A DNA stretch of 64,000 nucleotides from an uncultured Bacteroides sp. (GCA_964518705.1 CAZFGV010000005.1:43676-107675), one strand, 5' to 3'. Shown: positions 1-64,000, numbered from the stretch's first letter. Notes: generated by a model from the sequence alone, not told the origin. Program-made: numbers and translations.

Positions 1-1
1 C

Positions 2-520
2 GACAGCGAATATTTATATCGCCGTCCGTGGCTCACAGCGCGACGAGACCGCGTTGAGCTTCCCGATGGTCGTATTCACCCGGAATACTATGTCTTGGAA
101 TATCCGTCGTGGATTAACATCATTGCAATTACCGAAGACGGCGATTTTGTTTTAGTAGAGCAATATCGCCACGGGCTCGGCGAAGTTTCGTTTGAGCTAT
201 GCGCCGGTGTGGTGGAAGACGGCGAAGAGCCTCTAGCTGCTGCTAAACGCGAACTTATGGAGGAAACAGGCTTCGGAGGCGGTTCGTGGGAACTTTACGC
301 CACTCTTAGCCCTAACGCCAGCGCGATGAACAACACCAGCTACACATTCCTCGCCCGCGGGGTGAAACGTTTAACTCAAAAACAACACCTTGACGACACC
401 GAAGATGTTGCCGTTCACGTCGTTAGCCGTGAGGAAGTTTACGAACTCCTATCCTCCGGACAACTCAAACAAGCCCTAATGGCGGCTCCTCTTTGGAAGT
501 TCTTTGCTCTAGATAAATAA
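2..520 (+). CDS. NUDIX hydrolase (ADP-ribose pyrophosphatase-like), 5' end outside window
   Basis: The frame is open from nt 2 (DSEYLYRRPWLTARRDRVELPDGRIHPEYYVLEYPSW...), so the TTG at 95 in the ORF track is not the true start. Nudix box GVVEDGEEPLAAAKRELMEETGF is present. Confidence 0.8.
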   Translation, partial: DSEYLYRRPWLTARRDRVELPDGRIHPEYYVLEYPSWINIIAITEDGDFVLVEQYRHGLGEVSFELCAGVVEDGEEPLAAAKRELMEETGFGGGSWELYATLSPNASAMNNTSYTFLARGVKRLTQKQHLDDTEDVAVHVVSREEVYELLSSGQLKQALMAAPLWKFFALDK

Positions 521-560
521 TACTCACAATAGAACATAACTACGATAAAATTTTACAGAA

Positions 561-1892
561 ATGAAAAAGATTCAAGTGAACATCACCGACGTTCTTGGAA
601 CCGTGAGTCACGCTGATATAGACGCTCTCGCTGCTGATGCCAAGAGCGGTCTTACCAAACTTGTTGACGGCACAGGTGAAGGTAACGATTTCCTCGGTTG
701 GGTAAAACTCCCTTCAGAAATCACCCCCGAACTTATCGATGACATCAACGCCACCGCTGCCGACTTGCGCGAAAAATGCGATGTTGTTGTTGCAATCGGC
801 ATCGGCGGTAGCTACCTCGGCGCTAAAGCCGTTATTGAAGCACTTTCTAACAGCTTCGCTGCATACCAGCCTGCCGGCACGCGCGTGCTTTTCGCCGGCC
901 AGAACATCGGCGAAGACTACTTGGCCGAACTCCAAGACTATCTCGCCGACAAAAAATTCGGCATCATCGTAATTTCAAAATCCGGCACCACTACCGAACC
1001 CGCTATCGCTTTCCGCGTTCTCCGCGAACAGCTCGAACGCCAACTCGGCCACGACGAAGCTGCTGCGCGTATCGTTGCCGTTACCGATGCCGCTCGCGGT
1101 GCGCTACGCACACTTGCTAACACTGAAGGCTACAAAACATACGTCATTCCCGACAACGTTGGCGGCCGTTTCTCGGTACTCACCCCGGTAGGCCTTCTCC
1201 CTATCGCCGTTGCAGGCTTCGACATCAGTGCCCTCGTTGCCGGTGCTAACGAAATGCAAGAATGCACTCTTAACGGCTCTGACACTCAGGCGCTCGAATA
1301 CGCTATGACGCGCAACGCACTTTACCAAGCCGGCAAAAAAATCGAAATCCTCGTTAACTTCAACCCCAAACTCCACTTCCTTGCCGAATGGTGGAAGCAA
1401 CTTTACGGCGAAAGCGAAGGTAAAGACCTTAAAGGCATCTTCCCTGCTTCGGTAGACGACACTACCGACTTGCACTCTATGGGTCAATGGATTCAAGACG
1501 GCGAACGCACTATCTTTGAAACCGTTATCACTGTTAACAACTCTGATCGCGAATTGCGCATTCCTTTCGACGAATCAAATCTCGACGGCCTCAACTACAT
1601 CGCCGGAAAACGCATCGACGAAGTAAACAAGATGGCAGAACTCGGCACTCGCATGGCGCACATCGACGGCGGCGTGCCTAACGTTCTCATCAAAATTGAC
1701 GACCTCAAAGAAGATACTCTCGGTCAACTCATTTACTTCTTCGAAGCAGCGTGCGGAATCTCGGGTTACATCCTCGGTGTAAATCCCTTCAACCAACCCG
1801 GCGTTGAAGCTTACAAGAAGAATATGTTTGCGCTCCTCGAAAAACCCGGTTACGAAGAAGCTTCTAAAGCTATCCGCGCAAAAATTAAATGA
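561..1892 (+). CDS. pgi: glucose-6-phosphate isomerase
   Basis: 443 aa, the short bacteroidete-type PGI length. Motifs [23 protein letters not shown] and LYGESEGK are present. Confidence 0.9.
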
Positions 1893-2773
1893 TGACAATC
1901 GAACAAGCTATCCGAGCCACAGCCGAACGCCCCGGTCCTATCGGGGTGTTCGACTCGGGTTACGGTGGCCTTACGATACTTAAAAGTCTGCGTCAGGCTA
2001 TGCCCGATGCAGACTTCCTATATCTTGGCGACAACGCGCGTGCACCGTACGGCCCAAGGTCTTTCGACCTCGTTTATCGCTTCACCCTCGAAGCTGTGCG
2101 ATACCTTTTTGCCCGTGGATGCCAATTAATAATTTTGGCATGCAACACCGCTTCCGCCAAAGCCTTACGCACCATCCAACAGCACGACCTTCCACACCTC
2201 GACCAGCGCAGACGCGTTTTAGGGGTTATCAGACCAACTGCCGAAGCTGTCAATGCCGCATCCTCTTCACGTCACGTCGGACTTTTCGGAACTCCCGGAA
2301 CCGTTGCATCACAGAGCTACGACATGGAGCTTTCCAAATTAGCTCCGGACGTCACTCTTACATCCCACGCTTGCCCCATGTGGGTGCCGTTGGTTGAATA
2401 TCGCGAAGCCGACGGAGATGGCGCCGACTTCTTCGTAAAAAAAGACATTGACGCTCTCTTTGCCTCCGACAAAGATATTGACACCCTCATTCTCGGCTGC
2501 ACGCATTATCCTATACTAATCAACAAGATACAAGCATATTTACCACAAAATGTGCGTATTTTGCATCAAGGACAAATCGTTGCCGACTCACTTGCCGACT
2601 ACTTGCGACGTCACCCCGAAATCGACGTCCTAATAACACGCCACGGCAACACCGAATACCTCACCACCGAAGACTCTGCAAAATTCTCGGCAATGGCATC
2701 TGTATTTATGCAAAGCAACGCCACCGCCACCAAAGTTACAGACCTATCCTCCCTCCCCGACATCTCTTTTTAG
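1889..2773 (+). CDS. murI: glutamate racemase
   Basis: [18 protein letters not shown] and GCTHYP catalytic-Cys motifs. ATGA start/stop overlap with pgi. Confidence 0.9.
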
Positions 2774-3014
2774 GCGTCTTTTACAAATCACATCATCACA
2801 TTCTATTGCTGCGAAACAATTTCAAAACAACGAGATTTTAGCACTATATAAAACAACAATCCAACCGAAGCGCCAACAAAAACTACAATCACAACAACAT
2901 TTATTACGTTTAATTTTTCTTCGCACAAAAGGCTTTTTGGCGTTAAAAACATATAAATAAGTAAGTTTTACGAGCTTTTAGCAGTTTCCGTTTGCCCTAT
3001 TGCGCCAAAAACTA

Positions 3015-3022
3015 TAATTTTG
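3015..3022 (+). promoter_or_regulatory. candidate Bacteroides-type -7 box (TAATTTTG)
   Basis: Matches TAnnTTTG about 25 nt upstream of the ATG at 3047. Confidence 0.3.
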
Positions 3023-3046
3023 CATCTTGAATTAGCGTAATCTCTA

Positions 3047-4486
3047 ATGAAGAAAATATTTGTACTCAGCCTGACAGCCCTTTTTGCCGGCGCTTTTGCT
3101 GCCTGCAACTCATCGACTAGCGATGTGATTGAGTTGTCATCGAGCACGGCTGTCAACTCTTTTTCCCTTTCTGCCGACACCGACATCATGTCCGGTCTCG
3201 ACTCGGTGTTCTTTTCTATAGATCTCGAGCGTGCTCAAATTTTTAATGCCGACTCGTTGCCTTACGGCACGGCAGTAAATAAACTCGTGCCCATCATTTC
3301 TGTCAATAATGGTGCTAGTGCGGCTACCCTCACCGTTACTCGTCATAACGGAACTGACACTGTATACAACTACCTTACTAATAGCACCGACAGCATCGAT
3401 TTTACATACCCTGTAAAGCTATCGCTAACATCGATGGACGGCACGGCTTCGCGTGATTACACTATTAAAGTCAACGTTCACAAACTCGTTGGCGACTCTT
3501 TGGCATGGAGTCAAACCGCTCGTCGTCGTCTTCCTTCTTCTTTAGGTGCGCCTATTCGTCAGCACACATCAGGAAACGACAACGCCATTTGGTGCTTGAC
3601 TAATGCAGGAAACTCGTGGAGCCTTTCAAAAGCAACTTCACCTGACAGCGATTGGGACTCTTTCACATCAAACATCCCGGAAAACGCTAATATCGAATCT
3701 TTTACAGCGACTGACGATGCTCTTTACATCCTCGCTGACGGCGTCCTTTTAACTTCTGCAAACGGAGTTGATTGGTCTGAAACAAACTACACACTCGATT
3801 ATATCTACGGCGCTTACGGCACTCAAATTATCGGAGCTAAAAACACCAACGACTCTTGGCAAATAGCATACTATCCTTCCGGCGTCACTGAAGCGCTTCC
3901 CGAAGGTATGCCTGTTAGCGGTGCTTCGCAAGCTGTCAAAGTTGAATTTCCTTTCGCCGACGCTGCTCAGATTTACATCACCGGTGGCATTATGGCTGAC
4001 GGAAACCGCACAGGACACACTTGGGCTTACGATGGCAACTCGTGGGCGTGCATTTCAAACACTCCTATCCCAACAGCCCTCAGCGGTATGGTTATGATAC
4101 CTTACTACAACTTCGTTGGCAATGGTGGTTTGTACGACAAAAAATACTCAGCATTCATTGCTTTCGGCGGATCTACAGGCAAAGCTATAAATCGCACCGT
4201 ATACATCTCTGACGACTACGGCATATCATGGCGTAAAGGTGATGCTAGCATCCAACTTCCCTCTTTCGTTCCCTCTGTCAACGGCGCTCAAGCTTTCGTC
4301 GCTCCTATGACTTTGCACGCTCGTTCTAACGAATGGGAATTTCCGGCATCTCGCGCTACCAAGCCCGTTTCCGAATGGGAGTGTCCGTTCATCTATCTCT
4401 TCGGAGGCATAACTCCGGAAGGCACTCTTTCTAACTACATCTATCGCGGAGCTTTGAACCGCTTTGTTTTCAAGCCTATACAATAA
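3047..4486 (+). CDS. lipoprotein of unknown function, possible Kelch-like beta-propeller C-terminal half
   Basis: Lipobox LFAGAFAAC. Recurrent YITGG / AFGGS / LFGGIT-type repeats in the C-terminal half. No catalytic motif recognised. Confidence 0.6.
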   Translation: MKKIFVLSLTALFAGAFAACNSSTSDVIELSSSTAVNSFSLSADTDIMSGLDSVFFSIDLERAQIFNADSLPYGTAVNKLVPIISVNNGASAATLTVTRHNGTDTVYNYLTNSTDSIDFTYPVKLSLTSMDGTASRDYTIKVNVHKLVGDSLAWSQTARRRLPSSLGAPIRQHTSGNDNAIWCLTNAGNSWSLSKATSPDSDWDSFTSNIPENANIESFTATDDALYILADGVLLTSANGVDWSETNYTLDYIYGAYGTQIIGAKNTNDSWQIAYYPSGVTEALPEGMPVSGASQAVKVEFPFADAAQIYITGGIMADGNRTGHTWAYDGNSWACISNTPIPTALSGMVMIPYYNFVGNGGLYDKKYSAFIAFGGSTGKAINRTVYISDDYGISWRKGDASIQLPSFVPSVNGAQAFVAPMTLHARSNEWEFPASRATKPVSEWECPFIYLFGGITPEGTLSNYIYRGALNRFVFKPIQ

Positions 4487-5199
4487 TGATATATAACAAC
4501 ACATCATTTTTGAAACGCCTCACCGTCACCGCGGTGGTGGCGATTTTCGCTGTGTTGTTACCTTTTATATCTTCGGCTCAAACATCACCCTATAAATTCG
4601 ATTTCGGTGCTCAATTAGGCATGAGCGGATACATCGGCGAAGCCAACACATCAAACCCTTTCGCACACCCCGGTTTCGACGGCGAAATATCGGCTCGTTA
4701 CATCGCCGACTCGCGTTGGGCGTTGAGGGCCGTGTTGTCAACGTTCAGCCTCTCAGGCTCTACTGACGACATCGCCGACATTCTTCCCGATGGTAATAGC
4801 TATTCGTTCAAATCGCAGGTATACGACCTTGGCTTTCGCGCCGAGTTCAACTTTTTTGCCTACGGCATCGGCGAAACATACAAACGCCTCCGCCGTTGGA
4901 CTCCTTACCTCGCCCTTGGCATTGGCGGCGCTGTTTCTTCTGCTGATGGCAACAGTGCGGTAGCTTTCACTGTCCCGATGGCATTCGGTTTAAAGTTCAA
5001 AATCAAACCGCGACTCAACCTCGGACTCGAATTTTCGATGACTAAAGCCTTCTCTGACAACTTCGACGGCAAACAGCTTGTCGATTTAAATCAAATAAAA
5101 ACCGCGTTCTACAAAAACACCGATTGGTACTCACGATTCACCATCGGCATCTCTTACGAATTTGGCGAACGCTGTGAAACTTGCCACTATGTCGACTGA
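4486..5199 (+). CDS. small outer-membrane beta-barrel protein (DUF6089 / PorG-like)
   Basis: Signal peptide ending SSAQ, alternating beta-strand pattern, aromatic C-terminal region. It sits directly upstream of uppS-bamA-ompH-ompH, the position I recall for PorG in Porphyromonas gingivalis (from memory, needs checking). Confidence 0.55.
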   Translation: MIYNNTSFLKRLTVTAVVAIFAVLLPFISSAQTSPYKFDFGAQLGMSGYIGEANTSNPFAHPGFDGEISARYIADSRWALRAVLSTFSLSGSTDDIADILPDGNSYSFKSQVYDLGFRAEFNFFAYGIGETYKRLRRWTPYLALGIGGAVSSADGNSAVAFTVPMAFGLKFKIKPRLNLGLEFSMTKAFSDNFDGKQLVDLNQIKTAFYKNTDWYSRFTIGISYEFGERCETCHYVD

Positions 5200-5941
5200 C
5201 GCACCTACACTCAATCTCTCAGCAATACCGTCGCACATTGCCATCATCATGGACGGCAATGGCAGATGGGCACAAGCTCGTGGACTTGACAGATCGGAAG
5301 GCCATGTCGCCGGAGTTACTACAGTGCGACAAATCACTGAAGAAGCTTCGGCCCTAGGGGTTAAATTCTTAACTCTTTACACCTTCTCGACCGAAAACTG
5401 GCGTCGTCCAAAGCAAGAAGTCGATGCTCTTATGAACCTTATCGTGACGGCTATCGAACGCGAAACGCCCGACTTGATAAAAAACAACGTGCGCCTCGAC
5501 TCTATTGGCGACATGGACCGCATGCCCGAATATGCTCGCCAACGACTTAACGCGTGTATGCAACAAACAGCACATTGCAACGGACTAACTCTTGTCCTTG
5601 CACTGAGCTACTCTGCTCGCTGGGAAATCGTGCGCGCAGCGCAGTTGATCGCTAATGATGTCAAAAACGGAATTTTAAACCCCGACGACATTAACGACGA
5701 CACTTTCGTTGCCAAACTCGCTACGGCAAATATGCCTGACCCGGACCTCCTTATCCGAACAGGCGGCGACAACAGAATTAGCAACTTCCTCCTTTATCAA
5801 ATAGCTTATACTGAAATAATTGTGACCCCGACTTTTTGGCCCGATTACTCCAAAAACGATTTTCGTAACGACATTGCTAACTTCCAAAAACGTCAACGTC
5901 GTTTCGGTATGACAGGCGAACAAGTTACTCACAAGAATTAA
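5189..5941 (+). CDS. uppS: isoprenyl transferase / undecaprenyl-diphosphate synthase
   Basis: HIAIIMDGNGRWA, FSTENWRRP and RTGG..RISNFLLYQ motifs. Start moved from the TTG at 5162 to the ATG at 5189, which overlaps the upstream stop by 11 nt. Confidence 0.9.
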   Translation: MSTDAPTLNLSAIPSHIAIIMDGNGRWAQARGLDRSEGHVAGVTTVRQITEEASALGVKFLTLYTFSTENWRRPKQEVDALMNLIVTAIERETPDLIKNNVRLDSIGDMDRMPEYARQRLNACMQQTAHCNGLTLVLALSYSARWEIVRAAQLIANDVKNGILNPDDINDDTFVAKLATANMPDPDLLIRTGGDNRISNFLLYQIAYTEIIVTPTFWPDYSKNDFRNDIANFQKRQRRFGMTGEQVTHKN

Positions 5942-5965
5942 ATAGCCCGACACAGTCATCACATC

Positions 5966-8581
5966 ATGCGTATAAAATTTCTTATTGCACTGCTGACTCT
6001 ACTAACCGTCACTGCCGCTAAAGCTCAAGCGCCTAACGACACTATCTACAGCCCCAAAGTTGTATACTCGGCCATGCCCAAAACTTACGAAATTGCCGAT
6101 ATCGCAATCGAAGGGGCACCGAACTATGACGATTTCATCATCCTCGGTTACGCCGGTCTAAAAGTCGGCGACAGACTGACTATTCCCGGTGATGACATCA
6201 CTAACGCAGTTAAACGATTGATGCGTCAGACTCTGTTCTCGCAAGCTCGCGTCGAACTCGACAAAACCGTCGGCGACAAAGCGTGGTTGCGTATCAAACT
6301 GCGCACTCAGCCGCGTATCGCGGAAGTGAACTATATCGGCGCGAAAAAAGGCGAAATTAAAGACTTGCAAGAACGTTTGCAACTCGTTAAGGGCAACCAA
6401 ATTACGCAAAATATCGTAAACCGTATTATCGCCATTTCTGAAAAATACTATAAAGATAAAGGTTTCGGTAACGCTACGGTAAAAGTTAACCTTCGCGAAG
6501 ACTTATCAAACGCTAACGAAACTTTCGTTGACATCGTTGTTGACAAAAATCAAAAAGTTAAGGTTCACAAAATCTACATCTCAGGCAACGAAGTCCTTTC
6601 TGATGGTGCTATAAAACGTACCATGAAGAAAACCAACGAAAAAGGTAGCCTCGCTAAACTTTTCTCGCAGAAAAAATTCGTAGAAAACGATTATCACGAC
6701 GACTTGAATCGCATCCTCGAAAAATATAACGAAAAAGGTTATCGCGACGCTCGCATCGTGGCTGACTCTGTCGTTACATACAACGAAAAGACTGTCGACG
6801 TTTACATTAACGTTGACGAAGGCCGTCAATACTTTATCAAAGACATCAAATGGGTCGGTAACACCGTATATCCCAACGAAATACTTAACGACTACCTCGG
6901 AATGCAGGCTGGCGACGTTTACGACCAAAAGCAACTTCGCAAACGCCTCACCGACGACGAGGACGCCGTGTCGAACCTTTACATGGACCATGGTTACTTG
7001 TTCTACTCTATCAACCCCATCGAACGCGACATCGACGGTGACTCGATTTCGCTCGAAATGCGTATGATGGAAGGTCCGCAGGCGCGTATTAACAACGTTG
7101 TCATAAACGGTAACGACCACCTTTACGAAAAAGTTATCCGCCGCGAACTGCGTGTTCGTCCGGGCGACCTATTCAGCAAAAGCGACCTCATGCGTTCTGC
7201 TCGCGAAATCGCTCAAACAGGACACTTCAACCCCGAAACAATGGACATCCAGCCGCAGCCTAACGAAGAAAACGGAACCGTGGACATCGTTTTCAATCTC
7301 GAATCTAAGGCTAACGACCAAATCGAATTCTCGCTCGGTTGGGGTCAGACGGGTATTATTGGTAAATTGCAATTGAAATTCACAAACTTCTCTATAAAGA
7401 ACCTCTTCTACCCCAGCACCTACCGAGGCATCATCCCTCAGGGCGAAGGTCAAACTTTCTCTATCAGCGCTCAAACGAACGCTCGATACTATCAAAGTTA
7501 CGCTATCTCGTTCCTCGACCCATGGTTCGGTGGCAAACGTCCTAACTCGCTCTCGGTATCGGCTTACTACAGCCGCCAAACCGGCGTGAACAGCTCGTTC
7601 TACAATAGATCGTGGGCGAACTCGTCTATTTGGAACAGCGGATACGGATACTACCCCGGTTACAGCTACAATGACTACTACGAAAACAGCTACCAAAACT
7701 CTCTCGACCCCAACAAGGTGCTTCAAATGGTGGGTATTAACGTCGGTTTCGGCAAACGTCTTAAATGGCCCGATGACTGGTTTACTTTCACTGCCGAACT
7801 CGGCTACAACTGGTATTACCTCAAAAACTGGGACTACCTATACTATATGAACACCGGTACGTCGAACGCTATCGTCCTCGGCCTTACCTTGGCGCGTAAC
7901 TCTATCGACAACCCCATTTACACACGTAGCGGTTCGCAGTTCTCTCTTAACCTGCAAATCACTCCCCCAGCTTCGCTTTTCACCGGTAAACGTAACTGGA
8001 AAAAACTCTCGGAACAAGGAACCACCGAAAGCAAAAAGCAGCTTTACGAATGGATTGAATATTGGAAATTGCGCTTCAAATCTCGCACTTACACTCCCCT
8101 CTCGACAAGCCAGCAATGGACTCCTGTCTTGATGACCCGATTCGACTTCGGTTTGCTCGGCAGCTTCAATAAATACCTCAAAACACCGTTCGAAACATTC
8201 TATGTCGGCGGTGACGGTATGTCAGGATCTGTTACTTACGCCACTGAAACAATCGCACTTCGCGGTTACGACAACGGTAGCCTCACTCCTTGGACTCGCG
8301 AAGGCCGTGCTTACACTCGCATGGGCGTAGAACTTCACTTCCCCCTAATGCTTCAGCAAAGCACAACAATCTATGCCCTCGCATTCCTCGAAGGTGGTAA
8401 CGCTTGGACTTCTGTCGCCGAATTCAACCCATTCTCACTAAAACGCTCTGCTGGTGCCGGTGTACGTATTCAATTGCCTATGGTAGGTCTTATGGGTATC
8501 GACTGGGCATATGGTTTCGACCGTGTTGAAGGTACTACCGGTGGGTCACACTTCCACTTTATTCTCGGTCAAGAATTCTAA
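5966..8581 (+). CDS. bamA: outer membrane protein assembly factor BamA
   Basis: 871 aa with a signal peptide, POTRA-like repeats, a C-terminal Omp85 barrel and a terminal aromatic residue (ILGQEF). Confidence 0.9.
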   Translation: MRIKFLIALLTLLTVTAAKAQAPNDTIYSPKVVYSAMPKTYEIADIAIEGAPNYDDFIILGYAGLKVGDRLTIPGDDITNAVKRLMRQTLFSQARVELDKTVGDKAWLRIKLRTQPRIAEVNYIGAKKGEIKDLQERLQLVKGNQITQNIVNRIIAISEKYYKDKGFGNATVKVNLREDLSNANETFVDIVVDKNQKVKVHKIYISGNEVLSDGAIKRTMKKTNEKGSLAKLFSQKKFVENDYHDDLNRILEKYNEKGYRDARIVADSVVTYNEKTVDVYINVDEGRQYFIKDIKWVGNTVYPNEILNDYLGMQAGDVYDQKQLRKRLTDDEDAVSNLYMDHGYLFYSINPIERDIDGDSISLEMRMMEGPQARINNVVINGNDHLYEKVIRRELRVRPGDLFSKSDLMRSAREIAQTGHFNPETMDIQPQPNEENGTVDIVFNLESKANDQIEFSLGWGQTGIIGKLQLKFTNFSIKNLFYPSTYRGIIPQGEGQTFSISAQTNARYYQSYAISFLDPWFGGKRPNSLSVSAYYSRQTGVNSSFYNRSWANSSIWNSGYGYYPGYSYNDYYENSYQNSLDPNKVLQMVGINVGFGKRLKWPDDWFTFTAELGYNWYYLKNWDYLYYMNTGTSNAIVLGLTLARNSIDNPIYTRSGSQFSLNLQITPPASLFTGKRNWKKLSEQGTTESKKQLYEWIEYWKLRFKSRTYTPLSTSQQWTPVLMTRFDFGLLGSFNKYLKTPFETFYVGGDGMSGSVTYATETIALRGYDNGSLTPWTREGRAYTRMGVELHFPLMLQQSTTIYALAFLEGGNAWTSVAEFNPFSLKRSAGAGVRIQLPMVGLMGIDWAYGFDRVEGTTGGSHFHFILGQEF

Positions 8582-8639
8582 TAGCACTAAACCTTTACTC
8601 GCCTAAAGCGTCTATACATTAAACACTAAAATTACAGCT

Positions 8640-9155
8640 ATGAAGAAACTCGCTCTTACAATCGTCCTCCTCGTCGCTGCTGCCTTGCCTTCTTTCGCGC
8701 AGAAGTTCGCTATGGTTGACATGGAATACATTTTCAAGAACGTGCCCGCATACGAAATGGCGAACGAACAGCTTAACCAACTTTCGCAACGTTGGCAAAA
8801 AGAAGTCGAAGCCGTTTCTAAAGAAGCTGAAAATCTTTACAACAAATTCCTCGCGGACAAAGTATTCCTTACCGACGAACAATCAAAAAAACGCGAAGAA
8901 GAAATTGTCGCTAAAGAAAAAGAAGTAACAGAATTGCGTTACAAATACTTCGGACCCGAAGGCGAACTATATCAAAAACGCCAATCGCTCCTCAAACCAA
9001 TACAAGACGACGTTTACAACGCCGTTAAAAAAGTTGCCGAAGAACGCGGGTTCCAAGCTATATTCGACAGAGCTTCTGCTTCTGATATCGTTTACGCTTC
9101 GCCGCGTATCGATATTTCAAACGATGTTCTCACCCGTTTGGGCTACTCAAATTAA
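8640..9155 (+). CDS. OmpH/Skp-family periplasmic chaperone
   Basis: 171 aa with a signal peptide and a coiled-coil K/E-rich middle. Canonical position after bamA. Confidence 0.85.
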   Translation: MKKLALTIVLLVAAALPSFAQKFAMVDMEYIFKNVPAYEMANEQLNQLSQRWQKEVEAVSKEAENLYNKFLADKVFLTDEQSKKREEEIVAKEKEVTELRYKYFGPEGELYQKRQSLLKPIQDDVYNAVKKVAEERGFQAIFDRASASDIVYASPRIDISNDVLTRLGYSN

Positions 9156-9207
9156 TTTTGTATATTTGCACTCTCAATTTATTGATAATAACAAAACCTA
9201 AATACTC

Positions 9208-9714
9208 ATGATGCTTAAGAAAATCCTTCTTGCACTCGTAGTTGCGTTGCCTTTCAGCGCACTCGCTCAGAAATTCGGTACTGTTGACCTCCAAACAATC
9301 TACACTGCTATGCCCGAAACAGCAGCTATGGAGACTCAAATCAAAGAAACTTCTCAGAAGTACGAAGCTGAGTTCCAAAAACTTCAGGACGAAGTTAACA
9401 AACTCTACGCCGACTACCAAACAATACAGAACGACCCCAACACTCCCGAATCTATCAAGGAACGTCGTATTCAAGAAATCCAAGAACGCGCTCAGAAAGT
9501 AGAACAGTTCCGCAACACCGCTATGCAAGACATCCAGCGCATGCAAGAACAGCTCATGGCGCCCATCCAAACTAAACTCAACGACGCTGTTAAAGCCGTT
9601 GGCGCTGAAGGTGCTTTCACTTTCATCTTCCCTATGGAACCCGCTATGATCCTTTATCAAGGTGCTGACGTTGTTGACGTTACCCCCCTTGTTCGCACAA
9701 AGCTCGGTATCTAA
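9208..9714 (+). CDS. OmpH/Skp-family periplasmic chaperone (second copy)
   Basis: 168 aa with a signal peptide ending ALAQ and a Q/E-rich coiled coil. Tandem with the first ompH. Confidence 0.85.
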   Translation: MMLKKILLALVVALPFSALAQKFGTVDLQTIYTAMPETAAMETQIKETSQKYEAEFQKLQDEVNKLYADYQTIQNDPNTPESIKERRIQEIQERAQKVEQFRNTAMQDIQRMQEQLMAPIQTKLNDAVKAVGAEGAFTFIFPMEPAMILYQGADVVDVTPLVRTKLGI

Positions 9715-9738
9715 TTAACACTCCATACCAAAACACTA

Positions 9739-9766
9739 GGCTGCATTCCTCAATGCAGCCTTTTTT
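9739..9766 (+). terminator. rho-independent terminator after ompH
   Basis: GGCTGCATT / AATGCAGCC stem followed by TTTTTT. Confidence 0.65.
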
Positions 9767-9881
9767 GTTGTCATACACGCCGATAATAACTCAAATCACC
9801 CAAACACTCACAGGTAGCCAAAAACCTCGTCAAATCAAACAAAAAACACCTATAAAGCCTCATTCCCTTTGACAAACAAGC

Positions 9882-10174
9882 AACGCTCTGGGCTCCGGTC
9901 AAAATTCCAAACCAACGCTCTTTGGCTCTATGGTAAACTTTGGCTCTTTGGTTTATATGACATATGACTTTAGCTATCAGAAAAATTTAACCAAAGGACC
10001 AGAGCGTTACTTTTGCCAGCCTCCACATTTTAATCCATAGAACCAAAGCTTACCAAAGTACACGATTCTCAAACAACAACGCTATAGAACTCCGGTTAAA
10101 ATCCCAAAGCCAATGCTCTATGGTTCTATGGTAAACTTTGGTACTTTGGTCAAAATCCCAAAGCCAACGCTATA
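9882..10174. repeat. composite CTTTGG/CTATGG-rich repeat cluster R1
   Basis: Head motif AACGCTCTGG..CCGG at 9882 (+), 9987-10008 (inverted) and 10078 (+). Core CTATGG..CTTTGG..CTTTGG at 9926-9953 (+), 10035-10060 (inverted) and 10116-10150 (+). A 15-nt perfect direct repeat AAAATCCCAAAGCCA occurs at 10098 and 10152. Confidence 0.85.
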
Positions 10175-10210
10175 CAAAAACAGCCGCCACGAGAAACCCG
10201 TAGCGGCTGT
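10175..10210 (-). terminator. rho-independent terminator of the pilus-type operon
   Basis: On the minus strand, ACAGCCGC / GCGGCTGT stem followed by TTTTTG, about 20 nt after the stop at 10231. Confidence 0.6.
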
Positions 10211-10230
10211 TGTTTATTTATCAACAACTA

Positions 10231-12702
10231 TTAGATAGCTGTACGATTTACTTTATTACCAGAAACAGTTACGCTTGTGCTTTCAAGATTACCGAAAACT
10301 TCAGCAATAGAATTAGCACCACGGCGAGCTGCATAGAAACCGTTAATCTTAGTATCCTTAACAGCACAACCGCTATCAGCGATAGTACCGAGAGGACGAC
10401 CAACGAGACCTGCAACGAAACCTGATTCATTAGAAATAGCATAGTTGCTGATTTCGCAACCTTCTACAGAGCAGTTGGTAAGAGTAAGAGCAAAGCCTTC
10501 AGCTTCAAAACCAACGAGACCTGCAACAGACTGAATACCCTTAACGGTACAGTTCTTAACATGAACGTCAGACATTGTCAACGCAGCGCCATTAACGTCG
10601 CCGATAACAACAGCAGCAAAGCCGTTAGAACCGGCAGGTGCATTATCAACAACAAAGTTTTCGATAGTTACATTCTCAACAGAAGCTAAAGCGCAAGCAT
10701 CGCCCTTAAACAAGCCCATAGTATAGGGATTAGTAGTAGCGAGAACAGCGTTAGACATTGTGTGGCCATAGCCATTGAATGTTGCGCCACCGAGAAGACC
10801 TTCAGCGCCATAGAGTACGTTGCCACCGAAATCGATATCGGCTGTAAGTACAATTTGCTTTCCTGTGAGAAGATCATGGCTCGGAGAAGCGACAGCTGTC
10901 ATCCATGCCCATTCTGATGCGTTGGTAATCATGTACATGTTACCTAACAATTGAGGTTCGCGTACTGTGGTACCGTCCCACAACAAAATCTTTTCGATGG
11001 CAATACCGCTTGTCTGAACTTGAGAAGGATTAGCCTTACCGCCGAGAACTTCAGCTACAGAAGCTTCGCCGCGACGTTCTGTCCAATAACCGCGAATAGT
11101 AGTGTTGAGAACCTTAGTATCTGAGTCTGCAAAAACAACGTCACCAACAGGACGACCAACGAGACCGGCAACATAGCCTGATTCATTAGCGTATGCATAG
11201 TTAGTGATATAGCTTTCTTCTACCGAGCAAGCGCTGAATGTTGCTGTTTCGCCTGCCTTAAGAAAACCTACGATACCACCTACTGCTATGATACCCTTAA
11301 CTGACGCTTTCTTAACATGAACGTTAGTGAATTTAACATCGCTCTGAGCATCACCCATAACAACGCCGGCATAACCATGAATGTTATTACTTTCTACACC
11401 CACTTTATCGTAGTTGTCAATAGTAACGTTTTCGATAGTTACATTTGATACTTCGCTAAGAGTGCACTGATCACCTTTAAAGAGACCTACAGAGTAAGAT
11501 CCGGTAGCATCAAATACGATGTTAGACATTGTGTGAAGCTGACCGTCGAACCATCCTTGGAAACCGAAAATAGGTTTAACAGCATGGCCGTTGAAGTCGA
11601 TGTCAGCAAGGAGTGAAATGTTCTTTGCAGGAAGAGCGCGGTTGTCGTATTGTGTCAACCATGCCCATTCGGCAGCGCTCTTAACCATGTATGTATCGCC
11701 TACAATAGCGGGTTCTGTCGTGGTTTTGCCATCCCACATTACGATATTGTAATCAGGATTTTGGAATTCGCTATCGATACGTACGTTGAAGTGAACTTCG
11801 CCTGTGAGGAACTGACCGATGATGTTGGTACGGTAGTTACGCTGGATAGGCATGTTTTCAAGACCTTGTTTGAGGATAATGTCGTTACCGTTAGAGAGGA
11901 AGGTAAATTCTGCTGATGTAAGAGTTACAGATTCGGGTTCATCTTCACGAGCAGGAAGAACATAGCTCATTGAGAGCCACTTGTATTCTTTACCTTCTAC
12001 CTTAAGGGGTTCTGAAGTAACGATGTTGCTGGCTTCGTAAACGAGTCCTGTGAAATCTGAAACGCTACCGTCAAGAATGTTAAGGGTGTTAGCTACATTA
12101 GAGAAAGTAACTTTTGACTTAGCAACAGTGATGCCGGCTTTTACAGCTTCTGCATAGTCGCTAGTACCTACGTTTACCTGAGCGAAAGGACGGTTGAGCA
12201 CAACGTCATAGTTGGCGTCTCCGCTGATGGTGATTGTTTCTTTTTTGAAGAATGCGTCACGCTTTTCGTCGTTGTTATATGCCACAACTGAAGTTTCGCC
12301 GTCTACGGCAGCATAATGCATCGACACAAGCATTTGATTTTCGTCTGTGCCATAGTCGATGGTGTACGGTGCATCGGGGTGCTGTGCCCAGAATGCTACT
12401 GTATATGTCTGGCCTTTGGCGAGACGAAGGCTGATGGGATGGCCGGTTGTGAGGTCGGTCAAGCCTTCTTCTGTCTTGCTGACTTCTGCAAGACGCTTAC
12501 CGGTTTGGTCGAATACGGCATACACGAGGGTGGTAGCCTGGGTACCATCGCTGATGCTACGTGATGTAACTTCACCGGAGTTGATGTTGAACGTTACGGT
12601 TGCCATGTCGCCGCTATTGGGAGCTGCGAGGTCATCGTTCGAACATGAACTTGCCATTACCATTGCGGTAGCAGCAAAACCTAAAAAAAGTTTCTTGTTC
12701 AT
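10231..12702 (-). CDS. fimbrillin-like lipoprotein fused to two tandem GLUG / beta-helix modules (putative pilus tip adhesin)
   Basis: Lipobox VMASSC. The N-domain is paralogous to the 13657 gene (ATVTF..SR.ISDG, LRL..G.TY.V.FWA, RPFAQVN). Two modules of about 250 aa each start with WDG and carry GLFKGD, VGGIVGF/VAGLVGF and GYVAGLVGRP/GFVAGLVGRP. Confidence 0.75.
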   Translation of the reverse strand: MNKKLFLGFAATAMVMASSCSNDDLAAPNSGDMATVTFNINSGEVTSRSISDGTQATTLVYAVFDQTGKRLAEVSKTEEGLTDLTTGHPISLRLAKGQTYTVAFWAQHPDAPYTIDYGTDENQMLVSMHYAAVDGETSVVAYNNDEKRDAFFKKETITISGDANYDVVLNRPFAQVNVGTSDYAEAVKAGITVAKSKVTFSNVANTLNILDGSVSDFTGLVYEASNIVTSEPLKVEGKEYKWLSMSYVLPAREDEPESVTLTSAEFTFLSNGNDIILKQGLENMPIQRNYRTNIIGQFLTGEVHFNVRIDSEFQNPDYNIVMWDGKTTTEPAIVGDTYMVKSAAEWAWLTQYDNRALPAKNISLLADIDFNGHAVKPIFGFQGWFDGQLHTMSNIVFDATGSYSVGLFKGDQCTLSEVSNVTIENVTIDNYDKVGVESNNIHGYAGVVMGDAQSDVKFTNVHVKKASVKGIIAVGGIVGFLKAGETATFSACSVEESYITNYAYANESGYVAGLVGRPVGDVVFADSDTKVLNTTIRGYWTERRGEASVAEVLGGKANPSQVQTSGIAIEKILLWDGTTVREPQLLGNMYMITNASEWAWMTAVASPSHDLLTGKQIVLTADIDFGGNVLYGAEGLLGGATFNGYGHTMSNAVLATTNPYTMGLFKGDACALASVENVTIENFVVDNAPAGSNGFAAVVIGDVNGAALTMSDVHVKNCTVKGIQSVAGLVGFEAEGFALTLTNCSVEGCEISNYAISNESGFVAGLVGRPLGTIADSGCAVKDTKINGFYAARRGANSIAEVFGNLESTSVTVSGNKVNRTAI

Positions 12703-12766
12703 AAGTTTGAGGTTAGTTAGTAATTATTGTTTGCAAATTCGCTTTCGCGTTTACTATGTGACTTTG

Positions 12767-13654
12767 TTAAAGTTCTTTGTTGTTATCACCTTCGCTATAA
12801 GCGGGTGACATACTGATGGCGCAACTGATTTCACCTGTAACGAGGTCGCCAACAATATTGGTATTTTGGTTTATGCCAAAAGGCACGTTGTCAATTTGTT
12901 TGCTTATCAACACTTCTTCGGCACCTTCGCCTTTGTTTCCGTATACGGTATAGGTAATAGCGGTATTATCTGCTGGAAAGACCATATACGATGCCAAGCT
13001 GTTATATGTCTGGCTGCCGACAGTCATTTGCGTGGTCTGTGCCGGCAAGCTAAGTGTATATTCTTGCGAACCTGATGATGTTTGATTAAGGGCATCAAAT
13101 TTTGAGTTAACATTCAATTTCACATCAACTTTCGTCAATGTATATCCGAGGTCGCTAACGGCTTGTTTGTCAGCAGCGGTGATGCCTAAGTTTAGACGCG
13201 CCATCGGACGAGTCAACACTACTGTATGGTTCGTTCCCTCAGCTCCGGCTGTTGCCTCGACGGTTGCGCTGAAGCATTCGTATGTCGTAACATCTCCGTT
13301 GTAGCTCGCAGGCAAGGCGATATTGGTCATGTTTTCGCAATTGTATGCTTGGCCATTACGGGCAAAGAACGCCACTTGATAGGTATGTCCTTTCACAAGA
13401 CGAGGTGTGTATTTTATCTCGCCACCGGGGATAATATCTATTGTTTTGCGGAGAGCGGCAATTTCGGCGTTGTTCTCAAACACAGCGCAAACAACCTGAT
13501 TAACACTATAATCGGCATCGGCACGGCTACTTACAGCCGTCGGCATCTCGGCGCTAAAGATTACTTCGACTGTCTCGGGCTTTACTATTTCTTCTCCTGC
13601 ACACGACGCTATCAGCATCGGCAAGGCTAGTATGGTAGATTTTAAAGTGCGCAT
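12767..13654 (-). CDS. small fimbrillin-like lipoprotein (candidate stalk or accessory pilin)
   Basis: Lipobox LIASC, VSSR|A site, and KGHTYQVAFFA and LTRPMARLNLG motifs shared with its neighbours. Confidence 0.65.
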   Translation of the reverse strand: MRTLKSTILALPMLIASCAGEEIVKPETVEVIFSAEMPTAVSSRADADYSVNQVVCAVFENNAEIAALRKTIDIIPGGEIKYTPRLVKGHTYQVAFFARNGQAYNCENMTNIALPASYNGDVTTYECFSATVEATAGAEGTNHTVVLTRPMARLNLGITAADKQAVSDLGYTLTKVDVKLNVNSKFDALNQTSSGSQEYTLSLPAQTTQMTVGSQTYNSLASYMVFPADNTAITYTVYGNKGEGAEEVLISKQIDNVPFGINQNTNIVGDLVTGEISCAISMSPAYSEGDNNKEL

Positions 13655-13656
13655 GA

Positions 13657-16272
13657 TTAAGATTTGTTCATTACTACTTTATATTCATCACCATCGACAT
13701 ATAACGTGCCTTTAGTGTCTGTTATAACTACAAGCGAAATATAATAGCAACAGCCCATTAAATCCAGTGTTTTAGACACATAATTTGGCTTAAAAAAGCT
13801 GCCAATATTTTCACTATACGTATAAACATCTTGTGCTCGTCTACCATTCTCTGTATTAAATACATTATTTACTGAAGAACACGAATTTATCCTAATAACC
13901 TCAGCATTTGGTGTACGTATATCTCCTATAAATCCATTTATATGACGTCCGGCTGTCAATATATTATCATCAACGCCTAAACAATAAAAGGTGTTAGCTG
14001 ATGTTTTACAATTTTCAATAGTTGAATTGCCTGCTATAAAACCAATCAAGCCTCCGATTTCGCCATTACTTAGAAATCCCAAATTATCAGTTACCCCTGA
14101 ATTGTAGTTTTCAAAATAACATGATGATACGGAGTTATTTGAACATTCAAGATCTGCAAATATACCTCCGCAAAGACCACCCATTTTATTAACACCATAA
14201 AGGTAGCCGTTTTTAACATTGACATTGTTGATAATAGTTTTTGCATATGCATAACCTCGCAGAGTTCCAACATACGCATCACCGGAACTCTCCTCATGTG
14301 TCACACGAATATCAGCACCATCAAATGTTACATTTTCGAAAGTCGATGCACAACTTTCGCTTTTTACAAAACCACCATAATGATTATCTCGAATTGAGAT
14401 ATTATAGATAGTTTTATAGTTGCCTTCAAGTTTTGTTAAGGTATTCAATGGTGTAAATATATTCATACGGACTCCGGCTTTCGATGCTCCATCCAAGTCG
14501 TATTCCATATCAACATTTTCCATCAACTTAATAGTTCCGACATTACCGCCTTGAAGTTTTGCTAGGTCGAAGGCTGAGTAAATCAGTTTCGCACCATTAT
14601 CGGTCAATGGTTCGACAGTTTTTGAGCCATCCCAGCAAGGGATAAATCTGCTACCGCCATAATTTACTGTGCCTCGGTTATAGGTTTCATCGCCGAGCCA
14701 GCCGTTATATTTGCTATAGTCTGTTTCTGCGAGCCATGCACCTTCGTTGCCTTCGCGGTAAGGCGATGCAAAGTCGGCTATTGTAACGTTGTCTGCCACA
14801 GTACAAGTAGCGTCAAAGCTAACAGTTTCAGCATTATCATAACCGCTCAACAAGCCCACGAATTTACCTTCGCTCTTCGAGCCTGCGATTGTAGTGCTTG
14901 CGATTGTCGAGTTCGAGAAAGTCAAAGCAAGAGTCTCGGTGCGATCTTTTTCCGATTTGCGAACCACATAACCGACAAAACCGCCGGCGGCGCCGTTAGT
15001 AGTCGACACAACGGCATTCTTAACCGCCACGCCGGTAAACGCGCCCGAGCCTTTAAGTGTGTTCACTAACGCACCCACATGAGTAGCAGCGCCGATCATT
15101 GTCAAGCCGTCAACGGTCAAATTTTTAACAGTCAGGTTGGTAACGTCGCCAAACAAACCGCCGCCATTGATGTTGAGATTCTTTACTGTATGTTCTCCGC
15201 CTTCGATAGTACTGCCAACAGGCAATTTAACCGTCTGAAGCGATTTATTGTTCATATCCAAATCTTTCGTAATCACGAAAGTGCGATTCGGTTCAAGCGT
15301 TGTTCCGTTCTGAGCAAGCCATGCGAGGTTCGCTGTACTTGAAATGATATATCTGTTTTGCTCGTCGGTGCTCAAAGGCAATGATACTGTGCCATCCCAC
15401 TTATCTTCAGGAGCTTGCACGATAGTGCCGCAAATATTTGTGCGCTTATTAGCTGCGACAACAATATCATTAACAGTCTTATTCGTAATCTCTGTGTTGC
15501 CATCTTTTAGCACACAGGTTGCAGATACTTTACCGTCCTGAGGCACAAAGATATAGTTCGATGCTACATAATAATATGCAGTTACTCCGACAGTGAGTTC
15601 TTCGTCAGTAAATCTGTTAAAGGTAAATTTAACATTATCAACGCTACCTGTCGCCGTGCCTGAGAGCAAGCTAAACTTATTAGGCAGAGATGTATACGTG
15701 ATTTCGCAAGAATGAGTTCCGTTAACGGGTTTAGTAGCATTATCGGCAAAATTGACCTGGGCAAACGGACGTGTCAAAGTAACATTTTGCGAAGAGTTAT
15801 TACCGGAAATAGTAACTGATTCTTTGGCATAGAATGCATCAAGTTGCTCAATATTGCTAAAGTTGTCTATAATAGCGTAGTTGTCATAATCTACCGACAC
15901 CTCGCCGGCATCGGACAATGTATAAGCACAACTGCTATTACTACTATTATACGCCCAGAAAATCACTGAGTAAGTGCGATTTGACAACAGGCGCAACTTC
16001 AAATTATTACCTCCTGCTGGATTAAATGCTTGGTCCGGAATTCTCTGAACTAATTCTTGTCCGTCAAAGACAAGCACGTCAATTTTATTAACAGATAGTC
16101 CATCACTTATCGCACGCGACTCAATACCGGCATCAAGGTCGGCATCAAATGTTACTGTTGCATATTCGTCTCCTTCCGATACTATTTCAACGTCATCAGA
16201 ACAAGATCCTAAAGTAAAGCAACTAAATACAGAAATGATAGTACAAAAAGAGAGAAATCTATTATGAATCAT
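13657..16272 (-). CDS. fimbrillin-like lipoprotein fused to two GLUG / beta-helix modules (putative pilus adhesin)
   Basis: Start trimmed to the ATG at 16272 (MIHNRF...FTLGSC lipobox). N-domain has ESR|A and LTRPFAQVNF. The C-terminal part has WDG-initiated modules with GGGLFGD, AAGGFVGY, MGGLCGG and IGGLIGF..IENC (GLUG-like). Confidence 0.75.
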   Translation of the reverse strand: MIHNRFLSFCTIISVFSCFTLGSCSDDVEIVSEGDEYATVTFDADLDAGIESRAISDGLSVNKIDVLVFDGQELVQRIPDQAFNPAGGNNLKLRLLSNRTYSVIFWAYNSSNSSCAYTLSDAGEVSVDYDNYAIIDNFSNIEQLDAFYAKESVTISGNNSSQNVTLTRPFAQVNFADNATKPVNGTHSCEITYTSLPNKFSLLSGTATGSVDNVKFTFNRFTDEELTVGVTAYYYVASNYIFVPQDGKVSATCVLKDGNTEITNKTVNDIVVAANKRTNICGTIVQAPEDKWDGTVSLPLSTDEQNRYIISSTANLAWLAQNGTTLEPNRTFVITKDLDMNNKSLQTVKLPVGSTIEGGEHTVKNLNINGGGLFGDVTNLTVKNLTVDGLTMIGAATHVGALVNTLKGSGAFTGVAVKNAVVSTTNGAAGGFVGYVVRKSEKDRTETLALTFSNSTIASTTIAGSKSEGKFVGLLSGYDNAETVSFDATCTVADNVTIADFASPYREGNEGAWLAETDYSKYNGWLGDETYNRGTVNYGGSRFIPCWDGSKTVEPLTDNGAKLIYSAFDLAKLQGGNVGTIKLMENVDMEYDLDGASKAGVRMNIFTPLNTLTKLEGNYKTIYNISIRDNHYGGFVKSESCASTFENVTFDGADIRVTHEESSGDAYVGTLRGYAYAKTIINNVNVKNGYLYGVNKMGGLCGGIFADLECSNNSVSSCYFENYNSGVTDNLGFLSNGEIGGLIGFIAGNSTIENCKTSANTFYCLGVDDNILTAGRHINGFIGDIRTPNAEVIRINSCSSVNNVFNTENGRRAQDVYTYSENIGSFFKPNYVSKTLDLMGCCYYISLVVITDTKGTLYVDGDEYKVVMNKS

Positions 16273-16336
16273 ATCAATCAACAGAATCAATTGAATCAAT
16301 CAAAAAAGAAATCAAAGAAAATATTAAAAGTAGATA

Positions 16337-17377
16337 TTAAAAGTAGATATTAATATCACCATTGAACTTGGTGTTAATAGACACACCACCTTGAGCATTC
16401 ATCATCAAGAACTTACCTTTCATGATAGTATGTTTGCTACGGCGCAATGGCACAGAAATGACATTAGTACGAGAAATTTGTTCATTATCCTCATCGAGGA
16501 TCGCAATCTGAAGTGACACAGCTGATTCAGTGCCGTTAACGAACACATAATCAAAACCGAGCGAAGCTTCTTTATCGCTAAGGCTCAAGACACGACCTTG
16601 GAAGGCTACACCTACGGTTGAGTCGACGGGCTTGTCGGTAAACATATTGTATGTGTTCGGCATGAATCCGGCATAATAGAACACCACTTTATATTTGCTG
16701 ATATCAATACCTTTTGATGGTGCTTGTTCGGGTAATTCACCACGACCGATCATGCGACGAACTTCTTTGTCGATAAATTCATCAACGTCAGTGGTAACAA
16801 ATTCAAATTTTGCAAGCGGGCGTTCCATATCCACTTGGATAGTAGGAGCGACTTGCTCTTTCATCGTTGACACTAACTTAATGTCACTTATACCACGGAA
16901 CGCGTCACGATAGTCATTGTTACCTTCATGTTCGCCAACGAGCTTGATAGCGGCATAGTCTTTGGCATCATAGAACTTATGCGAGCTACCCAAATCGGCG
17001 ATATCAGACCATACCATAACGCTATAATCACCGGCAGGCACTTCGACATAGAAATTGGCGTCATAACCTTCAGCTAAATCGCGAGTGAATACAAATTCAT
17101 GCGAAGCTTCGCCACGTGATGCTTTCGAGTTCTGTGTATAGAAACGTATAATATACCGCATATCGCCTTCTGTCTGTACGCTCTTTGAAGGTACTTCCGT
17201 ACGGGTATCCTCGATAGGATATACGAACTGCGGCATGTCGGTAGAATATCGTAGCTGTATGTTGAGCCCCACTTTCTCGGGAACGTCGGGGAACTCGTGA
17301 ACATCGCACGATGAGAACATCGAAAGCATGGCTATGCACCCGATCAGTCGAATTATATGTTGCACGATAGTTCTCAT
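16337..17377 (-). CDS. FimB/Mfa2-like pilus anchor/terminator lipoprotein
   Basis: Lipobox MFSSC, 346 aa, MERPLAKFEF motif homologous to the RP.A motif of the downstream pilins. It occupies the position typical of Mfa2-family genes. Confidence 0.6.
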   Translation of the reverse strand: MRTIVQHIIRLIGCIAMLSMFSSCDVHEFPDVPEKVGLNIQLRYSTDMPQFVYPIEDTRTEVPSKSVQTEGDMRYIIRFYTQNSKASRGEASHEFVFTRDLAEGYDANFYVEVPAGDYSVMVWSDIADLGSSHKFYDAKDYAAIKLVGEHEGNNDYRDAFRGISDIKLVSTMKEQVAPTIQVDMERPLAKFEFVTTDVDEFIDKEVRRMIGRGELPEQAPSKGIDISKYKVVFYYAGFMPNTYNMFTDKPVDSTVGVAFQGRVLSLSDKEASLGFDYVFVNGTESAVSLQIAILDEDNEQISRTNVISVPLRRSKHTIMKGKFLMMNAQGGVSINTKFNGDINIYF

Positions 17378-17387
17378 TGTTGGTTCC

Positions 17388-18608
17388 TTATTTATTCAAA
17401 TTAAATGAGTACGAAACGGTAACGGCAGCCTGGTCGAGTCCGATATAAGTTTTCTTTGTGGTATCGATAAGGAGTCCGTTAGGCTCGTTATAAAATTTGT
17501 CGTAATTAATAGAGTATGCACCGGCACCAACGGTAAATTCGAGATGCCAATGTTTGTTGGCGCTGATGGGCATGCGATAGCCCACTGCTATACCGCCACC
17601 AAGAGCAGGGCTGCTACCATCATGGTCCTGGAAACGATATTTATTGCCGTCAAGAGCGAGATTGAACCACGCAAGACCGAAATGAGCGCCGCCAAACCAG
17701 CCTTCGTTATCTTCTGACAACCAATAACGTACTTCGGGCTGCAAAGCGAGGGTACGGAATTTACGGGTCGATTTAAGATAGTTCCACGATGACCAATATA
17801 CCGGCAATGTTGCCGACCAGTGCTTGGCGATGTCTATTTCTACTGCAATATTTGATATCGCAAATCCCCATGCGAGGGCGTTTGTCTTAACGTGCAATTT
17901 ACGTCGCCATACCGGAGGCTCTTCTGCTACGGTGTCGGTGGGCATAACAAAAATTGTTGTAGCTTCCGACTCGTCTATTGCAGGCAACACGATAGGCGCC
18001 GGGGTACGTTCTATCTTCTGCTTATATGTTACAAAGATAGCATATGCATTACGCATCGGGCCGAAATATGCGTCAATAATCTTACGCCACACGCGACCGC
18101 GATCGAGCTTTTGCAATTTTACGATACGATGGTCGATTTTCTGATTGGTGTAATAATATTGTACCAATTGAGGCTCTTCGCGCAGAATACTCATTATGGT
18201 ATCTTTATATTCAATATCAGATTGAGCTATAGCACGAGTAAAGTCGATCCATGGAATGTAACTTTCGTCACGAGTGATAATGCTATCGGGGATGTCGATT
18301 GAATTACGAACATATTTTTCGAGTTGCGACAAACGTTGACGACCGAGGCGAAGATTGAGATCGTTACTACCTTCGGGCGAAGCGGAGCCGCAGAACGATA
18401 TGCCGGTTATGCTTATCGTACTATCGCGTCGAACGGCGCTTAAAAAGGTATCTAAGGCATGCAGGGTGGAATCGTTCGACTGAAATGTTGAGTCAATTTC
18501 TGTGCTGTTCACGCGGAAGTTAAGACAAAACTCGTATTGCTTCGCCTGACAATATGCGAAACTAGAGCTTAACAACGCAGAGATTAACAAGATATACTTC
18601 AGTATCAT
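17388..18608 (-). CDS. OmpA-like/DUF3868-type N-domain plus DUF3575-type outer-membrane beta-barrel protein
   Basis: Start trimmed from the GTG at 18662 to the ATG at 18608 (MILKYILLISALL signal peptide). ISFCGSASPEGS..N..LGRQR resembles an OmpA-like domain. The C-terminal half (KTNALAWG..., GGAHFGL..., GIAVGYRM...VSYSF) looks like a DUF3575 barrel. Confidence 0.7.
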   Translation of the reverse strand: MILKYILLISALLSSSFAYCQAKQYEFCLNFRVNSTEIDSTFQSNDSTLHALDTFLSAVRRDSTISITGISFCGSASPEGSNDLNLRLGRQRLSQLEKYVRNSIDIPDSIITRDESYIPWIDFTRAIAQSDIEYKDTIMSILREEPQLVQYYYTNQKIDHRIVKLQKLDRGRVWRKIIDAYFGPMRNAYAIFVTYKQKIERTPAPIVLPAIDESEATTIFVMPTDTVAEEPPVWRRKLHVKTNALAWGFAISNIAVEIDIAKHWSATLPVYWSSWNYLKSTRKFRTLALQPEVRYWLSEDNEGWFGGAHFGLAWFNLALDGNKYRFQDHDGSSPALGGGIAVGYRMPISANKHWHLEFTVGAGAYSINYDKFYNEPNGLLIDTTKKTYIGLDQAAVTVSYSFNLNK

Positions 18609-18666
18609 CCTAAGGTATTTATCTAACACTTTTATCTCCTCTTTTAAGGAGGCTATTTTCACGTGG

Positions 18667-18674
18667 CAAATTTA
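18667..18674 (-). promoter_or_regulatory. candidate -7 box (TAAATTTG on minus strand) for the pilus-type operon
   Basis: Matches TAnnTTTG about 55 nt upstream of the ATG at 18608. I saw no clear -33 TTTG. Confidence 0.3.
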
Positions 18675-18860
18675 GTTATTCATATTATATTATGAAAATT
18701 TTTCTGCGATTTTTTATAAAAAAGTTTCATTTTAACTTTTTGCCATTTTGAATGGAACGTTAGGATTTTCCAACGTAGCTTTTTTGATTTTTACTAAAGG
18801 ACCAATGTTTACTATTGATACATAGAACTTTACTTTGCGATTTTAACCTACGGGCCATAG

Positions 18861-18996
18861 TTTGACCGGAGTTCCAGAGCGTGGCCTTTGGTGATTGGTC
18901 TATGGTCCTATGGTAAGCTTTGGTGCTTTGGTTTAAATCCACAAAGGCACGTTGCAAAAGTAACGCTCTGGAACTCCGGCTAAATTTTTCTGATAG
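18861..18996. repeat. composite repeat R2 (same family as R1)
   Basis: 17-bp perfect inverted repeat CCGGAGTTCCAGAGCGT (18866-18882) / ACGCTCTGGAACTCCGG (18963-18979) flanks an 80-nt CTATGG/CTTTGG core. Blocks GCAAAAGTAACGCTCTGG and AAATTTTTCTGATAG are identical to R1 but in reverse complement. Confidence 0.85.
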
Positions 18997-19037
18997 AAAA
19001 GACTCACATTCTTTGGTCAGCATTGAGTTGCACGAAG

Positions 19038-19070
19038 CAAAAAGAGCCCGGCATTCGATTGCCGGGCTCT
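19038..19070 (-). terminator. rho-independent terminator after pbuX
   Basis: 11-bp stem AGAGCCCGGCA / TGCCGGGCTCT followed by TTTTTG on the minus strand. Confidence 0.7.
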
Positions 19071-19089
19071 AATATTGGGTTTATACAAA

Positions 19090-20394
19090 TTAGTTCTTAT
19101 CCTTGGGGAGAACGGCGTTGAGGATGATTGCGAGGAGGAACACTACAGCAACGCAGTTATCACCAAATACAGTCTGCACCATCTGCGGGAAGATGTCGAA
19201 CATACCCGTTGCTTGAGTAAAGCCGAGGCCGATACTGAGCGACATACTTACCATTATCATATTACGATTCGAGAAGCCACACTTGGCAATCATACCGAAG
19301 CCGGCAAACAAAATGGAGCCGAACATCATTATAGTACAACCGCCGAGGACTGCTTGGGGGATAGATGTCAACACAACACCAACAGCCGGGAATAGTCCGC
19401 TGAGAATCATTATCACCGCACCGAGGCCGATAGCAAAACGGTTAACGACTTTCGAAATGGAAATAAGACCAACGTTTTGTGAGAACGAAGTGATAGGAGT
19501 ACAACCGAATAAGCCGCCAATAGAGCTCACAAAGCCATCGCACGCCACCGAGCGACCGAGTTCTGCCGGTTTAACATCACGTCCGAGGGCGCTTGAACAG
19601 AGAACCGACGTGTCGCCGATAGTTTCAGTTGCAGATACCATATATATACACAGCACAGCAAGAATAGCATCGAGGCTGAATTTTGGACTAAACGGCATAA
19701 AAGTAGGCAAAGAGACGACATCAACATTCGTCAACGCCGAGAAATCCACCATACCCAAGCACAACGACAACACATATCCCACCACAAGGCCCACAAGAGT
19801 AGCCAAAGCGCGTAAGGTACCTTTACCGAACACCATAACAATGAGGCACGTAAAAAGTGTCACCGAGCCGACGATCCAATTATTCAACGATCCGAAATCG
19901 GCAGCACCCTGACCTCCGGCAAAGCTATTAGCACCAATAGGTAAAAGCGAAAAACCGATAGCCGTCACCACCGTTGCCGCCACTTCGGGAGAAATTAGAC
20001 GTGTCCAATATTTTGGGAACAAGCCCAAACATCCTTCAACAAGACCGCCGATAATAACAGCCCCGATAAGCACCTCCATGCCCTGCGTTGCCGCTATAGA
20101 TATCGCTAACGACAAGAACGTGAAGCTGATACCCATCACGATAGGCAATTTCGAGCCTACACGCCACACCGGATAAAGTTGCACAAGAGTACCGATACCG
20201 GCAATAATCATACAGTTCTGCACCAAAGCCGAACTAATATCTCGCGGCAACCCGGCAACATTGGCAAGAATAATTATAGGGGTTATATTAGCAACAAACA
20301 TTGCCAGAATGTGTTGCAAACCAAAGGGTAAAGCCTTTAGTACCGGCACTCTGCCATCAAGAGTGTAAATATTATTCAACGATGTGTTGCTCAT
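19090..20394 (-). CDS. pbuX: NCS2-family nucleobase (xanthine/uracil) permease
   Basis: 434 aa polytopic membrane protein with an NCS2-like N-terminus (LPFGLQHILAMF). ATGA-coupled to xpt upstream. The symbol is assigned from synteny only. Confidence 0.75.
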   Translation of the reverse strand: MSNTSLNNIYTLDGRVPVLKALPFGLQHILAMFVANITPIIILANVAGLPRDISSALVQNCMIIAGIGTLVQLYPVWRVGSKLPIVMGISFTFLSLAISIAATQGMEVLIGAVIIGGLVEGCLGLFPKYWTRLISPEVAATVVTAIGFSLLPIGANSFAGGQGAADFGSLNNWIVGSVTLFTCLIVMVFGKGTLRALATLVGLVVGYVLSLCLGMVDFSALTNVDVVSLPTFMPFSPKFSLDAILAVLCIYMVSATETIGDTSVLCSSALGRDVKPAELGRSVACDGFVSSIGGLFGCTPITSFSQNVGLISISKVVNRFAIGLGAVIMILSGLFPAVGVVLTSIPQAVLGGCTIMMFGSILFAGFGMIAKCGFSNRNMIMVSMSLSIGLGFTQATGMFDIFPQMVQTVFGDNCVAVVFLLAIILNAVLPKDKN

Positions 20395-20969
20395 TGACGA
20401 AAAATAATTTCTTGTTTTTCGTAATCCATCGATTCGATAATAGCAATCGATTCAAGATGATATCCTTCTTCACGCAACATACGACCACCGTTTTGCTGAC
20501 CCTTTTCGATAGCGATGCCAATACCAACAACTTGCCCGCCGGCTTGGTGAACAATATCGATAAGCGCCTTCGACGCCTGACCGTCAGCAAGGAAATCGTC
20601 AACAATCAGCACTTTGTCCGTAGCCGACAAATAGGGGCGCGACACGAAAACATTATTCGAGCGCTTGTGCGTAAACGAGTAAGCCTGAGATACATATTTA
20701 TCGTCAGTACAATTTGCCGTTTCGCCCTTTTTAGCAAAAACGACAGGAACGTCGTAGAGATCGCCGAGCAAGGTTGCCATTGCAATGCCGCTGGCTTCGA
20801 TAGTAAGAATTTTGTTGACTTCTTCGCCGCGGAATCGACGCTTGATTTCGTATGCTATCTGACGGATGATATCTACGTCGATTTGGTGATTAAGAAAGTT
20901 GTCTACCTTAAGGATATTGCCTTCCTTAATGACACCATCTTCCAGGATTTTCTCTTCTAAGAAGTTCAT
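20391..20969 (-). CDS. xpt: xanthine phosphoribosyltransferase
   Basis: Start trimmed to MNFLEEKILEDG.. at 20969. PRPP-binding loop VLIVDDFLADGQA. About 192 aa. Confidence 0.85.
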   Translation of the reverse strand: MNFLEEKILEDGVIKEGNILKVDNFLNHQIDVDIIRQIAYEIKRRFRGEEVNKILTIEASGIAMATLLGDLYDVPVVFAKKGETANCTDDKYVSQAYSFTHKRSNNVFVSRPYLSATDKVLIVDDFLADGQASKALIDIVHQAGGQVVGIGIAIEKGQQNGGRMLREEGYHLESIAIIESMDYEKQEIIFRQ

Positions 20970-21121
20970 GAGAATGATTGGTTTACTCGTTGTACTAACG
21001 AAAAATATTAATTTACGAAAATTCAACCATTTGCACACCAAATTACAACTACGTTAAATGTTGATGCACAAATTATTAACAAAGTTCGGCAGAATCCTTG
21101 AATTGTGCAAGAATATGACAT

Positions 21122-21412
21122 AAAAAAAGTCCCTTTGCGTTTCTACAACGATAGGGACCTAAGCCAAGAGGCATTGATTTGTGATTTTATTAAGTCCATA
21201 AGACTTAAACGATAGATTATATCATACTTACTTATCCTTTAAAATCTCACAAATACGTAGCACAAGCCGACTGTCATCACGACGTTAACAGCGCCTCGTT
21301 GCCATAGCTTAGATCATGTTGTTAAAATGCGTAAATAATTGAATGTCCAAGACAAGGCTTGAGAGACTTATAAAGTACTGCAAATTTACTTTTATTTTAG
21401 CACACTGCCAAA
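21122..21412 (-). promoter_or_regulatory. candidate promoter plus about 250-nt structured leader or sRNA ending in an intrinsic terminator, upstream of xpt
   Basis: On the minus strand, TTTG (21412-21409), a 20-nt spacer, then TAAATTTG (21388-21381). A 13-bp helix AUUUGUGA(GA)UUUUA / UAAAAUCACAAAU pairs 21254-21240 with 21190-21178 and encloses hairpin UAAGUC-UUAUG-GACUUA. The terminator GUCCCU...AGGGAC plus U7 lies at 21159-21122. Confidence 0.4.
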
Positions 21413-21500
21413 TATATCACTGACAGTGACTTTTTCTTTAAGGTATTTTAAACCTTTTGTGTGATTTTTTATAATCGAATCTCTGATTGAGGTTTTGGCT

Positions 21501-21554
21501 TAATAAAACACTCAAGGCATCGGTCGTTGTAATTAACGGCCTTAGCCTTGAGTG
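21501..21554 (-). terminator. rho-independent terminator after the distal GH3 gene
   Basis: 10-bp outer stem CACTCAAGGC / GCCTTGAGTG with a further inner stem, followed by TTTTATT on the minus strand. Confidence 0.6.
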
Positions 21555-21568
21555 ACCTAAAACTCACA

Positions 21569-23845
21569 TTACCTCAATGAGAACTTAAGTTTCGTAAGAG
21601 ATGCGGCATTCGGTCCAACCATAACTTCGAAGTCGCCGGGTTCGGCTACAAATTCGAGATTATAATTGTAAAAACGCAACACGTCGGGAGTGATTTCAAA
21701 ATCAACTTTGCGACTTTCACCGGGGGCGAGAGTGATGCGATCGAAATGCTTTAATTCTGCGACAGGGCGAGAGATAGACGCCTGCAAATCTCGAATATAG
21801 AATTGCACTACTTCCGTACCTTCACGCTTACCGGTATTGGTAACCACTACTGATGCCGTGATTTTTCCGTCGGAGGTAAGGTCGGCAGAATCTATTGCAA
21901 AATCGGAATATGCAAATGTTGTATAGCTCAAGCCATAGCCGAACGGATAAAGGGGTGTATTGTCTACATCAATATAATTGCTGCGATATTTTTGGAAATC
22001 CGTTGTCCATTCGCCTTTAGGACGGCCGGTATTCAGATGATTATAGTAAATTGGAATTTGACCTTCATTTCTAGGCATTGTAGCAGTCAAACGTCCCGAC
22101 GGCACAACATCGCCGAATACCACATCAGCAATAGCATCTGCCGATTCGCTGCCGCCAAACCATACATTCAAAATAGCAGGCACGTTCTCTGACTCCCATG
22201 ACATAACCGTCGGACGGCCCGAGAAATTTAACATCACCACAGGCTTGCCTGTTGCCAACAAAGCTTCTAGGAGTTTACGCTGACAGTCGGGCAATGTTAA
22301 CGATGAACGCGATGATGATTCGCCCGATGATTCTGAGGCTTCGCCTACTGCTGCGACAATAACATCAACTCCTTCTGCGGCTTTCAACGCCTCGGCAAGA
22401 AGTTCTTCGTCAGAACGGCTATCTCGCATATCTCGTCCGAAAATTGTTGCAGCGGCTTCGATGACTGAATCGGTATAAACATTAGCACCCTTGGCATAAC
22501 GTATTTCTGCCTTGTCACCTACTGCGTCGGTAAAACCTTGAAGGAGAGTTTTAGGCGCTGTCAAATCGGCAGCGACACTCCAAGTGCCGGGCATATTAGA
22601 TGCTGTATTTGCCATCGGTCCGGTTAGCAATATTTTGCCCTTACGTTCCAAAGGCAACACATTGCCTTCATTCTTTAAAAGTACGAAGGTTTCTGTTGCT
22701 ATACGACGTGCATCAGCACGGTGTTCTGCTGTATAAATATCTGTCTTTTCGCGAGATACGTCATTATACTTATACGGATTTTCAAACAATCCCAAGCGAT
22801 ATTTAGCTTCTAGGACTCTACGGCAAGCGGCATCGATTTCTTCGATAGTTACCCTACCCTGCTTCAACGCTTCTTCGAGGACAGACACAAACGCGCCTGC
22901 CGACATATCCATATCAGTGCCGGCCTTGAGACTGTTAACGGTAGCCGTTTCAAAATCACCAACACCATGAACGGGAATTTCGGCGATTGAGGCATAGTCT
23001 GTAACGACAAAACCGCCAAAGCCCCATTGTTTTCTTAACACATCATCAATAAGCCATTTATTCGCTGTTGCAGGCAAGCCGTCAACGACATTAAACGACG
23101 TCATAAAGCTACCTGCTCCGGCTTCAACACCGGCTTGATAAGGTGCGAAGTATTCGTTATACATACGCAAACGACTCATGTCGACAGTGTTATAATCACG
23201 TCCTGCCTCAGCTGCACCGTAAAGAGCAAAATGCTTTACGCACGCCATGATTTCGTCTTTTGCCGACATATCCTTACCTTGATAACCGCGAATCATAGCT
23301 TTAGCAACGCAGCTACCCAAGTATGGGTCTTCACCCGAGCCTTCGGACATACGTCCCCAACGCGGGTCGCGACTGATGTCTACCATAGGGCTGAATGTCC
23401 AGCACACACCGCCTGCCGACGCTTCTATTGCTGCTACACGGGCTGAGCGTTCGATAGCTTCCATATCCCACGAGCATGACAACGCCAAGGGGATAGGAAA
23501 GACGGTTTCATAGCCATGAATCACGTCCATACCTATAATAAGAGGAATATGCAAACGTGTATTTTCAACGGCAAGACGCTGCAATTCACGAATTTTTTCT
23601 GCGCCTTTGATATTGAATGTACCGCCAACCTTTCCGGCAACGACAGCTGCACCGATATTACTATTCTGTGGCTGTCCGGTAACAATGTCATCCGACGGCG
23701 GCAAATTTATTTGGCCTAATTTTTCTTGAAGTGTCATTTGACCCATAAGGTCGGAAATGAACTTATCCATCTTGGCATCTGTCGTTGCTGATGCCGAAAT
23801 GAGCGCCAACATCGCGGCAGCGACTGTTGTTATCTGTTTTTTCAT
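21569..23845 (-). CDS. GH3 beta-glucosidase (periplasmic)
   Basis: 758 aa with a signal peptide and GH3 motifs (GFGGFVVTDY nucleophile region, KHF.LYG, C-terminal Fn3-like domain). Confidence 0.85.
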   Translation of the reverse strand: MKKQITTVAAAMLALISASATTDAKMDKFISDLMGQMTLQEKLGQINLPPSDDIVTGQPQNSNIGAAVVAGKVGGTFNIKGAEKIRELQRLAVENTRLHIPLIIGMDVIHGYETVFPIPLALSCSWDMEAIERSARVAAIEASAGGVCWTFSPMVDISRDPRWGRMSEGSGEDPYLGSCVAKAMIRGYQGKDMSAKDEIMACVKHFALYGAAEAGRDYNTVDMSRLRMYNEYFAPYQAGVEAGAGSFMTSFNVVDGLPATANKWLIDDVLRKQWGFGGFVVTDYASIAEIPVHGVGDFETATVNSLKAGTDMDMSAGAFVSVLEEALKQGRVTIEEIDAACRRVLEAKYRLGLFENPYKYNDVSREKTDIYTAEHRADARRIATETFVLLKNEGNVLPLERKGKILLTGPMANTASNMPGTWSVAADLTAPKTLLQGFTDAVGDKAEIRYAKGANVYTDSVIEAAATIFGRDMRDSRSDEELLAEALKAAEGVDVIVAAVGEASESSGESSSRSSLTLPDCQRKLLEALLATGKPVVMLNFSGRPTVMSWESENVPAILNVWFGGSESADAIADVVFGDVVPSGRLTATMPRNEGQIPIYYNHLNTGRPKGEWTTDFQKYRSNYIDVDNTPLYPFGYGLSYTTFAYSDFAIDSADLTSDGKITASVVVTNTGKREGTEVVQFYIRDLQASISRPVAELKHFDRITLAPGESRKVDFEITPDVLRFYNYNLEFVAEPGDFEVMVGPNAASLTKLKFSLR

Positions 23846-26064
23846 TTTTCGAGAGTAAATTTAGCGATTGAACGAACATCATCGGCAGCTGCTGCAACCG
23901 AAAGAACGAATTCACCCGGTTCGGCTACCCATGAATGAGTGGCGGCGTCAAAGTAACTAAGGGCGTCTTTGCCGATGGTAAAGCTAACTGTTTTGGTTTC
24001 ACCGGGTTGCAAGTATACTTTCTCAAACGCCTTAAGTTCCTTTACCGGGCGTACTACCGATGCCTTCGGGTCTCCGACATATAATTGCACAACTTCAGCG
24101 CCGGCAAGTTTGCCGGTATTGGTAACATTTACCGTGAGTGTGATATTATCGTTAGCTGTAATTTTTTTTGCCGACAAAACTGCTTTGCCATATTCAAATG
24201 TGGTGTAGCTCAAGCCATGACCGAAAGCAAACAGCGGTTTTGTCTTTTTAGCTTCCGCCCAACGATAACCGACAAGAATGCCTTCCTTATATTCGAGGTC
24301 AACAATATCCGAATCGGCACGTTTAACGCCGGGATAAGCACCAAGTGCATGAGCTCCTACATCATTAAGCGAACGAGGGAAGGTAAATGGCAATTTGCCG
24401 CTAGGATTAACTGCTCCGGTAAGAACGTCGGCAATACTATTACCGGCCTCCGAACCCAAGAACCATGCTTGAACTATTGCCGGAACTTTTGACACCCAAG
24501 GCATTGCTACTGCATTTCCGCTTACGTTTACAACTATCAAATTTGAATTCACTGCAGCAAGTGCTTCGATAACAGCGTCTTGATTATACGGCAATTCGAG
24601 ACCTGCGCGGTCGGAATCTTCGCAATCTTGTCCGGTAGATTTATTTAAACCACCAACAAAAATCACATAATCGGCACTTTTTGCTTTATCAACAGCCTCA
24701 GCGATAAGCACATCGGCAGTGCGGTCGTCTGACAAATCTTGACCGGTAACAACGCCGTTATATTCTCCTGTTACGTCGCCAACATAACCGCGCACCCATT
24801 CTACATCGGCTTTACCGTCGAGGGCGGTGCGAAGGCCGTCGAGGGGTGAAATTTCATGCTGCACTTTCAACGACGACGAACCGCCACCGACAGTCATCAT
24901 CTTGATAGCATTTTCACCGACAACGAGGATTTTAGCTCCTTCTGTCTTGATAGGTAACACGTTACGGTCGTTTTTAAGCAAAACAATACCCTCGGCACCA
25001 ATTTTACGAGCGGCGGCATAATGAGCTTCCGAGCACATCGAGCCCCGTTGATTAGGATTCATTGCCGTACGGAACATCAAACGCAACACGCGACGAGCTT
25101 TGTCGTCGAGGTCCGACGTATCAACCTTTCCGCTTTTTATACGTTCGAAATAAGGCTGAGCGAGGTAATAGCTATCATACGCATTCGAGGCGCCGTTAGA
25201 CAATCCATTAGTCCACGAGCCGAATTCAATATCCAAGCCGTTTTTAATAGCTTCGTCAGTATCATGACAGCCACCCCAGTCGCTAACAACAACACCATCA
25301 AAACCCCATTCATTTTTGAGGATATCGATAAGGAATCGCTTGTTGTGCGACATATGTTCATCTCCATAAAGATTATACGCACCCATAAAACTCCACGCTC
25401 CGGCATCAGAAGCGGCCTTAAATGCGGGCAAATAAATTTCGTAAAGCGTACGATCGTCGATAATTACATTTGTCGAATGGCGGTTAACTTCGTTGTTATT
25501 CAAGGCATAATGCTTCACACACGCAGCAACGCCCTTACTCTGAACGCCTTGCACATACGGTGCTACCATCTGACCTGCCAAATACGGGTCTTCGCCCATA
25601 TACTCGAAATTGCGGCCGTTAAGAGGCGTACGATAAATATTAACACCGGGGCCGAGCAAAATATCTTTTCCACGATAAGCCGCTTCTTCGCCTATACTTT
25701 CGCCATACAAACGGCTCAATGACGTATCCCAAGTAGCAGCGAGAGCCGTCAGCGCAGGGAATGCTACGCATGAATCGTTAGTCCATCCGGCTTGATTCCA
25801 TTCATCCCATAGCACTTCGGGACGAATACCGTGAGGGCCGTCGGTAGTCCACAATTCGGGAATTCCCAAACGCGGAACACCGGCTGAGGAGAACTTGCTC
25901 TGAGCATGGATTATTGCTATTTTTTCTGCTGTTGTCATGCGTGACAATGCATCTTCGACACGCTCTTCCAAAGCAACGTTATTGTCTAGGTATAGTGGAG
26001 TTTGACCAAACACTACCGTCGACAGGGACAATGCTGCGGCTGTAATAAGTGTTCGTGTTTTCAT
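23842..26064 (-). CDS. GH3 beta-glucosidase (second copy)
   Basis: Start trimmed to MKTRTLITAAAL at 26064, sharing 1 nt with the GH5 stop (TAATG). GFDGVVVSDWGG nucleophile motif, KHYALNN. Confidence 0.85.
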   Translation of the reverse strand: MKTRTLITAAALSLSTVVFGQTPLYLDNNVALEERVEDALSRMTTAEKIAIIHAQSKFSSAGVPRLGIPELWTTDGPHGIRPEVLWDEWNQAGWTNDSCVAFPALTALAATWDTSLSRLYGESIGEEAAYRGKDILLGPGVNIYRTPLNGRNFEYMGEDPYLAGQMVAPYVQGVQSKGVAACVKHYALNNNEVNRHSTNVIIDDRTLYEIYLPAFKAASDAGAWSFMGAYNLYGDEHMSHNKRFLIDILKNEWGFDGVVVSDWGGCHDTDEAIKNGLDIEFGSWTNGLSNGASNAYDSYYLAQPYFERIKSGKVDTSDLDDKARRVLRLMFRTAMNPNQRGSMCSEAHYAAARKIGAEGIVLLKNDRNVLPIKTEGAKILVVGENAIKMMTVGGGSSSLKVQHEISPLDGLRTALDGKADVEWVRGYVGDVTGEYNGVVTGQDLSDDRTADVLIAEAVDKAKSADYVIFVGGLNKSTGQDCEDSDRAGLELPYNQDAVIEALAAVNSNLIVVNVSGNAVAMPWVSKVPAIVQAWFLGSEAGNSIADVLTGAVNPSGKLPFTFPRSLNDVGAHALGAYPGVKRADSDIVDLEYKEGILVGYRWAEAKKTKPLFAFGHGLSYTTFEYGKAVLSAKKITANDNITLTVNVTNTGKLAGAEVVQLYVGDPKASVVRPVKELKAFEKVYLQPGETKTVSFTIGKDALSYFDAATHSWVAEPGEFVLSVAAAADDVRSIAKFTLEK

Positions 26065-27308
26065 TATTCTATATTTAGTTTGATTGAGCGAATATATGAT
26101 TTTTGAGGAGTGCAATTTTCAAATCGGCTAGCTTCAACAAAAGACTCCAGCACCGCCTTTGCTGCTGCGCGATCAGGACGTGCGTCGCGGATGTCTTTAT
26201 ACGTTTTACGAGGTGCTTCCGAGAACGATACCACCAAGCTATCCCATGCCTCCGGGCGAGTGATGCCCATCATACAAGAGCCATCAACCTTTTTATAAGG
26301 CCAGAAGGTGTAACCGATATTATTTTCTTCAAGCACATCGCAGAATGCACTTTGCCATTCATCAGTATTATGACCGATTTCGCCCATATACATAGGCAAG
26401 CCGGTGCTGTCGCGGAAGGCGATAAAGGAGTTTATAGCTTCTTTTGTTGCATCTCCGCCATAGCGATGGCAGGTATACATGATTTTATTGTCAAAAGTCC
26501 AATCGGCAAAGGGTTCGAAGTTGCCATTCCATTGCGAGCCGCCGAGAAGGATGATATGATTGGTATCGACTGTTCGAATAGAATCTACCGCACGGCGATA
26601 TAGCGGTTCGAGAGCGGCATTAAGTGCCGGTACTTCTTCAAAATACGGTGCGATGGGCTCGTTCATAAGCTCATAGCCTAATATCTGAGGCTCATTAACA
26701 TATCGCGCCGCTATTTGTTTCCAGATATTACAAAAGAGCTGTTGCGATGTTTCGCTTTCAAACAGCCACGGATAACCATGACTGTCGTCGATATTATCGC
26801 CTGTTTGTCCACCGGGGGCATCATGCATATCTAGAATTAGATACATACCTGCATCTCGGCACCAGCTTACCAAGCTGTCGATACGGTCAAAACCTTCGCC
26901 CGTATTTACCGTGCTGCCCATATAATCTTCATCGGTAAAAAGCTTATAATTGAACGGCAAACGGATGGTATTCGCACCTGTTGATGCTATAAAATCAATA
27001 TCGGCGCGAGTTATATAATTGTCTTTAAATTGTTTCCAAAATTGTGCGGCGTCGTCAGGTCCTACCAACTCACAAAGCATACGCTCTATAAAATGAGGCG
27101 AGTTTGTGGCTTGAAAACCAAACATATATCCTTCCGGATTAAGCCAATTGCCGAGGTTTGTTCCTCGTATAAAAAATTTAGAGCCATCGGGGGCTATAAG
27201 ATCTTTGCCCTCTATGCGCATAAAATCGTTCGGCGACACTGTCTCTTCTTTTGGTGCTGTGCATGCAAAAGCTAGAGTTGCCAGCGCACTATATAGCAGT
27301 TTTTTCAT
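26064..27308 (-). CDS. GH5-family beta-glycanase (cellulase superfamily)
   Basis: Signal/lipoprotein N-terminus (LAFAC). Acid/base motif ELMNEP and nucleophile region YMGEIGH. Confidence 0.75.
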   Translation of the reverse strand: MKKLLYSALATLAFACTAPKEETVSPNDFMRIEGKDLIAPDGSKFFIRGTNLGNWLNPEGYMFGFQATNSPHFIERMLCELVGPDDAAQFWKQFKDNYITRADIDFIASTGANTIRLPFNYKLFTDEDYMGSTVNTGEGFDRIDSLVSWCRDAGMYLILDMHDAPGGQTGDNIDDSHGYPWLFESETSQQLFCNIWKQIAARYVNEPQILGYELMNEPIAPYFEEVPALNAALEPLYRRAVDSIRTVDTNHIILLGGSQWNGNFEPFADWTFDNKIMYTCHRYGGDATKEAINSFIAFRDSTGLPMYMGEIGHNTDEWQSAFCDVLEENNIGYTFWPYKKVDGSCMMGITRPEAWDSLVVSFSEAPRKTYKDIRDARPDRAAAKAVLESFVEASRFENCTPQKSYIRSIKLNIE

Positions 27309-27359
27309 TAGTTCTTAGATTGAAGGTTTAACGGAGGTCGTCGTTTTAAAATCTGTGTT

Positions 27360-27382
27360 CCTGCCACTTTAATCGTGGCAGG
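27360..27382 (-). other. intra-operon hairpin between GH16 and GH5
   Basis: 8-bp stem CCTGCCAC / GTGGCAGG. The T-run is displaced by about 9 nt, so at best this is a weak terminator or a processing site. Confidence 0.25.
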
Positions 27383-27421
27383 AGCAACAGCTTCGAAATA
27401 TAGAGAATAATCAATACTATC

Positions 27422-28525
27422 TTACAGAGCTTGGAATACGCGGACATAGTCCACTTCCATAGTCGCGGGTAAAGCGCTTTCATCGACGCCTTTATATCCG
27501 CCCCAGTCTCCACCCCATGCTAGGTTGAGAATTAGATAGAAGGGCTTATTAAAAGGCCATGTCTCAACGTTGCCTTGGCCATCGTTATAGAATGTCAGCA
27601 ACGCATGATCGTCGACGTATGTCTTAATATAATTAGGTGTCCATTCCAAACGATATACATGATAGTCGTCTTCGGCACCTTCGGTGTAACGTTCGGCTGT
27701 TTTTTGGGTGCCGATGGTGTGATTATACGATTGACAATGGATGCTTGAAGATGTGCGATTGGCATCTACACCTACTTCTTCCATAATATCAATTTCACCA
27801 CAGCGGGGCCATGGATTCTTTGAGAAGTCGTTATTTACAGGCATCATCCAAAATGCCGGCCATGTTCCTTTGCCACCGGGCAATTTGATGCGTGCTTCAA
27901 AAATACCATATGTCCATCCGCTATTTACATTTGCATATACTCGTCCCGAATATACCGAGTTGCCTTTCTTAAAACAAGTGATTGCCAAATGGCCGTCTAC
28001 AACTTCAGTTACTCGTGTTCCGTTAAATGACTCTTTTACGTAAGTTTGCAATTCGTTGTTAACCCAACCCGGACCTTGTTGTTCGTGTGTCCAATCTTTG
28101 CCAAGACTTCCGGGAGTGTCGAATTCGTCATTCCACACCAAAGCATAACCTTCGGGGACAACGATAGTAGGATCAACAGGCGCCGGAGTTTTGCCGTCTT
28201 GCTTGACTTCGATAATCTTTGACGCCGACGCGGAGAACACTTCTATCTTTGCTGTGCGTGATTTGAGAGATGTATTTTCCGTTGCCGTTATTGTAAGTGC
28301 GTTTGTTGTCGTTTTAACACTCACCCAAGACTCAAACGACTTTGTGCTCCATTCCGGACCGGTCACTTGCACTGTGGCAGAACCGCCGGCTGAGGTAAAG
28401 CTTACTGTTTCTGGATTTACGGTAAGTGTTGTTGACACTTGGGGCTCGTCGTCATCGCCTCCGCAAGCGCTTAATGATGCGGATACGGCGACAAATAGGC
28501 TGAGTAACAATAATTTAATTTTCAT
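27422..28525 (-). CDS. GH16 endo-beta-glucanase (laminarinase/licheninase type) with N-terminal BACON-like domain
   Basis: Lipobox SLSAC. BACON-like segment (TVNPETVSFTSAGGSATVQV). GH16 catalytic motif GEIDIMEE. Confidence 0.85.
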   Translation of the reverse strand: MKIKLLLLSLFVAVSASLSACGGDDDEPQVSTTLTVNPETVSFTSAGGSATVQVTGPEWSTKSFESWVSVKTTTNALTITATENTSLKSRTAKIEVFSASASKIIEVKQDGKTPAPVDPTIVVPEGYALVWNDEFDTPGSLGKDWTHEQQGPGWVNNELQTYVKESFNGTRVTEVVDGHLAITCFKKGNSVYSGRVYANVNSGWTYGIFEARIKLPGGKGTWPAFWMMPVNNDFSKNPWPRCGEIDIMEEVGVDANRTSSSIHCQSYNHTIGTQKTAERYTEGAEDDYHVYRLEWTPNYIKTYVDDHALLTFYNDGQGNVETWPFNKPFYLILNLAWGGDWGGYKGVDESALPATMEVDYVRVFQAL

Positions 28526-28584
28526 AGCTAATTAAAAAACGCATGGCCCGACCAAATATTACTCGGGCCATGCGCTGTAATTCA

Positions 28585-29994
28585 TCAATCGTGATGTTTT
28601 TGGAATATAATGTTGGAAACCTTTACTTCTGTGTTTTCAGGATTGCCACCGAAGTCAAGAACGAGGCTGATAGCGTGCATTGCTTCAGGTGCGGTCAACT
28701 TGCTCAACCAGAACTTTGTGGGAGCGCCACCGGTAAGGGCTACGGTTTCGGCGAAGAAGAAGTTGCCATCATGTGCAATCTTATTTCCGTCGGCGTCATA
28801 TTCGTCTGATTGGGTCAGCTTAACGGTTACGCCTCCGATATTATTATTACTTTCAAGAGTAATGCAGAAGTCGTAAAGTTCGGCTGTGTCGGGAGCTGAG
28901 AGGTCGGTGTGGAACATTACCTGTGCTTGCCATTGGTCGGTTGTTGCTGTAGGAAGGTTCACTACGAAGTCTCGTCCTGTGAAATCAAGTACGGGATCAG
29001 CGATCTGCGACCATCCGGGTGCATAATAGAATGCGTTGGTGTAAGTAGCTCCTGACCACAAGTTGTCGGCGCTATTTACGTCTACCCATGATGGTTCGGG
29101 TTCTGACGGAAGTTCGGGAAGAACTGTGCCATCATCGTTTGCATGATTCTTGATAACGAAGTTTTCGATAGTCACTTCAACGCCGGCGGGGTTGCCACCA
29201 AAGTCGAGGGTGAATACAAGGTTAGCCATCGGAACAACAGCTTCGAGACCGCTGAACCAGAATGTCTGAGGTTCGCCGGCAGTAAGATTAATCTTGCTGT
29301 TGCAGAAGAAGCTATGGCTATCGTCATCATCGCCGTCAGGGTGAATTTTGAGTGTTACATTCTTCAAATCCATTGTAGATGTGAAGATGAATGAACCGTC
29401 ATATTGTTCACCTTGAGTCAAGAAGATATCGGTACCGATATGCATCTGAGCTTGCCATTGGTCGGTAGTAGCTTCGGGAAGAAGCACGGTGTAAGTGTCA
29501 CCGTCGAAGGTATATGAAGGATCGGCAATCTGTGACCATCCGGGAGCATACCAGAACGAAGGTGTGTTCTTGGAGGCACCGTTCCAGAGGTTGTATTCGC
29601 TGTCGTATACGTAACCGGCGAAACCGCTCATTTGCGTATTTTCGATAGTGAATGACAATGGAATAGCATCCTTGCTTATACCATTAGCATTACCTACCTT
29701 CAATTCTACAGAATATTCACCTGCTTTGCGGTAGTAACGGCTGAGCTGATGTTTTGTGCTGTAAGACTTGCCGTCAACAATCCAGATAGGATATACACCT
29801 TGTGCGTTGAAGGTAAGTGTTGCAATATTTGTTGTTTGATTAACGTCGATAGTTACTTTATCGGCATAGTTGTTAGCGTCGGGAATGGCAGTGGCATTTA
29901 CTTCGTACACGTCGTCCTCGGTACATGACGGAAGGACTGCGGCACAGCCTAGTGCCATCGCTGCAATGGCTAATGATTTAATATAGAGTTTCAT
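28585..29994 (-). CDS. surface glycan-binding lipoprotein (SusE/F-position SGBP) with PKD-like domain and two CBM-like repeats
   Basis: Lipobox LPSC, located immediately downstream of susD. Internal duplication YAPGWSQIADP...TTDQWQAQ...LDFGGNP occurs twice. Confidence 0.7.
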   Translation of the reverse strand: MKLYIKSLAIAAMALGCAAVLPSCTEDDVYEVNATAIPDANNYADKVTIDVNQTTNIATLTFNAQGVYPIWIVDGKSYSTKHQLSRYYRKAGEYSVELKVGNANGISKDAIPLSFTIENTQMSGFAGYVYDSEYNLWNGASKNTPSFWYAPGWSQIADPSYTFDGDTYTVLLPEATTDQWQAQMHIGTDIFLTQGEQYDGSFIFTSTMDLKNVTLKIHPDGDDDDSHSFFCNSKINLTAGEPQTFWFSGLEAVVPMANLVFTLDFGGNPAGVEVTIENFVIKNHANDDGTVLPELPSEPEPSWVDVNSADNLWSGATYTNAFYYAPGWSQIADPVLDFTGRDFVVNLPTATTDQWQAQVMFHTDLSAPDTAELYDFCITLESNNNIGGVTVKLTQSDEYDADGNKIAHDGNFFFAETVALTGGAPTKFWLSKLTAPEAMHAISLVLDFGGNPENTEVKVSNIIFQKHHD

Positions 29995-30003
29995 AGCTTC
30001 GGA

Positions 30004-31521
30004 TTAGTAAGGATTTTGAGTAAGAGTACCTTGAGCACGGTCGATTTCGCTCTGAGGAATGGGAAGGTGCTTCTTATTAGCTGTCCATGCGTTGGTGCGG
30101 TAGCCGTATTCATCGGGAACAAGTACGGTTGCTGCCTTGTCGCTACGGATAAGGTCCCAATAACGTTTACCTTCGCCTACAAATTCGAGATGACGTTCTT
30201 CGATGATGTTATCGATAGTCGGTTCGAGTTGTGTTTGAAGACCGGCACGTGAACGTACTTGATTCAAATATGTCTTAGCGTCTGCACTGCTGCCGCCGGT
30301 AGCTACAAGAAGTTCGGCTGCGTTAAGGAGAGCTTCTGAGTAACGATATACTCGCCAGTTGTTATTGTAGTTAAGTTCGGCTGACGCTTTCTGTCCGGCA
30401 TTGCCATCAGCTTGAGCGGCATACTTCTCGAGGAAGAAACCGAAGTCTTGATAACGTTTGTTGTATTCTACGCCTGTAGCTGCAACATTCCAGCAAGTAG
30501 CATCGCGGCGAGCGTCGTCGGCGCTATAGCGTTCGTATGTTTCAAGACGCAACGGGCAGAAGCCCCAACCGCCATTGTGTCCGTCGGCACCTGAGGGCCA
30601 GTTGTTAGGACTGATAAGGGTAGGAAGAACGGTACCACCTGCGCTAAGAGGTGCGCCCCAGTCGCGAGTTGCATTAAGACTGATGTAGTTGATTTCCCAG
30701 ATTGATTCAATACACCATTCGCCCGATTCTTTGAAGATGTCGCCATAGTTGGGCATCAAATCATATTCTGCCGAATTGATGATTTCCTTCATATAGTTCA
30801 ACGCTGTAGCATAGCGTGCTGTATCGCGCTGATACATAACGATTTCAGCATAGAGCATATAAGCCATCGCTGTAGTAACGCGGCCGTAAGTGTCTACGGT
30901 AGCCTTCCAAGGAAGTGCGTTGAGAGCTAGTGCTGATTCGATATCGCCTACCATGTAGTCATATACTTCATCTGCGCTCATCTGAGGTGTGATGTAGGGA
31001 GATGTAAGGTTGCGATCGAAATAAGGAATATTACCATAGAATTTCCACAACCAGTTTGTATAGAACGCACGCAACACTTTTACTTGTGCTGTCCATGAGT
31101 TAATTTCTGCCTGTGTGGCATCTTCAACACCGCGTTCGATATCTTCGAGAACGTCGTTACAACGTTTGATACCCGAGAATGCTTCTACCCAAATGCTGGT
31201 GATAACCTTCAAAGGAGTAGCAGAATAGTTAGCCATCAAGTGCCAGTTCTGGTTATCGTTAGCGTCAGAGCCACCAACCCAGAAGTCATCGCCCATGATG
31301 TCGCCCATCAACTGATAGGGTGCGTATTCATTGATACCCCAGTCTGTCCACTGCAAGGGGTCGTAAGCAGCTACTACTGCTTCAGCGACATGTTCGGAGG
31401 TGCCGAAATATTCATCCGAAGAGGTCTTTGTGGGCGAGGTTACTTCAAGAAAGTCGTCGCCACAAGAGGTGCTTGCCAACGCTAGTGCCGCGAGGCTAAG
31501 TACTTTATATATTGATTTCAT
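30004..31521 (-). CDS. SusD/RagB-family nutrient-binding lipoprotein
   Basis: 505 aa with lipobox ASTSC, TPR-like helical signature, and position after the SusC-like gene. Confidence 0.85.
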   Translation of the reverse strand: MKSIYKVLSLAALALASTSCGDDFLEVTSPTKTSSDEYFGTSEHVAEAVVAAYDPLQWTDWGINEYAPYQLMGDIMGDDFWVGGSDANDNQNWHLMANYSATPLKVITSIWVEAFSGIKRCNDVLEDIERGVEDATQAEINSWTAQVKVLRAFYTNWLWKFYGNIPYFDRNLTSPYITPQMSADEVYDYMVGDIESALALNALPWKATVDTYGRVTTAMAYMLYAEIVMYQRDTARYATALNYMKEIINSAEYDLMPNYGDIFKESGEWCIESIWEINYISLNATRDWGAPLSAGGTVLPTLISPNNWPSGADGHNGGWGFCPLRLETYERYSADDARRDATCWNVAATGVEYNKRYQDFGFFLEKYAAQADGNAGQKASAELNYNNNWRVYRYSEALLNAAELLVATGGSSADAKTYLNQVRSRAGLQTQLEPTIDNIIEERHLEFVGEGKRYWDLIRSDKAATVLVPDEYGYRTNAWTANKKHLPIPQSEIDRAQGTLTQNPY

Positions 31522-31540
31522 GATGTTTTAGATAATAAGA

Positions 31541-34500
31541 TTAGAATGCAACATTGCAACCAACGGTCCATACGCGTGCCTGAGGATATACACCGTAGTC
31601 TACGCCAAGTGAGGTGCCACCTGATGAGATTTCGGGATCATAGCCATGGTACTTGGTCCAAGTCTTAAGATTTTCTGCTGCTACGTATACACGGAACTTT
31701 GAAATGAATGCTTTGCGTGTAATCTTTTCAGGAAGAGTGTAACCTAACTGAATGTTTTTGAGGCGGAAGTAGCTACCATCATATACCAAGAGGTCTGAAG
31801 ATTGCCAGTTGTAAGCATCAGCCTGTACGAAGCGAGGCAAGGTGTTAGATGTACCTTCACCGGTCCAGCGGTTAAGCATCCATGAAGGAAGGTTTGATGC
31901 GAGGGCATCGGTACGACGGGTTGCGTCGAAGATATCGTTGCCACATACACCCTGGAAGAATACGAAGAAATCGAATCCGCGCCATGATGCATTAAGAGTG
32001 ATACCATATGTCCAGTCGGGCATACCTTTACCGATTTTTGTACGGTCGTCTTCTGTGATAGCACCATCGTTATTTATATCCTGGAAGCGAACATCACCGG
32101 GAACGAGGCTTGTGCCGTAGGCGGTGTTATATGCGTCTGCTTCTGCTTGGTTTTGGATGATACCGTTAGTCTTGTAACCATAGAAATAGGGGAAGGGTTC
32201 GCCATTCTGTGCACGGGTGATTGTACCTGTACCCTGGAATGAGTCGTAGTTTGCCCATCCTTGTTCGTTACCATAAGCTACAAGCTTATTCTTAAGATAT
32301 GATGCATTGGCACCTACTCGGAAGTTGAAGTCGCCGAAGTTCTGACGATAACCAAAGTCCATTTCAAGACCGCTGTTGCGCATCTTACCTACGTTACCAA
32401 CAGGAATAGCTTCGCCTACATACTGAGGCAATGACATTGTCATCAACATACCGTCGGTATCTTTGATATACCAGTCAGCGCTGAAGGTGAAACGGTTCTG
32501 GAGGAAGCCGAAATCGATACCGATATCAGTCTGTGTACTTTCTTCCCAACGGAGGTCGGGGTTAGCGAGCTGTGTCGGTTTGGTACCATTGGTAACCTGA
32601 CCGGTCTGACCGAAGATGTAGTTGTTACCGCTGGCTGCGAGGGCTACATACTGGAAGTTACCAATATTTTCGTTACCATTCTTACCCCAGCTTGCACGGA
32701 TCTTAAAGTTGTTGAGCCAATGACGATATGATTCCATGAACGATTCGTTCATAACGTTCCAACCTGCAGATACAGAGGGGAATGTAGCCCAGTGGTTATT
32801 AGAACCGAAGCGGCTTGAACCATCTCGACGTATTGTTGCTTGAATCATGTAACGTTCGTCGTAGTTATAGCTTGCACGAGCGAAATATGATGCTAATTTG
32901 GTCTTTTCGAAAGGTGAGCCATATACGCTTTGGTCACCATCGGCAGCAAGACCTGTAGAAGCGTCAATCCATGGACGGCTATAGTCGATAATGTTGTTAC
33001 GAGAGCCACCTACTGTTGCGCCTGAGCTCTGTTTTGCTGATTGACCAAGAACGATATCAAAGTTGTGGAGATCGATTGTCTTATCATACATCAACACATT
33101 TTCAATCTGCCATACTGTACTATGGCTTGTGCCAGAGTAAGCGCTTGAGAATGTTTGACCTTGACCGTTGCGGAGGTAATATTTAGGAGTATAACCATCC
33201 CATCCCCAGAAAGAGAGGTCGGCACCATAGCTGATGCGGTAGCGGAGGTTATCCCAAAGTTGAAGTTCGCCGATAAAGTTTGCTACAAACTTATGGCTCC
33301 AGTTATTCTGACCGGGGAGCATAAGGTTAGCAATCGGGTTGTTCATTTCCTGATAGTTACCAAACGCGGTAGGAACCATCACGAGACGGCCATCTTCTGA
33401 ATACATAGGAACATAGTCGGCCTGACCGCTAAGATAGCTGAGCTGATAAGCTTCGTCGGCGCTACCTTTTTCAAGATACGGGCTCAAGATCGGCGACATT
33501 GATAGAGCTGATCCTAGAGGTGAACCCCATGTTGAGTTTGCTTCTACTGATTTGCTCTTTATGCGTGTATACGCAATGTTGGTGTTGATTTTGAGTTTGT
33601 TAAGCCATGTACGTTCTTTAGTGGCGTCAAAGGCTGTAACACCTACGTTTGAACGCATTGTAAGACGTTCATAGTTAGAACGGTCGAAGTTACCGCCTAC
33701 GATACCTTCTTGGGTATAGTAGCCGAGTGACATCATATAATCAACGCGTTCTGAACCGCCGCTGATGCTTACCTGATGATTCATCACGGGAGCGTTGTCG
33801 TTAAATACTTCTTCCTGCCAATCGGTACCTACACCATAAGCGGCGGGATTGTCGTATTTAGGAGCTTGACCGCTATTCAAGAGGCCTTCGTTCATCATCA
33901 TTGCATATTCAGTAGCATTGAGAACGTCGCGTTTCTTGGCAACATTCTGCCAGCCGTAGCTGAAGTCATATGTTACGCGAGCAGGACCTTCTTTACCGGT
34001 CTTGGTTGTTACGAGAACAACACCGTTAGCTGCACGAGCACCATATACTGCACCTGATGCGGCATCCTTAAGAACTTCGATTGACTCGATGTCATTAGGG
34101 TTAAGATAATCAAGACCACCTTCGATAGGCATACCGTCTACAATGTAGAGAGGGTCTGAATTGTTAATAGTACCGATACCACGGATACGAATCTGAGAAG
34201 CGGCACCGGGCTGACCTGATGCTGAGGTTACGGTAACACCTGATGCAAGACCCTTAAGGGCGTTATCCATACGAACAGGTGCGGTTTCTCCGAGTTGGTC
34301 TGAACCAACTTTGGCGATAGCTGCGGTTACTACGCTCTTCTTCTGAACGCCATAACCTACGGCAACTACTTCGTCGAGCATTGTGCTGCTTTCGCGAAGA
34401 ACTACTGCCATATTATGAGCCGCTACTAATGTTTGGGGCTCATAACCTACATAAGAAAATGATAATTTTGTTCCATCGGCAACGCGGATTTCAAAGCGAC

Positions 34501-34687
34501 CATCTACATTTGTGGTCACACCGTTATTGTTACCTTTTTCTACTACCGAAACACCAATGAGTGGTTCACCGGAGTTGTCGGTCACTGTGCCCGTTGCTAA
34601 AAATTCTGCCCACGCACTCGCACTACCTGAGACGAGCATCGTAAAGAGAACCGCAAGGGTTTTAACTCGGTTTTTTAGGTTTTCCAT
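31541..34687 (-). CDS. SusC-family TonB-dependent outer-membrane transporter
   Basis: 1048 aa. CarboxypepD_reg-like N-domain (GTVTDNSGEPLIGVSV), plug region (VVAVGYG.QKK) and terminal aromatic residue (CNVAF). Confidence 0.9.
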   Translation of the reverse strand: MENLKNRVKTLAVLFTMLVSGSASAWAEFLATGTVTDNSGEPLIGVSVVEKGNNNGVTTNVDGRFEIRVADGTKLSFSYVGYEPQTLVAAHNMAVVLRESSTMLDEVVAVGYGVQKKSVVTAAIAKVGSDQLGETAPVRMDNALKGLASGVTVTSASGQPGAASQIRIRGIGTINNSDPLYIVDGMPIEGGLDYLNPNDIESIEVLKDAASGAVYGARAANGVVLVTTKTGKEGPARVTYDFSYGWQNVAKKRDVLNATEYAMMMNEGLLNSGQAPKYDNPAAYGVGTDWQEEVFNDNAPVMNHQVSISGGSERVDYMMSLGYYTQEGIVGGNFDRSNYERLTMRSNVGVTAFDATKERTWLNKLKINTNIAYTRIKSKSVEANSTWGSPLGSALSMSPILSPYLEKGSADEAYQLSYLSGQADYVPMYSEDGRLVMVPTAFGNYQEMNNPIANLMLPGQNNWSHKFVANFIGELQLWDNLRYRISYGADLSFWGWDGYTPKYYLRNGQGQTFSSAYSGTSHSTVWQIENVLMYDKTIDLHNFDIVLGQSAKQSSGATVGGSRNNIIDYSRPWIDASTGLAADGDQSVYGSPFEKTKLASYFARASYNYDERYMIQATIRRDGSSRFGSNNHWATFPSVSAGWNVMNESFMESYRHWLNNFKIRASWGKNGNENIGNFQYVALAASGNNYIFGQTGQVTNGTKPTQLANPDLRWEESTQTDIGIDFGFLQNRFTFSADWYIKDTDGMLMTMSLPQYVGEAIPVGNVGKMRNSGLEMDFGYRQNFGDFNFRVGANASYLKNKLVAYGNEQGWANYDSFQGTGTITRAQNGEPFPYFYGYKTNGIIQNQAEADAYNTAYGTSLVPGDVRFQDINNDGAITEDDRTKIGKGMPDWTYGITLNASWRGFDFFVFFQGVCGNDIFDATRRTDALASNLPSWMLNRWTGEGTSNTLPRFVQADAYNWQSSDLLVYDGSYFRLKNIQLGYTLPEKITRKAFISKFRVYVAAENLKTWTKYHGYDPEISSGGTSLGVDYGVYPQARVWTVGCNVAF

Positions 34688-34727
34688 AGATTTACTAAGG
34701 TTTGGTTGATATTTTTATTACCGATGG

Positions 34728-34735
34728 CAAAATTA
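34728..34735 (-). promoter_or_regulatory. candidate -7 box (TAATTTTG on minus strand) for the susC-led PUL operon
   Basis: Matches TAnnTTTG about 40 nt upstream of the ATG at 34687. Confidence 0.35.
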
Positions 34736-34882
34736 TAAAATATGTTTACACGCGCGAACACGTGGTAAGGGGATAAAGTAAACCACGCTTTTAGCTAACT
34801 AACTAAAAACGTGGTTTTTATGCTTTGTAAAAGTAGGCGTTTTGGTAAGGTGTAGTAAATCTCGTATTAAGGTCTTTTTACA

Positions 34883-36616
34883 TTAAAATTGAAGTTTTCC
34901 GAGGCGAGCTACGGTCTTTGCAAACTCTTCTTTGGGGATGATGGCTTTATTGCGAGTGCGTAGGCGTGTATTGTAAACCGTCTGCACTGAGCAATGCAAA
35001 AACTGTGCTATTTTCACACTATCGTTAAGCCCGAGACGAACAAGAGCATAGATTCGCAACTCTGTATTCAAGCGCTCGCCGGAACGTAGTGTGATACGTT
35101 CTTCAGGCTTAAGCAAGCTATTGAAATCTTCTACGAAGTTGGGATAAATTTGCAAGAATATCGAATCAAAGTTGGCATACAATTCCTTCACTTCGCTCTG
35201 TGGCAATTCGGGAGTCTTTGTAATTTTGCTAACATCGTCAAAACGACGAGCTACAATCATATGATATATATTCTTTCGGAAATCGTCGAGTTTATTAATG
35301 TAATTAGAGCACAAACCGAACACGCTCGCGATATACTGCTCACGCTGTTCATTAATCTGTGCCAATTCTCGGGTGCTCTGACGTGAATCTTCGTAAGCTT
35401 GCGACAAATCATCATTAGCCTGAGCCAAACGCGCTCGCATCTGCTGCAATTCGTCAACACGTTCCGACAACTCGATATTTGCTTTTGACAGCGCCTCGCG
35501 CGACATTGTCAACTGACGACGCTGACGCCACATAAACAAAAATGCTCCAATAGTAAACACTAGCATCAGTGCCATCAAAAGCGCAAAACGATTGCTCTGA
35601 CGCATCTCCAATTGGCTACGTGCATTGATAGACGCTAATACTTGTTCTTGCTGAATTCCTAATCGCATCAAACGTACACGACTCTTATATTCGTTCGCAC
35701 AATTGATACTATATTCAAAATAGCGTTGGGCATGGTCGAGGTCGCCTAGCTGATATAGTATCCATGCGGCTTCTTCTAACGACGCTATCTCTTTATTACT
35801 CATTCTAATATCTATCAACGCCGAATGTAGCAAATATTTCAAACGCAAATCCGGCTTGCCGGCATACTCATACAATCGCGATAACACCCACGCATTCATC
35901 GCTGCCGGGCGGGTGTCTACTGTCGTACTTTCGACTATCGCTTGTATCGACGGTATAGCTTTTTCTGCAGTCTGTTTATTTATACAATGAGTCCAACCGA
36001 CAAACCATGCATATTCTATATCATCAGGCTGCAAATGCTTGCACGCCTCCTGCAACAAACTATCAATTTCCAACGAATATGGTGGAATAGTGTCGGGGCG
36101 GTCGCCTAAATATTGTGCCATGCGCGTGTCTATAAATAATTTTCTATCGCAATACTGCACTAACTGATTAGGGCCCAGGCGTTTTGGCTCTATACTATCA
36201 AGACACGCTTTTGCTACATCGAGCAAACCTGTCGCAGAGTAAAGATAACTCTTATTCAATAGTGATTCATACCGCCACTCCTCTCGCCCAAGTTTTTGTG
36301 ACAACTTCATGCCCTCATTGGCATAATACATTGCTGAGTCGGAGTCATAGGTGCTATACTCGCTATATAAATCACGAGCAATGTAATAGCACTGCTCGGG
36401 AATCTTGCACGTCTTATACTTATTCCGTAGCAAAGACATTCGATCTTCCTTTGCTTTACACAATTGCGTAGTTATAGTAAGAGTACTATCTACCTGTGCT
36501 AACAATTCGCTTATATCTTGAGTTATTGACGGAAGATCTGCGCCTCTACTCTGTAAAGGTGTCAGTATTAATACAATAACATATAATATTGAATATCGTA
36601 AAAGGTGTTTAGTCAT
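34883..36616 (-). CDS. membrane-anchored TPR plus C-terminal HTH transcriptional regulator (DUF6377-like)
   Basis: Signal/TM at the N-terminus, TPR-like repeats, one internal TM (FALLMALMLVFTIGAFLFMW), a coiled coil, and a C-terminal HTH (VKIAQFLHCSVQTVYNTRLRTRNK). Located directly upstream of susC. Confidence 0.6.
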   Translation of the reverse strand: MTKHLLRYSILYVIVLILTPLQSRGADLPSITQDISELLAQVDSTLTITTQLCKAKEDRMSLLRNKYKTCKIPEQCYYIARDLYSEYSTYDSDSAMYYANEGMKLSQKLGREEWRYESLLNKSYLYSATGLLDVAKACLDSIEPKRLGPNQLVQYCDRKLFIDTRMAQYLGDRPDTIPPYSLEIDSLLQEACKHLQPDDIEYAWFVGWTHCINKQTAEKAIPSIQAIVESTTVDTRPAAMNAWVLSRLYEYAGKPDLRLKYLLHSALIDIRMSNKEIASLEEAAWILYQLGDLDHAQRYFEYSINCANEYKSRVRLMRLGIQQEQVLASINARSQLEMRQSNRFALLMALMLVFTIGAFLFMWRQRRQLTMSREALSKANIELSERVDELQQMRARLAQANDDLSQAYEDSRQSTRELAQINEQREQYIASVFGLCSNYINKLDDFRKNIYHMIVARRFDDVSKITKTPELPQSEVKELYANFDSIFLQIYPNFVEDFNSLLKPEERITLRSGERLNTELRIYALVRLGLNDSVKIAQFLHCSVQTVYNTRLRTRNKAIIPKEEFAKTVARLGKLQF

Positions 36617-36662
36617 GATACTAGCGCTTATATTTCAGGTATTAGTATTAGCGTATCAAGTG

Positions 36663-36670
36663 CAAAGTTA
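36663..36670 (-). promoter_or_regulatory. candidate -7 box (TAACTTTG on minus strand) for the regulator gene
   Basis: Matches TAnnTTTG about 45 nt upstream of the ATG at 36616. Confidence 0.3.
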
Positions 36671-36726
36671 CCGATTTTTGTCCAAACAACAAAAACCTCA
36701 CAGTCACAGGCCAAGTGAAAAAACTC

Positions 36727-37905
36727 TCAACGTTCCACCGGGGAAAACGTCTCGGGCATATCGGTAATAGCAAAATTTACCGTCAACGGATAGTGGTCCG
36801 ACGATTTTAGGTAACCCTTTTCTACGCCTAGTGGCTTCAGTGCGCCTCGATACAATACATGATCTATTGTAAACAAGAGATGAAATGCATTATACGTCAC
36901 TATCGGTCCAAAACCGGTGCGAACATATGCATCGCGAAAATTTGCATCGGCAAGTGTACGAACTGAATAACTATCGGTAACATCATTAAAATCACCGCAC
37001 ACTATCACTTCAGGACCGCCATACTGGCGTATCGTCTGCATTAACTTATTTATCTGTCGAGCACGTTCTACCGACGCGGCACGTATCTTACCTACAATAT
37101 TGCGCACGCCTTCAGGCACTTGCAAAATCTCGTTGTCACTCAACAACATCGACTTAAGGTGAATATTAAATATCGTCACCACACGACCGCACGGCAAACT
37201 TACTCTATATGCCGCTATTGCAGCACCTTTAAATACTGTCGGATCAACGTGCAAATTTTCTATCGGATACTTTGACAAGATAACCTGTCCTTTTCCACCC
37301 GACGCACTTACTACAGGATACTGCTCATGCAGACGCTTTATTTGCTCGCTCGTTACATTATACTGCGCGTTAACAGACGTTGTGTAACATTCTTGCAAAC
37401 AAACTATATCATCGTCTTTATCAAGGATATACTGCAATGTAGGATTTGGCTCATCGTCAGGAATATCATACATAGGCTTGAATGTCAACACATTATATGA
37501 CATCAACGAAAATGTCGGCGCTCCTTCCGGTGCGCGCGGGGTGGTAAAATGCAACGGACAATAGCTCAACGCCGGTCCGGCGCAACACAAGAACCCTACA
37601 GCTATAATTATTGACGCACGCCAACACCACAATAAAAAAAGCAGCATCAACGCAAAATCTATCCAAAACACTAACGGAAAAGCTAACGGGAAAGCTCCCC
37701 ACCAATTACTATGCGTTATCGGAGACACATAGCCGGCATATGCTGTGATTACCAACGGAATAACACACAGCACAGCAACGATCATCCAACAACGTCGCCA
37801 TAGCAACGCGTTCTTTGACAATTTTCCTTTACGTTTGTTTCCTTTCGATGCGCCACGACGCTTGCGACGTTCCGTAGAAACATCGGGGGTCTCAACTTTA
37901 CTCAT
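36727..37905 (-). CDS. membrane-anchored endonuclease/exonuclease/phosphatase (EEP) family protein
   Basis: Basic N-tail, about 4 TM helices, then an EEP domain (SYNV, CLQE, VCGDFND, SSDHYPL). Confidence 0.7.
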   Translation of the reverse strand: MSKVETPDVSTERRKRRGASKGNKRKGKLSKNALLWRRCWMIVAVLCVIPLVITAYAGYVSPITHSNWWGAFPLAFPLVFWIDFALMLLFLLWCWRASIIIAVGFLCCAGPALSYCPLHFTTPRAPEGAPTFSLMSYNVLTFKPMYDIPDDEPNPTLQYILDKDDDIVCLQECYTTSVNAQYNVTSEQIKRLHEQYPVVSASGGKGQVILSKYPIENLHVDPTVFKGAAIAAYRVSLPCGRVVTIFNIHLKSMLLSDNEILQVPEGVRNIVGKIRAASVERARQINKLMQTIRQYGGPEVIVCGDFNDVTDSYSVRTLADANFRDAYVRTGFGPIVTYNAFHLLFTIDHVLYRGALKPLGVEKGYLKSSDHYPLTVNFAITDMPETFSPVER

Positions 37906-37908
37906 CGG

Positions 37909-38664
37909 TTAAAACATCCAACGGTTGTTGAAAAGTCCTTTGCGTTTCCAATACAGCAAAAGAAGGAAACCGAAAATCATACCGCCAAGGTGAGCGAAGT
38001 GAGCTACGCCGCCAACGGTGCCGGTGATACCGGACAATAATTCTATAACAAAGTAACCTACTATGAGCCACTTAGCCTTTATAGGAATTGGAATAAAGAA
38101 TATATATACCGGAACATTAGGGAACAAAAATCCGAAAGCAAGCAAAACGCCGTATATAGCTCCCGACGCGCCTACCATAGGCGTATTTATATACGCATTC
38201 AACAGCGAATAATCCGGGTCGGAATAGTTATAATGATTTTGTAATAAGTCGTAGCCGCTATTCAAAATTTCTTGATATATCTGAAGTGGAATAACAGACG
38301 ATATATTATGGATACAAATAGCATACACGCCCATCTGCATCAACGCAGCACAAATGCCACATGTCAGATAATAGAACAAAAATCGCTGAGACCCCATTAC
38401 CATTTCAATCGTTCTACCAAATATAAACAAGGCGAACATATTGAAAAACAAGTGCATAAAATTAGCATGCAAAAACATATAGCTAATAAGCTGATATGCC
38501 TTCGACGCCGGAGAGGTAAAGTAATACAACGCCAAATGACTGTCAAACCAGCGAGACGCGGCGGGCATCAATGCCATTACTAGCCAAATTAACGCATTTA
38601 TTATCAGAAGATTCTTTACTACCGGGGGGATATTATTAAAAATTGATGGGCGGGATGAGTACAT
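37909..38664 (-). CDS. rhomboid-family intramembrane serine protease
   Basis: Start trimmed to MYSSRPS at 38664. Catalytic GASGAIYG and HLGG motifs, polytopic. Confidence 0.8.
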   Translation of the reverse strand: MYSSRPSIFNNIPPVVKNLLIINALIWLVMALMPAASRWFDSHLALYYFTSPASKAYQLISYMFLHANFMHLFFNMFALFIFGRTIEMVMGSQRFLFYYLTCGICAALMQMGVYAICIHNISSVIPLQIYQEILNSGYDLLQNHYNYSDPDYSLLNAYINTPMVGASGAIYGVLLAFGFLFPNVPVYIFFIPIPIKAKWLIVGYFVIELLSGITGTVGGVAHFAHLGGMIFGFLLLLYWKRKGLFNNRWMF

Positions 38665-38840
38665 AGTTACTTTTCTTTGGGTCACAAAATTACAAAACAT
38701 TCGCCACATGGCAAAGTTTTATAACAATCGACAAGAAGTTTAAGCACAATTAAACGTCATCAAAACCACAAAACGCCCCTTAGCGTGTAAATCACAAAAC
38801 CGAAGGAGCAGCTTCATGGTAGACCTTTGCAAAAGGCACA

Positions 38841-38872
38841 AAAAAAACCGACCTAAGCAGAACTTGGGTCGG
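38841..38872 (-). terminator. rho-independent terminator after the small lipoprotein gene
   Basis: CCGACCCAAG / CUUAGGUCGG stem with one mismatch, followed by U7 on the minus strand. Confidence 0.6.
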
Positions 38873-38927
38873 AATACGTTTTGATTGGATGGCTCAACGG
38901 CTATGCCGGAGCAGTTACACCAATATA

Positions 38928-39134
38928 TTAAGCTTCAGGAGCTACTTCTGCAACAACAGAATCGCATACTGCGCTGTCACCAGCACATACTGTAGAATCT
39001 TCAACTACAGTTGCTTCTTCTACTACAGCTTCTTCTACTACGGGAGCTTCAGCTTCGGCAGCCTGTTCCTTGTTGCCGCAAGCGAAGAAAGACATGCTGA
39101 ATGCTACAGCAAGCATAAGAACTAACTTTTTCAT
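38928..39134 (-). CDS. small acidic low-complexity lipoprotein (68 aa)
   Basis: Start trimmed to MKKLVLMLAVAFSMSFFAC (lipobox). The mature part is A/E/V-rich with two Cys (VCAGDSAVC). Has its own terminator. Confidence 0.5.
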   Translation of the reverse strand: MKKLVLMLAVAFSMSFFACGNKEQAAEAEAPVVEEAVVEEATVVEDSTVCAGDSAVCDSVVAEVAPEA

Positions 39135-39316
39135 CTTCGTTTTGATTTTGTAATAAAACTTTGTTTGCTTCAAAAACTGCGCAAAGTTAAGACGAATTTA
39201 TGAAATCGAAAAATTTTTACACAAAAAAAACGCTCTAAGTAGCAATTTTAACATTTTATATACCATTCCGGCAAGATTTTGTGTAGATACCGACAATATT
39301 TATCTATTTTTTTTGG

Positions 39317-39324
39317 TATTTTTG
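39317..39324 (+). promoter_or_regulatory. candidate -7 box (TATTTTTG) for lysC
   Basis: Matches TAnnTTTG 23 nt upstream of the ATG at 39347. Confidence 0.35.
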
Positions 39325-39346
39325 CGCCGTCAAACAACAAAGGAAA

Positions 39347-40666
39347 ATGAAGGTACTCAAATTTGGTGGCACCTCGGTTGGTAGCCCTGATCGAATGGAG
39401 CACGTTGCCGACTTGGTTGCAAAAGCTCCGAAACGTAGTATTGTCGTTCTGTCTGCAATGTCTGGAACGACTAACACTCTTGTCGAAATTGCCGAATATT
39501 TATACAAAGGCAACATCCCCGGCGCTCAAGAAACTATCAACGCCCTCACTCAGCGATATGCCGACGTCCTAAACGAACTTTTCGGAACAGATAAGGCAGC
39601 ACACAGCGAACCTCGCGCTGCTGTGGCTCGCTCTTTGGCGCTTCTAAGATCTTATTGCACCGGACCGCTTACTTCCGAGGGCGAAAAAGAAATTTTGGCT
39701 CAAGGCGAACTTATGTCTACCGCAATCATGCTCGAAGTGTTACGCTTCCGCGGTATACGCACAGCCATGCTTCCTGCGCTTGACTATATGCGCATCAATG
39801 AAGAAGGCGAACCCGACATGAATTCTACCGCTCGACACCTTTCTCGACTTATTGAACTCGAACCTCAAGCCGACCTATTTCTTACCCAAGGCTACATCTG
39901 CCGCAACCACGTCGGCGCTGTCGACAACCTACGTCGAGGCGGATCTGACTACTCTGCCTCTATTATCGGAGCGCTTACCAATGCCGACGAAGTAGAAATT
40001 TGGACCGACATCGACGGAATGCACAATAACGACCCTCGATTCGTCGAAGGAACAAAACCCGTTAGACAGTTACATTTCGAAGAGGCTGCCGAGCTCGCTT
40101 ACTTCGGTGCTAAAATCCTTCACCCCAGCTGTGTTCTTCCTGCCAAGTTGCACAACATCCCCGTGCGCTTGCTAAATACCCTCGACCCCGACGCGCCCGG
40201 AACTCTTATTTGCAACTGCCCCCCCGACGGCTCTATCAAAGCCGTTGCTGCTAAAGACGGTATCACTGCTATCAAAATCAAATCGGGACGTATGTTGCTC
40301 GCATACGGTTTCTTGCATAAAGTTTTCGAAACTTTCGAAAAACACCGCACAAGTATCGACATCATGGCAACATCCGAAGTAGCTGTAAGCGTAACTATTG
40401 ACAATAACAGCCACCTTGCAGCCATCGTTGACGACCTCAAAGAATTCGGCACCGTTACCGTTGACCCCAACAAGGTTATCATCTGCATCGTCGGTGACCT
40501 TAACAAAAGCGCACGAGGTACTATCAACCACATCGTCGAAGCTCTGTCTGACATTCCGGTACATATGATATCTTATGGCGCGTCAGAACACAATATCGCC
40601 GTTCTTGTCGATGCTTCCGACAAAATCGCAGCTCTACAAGCCCTTTCGGCTTATCTTTTCAAATAA
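39347..40666 (+). CDS. lysC: aspartate kinase
   Basis: MKVLKFGGTSVGS N-terminus, AAK fold motifs, and a C-terminal ACT-like region. 439 aa. Confidence 0.9.
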   Translation: MKVLKFGGTSVGSPDRMEHVADLVAKAPKRSIVVLSAMSGTTNTLVEIAEYLYKGNIPGAQETINALTQRYADVLNELFGTDKAAHSEPRAAVARSLALLRSYCTGPLTSEGEKEILAQGELMSTAIMLEVLRFRGIRTAMLPALDYMRINEEGEPDMNSTARHLSRLIELEPQADLFLTQGYICRNHVGAVDNLRRGGSDYSASIIGALTNADEVEIWTDIDGMHNNDPRFVEGTKPVRQLHFEEAAELAYFGAKILHPSCVLPAKLHNIPVRLLNTLDPDAPGTLICNCPPDGSIKAVAAKDGITAIKIKSGRMLLAYGFLHKVFETFEKHRTSIDIMATSEVAVSVTIDNNSHLAAIVDDLKEFGTVTVDPNKVIICIVGDLNKSARGTINHIVEALSDIPVHMISYGASEHNIAVLVDASDKIAALQALSAYLFK

Positions 40667-40688
40667 CCCAACACTACAAAATATTAAA

Positions 40689-40712
40689 GGCTGCCTGCGG
40701 GCAGCCTTTTTT
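40689..40712 (+). terminator. rho-independent terminator after lysC
   Basis: GGCTGCC-tgcg-GGCAGCC followed by TTTTTT. Confidence 0.7.
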
Positions 40713-40728
40713 CGTTTATAATGAAAAA

Positions 40729-42405
40729 TTAGTCTTCTTCTGTAACGATATATAATTCCTCTTGCGCTTCGGGAACATCAAAAATATCGTTTGGCGACAT
40801 GGGGCGAATACCATCATACCACTTAAATTTTGACAGATAAAACAAATTACGTCTCGCCAAGAATAGCGGCGTCGCCGTGCCTTGTGTTTGGGGCCACATC
40901 TTTATCGATTCTGTAGTGCGACCGCGAAACAAGACTGTCATATAACTAGACTCGGCATTGATAATTTTGTTTATCGTACTATCGTTTTCTTCGGGATACA
41001 TAATAATTTCGACATTGCCATCCACGTCAAGACGCCGCAACTCGCCTCCCTCGAAACGTGCAAACATTTTTTTACCGCCAAGCTGTTGATAATGCTCTCC
41101 TTCAATATGCTGCACCGCCAAGGCATCTTCCGGAATCAACGCCGTTTCGATAGTGCTGTCATTGAGATGCAACTCTATCATCGAGCCGGTAATCTGCTGC
41201 TCTTCATTCCACACTATTGGACGCACGAACATACGCAACATAGTGTCGGCTTGCGTAAATTGCATAGAATCGCAAACGCCTTGCATATCGCGACGGAAGA
41301 AACGCACTCGCGGATGCACTACGGCAACATGAGATGTATCAACGCGAGAATATGCCGGCGTTCCTGCGATAGTATCTTCTGCCACATGTGTGGTGTCATA
41401 TACTGCCCAGGTACGAATGAAACGCCCATGCATATACAACGTGTCGGCTTCGGAATAATGCTTTATCATCGCGCGTCCGGTAACAAACGATGTATCAGCG
41501 ATTTCATCGTAAAAACCGTAATTACCATGAATCTCGGCCTTATGCGCCGTATCGGTAAGCACCATATTACCCAACGCCTCGCCATAACCGGCGGCGCGGT
41601 CATAATAAATAGTATCAGCTGTAAGGGTCTGACCCTGTGCTGTTACTATCATCGAACGATCATAAAGCGTAGCGCGGTTGCTATCTGTTTCATAGACACC
41701 TTCTCGAGTGTAAATTGTGCCGCGCGCATTTATAACCTCGCTAGGTGAATACAATTCGGCGATATGCGTGCCGGTATTATAATATAACGTGTCGGTATAT
41801 ATATCGAGCGTATCTTTACTGTCGCGCGAATTGAGATGTACATTAATATAAAAATTCGCCTCTTTAGTCGACGGAACATACTCTCCCTTAAGCGATGTCA
41901 ATTCGTTCTGTGGGTCATACAACTTTCCACCGACTTCATAATAACCCAAATCGATGCCGAGGTCGTAAACAAAGATATCCGTTTCGAGAGTAACGTCGCG
42001 ATTAATAAGACGCACCTTTTTATCAGGATCGGCATAGAGGGTGGCGATTTCGATAGGACCGTTATAGTCGAGCTCGTCGGCAAATACAAAAAGCGTATCA
42101 CCTTGCTCCATACTAACATTGCCAAACGCCTGCATCGACTCTGTCTCGGCAAAATAATGCGCACTATCACAACGCATTATCATCGGACCTTTGGTAAACA
42201 CAACATCACCGACAACCGTCATAAACGAATCTTCTTCGTGCTTAACGAGTTTATCGGCACGTTCAAGGAAGACACGATTACCCGCCGAACGGTCTGCAGT
42301 AGGCACCTGCGGACGGATTTCGGGTATATCGCGACGTTGAGTTACCGCTAACAATGGCAACACGGTAACGACAGCGAGGGCGAAAAACGAGCGACGGCTT
42401 AGCAT
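40729..42405 (-). CDS. OstA/LptA-like domain periplasmic protein
   Basis: Signal peptide. Repetitive beta-jellyroll-like segments (ADSAHYF..., GNV..., DTLYYD...). Immediately downstream of the SurA-like gene. Confidence 0.5.
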   Translation of the reverse strand: MLSRRSFFALAVVTVLPLLAVTQRRDIPEIRPQVPTADRSAGNRVFLERADKLVKHEEDSFMTVVGDVVFTKGPMIMRCDSAHYFAETESMQAFGNVSMEQGDTLFVFADELDYNGPIEIATLYADPDKKVRLINRDVTLETDIFVYDLGIDLGYYEVGGKLYDPQNELTSLKGEYVPSTKEANFYINVHLNSRDSKDTLDIYTDTLYYNTGTHIAELYSPSEVINARGTIYTREGVYETDSNRATLYDRSMIVTAQGQTLTADTIYYDRAAGYGEALGNMVLTDTAHKAEIHGNYGFYDEIADTSFVTGRAMIKHYSEADTLYMHGRFIRTWAVYDTTHVAEDTIAGTPAYSRVDTSHVAVVHPRVRFFRRDMQGVCDSMQFTQADTMLRMFVRPIVWNEEQQITGSMIELHLNDSTIETALIPEDALAVQHIEGEHYQQLGGKKMFARFEGGELRRLDVDGNVEIIMYPEENDSTINKIINAESSYMTVLFRGRTTESIKMWPQTQGTATPLFLARRNLFYLSKFKWYDGIRPMSPNDIFDVPEAQEELYIVTEED

Positions 42406-42424
42406 ATCCCTTTTTTATTGGTTA

Positions 42425-43783
42425 TTACTGCTTAATCCAACCTTTGTGCATAAATTCGCAGCCACGCCAACCATCTTCGATACGCACATATGTATCTGCT
42501 ATTTTCTTGGCAAGCCACTTGTCGATAATATCTTTGCTCGCCTTTGTTTCGTACATATCCTTAATAGTCTGGTAGTCGTCAGCAAGATTAGCCACATGAG
42601 CTTCGTGACGTGCTGTGAGTTTCACCATTGCCACAATTTCGCGGTCGCGTTTGGGGTCTCGCATAATGAACGGCTTGGAAATTTCACCGGGTTGCAATTC
42701 TGCTACGGCTTTTGAAATTTCCTGAGGCAACTGAGACATCTCAAAACGTGTTGTGCCACTCTGTGAGTTTACCATCACACCACGACTCATGCGTGTGTCC
42801 TTATCCTGGCTCACAAGTCCAACAGCGGTTTCAAACGACAATTTCTTATTGTCAACAATTTCAGTGCGGATAGTATCCAATCGGTGCATTGCATCGATAA
42901 GATCCTTCTCTGCAACCTTGGGACGAAGCAAAATGTGGCGTGTATTGATACGGTCGCCACGCTTTTCTATAAGCTGGATAATATGGAAACCATATTCTGT
43001 TTCAACGATTTTCGACACCTTTTTAGGGTCGTTGAGGTTGAACGCCACAGCTGCATATTCAGGCACCAACTGACCACGGCCCATAAAACCGATTTCACCG
43101 CCGCGAACACCTTCGGGAGCTTCGGAATAGAGAATAGCAAGCGTTGAGAAATCACTCTCGCCTCGGTTTACTCGGTCGGCATAGTCACGAAGACGTGCCT
43201 TGACATCATCGATTTCCTGACGTGGAATAACAGGATTCAAAGTCAACAACTGCACCTCAACTTCGAGAGGAATATATGGAATACTATCTTGCGACAACGA
43301 TTCGAAATAACGACGCACATCGCCGGGAGTAACTTTGAGATCCTTTGTCAACGAGCTACGCACCTGCTGCACACGCGAACGGTTACGCATATTATTGGCA
43401 TAATAATCGCGAATTTCAGGATATGGCTTGCGGAAATACTGCTCTACTTTCTCGCGGCTACCTAGATTGGTAATAAGAAAGTTCATCTGCGCATCCACCT
43501 GCATTTGCACCATCGATTCCTGCACTTCTACTGTATCAATATCGGCTTGATGAAGGAAAAGACGTTCGATAGCAATTTGCTCGGGGATATAGCAATACGG
43601 ATCGCCAACGATAGCACTGCGATCGTTTTGCATATCCATATATGCTTGCTCGATTTCCGACTTGTAGATCGGTTCGTCACCAATCATCCATGCCACTTCT
43701 TCGATAACATTATCGCCTGTTGCGGCGAATATTACTGCAGCCACGCTCAAGGCGATGCTGCTTAAGATTGTCTTTTTATTCAT
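42425..43783 (-). CDS. SurA-like peptidyl-prolyl isomerase (parvulin domain)
   Basis: Start placed at MNKKTILSS (43783), although the ATG at 43801 is also possible. Parvulin motif ETEYGFHIIQL and SurA-like N-domain. Confidence 0.75.
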   Translation of the reverse strand: MNKKTILSSIALSVAAVIFAATGDNVIEEVAWMIGDEPIYKSEIEQAYMDMQNDRSAIVGDPYCYIPEQIAIERLFLHQADIDTVEVQESMVQMQVDAQMNFLITNLGSREKVEQYFRKPYPEIRDYYANNMRNRSRVQQVRSSLTKDLKVTPGDVRRYFESLSQDSIPYIPLEVEVQLLTLNPVIPRQEIDDVKARLRDYADRVNRGESDFSTLAILYSEAPEGVRGGEIGFMGRGQLVPEYAAVAFNLNDPKKVSKIVETEYGFHIIQLIEKRGDRINTRHILLRPKVAEKDLIDAMHRLDTIRTEIVDNKKLSFETAVGLVSQDKDTRMSRGVMVNSQSGTTRFEMSQLPQEISKAVAELQPGEISKPFIMRDPKRDREIVAMVKLTARHEAHVANLADDYQTIKDMYETKASKDIIDKWLAKKIADTYVRIEDGWRGCEFMHKGWIKQ

Positions 43784-43812
43784 TTTTTCATGAGATGCCA
43801 TAGTAGGCGATG

Positions 43813-43820
43813 CAAAGTTA
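43813..43820 (-). promoter_or_regulatory. candidate -7 box (TAACTTTG on minus strand) for the SurA-like/OstA-like operon
   Basis: Matches TAnnTTTG just upstream of the start codons at 43801/43783. Confidence 0.3.
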
Positions 43821-43906
43821 ATGCATTTTGCCCATACGATATATCTCTTTAATAATTTTTACCACAATATTGGTCCATAAGATTATAATGAATGCAAAAA
43901 TGTGCG

Positions 43907-43914
43907 TAAATTTG
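43907..43914 (+). promoter_or_regulatory. candidate -7 box (TAAATTTG) for the S9 peptidase gene
   Basis: Matches TAnnTTTG about 40 nt upstream of the ATG at 43953. Confidence 0.35.
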
Positions 43915-43952
43915 CAGAAAATAAACGATAATCAACGCAAGAATAAACAAAT

Positions 43953-46019
43953 ATGTACAAAATTGCAATGACCGCAAGCGCAATGCTACTCTCGGCAGCT
44001 GCCAGTGCCGCTCCGGCATATGTTAGCGCCAATGGCATTTTCGACATCGAAGCCCTCGAAGCCCTCGGACGCGTTGGTGCGCCCGCTGTATCACCGGACG
44101 GCAAAAATATCCTTTTCGGCATCGGCTACGAAAATTTGGCAGAAAACAATTCAAACACCGACCTGTATGTCCTCCCCGTTAACGGCGGCACTCCCGCTCG
44201 CATCACTGACACTCCCAAAAGCGAAAGCGGTGCGGTTTGGATTGACGGGGGCAAGCGCATTGCTTTTATGTACCCCGACGCCGACGGCAAGCCCCAAATG
44301 TGGCTTATGAACGCCGACGGCACAGATCGAAAACAAGCGTCTGAACATCCCGGAGGCATCTCCGGATTCCTCCTTTCTCCTGACCAAAGCCGAATCGTCG
44401 TTATCGGAAACATTAAATCGGCTCCTACTGCCGAAGACATCTACTCCGACCTCCCCAAAGCTACCGGTCGGGTTATCGACGATTTGATGTACAAGCACTG
44501 GGACGAATGGGTTACAGAAATCCCCCACCCCTTCGTCGGCACTTTCGACGGCAATAAAGTCAGCGACCTCACCGACATTATGCCCGGCGAACCTTACGAA
44601 GCCCCTATGAAGCCTTTCGGCGGCGTAGAATCGTTTGCATGGAGCCCCGACAGCAAAGCGCTCGTTTACGTTTCTCGTAAAAAAGCAGGCCTTGAATACG
44701 CTATCAGCACAAATAGCGACCTCTACCTCTACGACCTCACCAACGGCTCGACACGAAACCTCACCGAAGGAATGATGGGTTACGACACCATGCCGGCATT
44801 CTCCCCCGACGGCAAATCGTTGGCTTGGCTATCTATGGAACACGATGGTTACGAAAGCGACCGCAACAGACTTTTCATTATGAATATGTCTAACGGCGAA
44901 CGCCATGACCTCACCGCCGAATGGGACTACACTATCGACGAATTCGCTTGGGCTCAAAACGGCAAGGACATTTATTTCGTAGCGGCTAAAGACGGCGTTA
45001 TTCCTGTTTTCAAACTCCACGTTAGCAACAGCGCCATCGAACAACTCACCGACGAATGTGCCGATTTCACATCGCTTCAGCCCCTCGCTGACGGTGGAAT
45101 CATTACAATGAAGCACTCAATGTTGCGTCCTAACGAATTGATGCACATCGGCAAAGGCAAAAAAGTAACAGCCCTCACCGACATCAACGGCCCCATTTTC
45201 GACCAACTCGAAATGCCCACCGTAGAAAAACGCATGGTAGCCACCACCGACGGCAAACAAATGCTCGTATGGGTTATCAAACCGCCGAAATTCGACGCCA
45301 CAGCAAAATACCCCGCCCTCCTCTACTGCCAAGGCGGTCCTCAGCAGGCTGTAAGCCAATTCTGGAGCTATCGTTGGAACTTCGCCCTTATGGCATCTAA
45401 CGGATATGTTGTCATCGCTCCCAACCGCCGCGGTCTTCCCGGCTTCGGTTCGGAATGGAACGCTCAGATTTCAAAAGACTATCCCGGACAGAACATGGCT
45501 GACTACCTCGCCGCTGTCGATGACGTTAAAACCGAACCTTGGATTGATAGCGAACACATCGGTGCGACAGGCGCAAGCTACGGCGGTTTCTCTATCTACT
45601 ACCTCGCCGGCAACCACAACAAACGCTTCGCTGCCCTACTTGCTCACGCAGGTATCTTCAACATGGAAGCTCAATATCTCGAAACTGAAGAAATGTGGTT
45701 TGCCAACTGGGATATGGGCGGCGCTTACTGGGAAAAAGACAATGCCGCAGCACAGCGCACCTTCGCCAACTCTCCCCACCGCTTCGTTGATCGCTGGGAC
45801 ACTCCTATCATGGTCAGCCACGGCGAATACGACTTCCGCATTCTCGCCTCTCAAGGCATGGCAGCCTTCAACGCCGCCAAACTTCGTGGCATTCCCGCTG
45901 AAATGGTTATTTTCCCCGACGAAAACCACTGGATTCTCAAGCCCCAAAATGCTGTCCTTTGGCAACGATTGTTCTTCCGCTGGTTTGACAAATGGCTAAA
46001 ACCTAACAACGAAAAATAA
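43953..46019 (+). CDS. S9-family serine peptidase (prolyl oligopeptidase / acylaminoacyl-peptidase type)
   Basis: Signal peptide, beta-propeller N-half, and alpha/beta-hydrolase C-half with nucleophile elbow GASYGG and a late D/H (HGEYD, ENHW). Confidence 0.85.
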   Translation: MYKIAMTASAMLLSAAASAAPAYVSANGIFDIEALEALGRVGAPAVSPDGKNILFGIGYENLAENNSNTDLYVLPVNGGTPARITDTPKSESGAVWIDGGKRIAFMYPDADGKPQMWLMNADGTDRKQASEHPGGISGFLLSPDQSRIVVIGNIKSAPTAEDIYSDLPKATGRVIDDLMYKHWDEWVTEIPHPFVGTFDGNKVSDLTDIMPGEPYEAPMKPFGGVESFAWSPDSKALVYVSRKKAGLEYAISTNSDLYLYDLTNGSTRNLTEGMMGYDTMPAFSPDGKSLAWLSMEHDGYESDRNRLFIMNMSNGERHDLTAEWDYTIDEFAWAQNGKDIYFVAAKDGVIPVFKLHVSNSAIEQLTDECADFTSLQPLADGGIITMKHSMLRPNELMHIGKGKKVTALTDINGPIFDQLEMPTVEKRMVATTDGKQMLVWVIKPPKFDATAKYPALLYCQGGPQQAVSQFWSYRWNFALMASNGYVVIAPNRRGLPGFGSEWNAQISKDYPGQNMADYLAAVDDVKTEPWIDSEHIGATGASYGGFSIYYLAGNHNKRFAALLAHAGIFNMEAQYLETEEMWFANWDMGGAYWEKDNAAAQRTFANSPHRFVDRWDTPIMVSHGEYDFRILASQGMAAFNAAKLRGIPAEMVIFPDENHWILKPQNAVLWQRLFFRWFDKWLKPNNEK

Positions 46020-46547
46020 ATGTCAAAAGCTGCGCTAAAGAAAGAAATAGCGGGGTTTACGCCCGAACAACTGCGAGAAGTTATCCTCGCAGCTTATGAT
46101 TCATCGGCTGAGGCGAAGGATTATTTCGAATTCTTCCTCAACCCCGACATCGACACATTCATTTCTCAATGTAACGATGCCATTTTCAAAGAACTCAAGC
46201 GCAGTAAATACGGCAGATCAAAAGGTCGTATCAGCGAAATACGACGCGTAATAAAGAAAGCTATCGGCTACGGATTACCACCAGACAAAATCGGTTCGGT
46301 GATGCTGAATGCCATATCTCTTCTCGTTAGCGCAGAACGATTCCTCGACTTTCCCGATGCTCTTTACAACGGCACGGCAAAACTTGTTAGCGAATACATT
46401 ACTTTTGCCAACAAAAACGAATTTGTCGCAACGGCATTGGCGAATATCAACATGATTGCCGATAATAATGAGATCGGCACTAATATGCTTCGCCGAAAGG
46501 TGCGCATGGCTGCCGTTAACACAGTTGATGAACTAAAAAAAGGTTAA
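46020..46547 (+). CDS. conserved hypothetical cytoplasmic protein (DUF6155-like by recollection)
   Basis: 175 aa, helical, no motif recognised. Starts 1 nt after the peptidase stop. Confidence 0.5.
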   Translation: MSKAALKKEIAGFTPEQLREVILAAYDSSAEAKDYFEFFLNPDIDTFISQCNDAIFKELKRSKYGRSKGRISEIRRVIKKAIGYGLPPDKIGSVMLNAISLLVSAERFLDFPDALYNGTAKLVSEYITFANKNEFVATALANINMIADNNEIGTNMLRRKVRMAAVNTVDELKKG

Positions 46548-46551
46548 CAAT

Positions 46552-46588
46552 AATAGGCAATACTCATAAGTAAGTATTGCCTATTTTT
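46552..46588 (+). terminator. rho-independent terminator
   Basis: 13-bp perfect stem AATAGGCAATACT / AGTATTGCCTATT running into a T-run. Confidence 0.7.
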
Positions 46589-46640
46589 AATACTTTTAAT
46601 AATTTCGCAACCCCAAAACACAAAAGTGTAAGCAAGCGAA

Positions 46641-49133
46641 ATGAAACTAAGCGAATTACATACCGGACAAACGGGTATCGTTGTCAAAATCCATGGTCAT
46701 GGTGCTTTCCGTAAGCGTGTTATGGAAATGGGTTTTGTGCGCGGTCATACCGTTAAAGTCATTCTTCACGCTCCACTAAAAGACCCTATCAACTACAGTG
46801 TCCTAGGGTCTGAAGTGTCTTTACGCGCTGCCGAAGCGGCGATGATAGACGTTGTTTCTATCAACGACAATGAAGCTGCCGCCATAGGGTGCAACGCATT
46901 AACAGACGTCGATATTAATATCACTCCGCACGTAAACGAACACTTCGACCGCGAACGACACGTCATCAATGTCGTTCTCATCGGCAACCCCAACTGCGGC
47001 AAAACCACACTTTTCAACGCTGTCAGCGGTGCCCACGAACACACCGGTAACTATAGCGGTGTAACTGTCGACGCTAAAGGCCGCACGTTCAACTACGGCG
47101 GGTATCAAATAAATATCGTCGACCTTCCCGGAACCTACTCCCTCGCTTGCTATTCTCCCGAAGAGCTTTACGTTCGTAAATATCTCAAAGAAAACACCCC
47201 TGACGTTATTATAAACGTCGTCGATAGTTCTAACTTAGAGAGAAATCTTTATCTCACCACAGAACTTATCGACATGGACTATTCAATGGTAATAGCCTTG
47301 AATATGTATGATGAGTTACGCAAACAGGGTGCTGAGCTAAATTATGATGAACTGGGACGCATGATAGGCGTTCCTATGATTCCCGTAGTATCTCGCAACG
47401 GCAAGGGCATCAACGAACTTTTCGACACCGTTATAGCCGTTTACGAAGGCCATAACGACAGTGTCCGACACGTTCACGTAAATCTCGGCAACGACATCGA
47501 AGGTGCTGTGCGAAAGCTCGTTGACGCAATAAAAGCATCGCCATGGCTTTCTAAGCATTTCTCGCCTCGGTATCTCGCAATCAAACTTCTCGAGGGCGAC
47601 CACGAAATAGAAGACGAAATTCCGGCAATGGCGGCAAAACACCGACATGAGGATAAGGCTATATCATTCTTCCAACGCTTGCGTCACGGCAGAAAAAGTT
47701 GGCACAGTCACTTACCGTCAGGCATTAACGACCCCATAATCCTACTCCGCGACAAACTGCGCGCTCGCATTGAAAACATTCACAACGAAGATATATCTTC
47801 GATAGTAGCTGCCGAAAAATACGGTTTCGTCGCCGGTGCGTTGGCTGAAACTTTCGCTCCAGGAAAACGGCACAAAGGCAAAGCTTCGCGTGTTATTGAC
47901 AGTTTGGCAACAAACCGTCTACTCGGATTCCCTATATTCTTTGCCATTATGGCATTTATATTCTGGGCTACTTTCGCTCTAGGACAATATCCTATGGAGT
48001 GGATTGAATGTGCCGTAGCTTGGATTGCCGACATTGTCAACAAACTCATGCCTGCCGGACCCTTAAAAGACATGATTGCCGATGGTATAATCGGCGGCGT
48101 TGGCGGGGTGATTGTTTTCTTACCTAACATCCTTATCTTATTCTTCTGCATTTCGTTCATGGAAGACTCGGGCTATATGGCACGAGCAGCTTTTATCATG
48201 GACAAAGTTATGCACCGCATCGGACTTCACGGCAAATCTTTCATCCCGCTCATCATGGGCTTCGGCTGCAACGTCCCAGCAATATTGGCTTCTCGTAGCA
48301 TCGAAAGCCGCTCCAGCCGTATTATTACAGTTCTCATAAATCCTTTTATGAGCTGCTCGGCTCGATTGCCTATATATGTTCTGCTCATCGGCACCTTCTT
48401 CCCATCTCACGCAGGGATAGTAATGGCTGGACTATACTTCTGCGGAATAGGGGTAGCTATTATTACGGCACGAATGTTGCGAAAATCGTTCTTTAAAAAG
48501 GACGAAACGCCATTTGTCATGGAGCTCCCTCCTTATCGCGTGCCCACGCTAAAATCTTCGCTAACACACACGTGGGAGAAAGGCAAGCAATACCTTAAAA
48601 AGATGGGCGGCATTATTCTTTTCGCTAGCATCATCGTTTGGGCGCTTAACTACTTCCCTCTCCACCACGACGGCAGACACATCGACGACATCTACGAACT
48701 CATTGACGATGGCTCTATAAACCCGGCTCACGACTCTTACCTCGAAATGGCCGGCAAGGCAATCAACCCTATTATGGAGCCGCTCGGTTTCAACTGGAGA
48801 GCTACGGTAGCAGCTATGGCAGGAGTGCCTGCTAAAGAAATTGTGGTGTCAACATTAGGCGTACTTTACACCGGAACCGACGATGTTAGCGACTCTCGCT
48901 TAGGTAGCCGTCTACAAACGCCGGGACTAAACGGTAAACCCGATTTCGACCCCGCAGTAGCTCTCAGTTTTATGATATTCATACTCCTCTACTGCCCTTG
49001 TATAGCGACAGTTACAGCAATAGCTCGCGAAACAGGCTCATGGAAATATGCTGCGTTTAGCATAATTTACAACACCGCTGTAGCATGGCTTCTAGCTTTC
49101 GTTACATACCATATAGCTCAAATGATACTCTAA
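46641..49133 (+). CDS. feoB: ferrous iron transporter, FeoA-FeoB fusion
   Basis: N-terminal FeoA/SH3-like segment (LSELHTGQTGIVVKI), G-domain GNPNCGKTTLFN / DLPG, and a polytopic C-terminal gate domain. Confidence 0.9.
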   Translation: MKLSELHTGQTGIVVKIHGHGAFRKRVMEMGFVRGHTVKVILHAPLKDPINYSVLGSEVSLRAAEAAMIDVVSINDNEAAAIGCNALTDVDINITPHVNEHFDRERHVINVVLIGNPNCGKTTLFNAVSGAHEHTGNYSGVTVDAKGRTFNYGGYQINIVDLPGTYSLACYSPEELYVRKYLKENTPDVIINVVDSSNLERNLYLTTELIDMDYSMVIALNMYDELRKQGAELNYDELGRMIGVPMIPVVSRNGKGINELFDTVIAVYEGHNDSVRHVHVNLGNDIEGAVRKLVDAIKASPWLSKHFSPRYLAIKLLEGDHEIEDEIPAMAAKHRHEDKAISFFQRLRHGRKSWHSHLPSGINDPIILLRDKLRARIENIHNEDISSIVAAEKYGFVAGALAETFAPGKRHKGKASRVIDSLATNRLLGFPIFFAIMAFIFWATFALGQYPMEWIECAVAWIADIVNKLMPAGPLKDMIADGIIGGVGGVIVFLPNILILFFCISFMEDSGYMARAAFIMDKVMHRIGLHGKSFIPLIMGFGCNVPAILASRSIESRSSRIITVLINPFMSCSARLPIYVLLIGTFFPSHAGIVMAGLYFCGIGVAIITARMLRKSFFKKDETPFVMELPPYRVPTLKSSLTHTWEKGKQYLKKMGGIILFASIIVWALNYFPLHHDGRHIDDIYELIDDGSINPAHDSYLEMAGKAINPIMEPLGFNWRATVAAMAGVPAKEIVVSTLGVLYTGTDDVSDSRLGSRLQTPGLNGKPDFDPAVALSFMIFILLYCPCIATVTAIARETGSWKYAAFSIIYNTAVAWLLAFVTYHIAQMIL

Positions 49134-49134
49134 T

Positions 49135-50220
49135 ATGCACCTCCGTCGCCTTCTCTGCCTCACAACCATATTCCTCGGCGCAACGATAAGCTCCGAAGCT
49201 TGCACGTCTATGATTATAAGTGCTGCAGCATCAGCGTCAGGAAGGCCTATGATTTGGAAACATCGCGACACGAGCGCGGAATCAAATTTCGTTCATCGTG
49301 TCGACGCTCCCGGTGCGATTGGATATGTTGGACTATTCAACGGCGGAGACACATTATGCCTTGATGAAGCTTGGATGGGTATGAACGATGCCGGGTTTGC
49401 CATAATTAACACCGTAGCCTACAACTTGCCCGAAAACAATCCGGAATGGATTGATCGTGAAGGGTTTGTAATGGCAAAAGCATTGGCAACCTGCCGCACT
49501 GTCGATGATTTTCAAACCATGCTTGACAGCCTGCCTAAGCCCATGGGAGTACGCACTAATTTCGGCGTCTTGGATGCCAACGGGAACGGGGCATATTTCG
49601 AAACGGACGACTACAAATATGTACGCTACAATCTTTGCGACTCCCGCGAGGGCGTGATGATACGCACAAACTATGCCTACAGCGGCGAGGCTGACAAAGG
49701 CATGGGATACATCCGTCATCAAAACGTCATCGACCTCCTCGCGCCAATGATAAATTCCGGAAGCCTAACACCGGAAGTATTAACCGAAACGGTCAGTTGT
49801 GAGCTATACAACTCACTTACAGGCAAAAACCACAACGCCGACAGCTCCGAATGGACCATCGACCAAGACTTTGTACCCCGCCATTCATCAACAGCTTCTA
49901 TTGTCATCGAAGGCACACTTCCCGACGAAGCGCCTTCAGAGCAAATTATGTGGACAAACATCTCATATCCACCATGTTGTCACGTCGTTGCCGTTACCCT
50001 TGATAGCGTGCCCGCCGGAGTCGACGCTACCGCCAATGACGGCACTGCGCGGGCTCCTTTAGCTCTCGATGCTTTGGAATTAAAAGAATTAGTATTCCCC
50101 ATCACACGCGGAAACGGGCAACGATACATCAATCTAAACGCATACCGACAAATAAACGAAACTCAACGTAAACTATCCGAAACCGAATATTCTCGAATTC
50201 GATTCACACACAACAGATAA
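49135..50220 (+). CDS. secreted Ntn-hydrolase superfamily protein (C45 / acyltransferase-like or choloylglycine-hydrolase-like)
   Basis: Signal peptide followed directly by Cys (SSEAC|TSMII), with SGRPMIWKHRDT after it. This fits an N-terminal nucleophile Cys. The family assignment is tentative. Confidence 0.45.
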   Translation: MHLRRLLCLTTIFLGATISSEACTSMIISAAASASGRPMIWKHRDTSAESNFVHRVDAPGAIGYVGLFNGGDTLCLDEAWMGMNDAGFAIINTVAYNLPENNPEWIDREGFVMAKALATCRTVDDFQTMLDSLPKPMGVRTNFGVLDANGNGAYFETDDYKYVRYNLCDSREGVMIRTNYAYSGEADKGMGYIRHQNVIDLLAPMINSGSLTPEVLTETVSCELYNSLTGKNHNADSSEWTIDQDFVPRHSSTASIVIEGTLPDEAPSEQIMWTNISYPPCCHVVAVTLDSVPAGVDATANDGTARAPLALDALELKELVFPITRGNGQRYINLNAYRQINETQRKLSETEYSRIRFTHNR

Positions 50221-50364
50221 AACACTATCATCCAAATTAATTGGGCATTTTTTCGCAATAAATAGTCAAAAAAGCCCAAAGAGAACAATCGCTCACGACT
50301 AAATTTATTATGAAAATTTAGCGGAAATATTGGCTTATAACTTTGCTCTCACGCTATTTTTGCG

Positions 50365-50372
50365 TAATTTTG
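50365..50372 (+). promoter_or_regulatory. candidate -7 box (TAATTTTG) for pyrE
   Basis: Matches TAnnTTTG 27 nt upstream of the ATG at 50399. A second match, TATTTTTG, lies at 50355-50362. Confidence 0.3.
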
Positions 50373-50398
50373 CAAACCGAAACCAAAACAACATCACT

Positions 50399-51037
50399 AT
50401 GAAACAAGTAGCACACATGCTCGCCGAAAAGCTTCTGAAAATCAACGCAGTTAAGCTTCAGCCAGCCAATCCATTCGTATGGGCTTCCGGTTGGAACTCG
50501 CCTATTTACACCGACAACCGTCGTACTCTTTCGTACCCCGACGTTCGTACTTTCATCAAAATCGAACTCGTACGATTGATTTTGGAACAGTTCCCTGAAG
50601 TAGAAGCTGTTGCAGGCGTTGCCACAGGTGCTATCGCTCAAGGTGCACTCGTTGCAGACCAACTTAACGTTCCCTACGTTTACGTTCGCTCATCTCCCAA
50701 AGACCACGGTTTGGAAAACCTTATCGAAGGCGACCTTCGTCAAGGTCAGAAAGTCGTTGTCGTTGAAGACCTCGTAAGCACTGGTAAGAGCTCGCTAAAA
50801 GCTGTTGAAGCTGTTCGTAACGCCGGTGGTGAAGTTATTGGTATGGTGGCTTTGTTCACTTACGGATTCCCATTGGCTACTCAGAACTTCAAAGACGCCA
50901 ACGTTAACCTCTGCACTCTTTCTGACTACAACACCATGCTTGAAGTAGCTCTCGAAACAAACTACATCAAGGAAAGCGACATCGCTACTCTTCAGGAATG
51001 GCGTAACGATCCCGCAGCTTGGGTGCCCGAACGTTAA
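50399..51037 (+). CDS. pyrE: orotate phosphoribosyltransferase
   Basis: Start trimmed to MKQVAHMLAEKLL. PRPP loop VVVVEDLVSTGKSS. 212 aa. Confidence 0.9.
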   Translation: MKQVAHMLAEKLLKINAVKLQPANPFVWASGWNSPIYTDNRRTLSYPDVRTFIKIELVRLILEQFPEVEAVAGVATGAIAQGALVADQLNVPYVYVRSSPKDHGLENLIEGDLRQGQKVVVVEDLVSTGKSSLKAVEAVRNAGGEVIGMVALFTYGFPLATQNFKDANVNLCTLSDYNTMLEVALETNYIKESDIATLQEWRNDPAAWVPER

Positions 51038-51107
51038 TTTTTTCTTCTCATAATACAATCTTTACCACGGCCTTTGGTTGTGGTAAAGACTTTTTGCTTT
51101 TATAATA

Positions 51108-51518
51108 ATGGCTACATACACATCAAAACCCGTTGCCGTAAGTCTTACTCCCGAACAGCTCGTTGAAAAGTTTTCTGACTTTTCAAATATGCAATCGCGT
51201 ATGGAAGCGCTCCCCAAAGAACAGCGCGACCAAATCGGTGACGTTACTTTCACTAAAGACACTATTGAAATCAGCACTCCCCAAGTAGGCAAAATTATCA
51301 TGCGTGCCATCGAACGCACCGACCATTCTGTCGTTATGCAAGCTGAAAGCTCGCCCGTGCCTATGAAGATCGACATCCGTTTCCGCCCTGACGCTGCCGG
51401 TGCTGAAGTTACCAGCGCTATGGACGTTGACATCCCCGTTATGCTTCGTCCTCTCGTGGGCCCGGCTCTTCAAAAGGCTGTGGATCAATTCGGTACTCTT
51501 TTCGCTAAACTCGCTTAA
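51108..51518 (+). CDS. SRPBCC-superfamily (START/polyketide-cyclase-like) small protein
   Basis: 136 aa. The size and beta-rich pattern with a C-terminal helix fit SRPBCC. No signal peptide. Confidence 0.45.
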   Translation: MATYTSKPVAVSLTPEQLVEKFSDFSNMQSRMEALPKEQRDQIGDVTFTKDTIEISTPQVGKIIMRAIERTDHSVVMQAESSPVPMKIDIRFRPDAAGAEVTSAMDVDIPVMLRPLVGPALQKAVDQFGTLFAKLA

Positions 51519-52013
51519 GTGAAAAAAATACTCTCCGCTATCATACTTATCATGACGGTAACATTCTTGTTGCCGTCATGTCACACTATCGACGACGACC
51601 GCGTTCCGGTAACTGCTGTTAATATCGTTTTTAACACCGTTGCCGACTGGAATATTTACGGCGTCGCTGCTGCTACAGACTATCGACGTTTCATTCGCGA
51701 CGAGAGAATTCCCGCTAATTTTCCTTACACCGCTTCTACTTTTACCGGCTACGGCGGTATTTTATTGGTTTGCGACGTTTTAGGCAATCCTCAAGCCTTC
51801 GACCTCTGCTGCCCCGTTGAAGTAAAACCAACTGTTCGAGTTGCTATCGACAAAGACTCACAATTAGCCAAATGCCCTGTCTGCGGCAGCACTTACGACG
51901 TATTCTCCCTCCCCGGCACGCCTGTGGGCGGAAAAGCCGCTGATTACGGATACGGTTTGCGTAGATATAACGTCAGAAGCTCCGCTAACGCTTATAAGAC
52001 AGTAACTTACTAA
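51519..52013 (+). CDS. lipoprotein with two Cys knuckles (Rieske-fold-like, His-less)
   Basis: GTG start abutting the upstream stop. Lipobox LLPSC. Motif DLCCPVE..(20 aa)..KCPVCGSTYD. Confidence 0.5.
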   Translation: MKKILSAIILIMTVTFLLPSCHTIDDDRVPVTAVNIVFNTVADWNIYGVAAATDYRRFIRDERIPANFPYTASTFTGYGGILLVCDVLGNPQAFDLCCPVEVKPTVRVAIDKDSQLAKCPVCGSTYDVFSLPGTPVGGKAADYGYGLRRYNVRSSANAYKTVTY

Positions 52014-52017
52014 TACT

Positions 52018-52818
52018 ATGAACAAACACTACTTTATGCTTTGGGCGCTATTGGCCACAGCTTTCGCTGTTTTCGCCGTCGCTTCGGCTTTCGAAATGCC
52101 GTCAATTGGCGATCACACGCTTAAAAGTAGCGGCATTGCTCAAGCTCTTACTCCTCCCAAAATATCGCACGACACGATTCCTCTCTTGTCTGACTCAACA
52201 CTTGCGCCTAAGGATACAATCCCGGAGGTAACCTTCCCGGTGCCTGTTGATACTGCTGCGCAAACAATCCTTTTTATCGGAGACTCCATGCTCGAAGGAC
52301 TTAGCCCGAGAATGGCGGCTTATGCCGACAAAAACGGTCATACGCTTTACTGCGTAATGTGGTATAGCTCTACGTCGGAAGTTTGGGGAAAATCCACAAA
52401 ACTGCAATCTTACATTAAACGCCTCAAGCCTTCTTACGTTTTCATCAGCCTCGGTGCTAATGAGTTATTCGTAAAAAACATCACCGACAAGCGAGACAAA
52501 TACGTCAAGAAAATTATCGAAGATATCGACTCCATCCCTTATGTATGGATCGGCCCGCCCAACTGGAAACCTGACACCGGTATAAACGATCTTATCGACG
52601 CCAACACCCCCGAGGGCACATTCTTCCTCAGCAAAGATATGGACTTCGATCGCAGTAGCGACGGCGCACATCCAACACGAGCTTCTGCTATTGAATGGCT
52701 CGACTCGGTGATGCGTTGGATGCCGCAACACGCGCTCCACCCTATCAAAATGGACCTCCCCGACGTTAGCAAAAGCCGTCCGAAACGACTCTTTGTTCAC
52801 CAACCGTCCGAGAGCTGA
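52018..52818 (+). CDS. membrane-anchored SGNH/GDSL-family hydrolase or acyltransferase
   Basis: N-terminal TM helix and block I ILFIGDSMLEGL, with a later GANE block and a D..H-like C-terminal block (SSDGAHP). Confidence 0.65.
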   Translation: MNKHYFMLWALLATAFAVFAVASAFEMPSIGDHTLKSSGIAQALTPPKISHDTIPLLSDSTLAPKDTIPEVTFPVPVDTAAQTILFIGDSMLEGLSPRMAAYADKNGHTLYCVMWYSSTSEVWGKSTKLQSYIKRLKPSYVFISLGANELFVKNITDKRDKYVKKIIEDIDSIPYVWIGPPNWKPDTGINDLIDANTPEGTFFLSKDMDFDRSSDGAHPTRASAIEWLDSVMRWMPQHALHPIKMDLPDVSKSRPKRLFVHQPSES

Positions 52819-52819
52819 C

Positions 52820-54289
52820 ATGGAAGCATACTTTCAACAAATTATTTCGCTCCTAAGCTACGATGCCGAGCGGCCTATGCTGTTTTCCAGCGGCACTTTC
52901 TGGGCGTTGTTTTTAATCTTTATGCCTATCTACGGACTTCTAAAACGTAGATGGTGGCAAATGGCTCTTTTCACCGTAGCTTTCAGTTTCTATTTCTACT
53001 ACAAAAGCTCCGGCGTGTTTGTGGCTCTGCTTGGCGCTACATCTTTTATCGATTGGGGCTTATCACGCCTCATGGCAGCGCCAAATCGTTCTAAAGTCTT
53101 CCGTAAGGCTTGCGTGGCTGTGTCGTTATGTACTTCATTAGGAATTTTGGCTTATTTTAAATACGCCAACTTCTTCCTTTGGAACATTTCTGCGATGGTA
53201 GGTTCTAATTTCCAACCGCTAGACCTGATTCTCCCTGTTGGTATTTCCTTTTACACCTTCCAATCGGTAAGTTATATCGTCGACGTATACAAAGGCCGTG
53301 TCAAACCCACTGCAACATGGTTAGAATACGCTTTCTTCCTATCGTTTTTCCCGGCACTTGTAGCAGGTCCTATCGTTCGCGCCGATTACTTTTTGCCGCA
53401 AATACGTAAAAACGAAAGTGCTTCGCGATCGGAACTGTACAACGGATTATGGCTAATTATTCTCGGTGTGATAAAAAAAGCCATCATCGCCGACTACATA
53501 GCACAATACAACGACCTCATCTTCCAATCGCCCGGAACGTATTCCGGTTTCGAAACTTTAATGGGTATCATCGGTTACACCATGCAGATTTACTGCGACT
53601 TCTCCGGATACTCCGATATGGCTATAGGTTTGGCTTTAATTATGGGCTTTAAACTCGCTCCTAACTTCAATTTCCCATACAAATCACGCAACGTTACCGA
53701 CTTTTGGCGCCGTTGGCACATTTCGCTAAGCTCATGGCTTCGCGACTATATTTACATCCCGCTTGGCGGCAATAGAAAAGGCACGATTAGAACATATCTC
53801 AACAACTTCGCTACTATGCTTATCGGCGGTTTGTGGCATGGCGCGGCGTGGAAATTTGTTTTCTGGGGTGCTATGCATGGAGTCGGTTTGGCTATTCACA
53901 AAGCTTCGAAACCATACCTAAACCGCATTTCGGACTCTTGGCCGGTAAAAGCTATTTCTTGGTTTATCACCATGTCTTTCGTATCGGCGCTATGGGTATT
54001 CTTCCGCGCCGATTCATGGGCGGATTCGGTAACAATTATCGCTGCCGTTTTCAAAAACTTCGACTTGGCTTACATTCCAGTGTTCGCATCTGTACGATAT
54101 TTATGGCTCATTCTAATGGCTATAATAACCATTGCTCATATGCTCCCTACTGCATTTTGGAATCGCGCTGCTGAAATTTTCGTTAAATGTCCATGGGTGG
54201 CGAAACTATTTGTGTTCATGATTACTGTTCAACTCGTTTTAGAATTGCAGTCTGAAGACGTTTCTCCATTCATTTACTTCCAATTTTAA
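52820..54289 (+). CDS. MBOAT-family membrane-bound O-acyltransferase (AlgI/PatA/DltB-like)
   Basis: Start set to the ATG at 52820, 1 nt after the SGNH stop. Polytopic. Conserved RRWHISLSSWLRDYIYIPLGG and GLWHGA (catalytic His region). Confidence 0.85.
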   Translation: MEAYFQQIISLLSYDAERPMLFSSGTFWALFLIFMPIYGLLKRRWWQMALFTVAFSFYFYYKSSGVFVALLGATSFIDWGLSRLMAAPNRSKVFRKACVAVSLCTSLGILAYFKYANFFLWNISAMVGSNFQPLDLILPVGISFYTFQSVSYIVDVYKGRVKPTATWLEYAFFLSFFPALVAGPIVRADYFLPQIRKNESASRSELYNGLWLIILGVIKKAIIADYIAQYNDLIFQSPGTYSGFETLMGIIGYTMQIYCDFSGYSDMAIGLALIMGFKLAPNFNFPYKSRNVTDFWRRWHISLSSWLRDYIYIPLGGNRKGTIRTYLNNFATMLIGGLWHGAAWKFVFWGAMHGVGLAIHKASKPYLNRISDSWPVKAISWFITMSFVSALWVFFRADSWADSVTIIAAVFKNFDLAYIPVFASVRYLWLILMAIITIAHMLPTAFWNRAAEIFVKCPWVAKLFVFMITVQLVLELQSEDVSPFIYFQF

Positions 54290-54302
54290 ATCATAAAAAG
54301 TT

Positions 54303-54336
54303 AAAGCACGATATCTCGACATGATAACGTGCTTTT
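54303..54336. terminator. hairpin between convergent genes (possible bidirectional terminator)
   Basis: AAAGCACG / CGTGCTTT stem with a 17-nt loop, flanked by A/T runs. Confidence 0.4.
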
Positions 54337-54360
54337 AATCAATCATTTTTCCTTTAAATT

Positions 54361-55088
54361 CTATTTCGCAGCAATAATATTTCCGGCAGAATTGCTATCA
54401 ACTTCTAAGTTGGAGATTTTTGCATAGCATTTTATCACTGACGCTGAATTTGCTAAAAAATTAGCATTACCGACATTTCCATTCAATATTTTAACCTTCG
54501 ATGCTGAATTAGCTCCAGCTACAGTTTTCTTACATTGCATCGTATCAATCTTAATCACCGAAGCGGCAATAGCTGAAAGGTCTGATTCTTCACATTCTAC
54601 ATTTTGCACCTCCAATTTCGACACTGTCATAACATCAACATCCAATTCGTCACACGTAAGGCTAACGGCTTTTAATCGCGTATTTGTTATTACAAGTGAC
54701 GTAAATTTGTCTGTCTTAAAGGGGCTTTGAATATTAATGGTAGCATTTACCAATTGAAGTTCTTTCAGACCGCTCGATGCTATACGAATCTTAGGACGCT
54801 GTGAATGCAATATGTTTGAGACTTTATACGAGAGTGTCAGTGTGCCATCCTCTACATTTATTAATCTACATCAAATAGCGTTTTCGGGGCGGCATATTCT
54901 ACATACGCTATACTGTCAACAATATATTCGATATCGCAACCTTGGGCATTTATCGTCGTAAAATCCTCGACGTCATACCTCTCAATTCGCATATTGACAC
55001 TTTTTCTTTCGTGACCGAAGTAAAAAAAGCACATACATATAAATGCGGCAACGAAGGCTGCTAATAGTCAAAAATATAATAACTTCAT
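54361..55088 (-). pseudogene. disrupted GIN-domain (DUF2807, auto-transporter-adhesin-head-like) protein gene
   Basis: The N-terminal frame reads MKLLYF-TGA-LLAAFVAAFICMC...RIERYDVEDFTTINAQGCDIEYIV...APKTLFDVD-TAA-TAA. The remainder (..INVEDGTLTLSYK...IRIASSGLKELQL...) continues in another frame as the 149-aa ORF. That gives one in-frame stop (55070-55068) and one frameshift near 54856-54870. Confidence 0.5.
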
Positions 55089-55355
55089 TCATCTAGAATG
55101 AAATTGAGGTTACTAGCGCTATTGTCATCACTATTAACTTTTGATAAGGTGTTTTTTAGGATTGTAGTTTAAAATATGCTGTTTCTAACAGCTTTCAATA
55201 CATTAGACGTTATAACATCACAAAAATTACACTCACCACAAAAAATTTTGAAAAAAACTTTTTGCGCGTCAAAAGTTATGCACAGAAATTCCGGGACCTC
55301 CGATTAAAAACACCGAAAGCCCCTCTTTTTTTAAAGCAAAAAACTCAAAATAAAA

Positions 55356-58217
55356 TCAATACCACTTAATGCCGTTAGTTAACGACGAACGCTTGTCATA
55401 CTTCAAGTCTGACAACATCGATGACTTAACAGAAATGTGGAAATTATAGCTCTTATACGGACCCACAGGCACAAACGATGCTCGCATAGAGAAACAGTGC
55501 AAATCTCGCGATACGTTGCAATTCATATACGCAATTTTGTGAGTATCAAAATTATACGACGCAGAGAACGAGAAATTCCAATTCGGTGTTGGGCGGATAT
55601 TTCCGCTAAACGACAAGTTTTGTGTTATCTTGCCATCATACTCCAATTTCTCCTTATTGAACGTGCCATAGCCATAGTTTACCGAATAATTCAGCGTCAA
55701 GCTCCAAGGCACTGACCATGCAGCATAGCCATCTTTGCCATATTGCACATCATCATCGCCTGACGAATCATTCATACTATCTCGTCGATTCTGATCTTGT
55801 TGTGCGCCGCTATCAGGATCATCTTTCTTATTCGGATCGTCCTTTGTATCTTTGCGTTTAAATGTGTCGTTATTAAACGTATACGAGAACGACGTGCCTG
55901 TTCGCATAAGTTTAGCAAAGCCTTTACCGGCTTGCAAACGTGTGCGGTCTACTTTCACGGGGGAGCCGGATGAATTAAGCTGATAGGTATAGGGGTCCCA
56001 TGTTGCTGACAAGTTTAGATTGAAACTCTTTGTCAAACGCAACATCAACGACGTGTTGATATCGCTCCAACGCAATGAGTCGGCGGCGAAATTATAGCTC
56101 TGCTGAATATTCAAATTCTCTATGAGCGATATTTTCTTTTCACCGATAGAGTCGTTGTCGCTCTTAACTTTCATTTCTACATTATTAGAAAGCGACAGAC
56201 TCACCGATCCTGTCGAACCTTGACCGGGCACGCCGAACAACGAACCTTGGAATTTGCTATACTTGCGTATTTGTTCTTGGCCACGGCTGTCGGTATAGGC
56301 ATAGCTACCATAGTAGCCGAAGAAGGGCGACGAGAAGTCGGGGGATGCACTGAAACTGATTGATGGGGTCAACACGTGACGTATCATCTTAACCTTATCG
56401 CCCAAGAATGGCAGCGGCTGGAAGAAACCGTAGATTTTAGTATCAAGTGACACCGATGCGGAGAAGTCCCATACGTTATAGAAGCCGTATGTTGTATCCA
56501 TGCGTTCCTTTCCTCGTTCTGCGTCCCAACTGCGATTAATCTTGTTGGTATACATTCGGTCGTTAAGATTTATTGACGGCGTAATGTTGATATAATTAAA
56601 CACATTAAAGGTTGCCGACACTGGCACCTTGTGGCTCATACCGTTACGCCAGTCCTTTATTAGACTCTTCTTGAAAAATTCGTCTTGCTTTGCCGTAAGT
56701 GAGTTTTGCAAAATACCGGTATACGATAGCTTGATTTTCTCGTACCATTTAGCTTCGCCGACAGCTTTTTTGCGTTTAAAGGGATAAATTTGTGACAGCG
56801 AAGCTGTTACGTTTGGGAACGATACGGTCAACGTTGAGTCTTGCGTACGCTGTGCTACGTTGAAGGTTGTTGACAAGCTCCACTTTGTATTAGGTATTCG
56901 ATAAGTCATATTGACCGTCGAACTCTTGGTATTTTCTGTAAATGACGATGAGTAATACGATCCGAGGTCGTTACGAGAATAGCCTGACGTTGTGAAGTTT
57001 ACGCTCGCGGACAAGGACATATTAGGATTCGCCTTGCTATCTTGGCTATGACTCCACAAAACTTGGAAGTTAGTTTGCTGAGCATAGTCAGGACTGCCTT
57101 TTTCGCCGGTGATGGTTTTCAAGTAGCTGATATCGAAGTTACCGGAATATTTATAACGTTTGGCGTATGTCGAACTTGCGCTGAGACCCCATGAACCTTT
57201 GGTGTAAATTTCACCGGTTAGTGCTAAGTCGATATTATCGGAGATAGCGAAGTAGTAACCACCGTCACTTAGATAGAAACCGCGATTATAGTCATCACCG
57301 AAAGTTGGCACGATGATACCTGAGGCATATGAGTCGGTGAAGGGGAAGTAGCCGAACGGAACGGCAAGCGGCAAGGGTAAGCCGGCAAGAACCATATACG
57401 CCGGGCCGGTGACTACATTTTTTCCGGGGCGTACTTTTGCTTTGGTCAAATGAAATCCGAAGTGAGGATGGTCGTGATGGTCACAGGTTGTATAAAAACC
57501 GTCTTTGATGTAAAAATCTTTACCTACGTCTTTCTTTGTCGTGCCACCGGTGAGATAGCCTTCGCCTTGTTGGGTCACAACATTGGTTATGAAACCTTTC
57601 TCGCTCTTGAAATTATAGCGCATTGTTGCGGCCTCATATTCGGTATCTCCTTCGCTAAAGATGGGTTTACCCTGCTCGATGCCTGTGCTATCTTTTTGTC
57701 CGACAGCATAGACGGTGTTGTTATTCAAATCCATCTCGATACGTGCTGCATCGAGTTTGATTTCGCCATAGCTCACTGACGCTGCTCCGTACATAAACGC
57801 TGAATCGCGACCGATAACAAACATAGAGTCGGTTGCTGAAAAGTTTACAGCGCTTTCCAAATCGGTTTTTTGATAACGCATACGACTAGGCTTGCCGGAG
57901 GGCGTGGTCGGTTTTTTAATTACGCTATCGCCGATAATGCTATCTAGTAGAACTTTCGAAACAAGGCTATCTGATAACGCTGATGTATCGGTTTCTACAA
58001 CTTCCTTAATAGTGTCAACAATAATTTCTTCAAGAATTGTGTCGACGCGCTCTCGGCTTTGCTTGGGGGTGTCTACGGGTGCATAATTCTCCGACACAAT
58101 ATCCCTAACTGTTTTACTATCAACACTTCGAACATTATGCAACAAAGTACATCCTGTCGTGCCGATTCCGCACAACAAGACGAACACTATTGTTATATAT
58201 ATTAGTATTGACTTCAA
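55356..58217 (-). CDS. LptD-like LPS-assembly outer-membrane protein (bacteroidete type)
   Basis: 953 aa with signal/lipobox GTTGC, an OstA-like N-region (YGEIKLDAARIEMDLNNNTVYA) and a long beta-barrel-like C-region ending in an aromatic residue (GIKWY). Confidence 0.6.
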   Translation of the reverse strand: MKSILIYITIVFVLLCGIGTTGCTLLHNVRSVDSKTVRDIVSENYAPVDTPKQSRERVDTILEEIIVDTIKEVVETDTSALSDSLVSKVLLDSIIGDSVIKKPTTPSGKPSRMRYQKTDLESAVNFSATDSMFVIGRDSAFMYGAASVSYGEIKLDAARIEMDLNNNTVYAVGQKDSTGIEQGKPIFSEGDTEYEAATMRYNFKSEKGFITNVVTQQGEGYLTGGTTKKDVGKDFYIKDGFYTTCDHHDHPHFGFHLTKAKVRPGKNVVTGPAYMVLAGLPLPLAVPFGYFPFTDSYASGIIVPTFGDDYNRGFYLSDGGYYFAISDNIDLALTGEIYTKGSWGLSASSTYAKRYKYSGNFDISYLKTITGEKGSPDYAQQTNFQVLWSHSQDSKANPNMSLSASVNFTTSGYSRNDLGSYYSSSFTENTKSSTVNMTYRIPNTKWSLSTTFNVAQRTQDSTLTVSFPNVTASLSQIYPFKRKKAVGEAKWYEKIKLSYTGILQNSLTAKQDEFFKKSLIKDWRNGMSHKVPVSATFNVFNYINITPSINLNDRMYTNKINRSWDAERGKERMDTTYGFYNVWDFSASVSLDTKIYGFFQPLPFLGDKVKMIRHVLTPSISFSASPDFSSPFFGYYGSYAYTDSRGQEQIRKYSKFQGSLFGVPGQGSTGSVSLSLSNNVEMKVKSDNDSIGEKKISLIENLNIQQSYNFAADSLRWSDINTSLMLRLTKSFNLNLSATWDPYTYQLNSSGSPVKVDRTRLQAGKGFAKLMRTGTSFSYTFNNDTFKRKDTKDDPNKKDDPDSGAQQDQNRRDSMNDSSGDDDVQYGKDGYAAWSVPWSLTLNYSVNYGYGTFNKEKLEYDGKITQNLSFSGNIRPTPNWNFSFSASYNFDTHKIAYMNCNVSRDLHCFSMRASFVPVGPYKSYNFHISVKSSMLSDLKYDKRSSLTNGIKWY

Positions 58218-58338
58218 AGAAGTGATAATGCCGGTTATTAGTCAGCAAAATTACAAAAAAACTCTCACACGCCATATACAATTACATGATTTTAACTCAT
58301 GTAATCATATAAGAATGTCCTTTACCGACTCTTTTGTG

Positions 58339-60171
58339 TCAAAATGGGAACACAATTGGAATTACGAATATCATAATAATGCCCAAAAGAATCTGCAACG
58401 GAGCGCCTACTCGCAAGTAATCGGTAAAAGAGTAACCTCCGGCTGTCATTACAAGCGCATTTGGCGGTGTTGAGAAAGGCGATGCAAAACATAGCGACGC
58501 TCCGAAGCTAACAGCGAAAAGGAATGGCAATGGGCTAACGCCATACGCGATAGCACTCTGCAACGCTATCGGAGCCATCAGAACGGCGGTGGCGGTGTTT
58601 GAGATAAACAAGGTCATGATTGACGTCGCAAAGAAGATGCCGGCAAGGAGCCAGTGGCTGCCCATTGAGCCGAAGAACGAAACCAAATTTGACGAAAAAA
58701 TTTCGCTGACTCCGGTTTTTTCTAGTGCCAAACTCATGGGCATCATTGCGGCGATAAGGACTATCGACTCCCAATTCATCGTTTTATAAGCATCGGCTAC
58801 AGAGCGGAAACAGCCACAAAGAACCATCAATACAGCTGCCAACATCACCGTTAACACCGCCGGAATAAAGTCGAGAACCAGCGCAATAATCATTGCAACC
58901 ATAATCGCTGCCGTGAGCGGAGCCTTATAGTCGAGAGTTACTGCTGCCGCTTGGCTTGCCGGCTGTCCGAGTACCACCCATTTACGAGTGTCTCGGCTTA
59001 GTTGCTCTATATCAGACCATGTTCCTTGCACAAGAAGCACATCCGACGATTTGAGGGTCAAATCTTTAAGGTCGGCGGTGATGAATTCTTTTCCACGACG
59101 AACTCCTAAGATATTAAGATTAAATCGATTTCGGAAATCAAGCGAGGCTACAGTGCCTTTAAGCAATGATGAGTCGAGCGGAATGATTTCTGCCAAACCG
59201 ATATCGTAAAACGCTAAATTACGTCGTGTTTGTTCTTGATTGGTATCAAATTGCAAGCCATATTCGGCTGCAAAACGTTCTACTCCTTGTTGGGGACCGC
59301 GAACAAAGAGAATATCACCCGACGCTACTGTCGAGGCTGCTGTAGGTGCTTGTTGAGATACATTTTTCAAAATGCCGCTACCTCGGTCGGTACGAAGTTC
59401 CAACACATCGAGGCCGTAATTGCTTCTGAGCGCCAATGACCCTAAGCTCAAGCCTTTGATTGCTGATGTGCGAGGTACATCAACACGCCACAAGTCTTTA
59501 TTTAGTTGATATTCTTCGACCAACTTTGAAAGCGAACGTCCATCGGCGTCAAAATTCTTTTTAGATTCATCTCTACCTTTGACAAGCCAACGGCTCATAG
59601 GAACGAGCAATAAAGTGCCCACAACAAGGCATATAACACCTGCGGGGAAGAAGGTAAACATTGTGAGCGGTTCGCCGCCATGTGCTTCCCACACTTCGGC
59701 AATAACAAGGTTGGGAGGTGTGCCGATAAGTGTCAACATACCGCCCATGCTTGACGCAAACGCCATAGGCATAAGGTAACGCGCCGGACTCGTTGATGTC
59801 GCTGCAGCCATTGACACAACAATGGGCATCATCAACGCTACTGTACCGGTATTACTAACAAAGCCGCCGATAAGACCTGTTGCCAACACAACAACAAGGA
59901 ACAATTTAACAGGGCTATCCCCGCCCAAGTGGGTCAGTTTTGTACCTATACTCTTGGCCAAACCGGAATTAAATACGCCGCCGCCTACGACAAATAGGCA
60001 AGCCATCATTATCACTGTTGCATTAGAAAATCCCGACAGCGCTTCTTGAACGGTAAGGATACCTGAGCAAGAAAGTATCAACAAAGCAATAAGAGCGACG
60101 ACATCGGCGCGAATCCGGCCCCATACGAACATTACAGCTGCAAAGGCCAAGGTTATAAGTGTCAATATCAT
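58339..60171 (-). CDS. SLC13/DASS-family permease with two central TrkA-C (RCK-C) domains
   Basis: Start trimmed to MILTLITLAFAAV at 60171. Polytopic halves flank two TrkA-C-like segments (GLSLGSLALRSNYGLDVLEL..., GTVASLDFRNRFNLNILGV...). Confidence 0.8.
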   Translation of the reverse strand: MILTLITLAFAAVMFVWGRIRADVVALIALLILSCSGILTVQEALSGFSNATVIMMACLFVVGGGVFNSGLAKSIGTKLTHLGGDSPVKLFLVVVLATGLIGGFVSNTGTVALMMPIVVSMAAATSTSPARYLMPMAFASSMGGMLTLIGTPPNLVIAEVWEAHGGEPLTMFTFFPAGVICLVVGTLLLVPMSRWLVKGRDESKKNFDADGRSLSKLVEEYQLNKDLWRVDVPRTSAIKGLSLGSLALRSNYGLDVLELRTDRGSGILKNVSQQAPTAASTVASGDILFVRGPQQGVERFAAEYGLQFDTNQEQTRRNLAFYDIGLAEIIPLDSSLLKGTVASLDFRNRFNLNILGVRRGKEFITADLKDLTLKSSDVLLVQGTWSDIEQLSRDTRKWVVLGQPASQAAAVTLDYKAPLTAAIMVAMIIALVLDFIPAVLTVMLAAVLMVLCGCFRSVADAYKTMNWESIVLIAAMMPMSLALEKTGVSEIFSSNLVSFFGSMGSHWLLAGIFFATSIMTLFISNTATAVLMAPIALQSAIAYGVSPLPFLFAVSFGASLCFASPFSTPPNALVMTAGGYSFTDYLRVGAPLQILLGIIMIFVIPIVFPF

Positions 60172-60193
60172 ATGTGTGTATATAATTTTAATG

Positions 60194-60201
60194 CAAAGAT
60201 A
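60194..60201 (-). promoter_or_regulatory. candidate -7 box (TATCTTTG on minus strand) for the SLC13 gene
   Basis: Matches TAnnTTTG about 25 nt upstream of the ATG at 60171. Confidence 0.3.
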
Positions 60202-60238
60202 CGATTTTCGGCTTGTATACGCAACAATATATAAACAG

Positions 60239-60273
60239 CAAAACGGCTCGCGGAGTTTCCACGAGCCGTTTTT
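60239..60273 (-). terminator. rho-independent terminator after rplQ
   Basis: AAAACGGCTCG / CGAGCCGTTTT stem on the minus strand, 17 nt after the rplQ stop. Confidence 0.7.
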
Positions 60274-60289
60274 ATTGAAGGATTGTTGA

Positions 60290-60775
60290 TTATTCAGCTG
60301 ATTCTTCAGCAACAGGAGCTTCAGCAGCGGGAGCTTCGGTAGCTTCGGCAGCAGCTTTTGTTTTGCGGCTGCGGCGAGTCTTGGTCTTAGCTTCTGCTTT
60401 GTCCTTGAGCATTGCTTCGTTGTAGTCTACAAGTTCGATGAAGCACATCTTGGCATTGTCACCAAGACGGTTACCGGTCTTGAGAATACGGGTGTAGCCA
60501 CCCTGACGGTTAGCGATTTTTTCTGCTACTTCCTGGAAGAGAACCTTAACGGCTTCTTTGTTCTGAAGGTAGCTGAAAACAACGCGGCGGTTGACCATAG
60601 TGTCTTCCTTTGCACGGTTGATCAGGGGCTCTGCATATACGCGGAGAGCTTTGGCCTTGGCAAGTGTCGTGAAAATGCGCTTGTGCATGATCAGCGATAC
60701 TGTCATGTTAGCCAACAGAGAGCCACGGTGTGCAGCTTTGCGGCTAAGGTGGTTAAACGATTTATTGTGTCGCAT
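60290..60775 (-). CDS. rplQ: 50S ribosomal protein L17
   Basis: [17 protein letters not shown]... with an A/E-rich C-tail. Follows rpoA. Confidence 0.95.
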
Positions 60776-60780
60776 CGGGC

Positions 60781-61773
60781 TTATTCTTTATCAAGTTTGT
60801 ATTTCGAAATATCCATGCCGAAGGAGAGGTTGAGGCTGTTGAGCAGTTCCTCGAGCTCCACCAGCGATTTCTTACCAAAGTTACGGAACTTCAGCAGATC
60901 GGTTTTGTTGAATACCACCAATTCGGCAAGTGTTTCCACTTCGGCGCTCTTAAGACAGTTAAGAGCTCGTACCGATAGCTGCATGTCAACGAGTTTAGAC
61001 TTCAGAAGTTGACGCATGTGCAATACTTCTTCATCAAACTCTTCGCCGGGGTCAACCTCGGTTGTCTCAAGTGTGATCTTCTCATCTGAGAACAGCATGA
61101 AGTGATAGATAAGAATCTTGGCTGCTTCTTTTACTGCTTCTTTGGGAAGAATTGAGCCGTTTGTGGTGATTTCGAGGGTGAGTTTGTCGTAGTCGGTTTT
61201 CTGGTCTACGCGGTAGTTTTCGACCGTGTATTTGACGTTCTTAATCGGGGTGTAGATTGAGTCGATTGCGATTGTTTCAATGTCATCTTGAGGAGTAACA
61301 TTTTCTTCTGCAGGAACCCATCCACGACCTTTATTGATTGTCAGGACGATGTTGAAACTTGCGTCGGGATCCAAATGACAAATTACCAAGTCGGGGTTCA
61401 TTACCTCGAATGAAGAGAGTGACTTGGATATGTCGCCGGCTGTGAACACTTCTTTACCTGAAACGGTTATGCTGACACGTTCGGTATCGGTTTCTTCAAC
61501 CTTTTGTTTCAAGTCTACTTGTTTGAGGTTCAGGATGATGTTTGTTACATCCTCCTTTACGCCGGGAACGGCATCAAATTCGCTTTTTACACCGTCGATG
61601 CGAATCGACGAGATAGCGTAGCCCTCTAACGACGAGAGCAACACACGACGTAGGGCATTGCCTACGGTGATGCCATAGCCGGGTTCCAAAGGCTTGAACT
61701 CGAATTTGCCGTAGAAGTTGGTCGCTTCTAACATTACAACCTCTTCAGGTTTTTGGAATGCTAATATAGCCAT
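60781..61773 (-). CDS. rpoA: DNA-directed RNA polymerase subunit alpha
   Basis: 330 aa with PLEPGYG.T.GNALRR and the C-terminal domain motif [10 protein letters not shown]. Confidence 0.95.
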
Positions 61774-61795
61774 GGATCTTTAGTATTGGATATTA

Positions 61796-62401
61796 TTACT
61801 TAGAGTAGAGCTCGACAATCAGCTGCTCCTTGATGTTTTCGGGAATGTCTTCGCGGGCAGGTACGTGAAGGAACTTGCCTGAACGGGTTGTTTCATCCCA
61901 TTCGATCCAAGGATATTTGCTGTGGTTGAAACCTGCAAGTGCGTCAGCGATTACTTCGAGTGATTTGCTACGTTCGCGTACACCGATGATGTCGCCGGGA
62001 AGTACGTGATATGATGCAATATTTACTACTGAACCGTTTACTACAATGTGACGGTGGAGTACCAACTGACGTGCTGCGGCACGAGTGGGTGCAATACCAA
62101 GGCGATATACTACGTTATCGAGGCGGCTCTCAAGAAGCTGAAGTAGAATTTCACCGGTAATACCCTTCATGCTCGATGCTTTCTTGAACAAGTTCGAGAA
62201 CTGACGTTCGAGTACACCATAGGTGTATTTTGCTTTTTGCTTCTCACGTAGCTGGCTGCCGTATTCACTGGTTTTGCGGCGTTTGTTAGCTCCGTGCTGA
62301 CCCGGGGGGAAATTGCGACGGGCCAATACTTTGTCTTCGCCGAAGATGGGTTCGCCGAAACGACGGGCTATTTTGGTCTTGGGACCTGTGTATCTTGCCA
62401 T
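61796..62401 (-). CDS. rpsD: 30S ribosomal protein S4
   Basis: [20 protein letters not shown]... 201 aa. Confidence 0.95.
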
Positions 62402-62603
62402 GTTTTTTATCAGTTTTCGTCGGTGCTTGGGTGCTTACCTGCGGGCCTTTGTGGCGCAGCCGCGACCATAGAGAGGTGAATGATATATGGTCTTTTCGCC
62501 ACTCAGGGGCGGGTTAAGCTCGCGGGCCGACGCGTTGATGTTTGGGGTTGACTAAAAGTTGAAAGTTACTTCCCTGCGGCTGTTGCCGCAGAGATTGAAC
62601 ATA
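62402..62603 (-). promoter_or_regulatory. GC-rich structured spacer, candidate S4 (rpsD) autoregulatory leader
   Basis: A 202-nt gap between rpsK and rpsD, versus 5-22 nt between the other genes of this operon. Hairpin CTGCGGC-tgtt-GCCGCAG at 62574-62591, plus further GC-rich complementary segments (GGCCCGCG..., GCGGCTGCGCC...). Confidence 0.4.
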
Positions 62604-62993
62604 TTATACGCGGCGACGTTTGGGAGGACGGCATCCGTTATGGGGTAGCGGAGTAACGTCAATAATTTCTGTTACTTTGATGCCTGCGCCATCGATGGTA
62701 CGTACTGCGCTTTCACGACCGTTACCGGGGCCTTTGAGGTAAGCTTTTACCTTGCGGAGACCGAGGTCATAAGCAATCTTTGCACAATCTTGTGCTGCCA
62801 TCTGTGCTGCGTAGGGAGTGTTCTTTTTGCTACCACGGAAGCCCATCTTGCCGGCGCTTGACCAGCTGATTACCTGGCCTTCGCTGTTGGCTAAGCACAC
62901 GATGATGTTGTTGAACGAAGAATGTACGTGAAGCTGGCCTTCTGCACCAACTTTAACGTTACGTTTCTTTGCTGCGACTGTCTTTTTTGCCAT
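62604..62993 (-). CDS. rpsK: 30S ribosomal protein S11
   Basis: 129 aa with [14 protein letters not shown]...GFRGSKK.TPYAAQ. Confidence 0.95.
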
Positions 62994-63001
62994 GTCAGTA
63001 T

Positions 63002-63382
63002 TTATTTAGTAGCTTTCTTCTTGTTAGCAACGGTTTTCTTGCGACCCTTGCGTGTGCGTGCATTGTTCTTTGTGCTCTGGCCGCGGACGGGGAGACCGTT
63101 ACGGTGACGGATGCCACGGTAGCAACCGATATCCATCAAACGCTTGATGTTGAGCTGGATTTCGCTGCGGAGGTCACCTTCTACCTTATATTCCTGGCCG
63201 ATTACTTCACGAACCTTTGCTGCTTCGTCGTCGGTCCAGTCCTGTACTTTGGTGTTGACGTCAACACCTGCTTTTGACAGGATGGTGCGAGCTGAGCTGC
63301 GACCAATGCCGAAGATGTAGGTCAAGGCGATTTCACCTCTTTTGTTCTGAGGGAGGTCAACTCCCACTATTCTGACTGCCAT
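63002..63382 (-). CDS. rpsM: 30S ribosomal protein S13
   Basis: [27 protein letters not shown]... 126 aa. Confidence 0.95.
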
Positions 63383-63388
63383 ATCTTG

Positions 63389-63505
63389 TTATCCTTGACG
63401 TTGTTTGTATTTGGGGTTTTTCTTGTTGATGACGTAAAGACGTCCTTTACGACGGACGATCTTGCTGTCCGGTGTACGTTTCTTCACCGATGCTCTTACT
63501 TTCAT
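63389..63505 (-). CDS. rpmJ: 50S ribosomal protein L36
   Basis: Not in the ORF track because it is under 60 aa. My translation is [38 protein letters not shown]-stop. Confidence 0.9.
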
Positions 63506-63525
63506 ATCTTTTAGTTTGTGCGTTT

Positions 63526-63744
63526 TTATTTGTAGCGGAAAGCAATTCGTCCTTTTGACAGGTCATATGGGGTCATTTCTACGCGCACCTTATCGCCGGG
63601 TAAGATTTTGATATAATGCATACGCATTTTACCTGAGATGTGGGCGGTGATTTCATGACCATTCTCGAGCTCTACGCGAAACATTGCGTTGGAGAGTGCT
63701 TCGATGATTGTCCCGTCTTGTTCGATTGCTGATTGTTTTGCCAT
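63526..63744 (-). CDS. infA: translation initiation factor IF-1
   Basis: Start trimmed to [17 protein letters not shown]... 72 aa, S1-like fold sequence. Confidence 0.95.
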
Positions 63745-63760
63745 ATGAGTGGTAATGGTG

Positions 63761-64000
63761 TTAAATAAATTTATCCGGTATTGCCTCTTTGATATAATCA
63801 AATGTGGTGAGAGGTTGAGCTACGCCGTCGATCACTGCTAATGTGTGTTCGTAGTGGGCCGACGGTTTGCCGTCGCGGGTGCGACAATCCCAGCCATTTG
63901 ATGAGATTACGATGTTGCGGCTGCCCATATTTACCATGGGTTCGATACAAAAGCACAAGCCTTCTTGAATTCGCGGGCCTATGCCACGACGTCCGTAATT
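63761..64000 (-). CDS. map: type I methionine aminopeptidase, C-terminal part (5' end outside window)
   Basis: ...[10 protein letters not shown]...SAHYEHT... metal-ligand motifs. The frame is open to the window edge. Canonical position before infA. Confidence 0.85.

Follow-up and report, generated by a model that had tools for sequence, protein, structure and literature searches.

A five-gene operon in the genome of an uncultured Bacteroides sp. raises the question of what kind of surface structure could be built from pilin-type domains that are fused to large adhesin-like modules and lack a stalk pilin. An earlier note on the 64,000-nucleotide window (the whole stretch of DNA analysed here) took the operon for a type V (Mfa/Fim-like) pilus system, either an adhesive pilus or a short surface-display variant, and this main reading is supported by the results described below.

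Gene order and boundaries of the operon

ORF calling places five co-directional genes on the minus strand between positions 10231 and 18662, in the order G1, G2, G3, G4 and G5, with gaps of 10, 64, 2 and 64 nt between successive genes, so that the tight packing described in the note holds for all five ORFs. The gene parts, terminators and other sequence features listed below are on the same strand. A Bacteroides-type -7 box (TAAATTTG, consensus TAnnTTTG) is located at 18667-18674 and, judging by its position, is the candidate promoter, the consensus itself occurring more often in the window than expected (79 matches versus 50.6 ± 7.3). At the distal end, a strong intrinsic terminator (10179-10211; 15-bp stem with 9 GC pairs, followed by TTTTGT) begins 20 nt past the stop codon of G5. 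With the promoter-like box and terminator of the note thus located, the genes that they bound would form one transcription unit. The upstream gene encodes a xanthine/uracil permease (Pfam Xan_ur_permease, 1e-76), and its own terminator (19043-19070; 11-bp stem with 8 GC pairs, then TTTTTG) isolates the operon from read-through transcription.

The listed start of G1 is a GTG at 18662 (17388-18662; 424 aa). Because the -7 box is only 4 nt upstream of this codon, translation probably initiates instead at an ATG at 18608, which yields a 406-aa product (17388-18608). G1 is a secreted non-lipoprotein outer-membrane protein that consists of a signal peptide, a putative, degenerate OmpA_C-like domain, a conserved helical region, a Pro/Glu-rich linker and a C-terminal DUF3575 beta-barrel. 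The DUF3575 part of the original assignment (OmpA-like/DUF3868 plus DUF3575) is secure: Pfam DUF3575 (PF12099) matches G1 at 7.3e-36 and 123.4 bits (gathering cut-off 21.1) over aa 254-420 of the 424-aa ORF and is matched by all 28 G1 homologues, 14 of which also match OMP_b-brl. The OmpA-like part is weak, with Pfam OmpA matching 4 of the 28 homologues (best 4.5e-5) and not G1 itself, and with the G1 family profile reaching OmpA-like domains in the PDB (Omp38, 0.026; OprF, 0.053; YfiB; RmpM) at E-values of 0.026-0.7. The DUF3868 part has to be dropped, given that no match at E<=1 was found in G1 or in 27 homologues. The small beta-barrel, putative OmpA_C-like domain and Pro-rich hinge of G1 resemble those of the OmpA/OprF family; however, the OmpA-like region (E 0.026-0.3) of G1 is N-terminal and the barrel C-terminal, the reverse of the order in that family, the barrel is of the DUF3575 type, and the gene is a dedicated member of an operon of the fimbrial type.

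Pilin-type domains of the four lipoproteins

The products of G2 to G5 all carry a lipobox, the Cys of which is nearly invariant across the families. G2 (16337-17377; 346 aa; Cys24, FSSC) is a candidate anchor subunit that closes with a conserved C-terminal two-strand tail (GGVSINTKFNGDINIYF). It matches Pfam DUF6562 (PF20200) at 1.8e-79 and 267.8 bits (gathering cut-off 25 bits), a family of which no mention was found in the literature searched. The note had called G2 Mfa2-like. G2 itself matches DUF6562 alone, showing no match to Pfam Mfa2 (PF08842) at E<=1, whereas 20 of its 38 homologues also touch PF08842 in a sub-threshold overlap (best 1.3e-7), and the relation to Mfa2 therefore holds at the family or superfamily level only.

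The three distal lipoproteins were proposed to share a fimbrillin-like N-domain, and sequence comparisons bear this out. G3 (13657-16272; 871 aa counted from the ATG; N-domain aa 1-290, 15403-16272; Cys24, LGSC) aligns with G5 (10231-12702; 823 aa; N-domain aa 1-320, 11743-12702; Cys20, ASSC) over the full length (BLASTP, 8e-39). G4 (12767-13654; 295 aa; Cys18, IASC), which is made up of the pilin-type N-domain only, matches the N-domains of G5 (7e-14) and G3 (6e-12). G5 exceeds the 25-bit cut-off of DUF6562 (4.2e-12, 46.6 bits), and its BLASTP homologues G3 and G4 show no match to this family at E<=0.1. In an hhalign comparison, the families of G2 and of the G5 N-domain align over their whole lengths (probability 98.2%, E 4.9e-14; BLASTP of G2 against the G5 N-domain, 3e-5), and the short motif previously noticed in the last four proteins is present in each of them (MERPLAKFEF in G2, 184-193; LTRPFAQVNF in G3, 166-175; LTRPMARLNL in G4, 147-156; LNRPFAQVNV in G5, 169-178), its R-P-x-A core being invariant in both family alignments.

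Structural comparison points to the same relationship. In a Foldseek search with the AlphaFold (AF2) model of G5 (pLDDT 80), 30 of the 34 matches of the N-domain at E<=1e-3 come from Bacteroidales and are fimbrial, adhesin or pilin structures, among them Mfa3 (6.9e-8), FimA (5.6e-6), Mfa2 (1.5e-5) and Mfa4 (7e-4). Together with about 20 Bacteroidales structures, these pilins are matched with probability 1.0. A two-domain transthyretin-like beta-sandwich pilin fold is accordingly predicted for G5 and, by extension, for G3 and G4 through BLASTP and for G2 through hhalign. The profiles of the G2 and G5 families match no PDB sequence, and the link to pilins rests on the predicted structure (TM 0.4-0.56) and the sub-threshold Pfam overlap. 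The structure that best matches the G5 N-domain is BT1062 (3gf8; Mfa2/PF08842, formerly DUF1812; 3.7e-8, TM 0.56), whose operon, BT1062-BT1068, also brings together Mfa2-like lipoproteins and conserved accessory genes, including one for a non-lipoprotein (PMC2954217). Unlike the operon described here, the BT1062 cluster has a stalk homologue of the Mfa1 type, BT1063, and the subunits encoded here belong to DUF6562, with G2 falling short of PF08842.

Predicted beta-helix modules of G3 and G5

The two large proteins continue, as claimed from the sequence, with modules that start with WDG, at residues 292 and 547 of G3 and 323 and 575 of G5. In G5, module a (aa 321-574; 10981-11742) is of the right-handed beta-helix type and is 47% identical (1e-68) to module b (aa 575-823 and stop; 10231-10980). 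Module a of G3 (aa 291-545; 14638-15402), also of the beta-helix type, aligns with module a of G5, and module b (aa 546-871 and stop; 13657-14637), which is Cys-rich and contains the GLUG-like motif IGGLIGF, aligns with module b. The modelled C-modules of G5 (pLDDT 90.9) consist of regular strands of 3-5 residues, and in the Foldseek comparison parallel beta-helix proteins, the class named in the note, account for all but one of the 50 matches listed, at TM-scores (0.1-0.36) so low that they support the fold class only. At this level, the modules are predicted to belong to the right-handed parallel beta-helix class.

The more specific assignment to GLUG modules applies to relatives only. Pfam Glug (PF07581) reaches 15.5 bits in G3 (E 0.024), under the 20.5 cut-off, and does not match G5; indeed, neither Glug nor Peptidase_M26_N has an above-cut-off match in the window's own proteins. 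Among the 41 relatives of G5, however, Glug is matched in 13 (best 6.5e-7) and Peptidase_M26_N (PF05342) in 5 (best 3.7e-9), and the 'pectate lyase-like adhesive domain' is another family matched by the C-modules or their relatives. The closest counterparts of the modules are GLUG/Peptidase_M26_N beta-helix regions, such as those of BACOVA_03286 (3n6z, a B. ovatus 'putative IgA1 protease'; the best structural match, 1.6e-4, probability 1.0) and the N-terminal region of streptococcal IgA1 proteases, in which G-L-x-G glycine motifs similarly recur once per coil. The modules encoded here differ in that they stay under the Pfam cut-offs, lack a protease domain and are joined to a pilin domain. A match of Pectate_lyase_5 to module b of G5 (E 7e-4) is also under the cut-off.

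The modules might instead be surface enzymes (polysaccharide lyases, glycosidases or epimerases), in which case the operon would serve glycan degradation or matrix remodelling rather than adhesion. Among the Foldseek matches are PL6 alginate lyases, the fucoidan lyase FdlA, GH110, AlgE epimerases and phage tailspike depolymerases, and a beta-glucan-type PUL is found 3 kb from the operon (21.5-36.6 kb). This alternative nevertheless appears very unlikely: the TM-scores involved are only 0.1-0.27 (RMSD 17-24 A), as for a generic beta-helix shape, the families matched are the three named above and no catalytic Pfam family, the best match, 3n6z, is an uncharacterised GLUG-type protein, and the operon is set apart from the PUL by its own candidate promoter and the terminators.

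As part of an adhesive structure, a fusion of a pilin with a C-terminal binding domain is by itself nothing exotic. In the tip pilins of Bacteroides (BovFim1C/4EPS and the DGR-diversified BfrT, BthT and BunT), a pilin domain is also followed by a C-terminal binding head, and the respective genes are distal in operons that encode anchor-type subunits as well (PMC12632263). The heads of these pilins are globular or of the C-type-lectin type and their operons include stalk subunits, whereas here there are two such subunits, each with a head of two ~250-aa beta-helix modules, and no stalk.

Candidate cleavage sites, terminal strands and a possible assembly

Three of the four lipoproteins contain an Arg 26-29 residues past the lipid Cys, namely R53 in G3 (between ESR and AISDG), R44 in G4 and R48 in G5 (between TSR and SISDG), at positions comparable to those of R46 in FimA and R49 in Mfa1 (PMC13655056), and these residues are candidate cleavage sites. 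The R48 position is invariant in all 41 relatives of G5, in a loop modelled with low confidence, and R or K occupies the corresponding position in 24 of 24 short subunits. In the loop between strands 1 and 2 of the 38 G2 relatives, no conserved basic residue is found, which is consistent with an anchor role of G2.

G2 and G4 end with the conserved C-terminal element, which G5 carries internally and G3 lacks. In G5, the terminal strand (GEVHFNVRIDSEF) is followed by ~500 additional residues, and since nearly all large subunits contain it internally in highly conserved form, it may be a fixed structural strand. The strand (FNxxID..F) is missing in G3 and in its orthologues from two other loci, L012 and L013. 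G4, aligned with 23 short relatives, ends in a free C-terminal strand (GEISCAISMS) and is the sole subunit that combines such a strand with a putative cleavage Arg, which makes it the candidate adaptor or mini-stalk.

Related loci number 555, and the order that recurs among Bacteroidales is G1, G2, an optional short subunit and one or more large subunits. The synteny survey also found G1 immediately before G2 in 44 of 47 loci, in 29 of these with a 4-nt overlap. As the note had pointed out for this operon, there is no pilin of stalk size, nor is there one in 80 related loci, and the stalk-less order recurs in other genomes. One could imagine that G4 polymerises into the compact stalk of a true long fimbria that has G2 at its base and G3 or G5 at its tip, and the orthologues of G4 in L012 and L013 do retain both the cleavage-type Arg and the C-terminal strand. 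Still, G4 is far shorter than FimA and Mfa1, and its tail past the single strand (PAYSEGDNNKEL) is polar relative to the donor strands of Mfa1. In most related loci, moreover, the short subunit is absent or cut off before the C-terminal strand, and in the commonest Bacteroides version it lacks this strand altogether, so that neither polymerisation nor a stalk role can be general to this type of operon. A long fimbria is thus quite improbable.

Taken together, these features place the operon in the type V (FimA/Mfa) superfamily, as a DUF6562 branch, and on balance its product is likely to be a very short adhesive surface structure rather than a long fimbria. In the corresponding scheme, G2 to G5 would be exported as lipoproteins and flipped to the cell surface, and the CSDD of G3 and CSNDD of G5 resemble the CS(D/E)2 export signal (PMC6222051). 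G3, G4 and G5 would then be cut after the conserved Arg, in the loop following the N-terminal 'anchor strand', probably by a surface, Arg-specific, clostripain-like protease of Bacteroides; no gene for an Arg-specific protease was found within the window. The cut would open a groove, into which a donor subunit would insert its free C-terminal strands. Lacking a conserved cleavage site, G2 would keep its lipid and act as membrane anchor and final donor, and G4, with its cleavage Arg and free strand, could sit between anchor and tip. G3 and G5 would be tip-type acceptors whose C-termini are not donor strands and whose two tandem beta-helix (GLUG/M26_N-like) modules point outward as the binding part. 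G1, which may be translationally coupled to G2 and appears to be of an inverted-OmpA type (periplasmic OmpA-like domain, Pro-rich linker, small DUF3575 barrel), would probably form an outer-membrane base that may be linked to peptidoglycan, its barrel seeming too small for folded pilins to pass through.

Alternatively, the products could be monomeric surface lipoproteins, the pilin-like N-domain serving only as a lipid-anchored spacer by which the beta-helix modules are displayed on cells or outer-membrane vesicles, with neither strand exchange nor polymerisation, and the Arg being structural. The missing stalk and the internal terminal strand of nearly all large subunits agree with this possibility, signals of the LES type such as CSDD and CSNDD are a general feature of lipoproteins at the surface or on vesicles (PMC6222051), and a study of DGRs reports pilin-tip-like proteins that are not built into pili (bioRxiv 10.1101/2024.11.15.621889). 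It seems unlikely, though, as it leaves unexplained both the invariant Arg, which occupies the FimA/Mfa1 cleavage position in a low-confidence loop and is missing in G2, and the presence of a cargo-less Mfa2-like subunit that has a conserved C-terminal tail, is always encoded by the first lipoprotein gene and is coupled to G1.

The type V pili of Porphyromonas gingivalis are among the closest counterparts of the operon's products. Mfa5 has a von Willebrand-type domain, in place of which the large subunits here bear tandem beta-helix modules. Mfa1-5 and FimA-E are lipoproteins encoded in a single operon, as are G2 to G5, and have the two-lobed beta-sandwich pilin fold that is predicted for the latter. 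The loop past the first strand contains an Arg whose spacing from the lipid Cys is close to that in G3 to G5. An Arg-less anchor-type subunit is common to both, as tip-type subunits without a free donor strand may be (PMC13655056). By contrast, the present operon has no stalk gene of FimA or Mfa1 size and no HMM-detectable similarity to PDB entries, its anchor precedes the other subunits whereas mfa and fim open with the stalk, and its first gene encodes a putatively OmpA-like protein with a DUF3575 barrel. Rather than being a new kind of system, the operon represents a branch of the known type V pilus family that is widespread but unstudied. It is conceivable, if rather doubtful, that DUF6562 operons are a distinct stalk-less class of type V, in which a lipid-retaining Mfa2-like base captures one beta-helix adhesin directly by strand exchange, optionally through one adaptor, and the dedicated G1 is indispensable as the partner that secures this base in the outer membrane and connects it with the cell wall. 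If so, G1 would be the first protein with an assigned role on the outer-membrane side, whether in the biogenesis of type V pili or in their anchoring.

The intergenic region upstream of the operon additionally contains a long imperfect inverted repeat, or hairpin (18861-18984; 30-nt arms, 83% complementary, with a 16-bp perfect core; RNA fold -51.4 kcal/mol, z -6.6), without a match in Rfam. Its orientation is identical in four metagenome contigs, and a second TAnnTTTG match lies inside it, at 18955-18962.

Organization and genomic context of the operon

The five genes of the operon, denoted G1 to G5 in the order of transcription, are arranged head to tail on the minus strand, with intergenic gaps of 10, 64, 2 and 64 nt, and encode a barrel protein (G1, 17388-18662, as the mechanically called ORF), an anchor-type lipoprotein of 346 aa (G2, 16337-17377) and three further lipoproteins of 871 aa (G3, 13657-16272, counted from the ATG), 295 aa (G4, 12767-13654) and 823 aa (G5, 10231-12702). 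The earlier note described five co-directional genes bounded by a promoter-like box and a terminator, and both boundaries were located: a Bacteroides-type -7 box, TAAATTTG, at 18667-18674 (minus strand), and a terminator with a 15-bp stem at 10211-10179 (minus strand), 20 nt past the G5 stop codon. A sigma-70 promoter scan was uninformative (26 sites vs 20.8 expected). Because just 4 nt separate the -7 box from the downstream GTG listed as the start of G1 (18662), the start was moved to the ATG at 18608, which yields a normal signal peptide (MILKYILLISALLSSSFAYCQA) and agrees with the starts of the homologues; this ATG is probably the true start, and the 424-aa product would then be 18 residues too long.

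A long, imperfect inverted repeat (18861-18984, minus strand) is located between the terminator of the upstream permease gene (19070-19043, minus strand) and the G1 promoter box. The repeat consists of 30-nt arms with a 16-bp perfect core, CCGGAGTTCCAGAGCG, encompasses a second TAnnTTTG match (18955-18962) and, as RNA, has a predicted folding energy of -51.4 kcal/mol (z -6.6); no matching family was found in Rfam. The possibility that it is a phase-variable (invertible) promoter gained no support, as the orientation is identical in four of four independent metagenome contigs, with no sign of inversion.

The operon is embedded in ordinary chromosome, with pgi, murI, uppS, bamA and two skp genes on one side and, on the other, a xanthine/uracil permease gene, xpt and a polysaccharide-utilisation locus (PUL); no integrase, transposase or other mobile-element genes were detected among the window ORFs scanned, the neighbours being housekeeping genes and the PUL. 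A Muribaculaceae MAG is among the members of the cluster formed at 90% identity around the RpoA of the window. The PUL (21569-36616, minus strand) is located about 3 kb upstream of the promoter end of the operon and encodes two GH3 enzymes, GH5, GH16 with a BACON domain, SusD-like and SusC-like proteins, a DUF6377 protein and a 469-aa protein without a Pfam match; it looks like a beta-glucan type PUL. The bamA gene and the two tandem skp/ompH genes (5966-9714, plus strand) are convergent with the operon and face its 3' end, an adjacency preserved in three metagenome contigs (L081-L083); the proximity to these outer-membrane biogenesis genes is probably a coincidence. Two separate genes of the LPS-transport type are found on the minus strand, encoding an OstA_2/LptD_N protein (40729-42405) and an LptD_2 protein (55356-58217).

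A remote branch of pilin-like lipoproteins

All the motifs that the earlier note quoted were found in the G2-G5 proteins, and its observation as a whole, comprising the ORFs, these motifs and the homology among G2-G5, was confirmed. G3 and G5 are similar over their full length (8e-39), G4 is similar to the pilin-like N-terminal domains (N-domains) of G5 (7e-14) and G3 (6e-12), and G2 is similar to G5 (3e-5), relationships that are far beyond chance. A profile-profile comparison gave an end-to-end alignment of the G2 family to the G5-family N-domain (98.2%, E 4.9e-14, 292 columns). The Pfam family detected in both G2 (1.8e-79) and the G5 N-domain (4e-12) is DUF6562; the description of G2 as Mfa2-like thus has to be amended with regard to the family, although 20 of the 38 G2 homologues do touch the Mfa2 profile (best 1.3e-7). 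NCBIfam provided nothing useful for the operon proteins.

Searches of the PDB with each protein singly and with the G2 and G5 family profiles yielded chance-level matches only, so that the assignment to the pilins is based on predicted structure. The AlphaFold2 model of G5, built from 41 sequences (mean pLDDT 80), matches nearly exclusively structures of Bacteroidales type V pilins in a Foldseek search of the PDB: BT1062 (3gf8; 3.7e-8, TM 0.56), Mfa3 (6.9e-8), the FimA prepilin (5.6e-6), Mfa2 (1.5e-5) and Mfa4 (7e-4), as well as BDI_3522 and BT2657. Pfam Mfa2, formerly DUF1812, was founded on the structure of BT1062 (PMC2954217), and the matches of the G2 homologues to the Mfa2 profile are independent of the Foldseek result. 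Taken together, these two lines of evidence place DUF6562 within the type V pilin superfamily as a remote branch without a solved member, and this Pfam family would gain both a structural and a functional placement through the operon.

In the mechanism described for type V pilins (PMC13655056), the subunits are exported as surface lipoproteins, and the loop past the N-terminal anchor strand is cleaved by an Arg-specific protease (R46 in FimA, R49 in Mfa1), after which the following subunit inserts its C-terminal donor strands in place of the anchor strand. The anchor subunit has no cleavage site and retains its lipid, and tip pilins have no donor strands. As far as can be judged from sequence, G2-G5 fit this pattern. 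Lipoboxes are present in all four proteins, and the CSDD of G3 and CSNDD of G5 resemble the CS(D/E)2 surface-export signal (PMC6222051). A candidate cleavage Arg is located 26-29 residues past the Cys in G5 (R48), G3 (R53) and G4 (R44); in the G5 model, R48 belongs to a lower-confidence loop preceded by strand 33-41 and followed by strand 58-64. This Arg is invariant in 41 of 41 G5 relatives, and the corresponding position of the short, G4-type subunits is occupied by R in 23 of 24 cases and by K in one; in the 38 G2 relatives, no conserved basic residue was found in the equivalent loop. No gene for an Arg-specific protease was found within the 64-kb window. A conserved terminal element (consensus FNIxIDPxYDGDxN) differs in its placement between the subunits: it is the chain end in G2 (GGVSINTKFNGDINIYF), lies near the chain end in G4 (GEISCAISMSPAYSEGDNNKEL), is internal in G5 and in nearly all large (G3/G5-type) subunits of related loci, and is absent from G3 and its orthologues in loci L012 and L013.

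From this combination of lipobox, Arg and terminal element, G2 would be the anchor-type subunit, G4 alone could both accept and donate a strand, G3 would be a pure acceptor, or tip, and G5, with its terminal strand internal, appears tip-like. The most likely arrangement, to which we assign a somewhat better than even probability, is a short adhesive complex of anchor, optional adaptor and tip that is built by strand exchange once an Arg protease has cut the subunits, and that sits beside a small barrel protein of the outer membrane whose OmpA-like domain would lie in the periplasm. Its main rival, under which the products are monomeric surface lipoproteins with the pilin fold as a mere spacer, ranks lower and seems rather improbable.

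Beta-helix modules and the barrel protein

The C-terminal parts of G3 and G5 consist of two tandem modules, a and b, which in G5 are 47% identical (1e-68). A separate model of G5 321-823 (pLDDT 90.9) displays regular short strands as in a beta-helix, and its Foldseek matches are essentially right-handed parallel beta-helix proteins alone. The best match is the B. ovatus 'putative IgA1 protease' (3n6z; 1.6e-4, probability 1.0, TM 0.36), followed, at TM 0.1-0.27, by PL6 lyases, fucoidan lyase, GH110, AlgE epimerases, tailspikes and the adhesins PfbA and SRRP; the model thus supports a fold class only and no enzymatic family. In G3 and G5 themselves, the Pfam matches are below threshold (Glug in G3, 0.024; Pectate_lyase_5 in G5, 7e-4), but among the 41 G5 relatives Glug is detected in 13 and Peptidase_M26_N in five, and large subunits of other loci match Glug, M26_N or a 'pectate lyase-like adhesive domain', so that the label of GLUG-type beta-helix modules is right at the family level.

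Several metagenome assemblies contain the same locus with approximately 99% identity. In L081 (7522-9993; metagenome SRR19576299), the G5 gene is two SNPs away from that of the window, one of which, a G to A change at nt 1793, converts a Trp codon to a stop; ORF calling splits the gene into 597 + 223 aa, and through the premature stop the product lacks most of the second beta-helix module. Length variants of 810, 824, 764 and 656 aa are also found in the 90% cluster of G5.

For G1, the earlier note proposed OmpA-like/DUF3868 and DUF3575 regions; DUF3575 is readily identified (8e-36), whereas DUF3868 is undetectable and the OmpA-like signal is weak and comes from homologues. In the family alignment, the signal peptide is followed by a domain showing the OmpA_C pattern and by a helical region that is conserved; a linker rich in Pro and Glu, whose length varies, then leads to the C-terminal DUF3575 barrel. 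Among the 28 homologues, OMP_b-brl is matched by 14 and OmpA by four (best 4.5e-5), and the family profile weakly matches the OmpA-like domains of Omp38, OprF, YfiB and RmpM (E 0.026-0.7). Given this domain order and these matches, G1 can be read as a putative OmpA with the order of domains inverted. The barrel (about 170 residues) would be too small for the passage of folded pilins, by analogy with the small barrels of OmpA size. Overall, the interpretation in the earlier note is supported, with corrections to the family of G2, DUF3868, GLUG and the start of G1.

Distribution and relation to known systems

When one genome per species was scanned, 555 loci with G5 relatives were identified in Alistipes, Bacteroides, Phocaeicola, Prevotella, Muribaculaceae, Paludibacteraceae, Dysgonomonas and others, the closest relative showing no more than 38-42% identity to G5. 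Cultured carriers include Bacteroides cellulolyticus, B. gallinarum DSM 18171, Phocaeicola faecalis and Dysgonomonas sp. Marseille-P4361. The synteny recurs across Bacteroidales: in the best 80 of the 555 loci, G1 and G2 are followed by one to five large subunits, with a short subunit optionally placed before these, and the exact G2-G3-G4-G5 order of the window is repeated in L012 and L013. G1 immediately precedes G2 in 44 of the 47 loci with sufficient upstream sequence (including L009 and L061, where ORF calling overextended a G2-like ORF), with a 4-nt overlap in 29 of the 44 pairs. The absence of a standard-size stalk pilin pointed out in the earlier note holds for the operon and likewise for every one of these best 80 loci. 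Modules recognisably similar to those of G3 or G5 are present in 39 of 112 large subunits.

Type V pili are the principal adhesive organelles of oral and gut Bacteroidales and, to our knowledge, nearly all mechanistic knowledge of them comes from two P. gingivalis pili. The ligands of the many Bacteroides type V operons and the way in which the outer membrane holds their bases are largely unknown (PMC12632263). The kind of system is already known, given the documented DGR-diversified tips bearing C-type-lectin heads (bioRxiv 10.1101/2024.11.15.621889), BT1062-BT1068, where conserved accessory genes, one encoding a non-lipoprotein, were noted in 2010 beside Mfa2-like/Mfa1-like genes (PMC2954217), and BT4225-BT4234, with DUF3868 and DUF3575 genes near Mfa-type genes (PMC10434189). 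The literature search retrieved no paper on DUF6562, on GLUG together with fimbriae or on a beta-helix tip; the DUF6562 branch, the consistent absence of a stalk, the tandem beta-helix heads and the fused OmpA-like and DUF3575 partner are apparently not described in the literature searched. The operon type is common, and its composition is fixed and simple: a barrel protein, an anchor and one to a few tips. Since it has no stalk, it offers a minimal system in which to study strand exchange from anchor to tip, what the conserved DUF3575 partner does and which ligands GLUG-type beta-helix modules bind.

The commonest short subunit, about 270-290 aa long and found in Bacteroides, Phocaeicola and Dysgonomonas (L017, L019-L021, L024-L027, L030, L041, L044, L055, L056 and L062), stops directly after an RSNIAG motif and lacks the C-terminal strand of G4, so that these loci would possess two acceptor-type subunits, with the anchor as the only donor.
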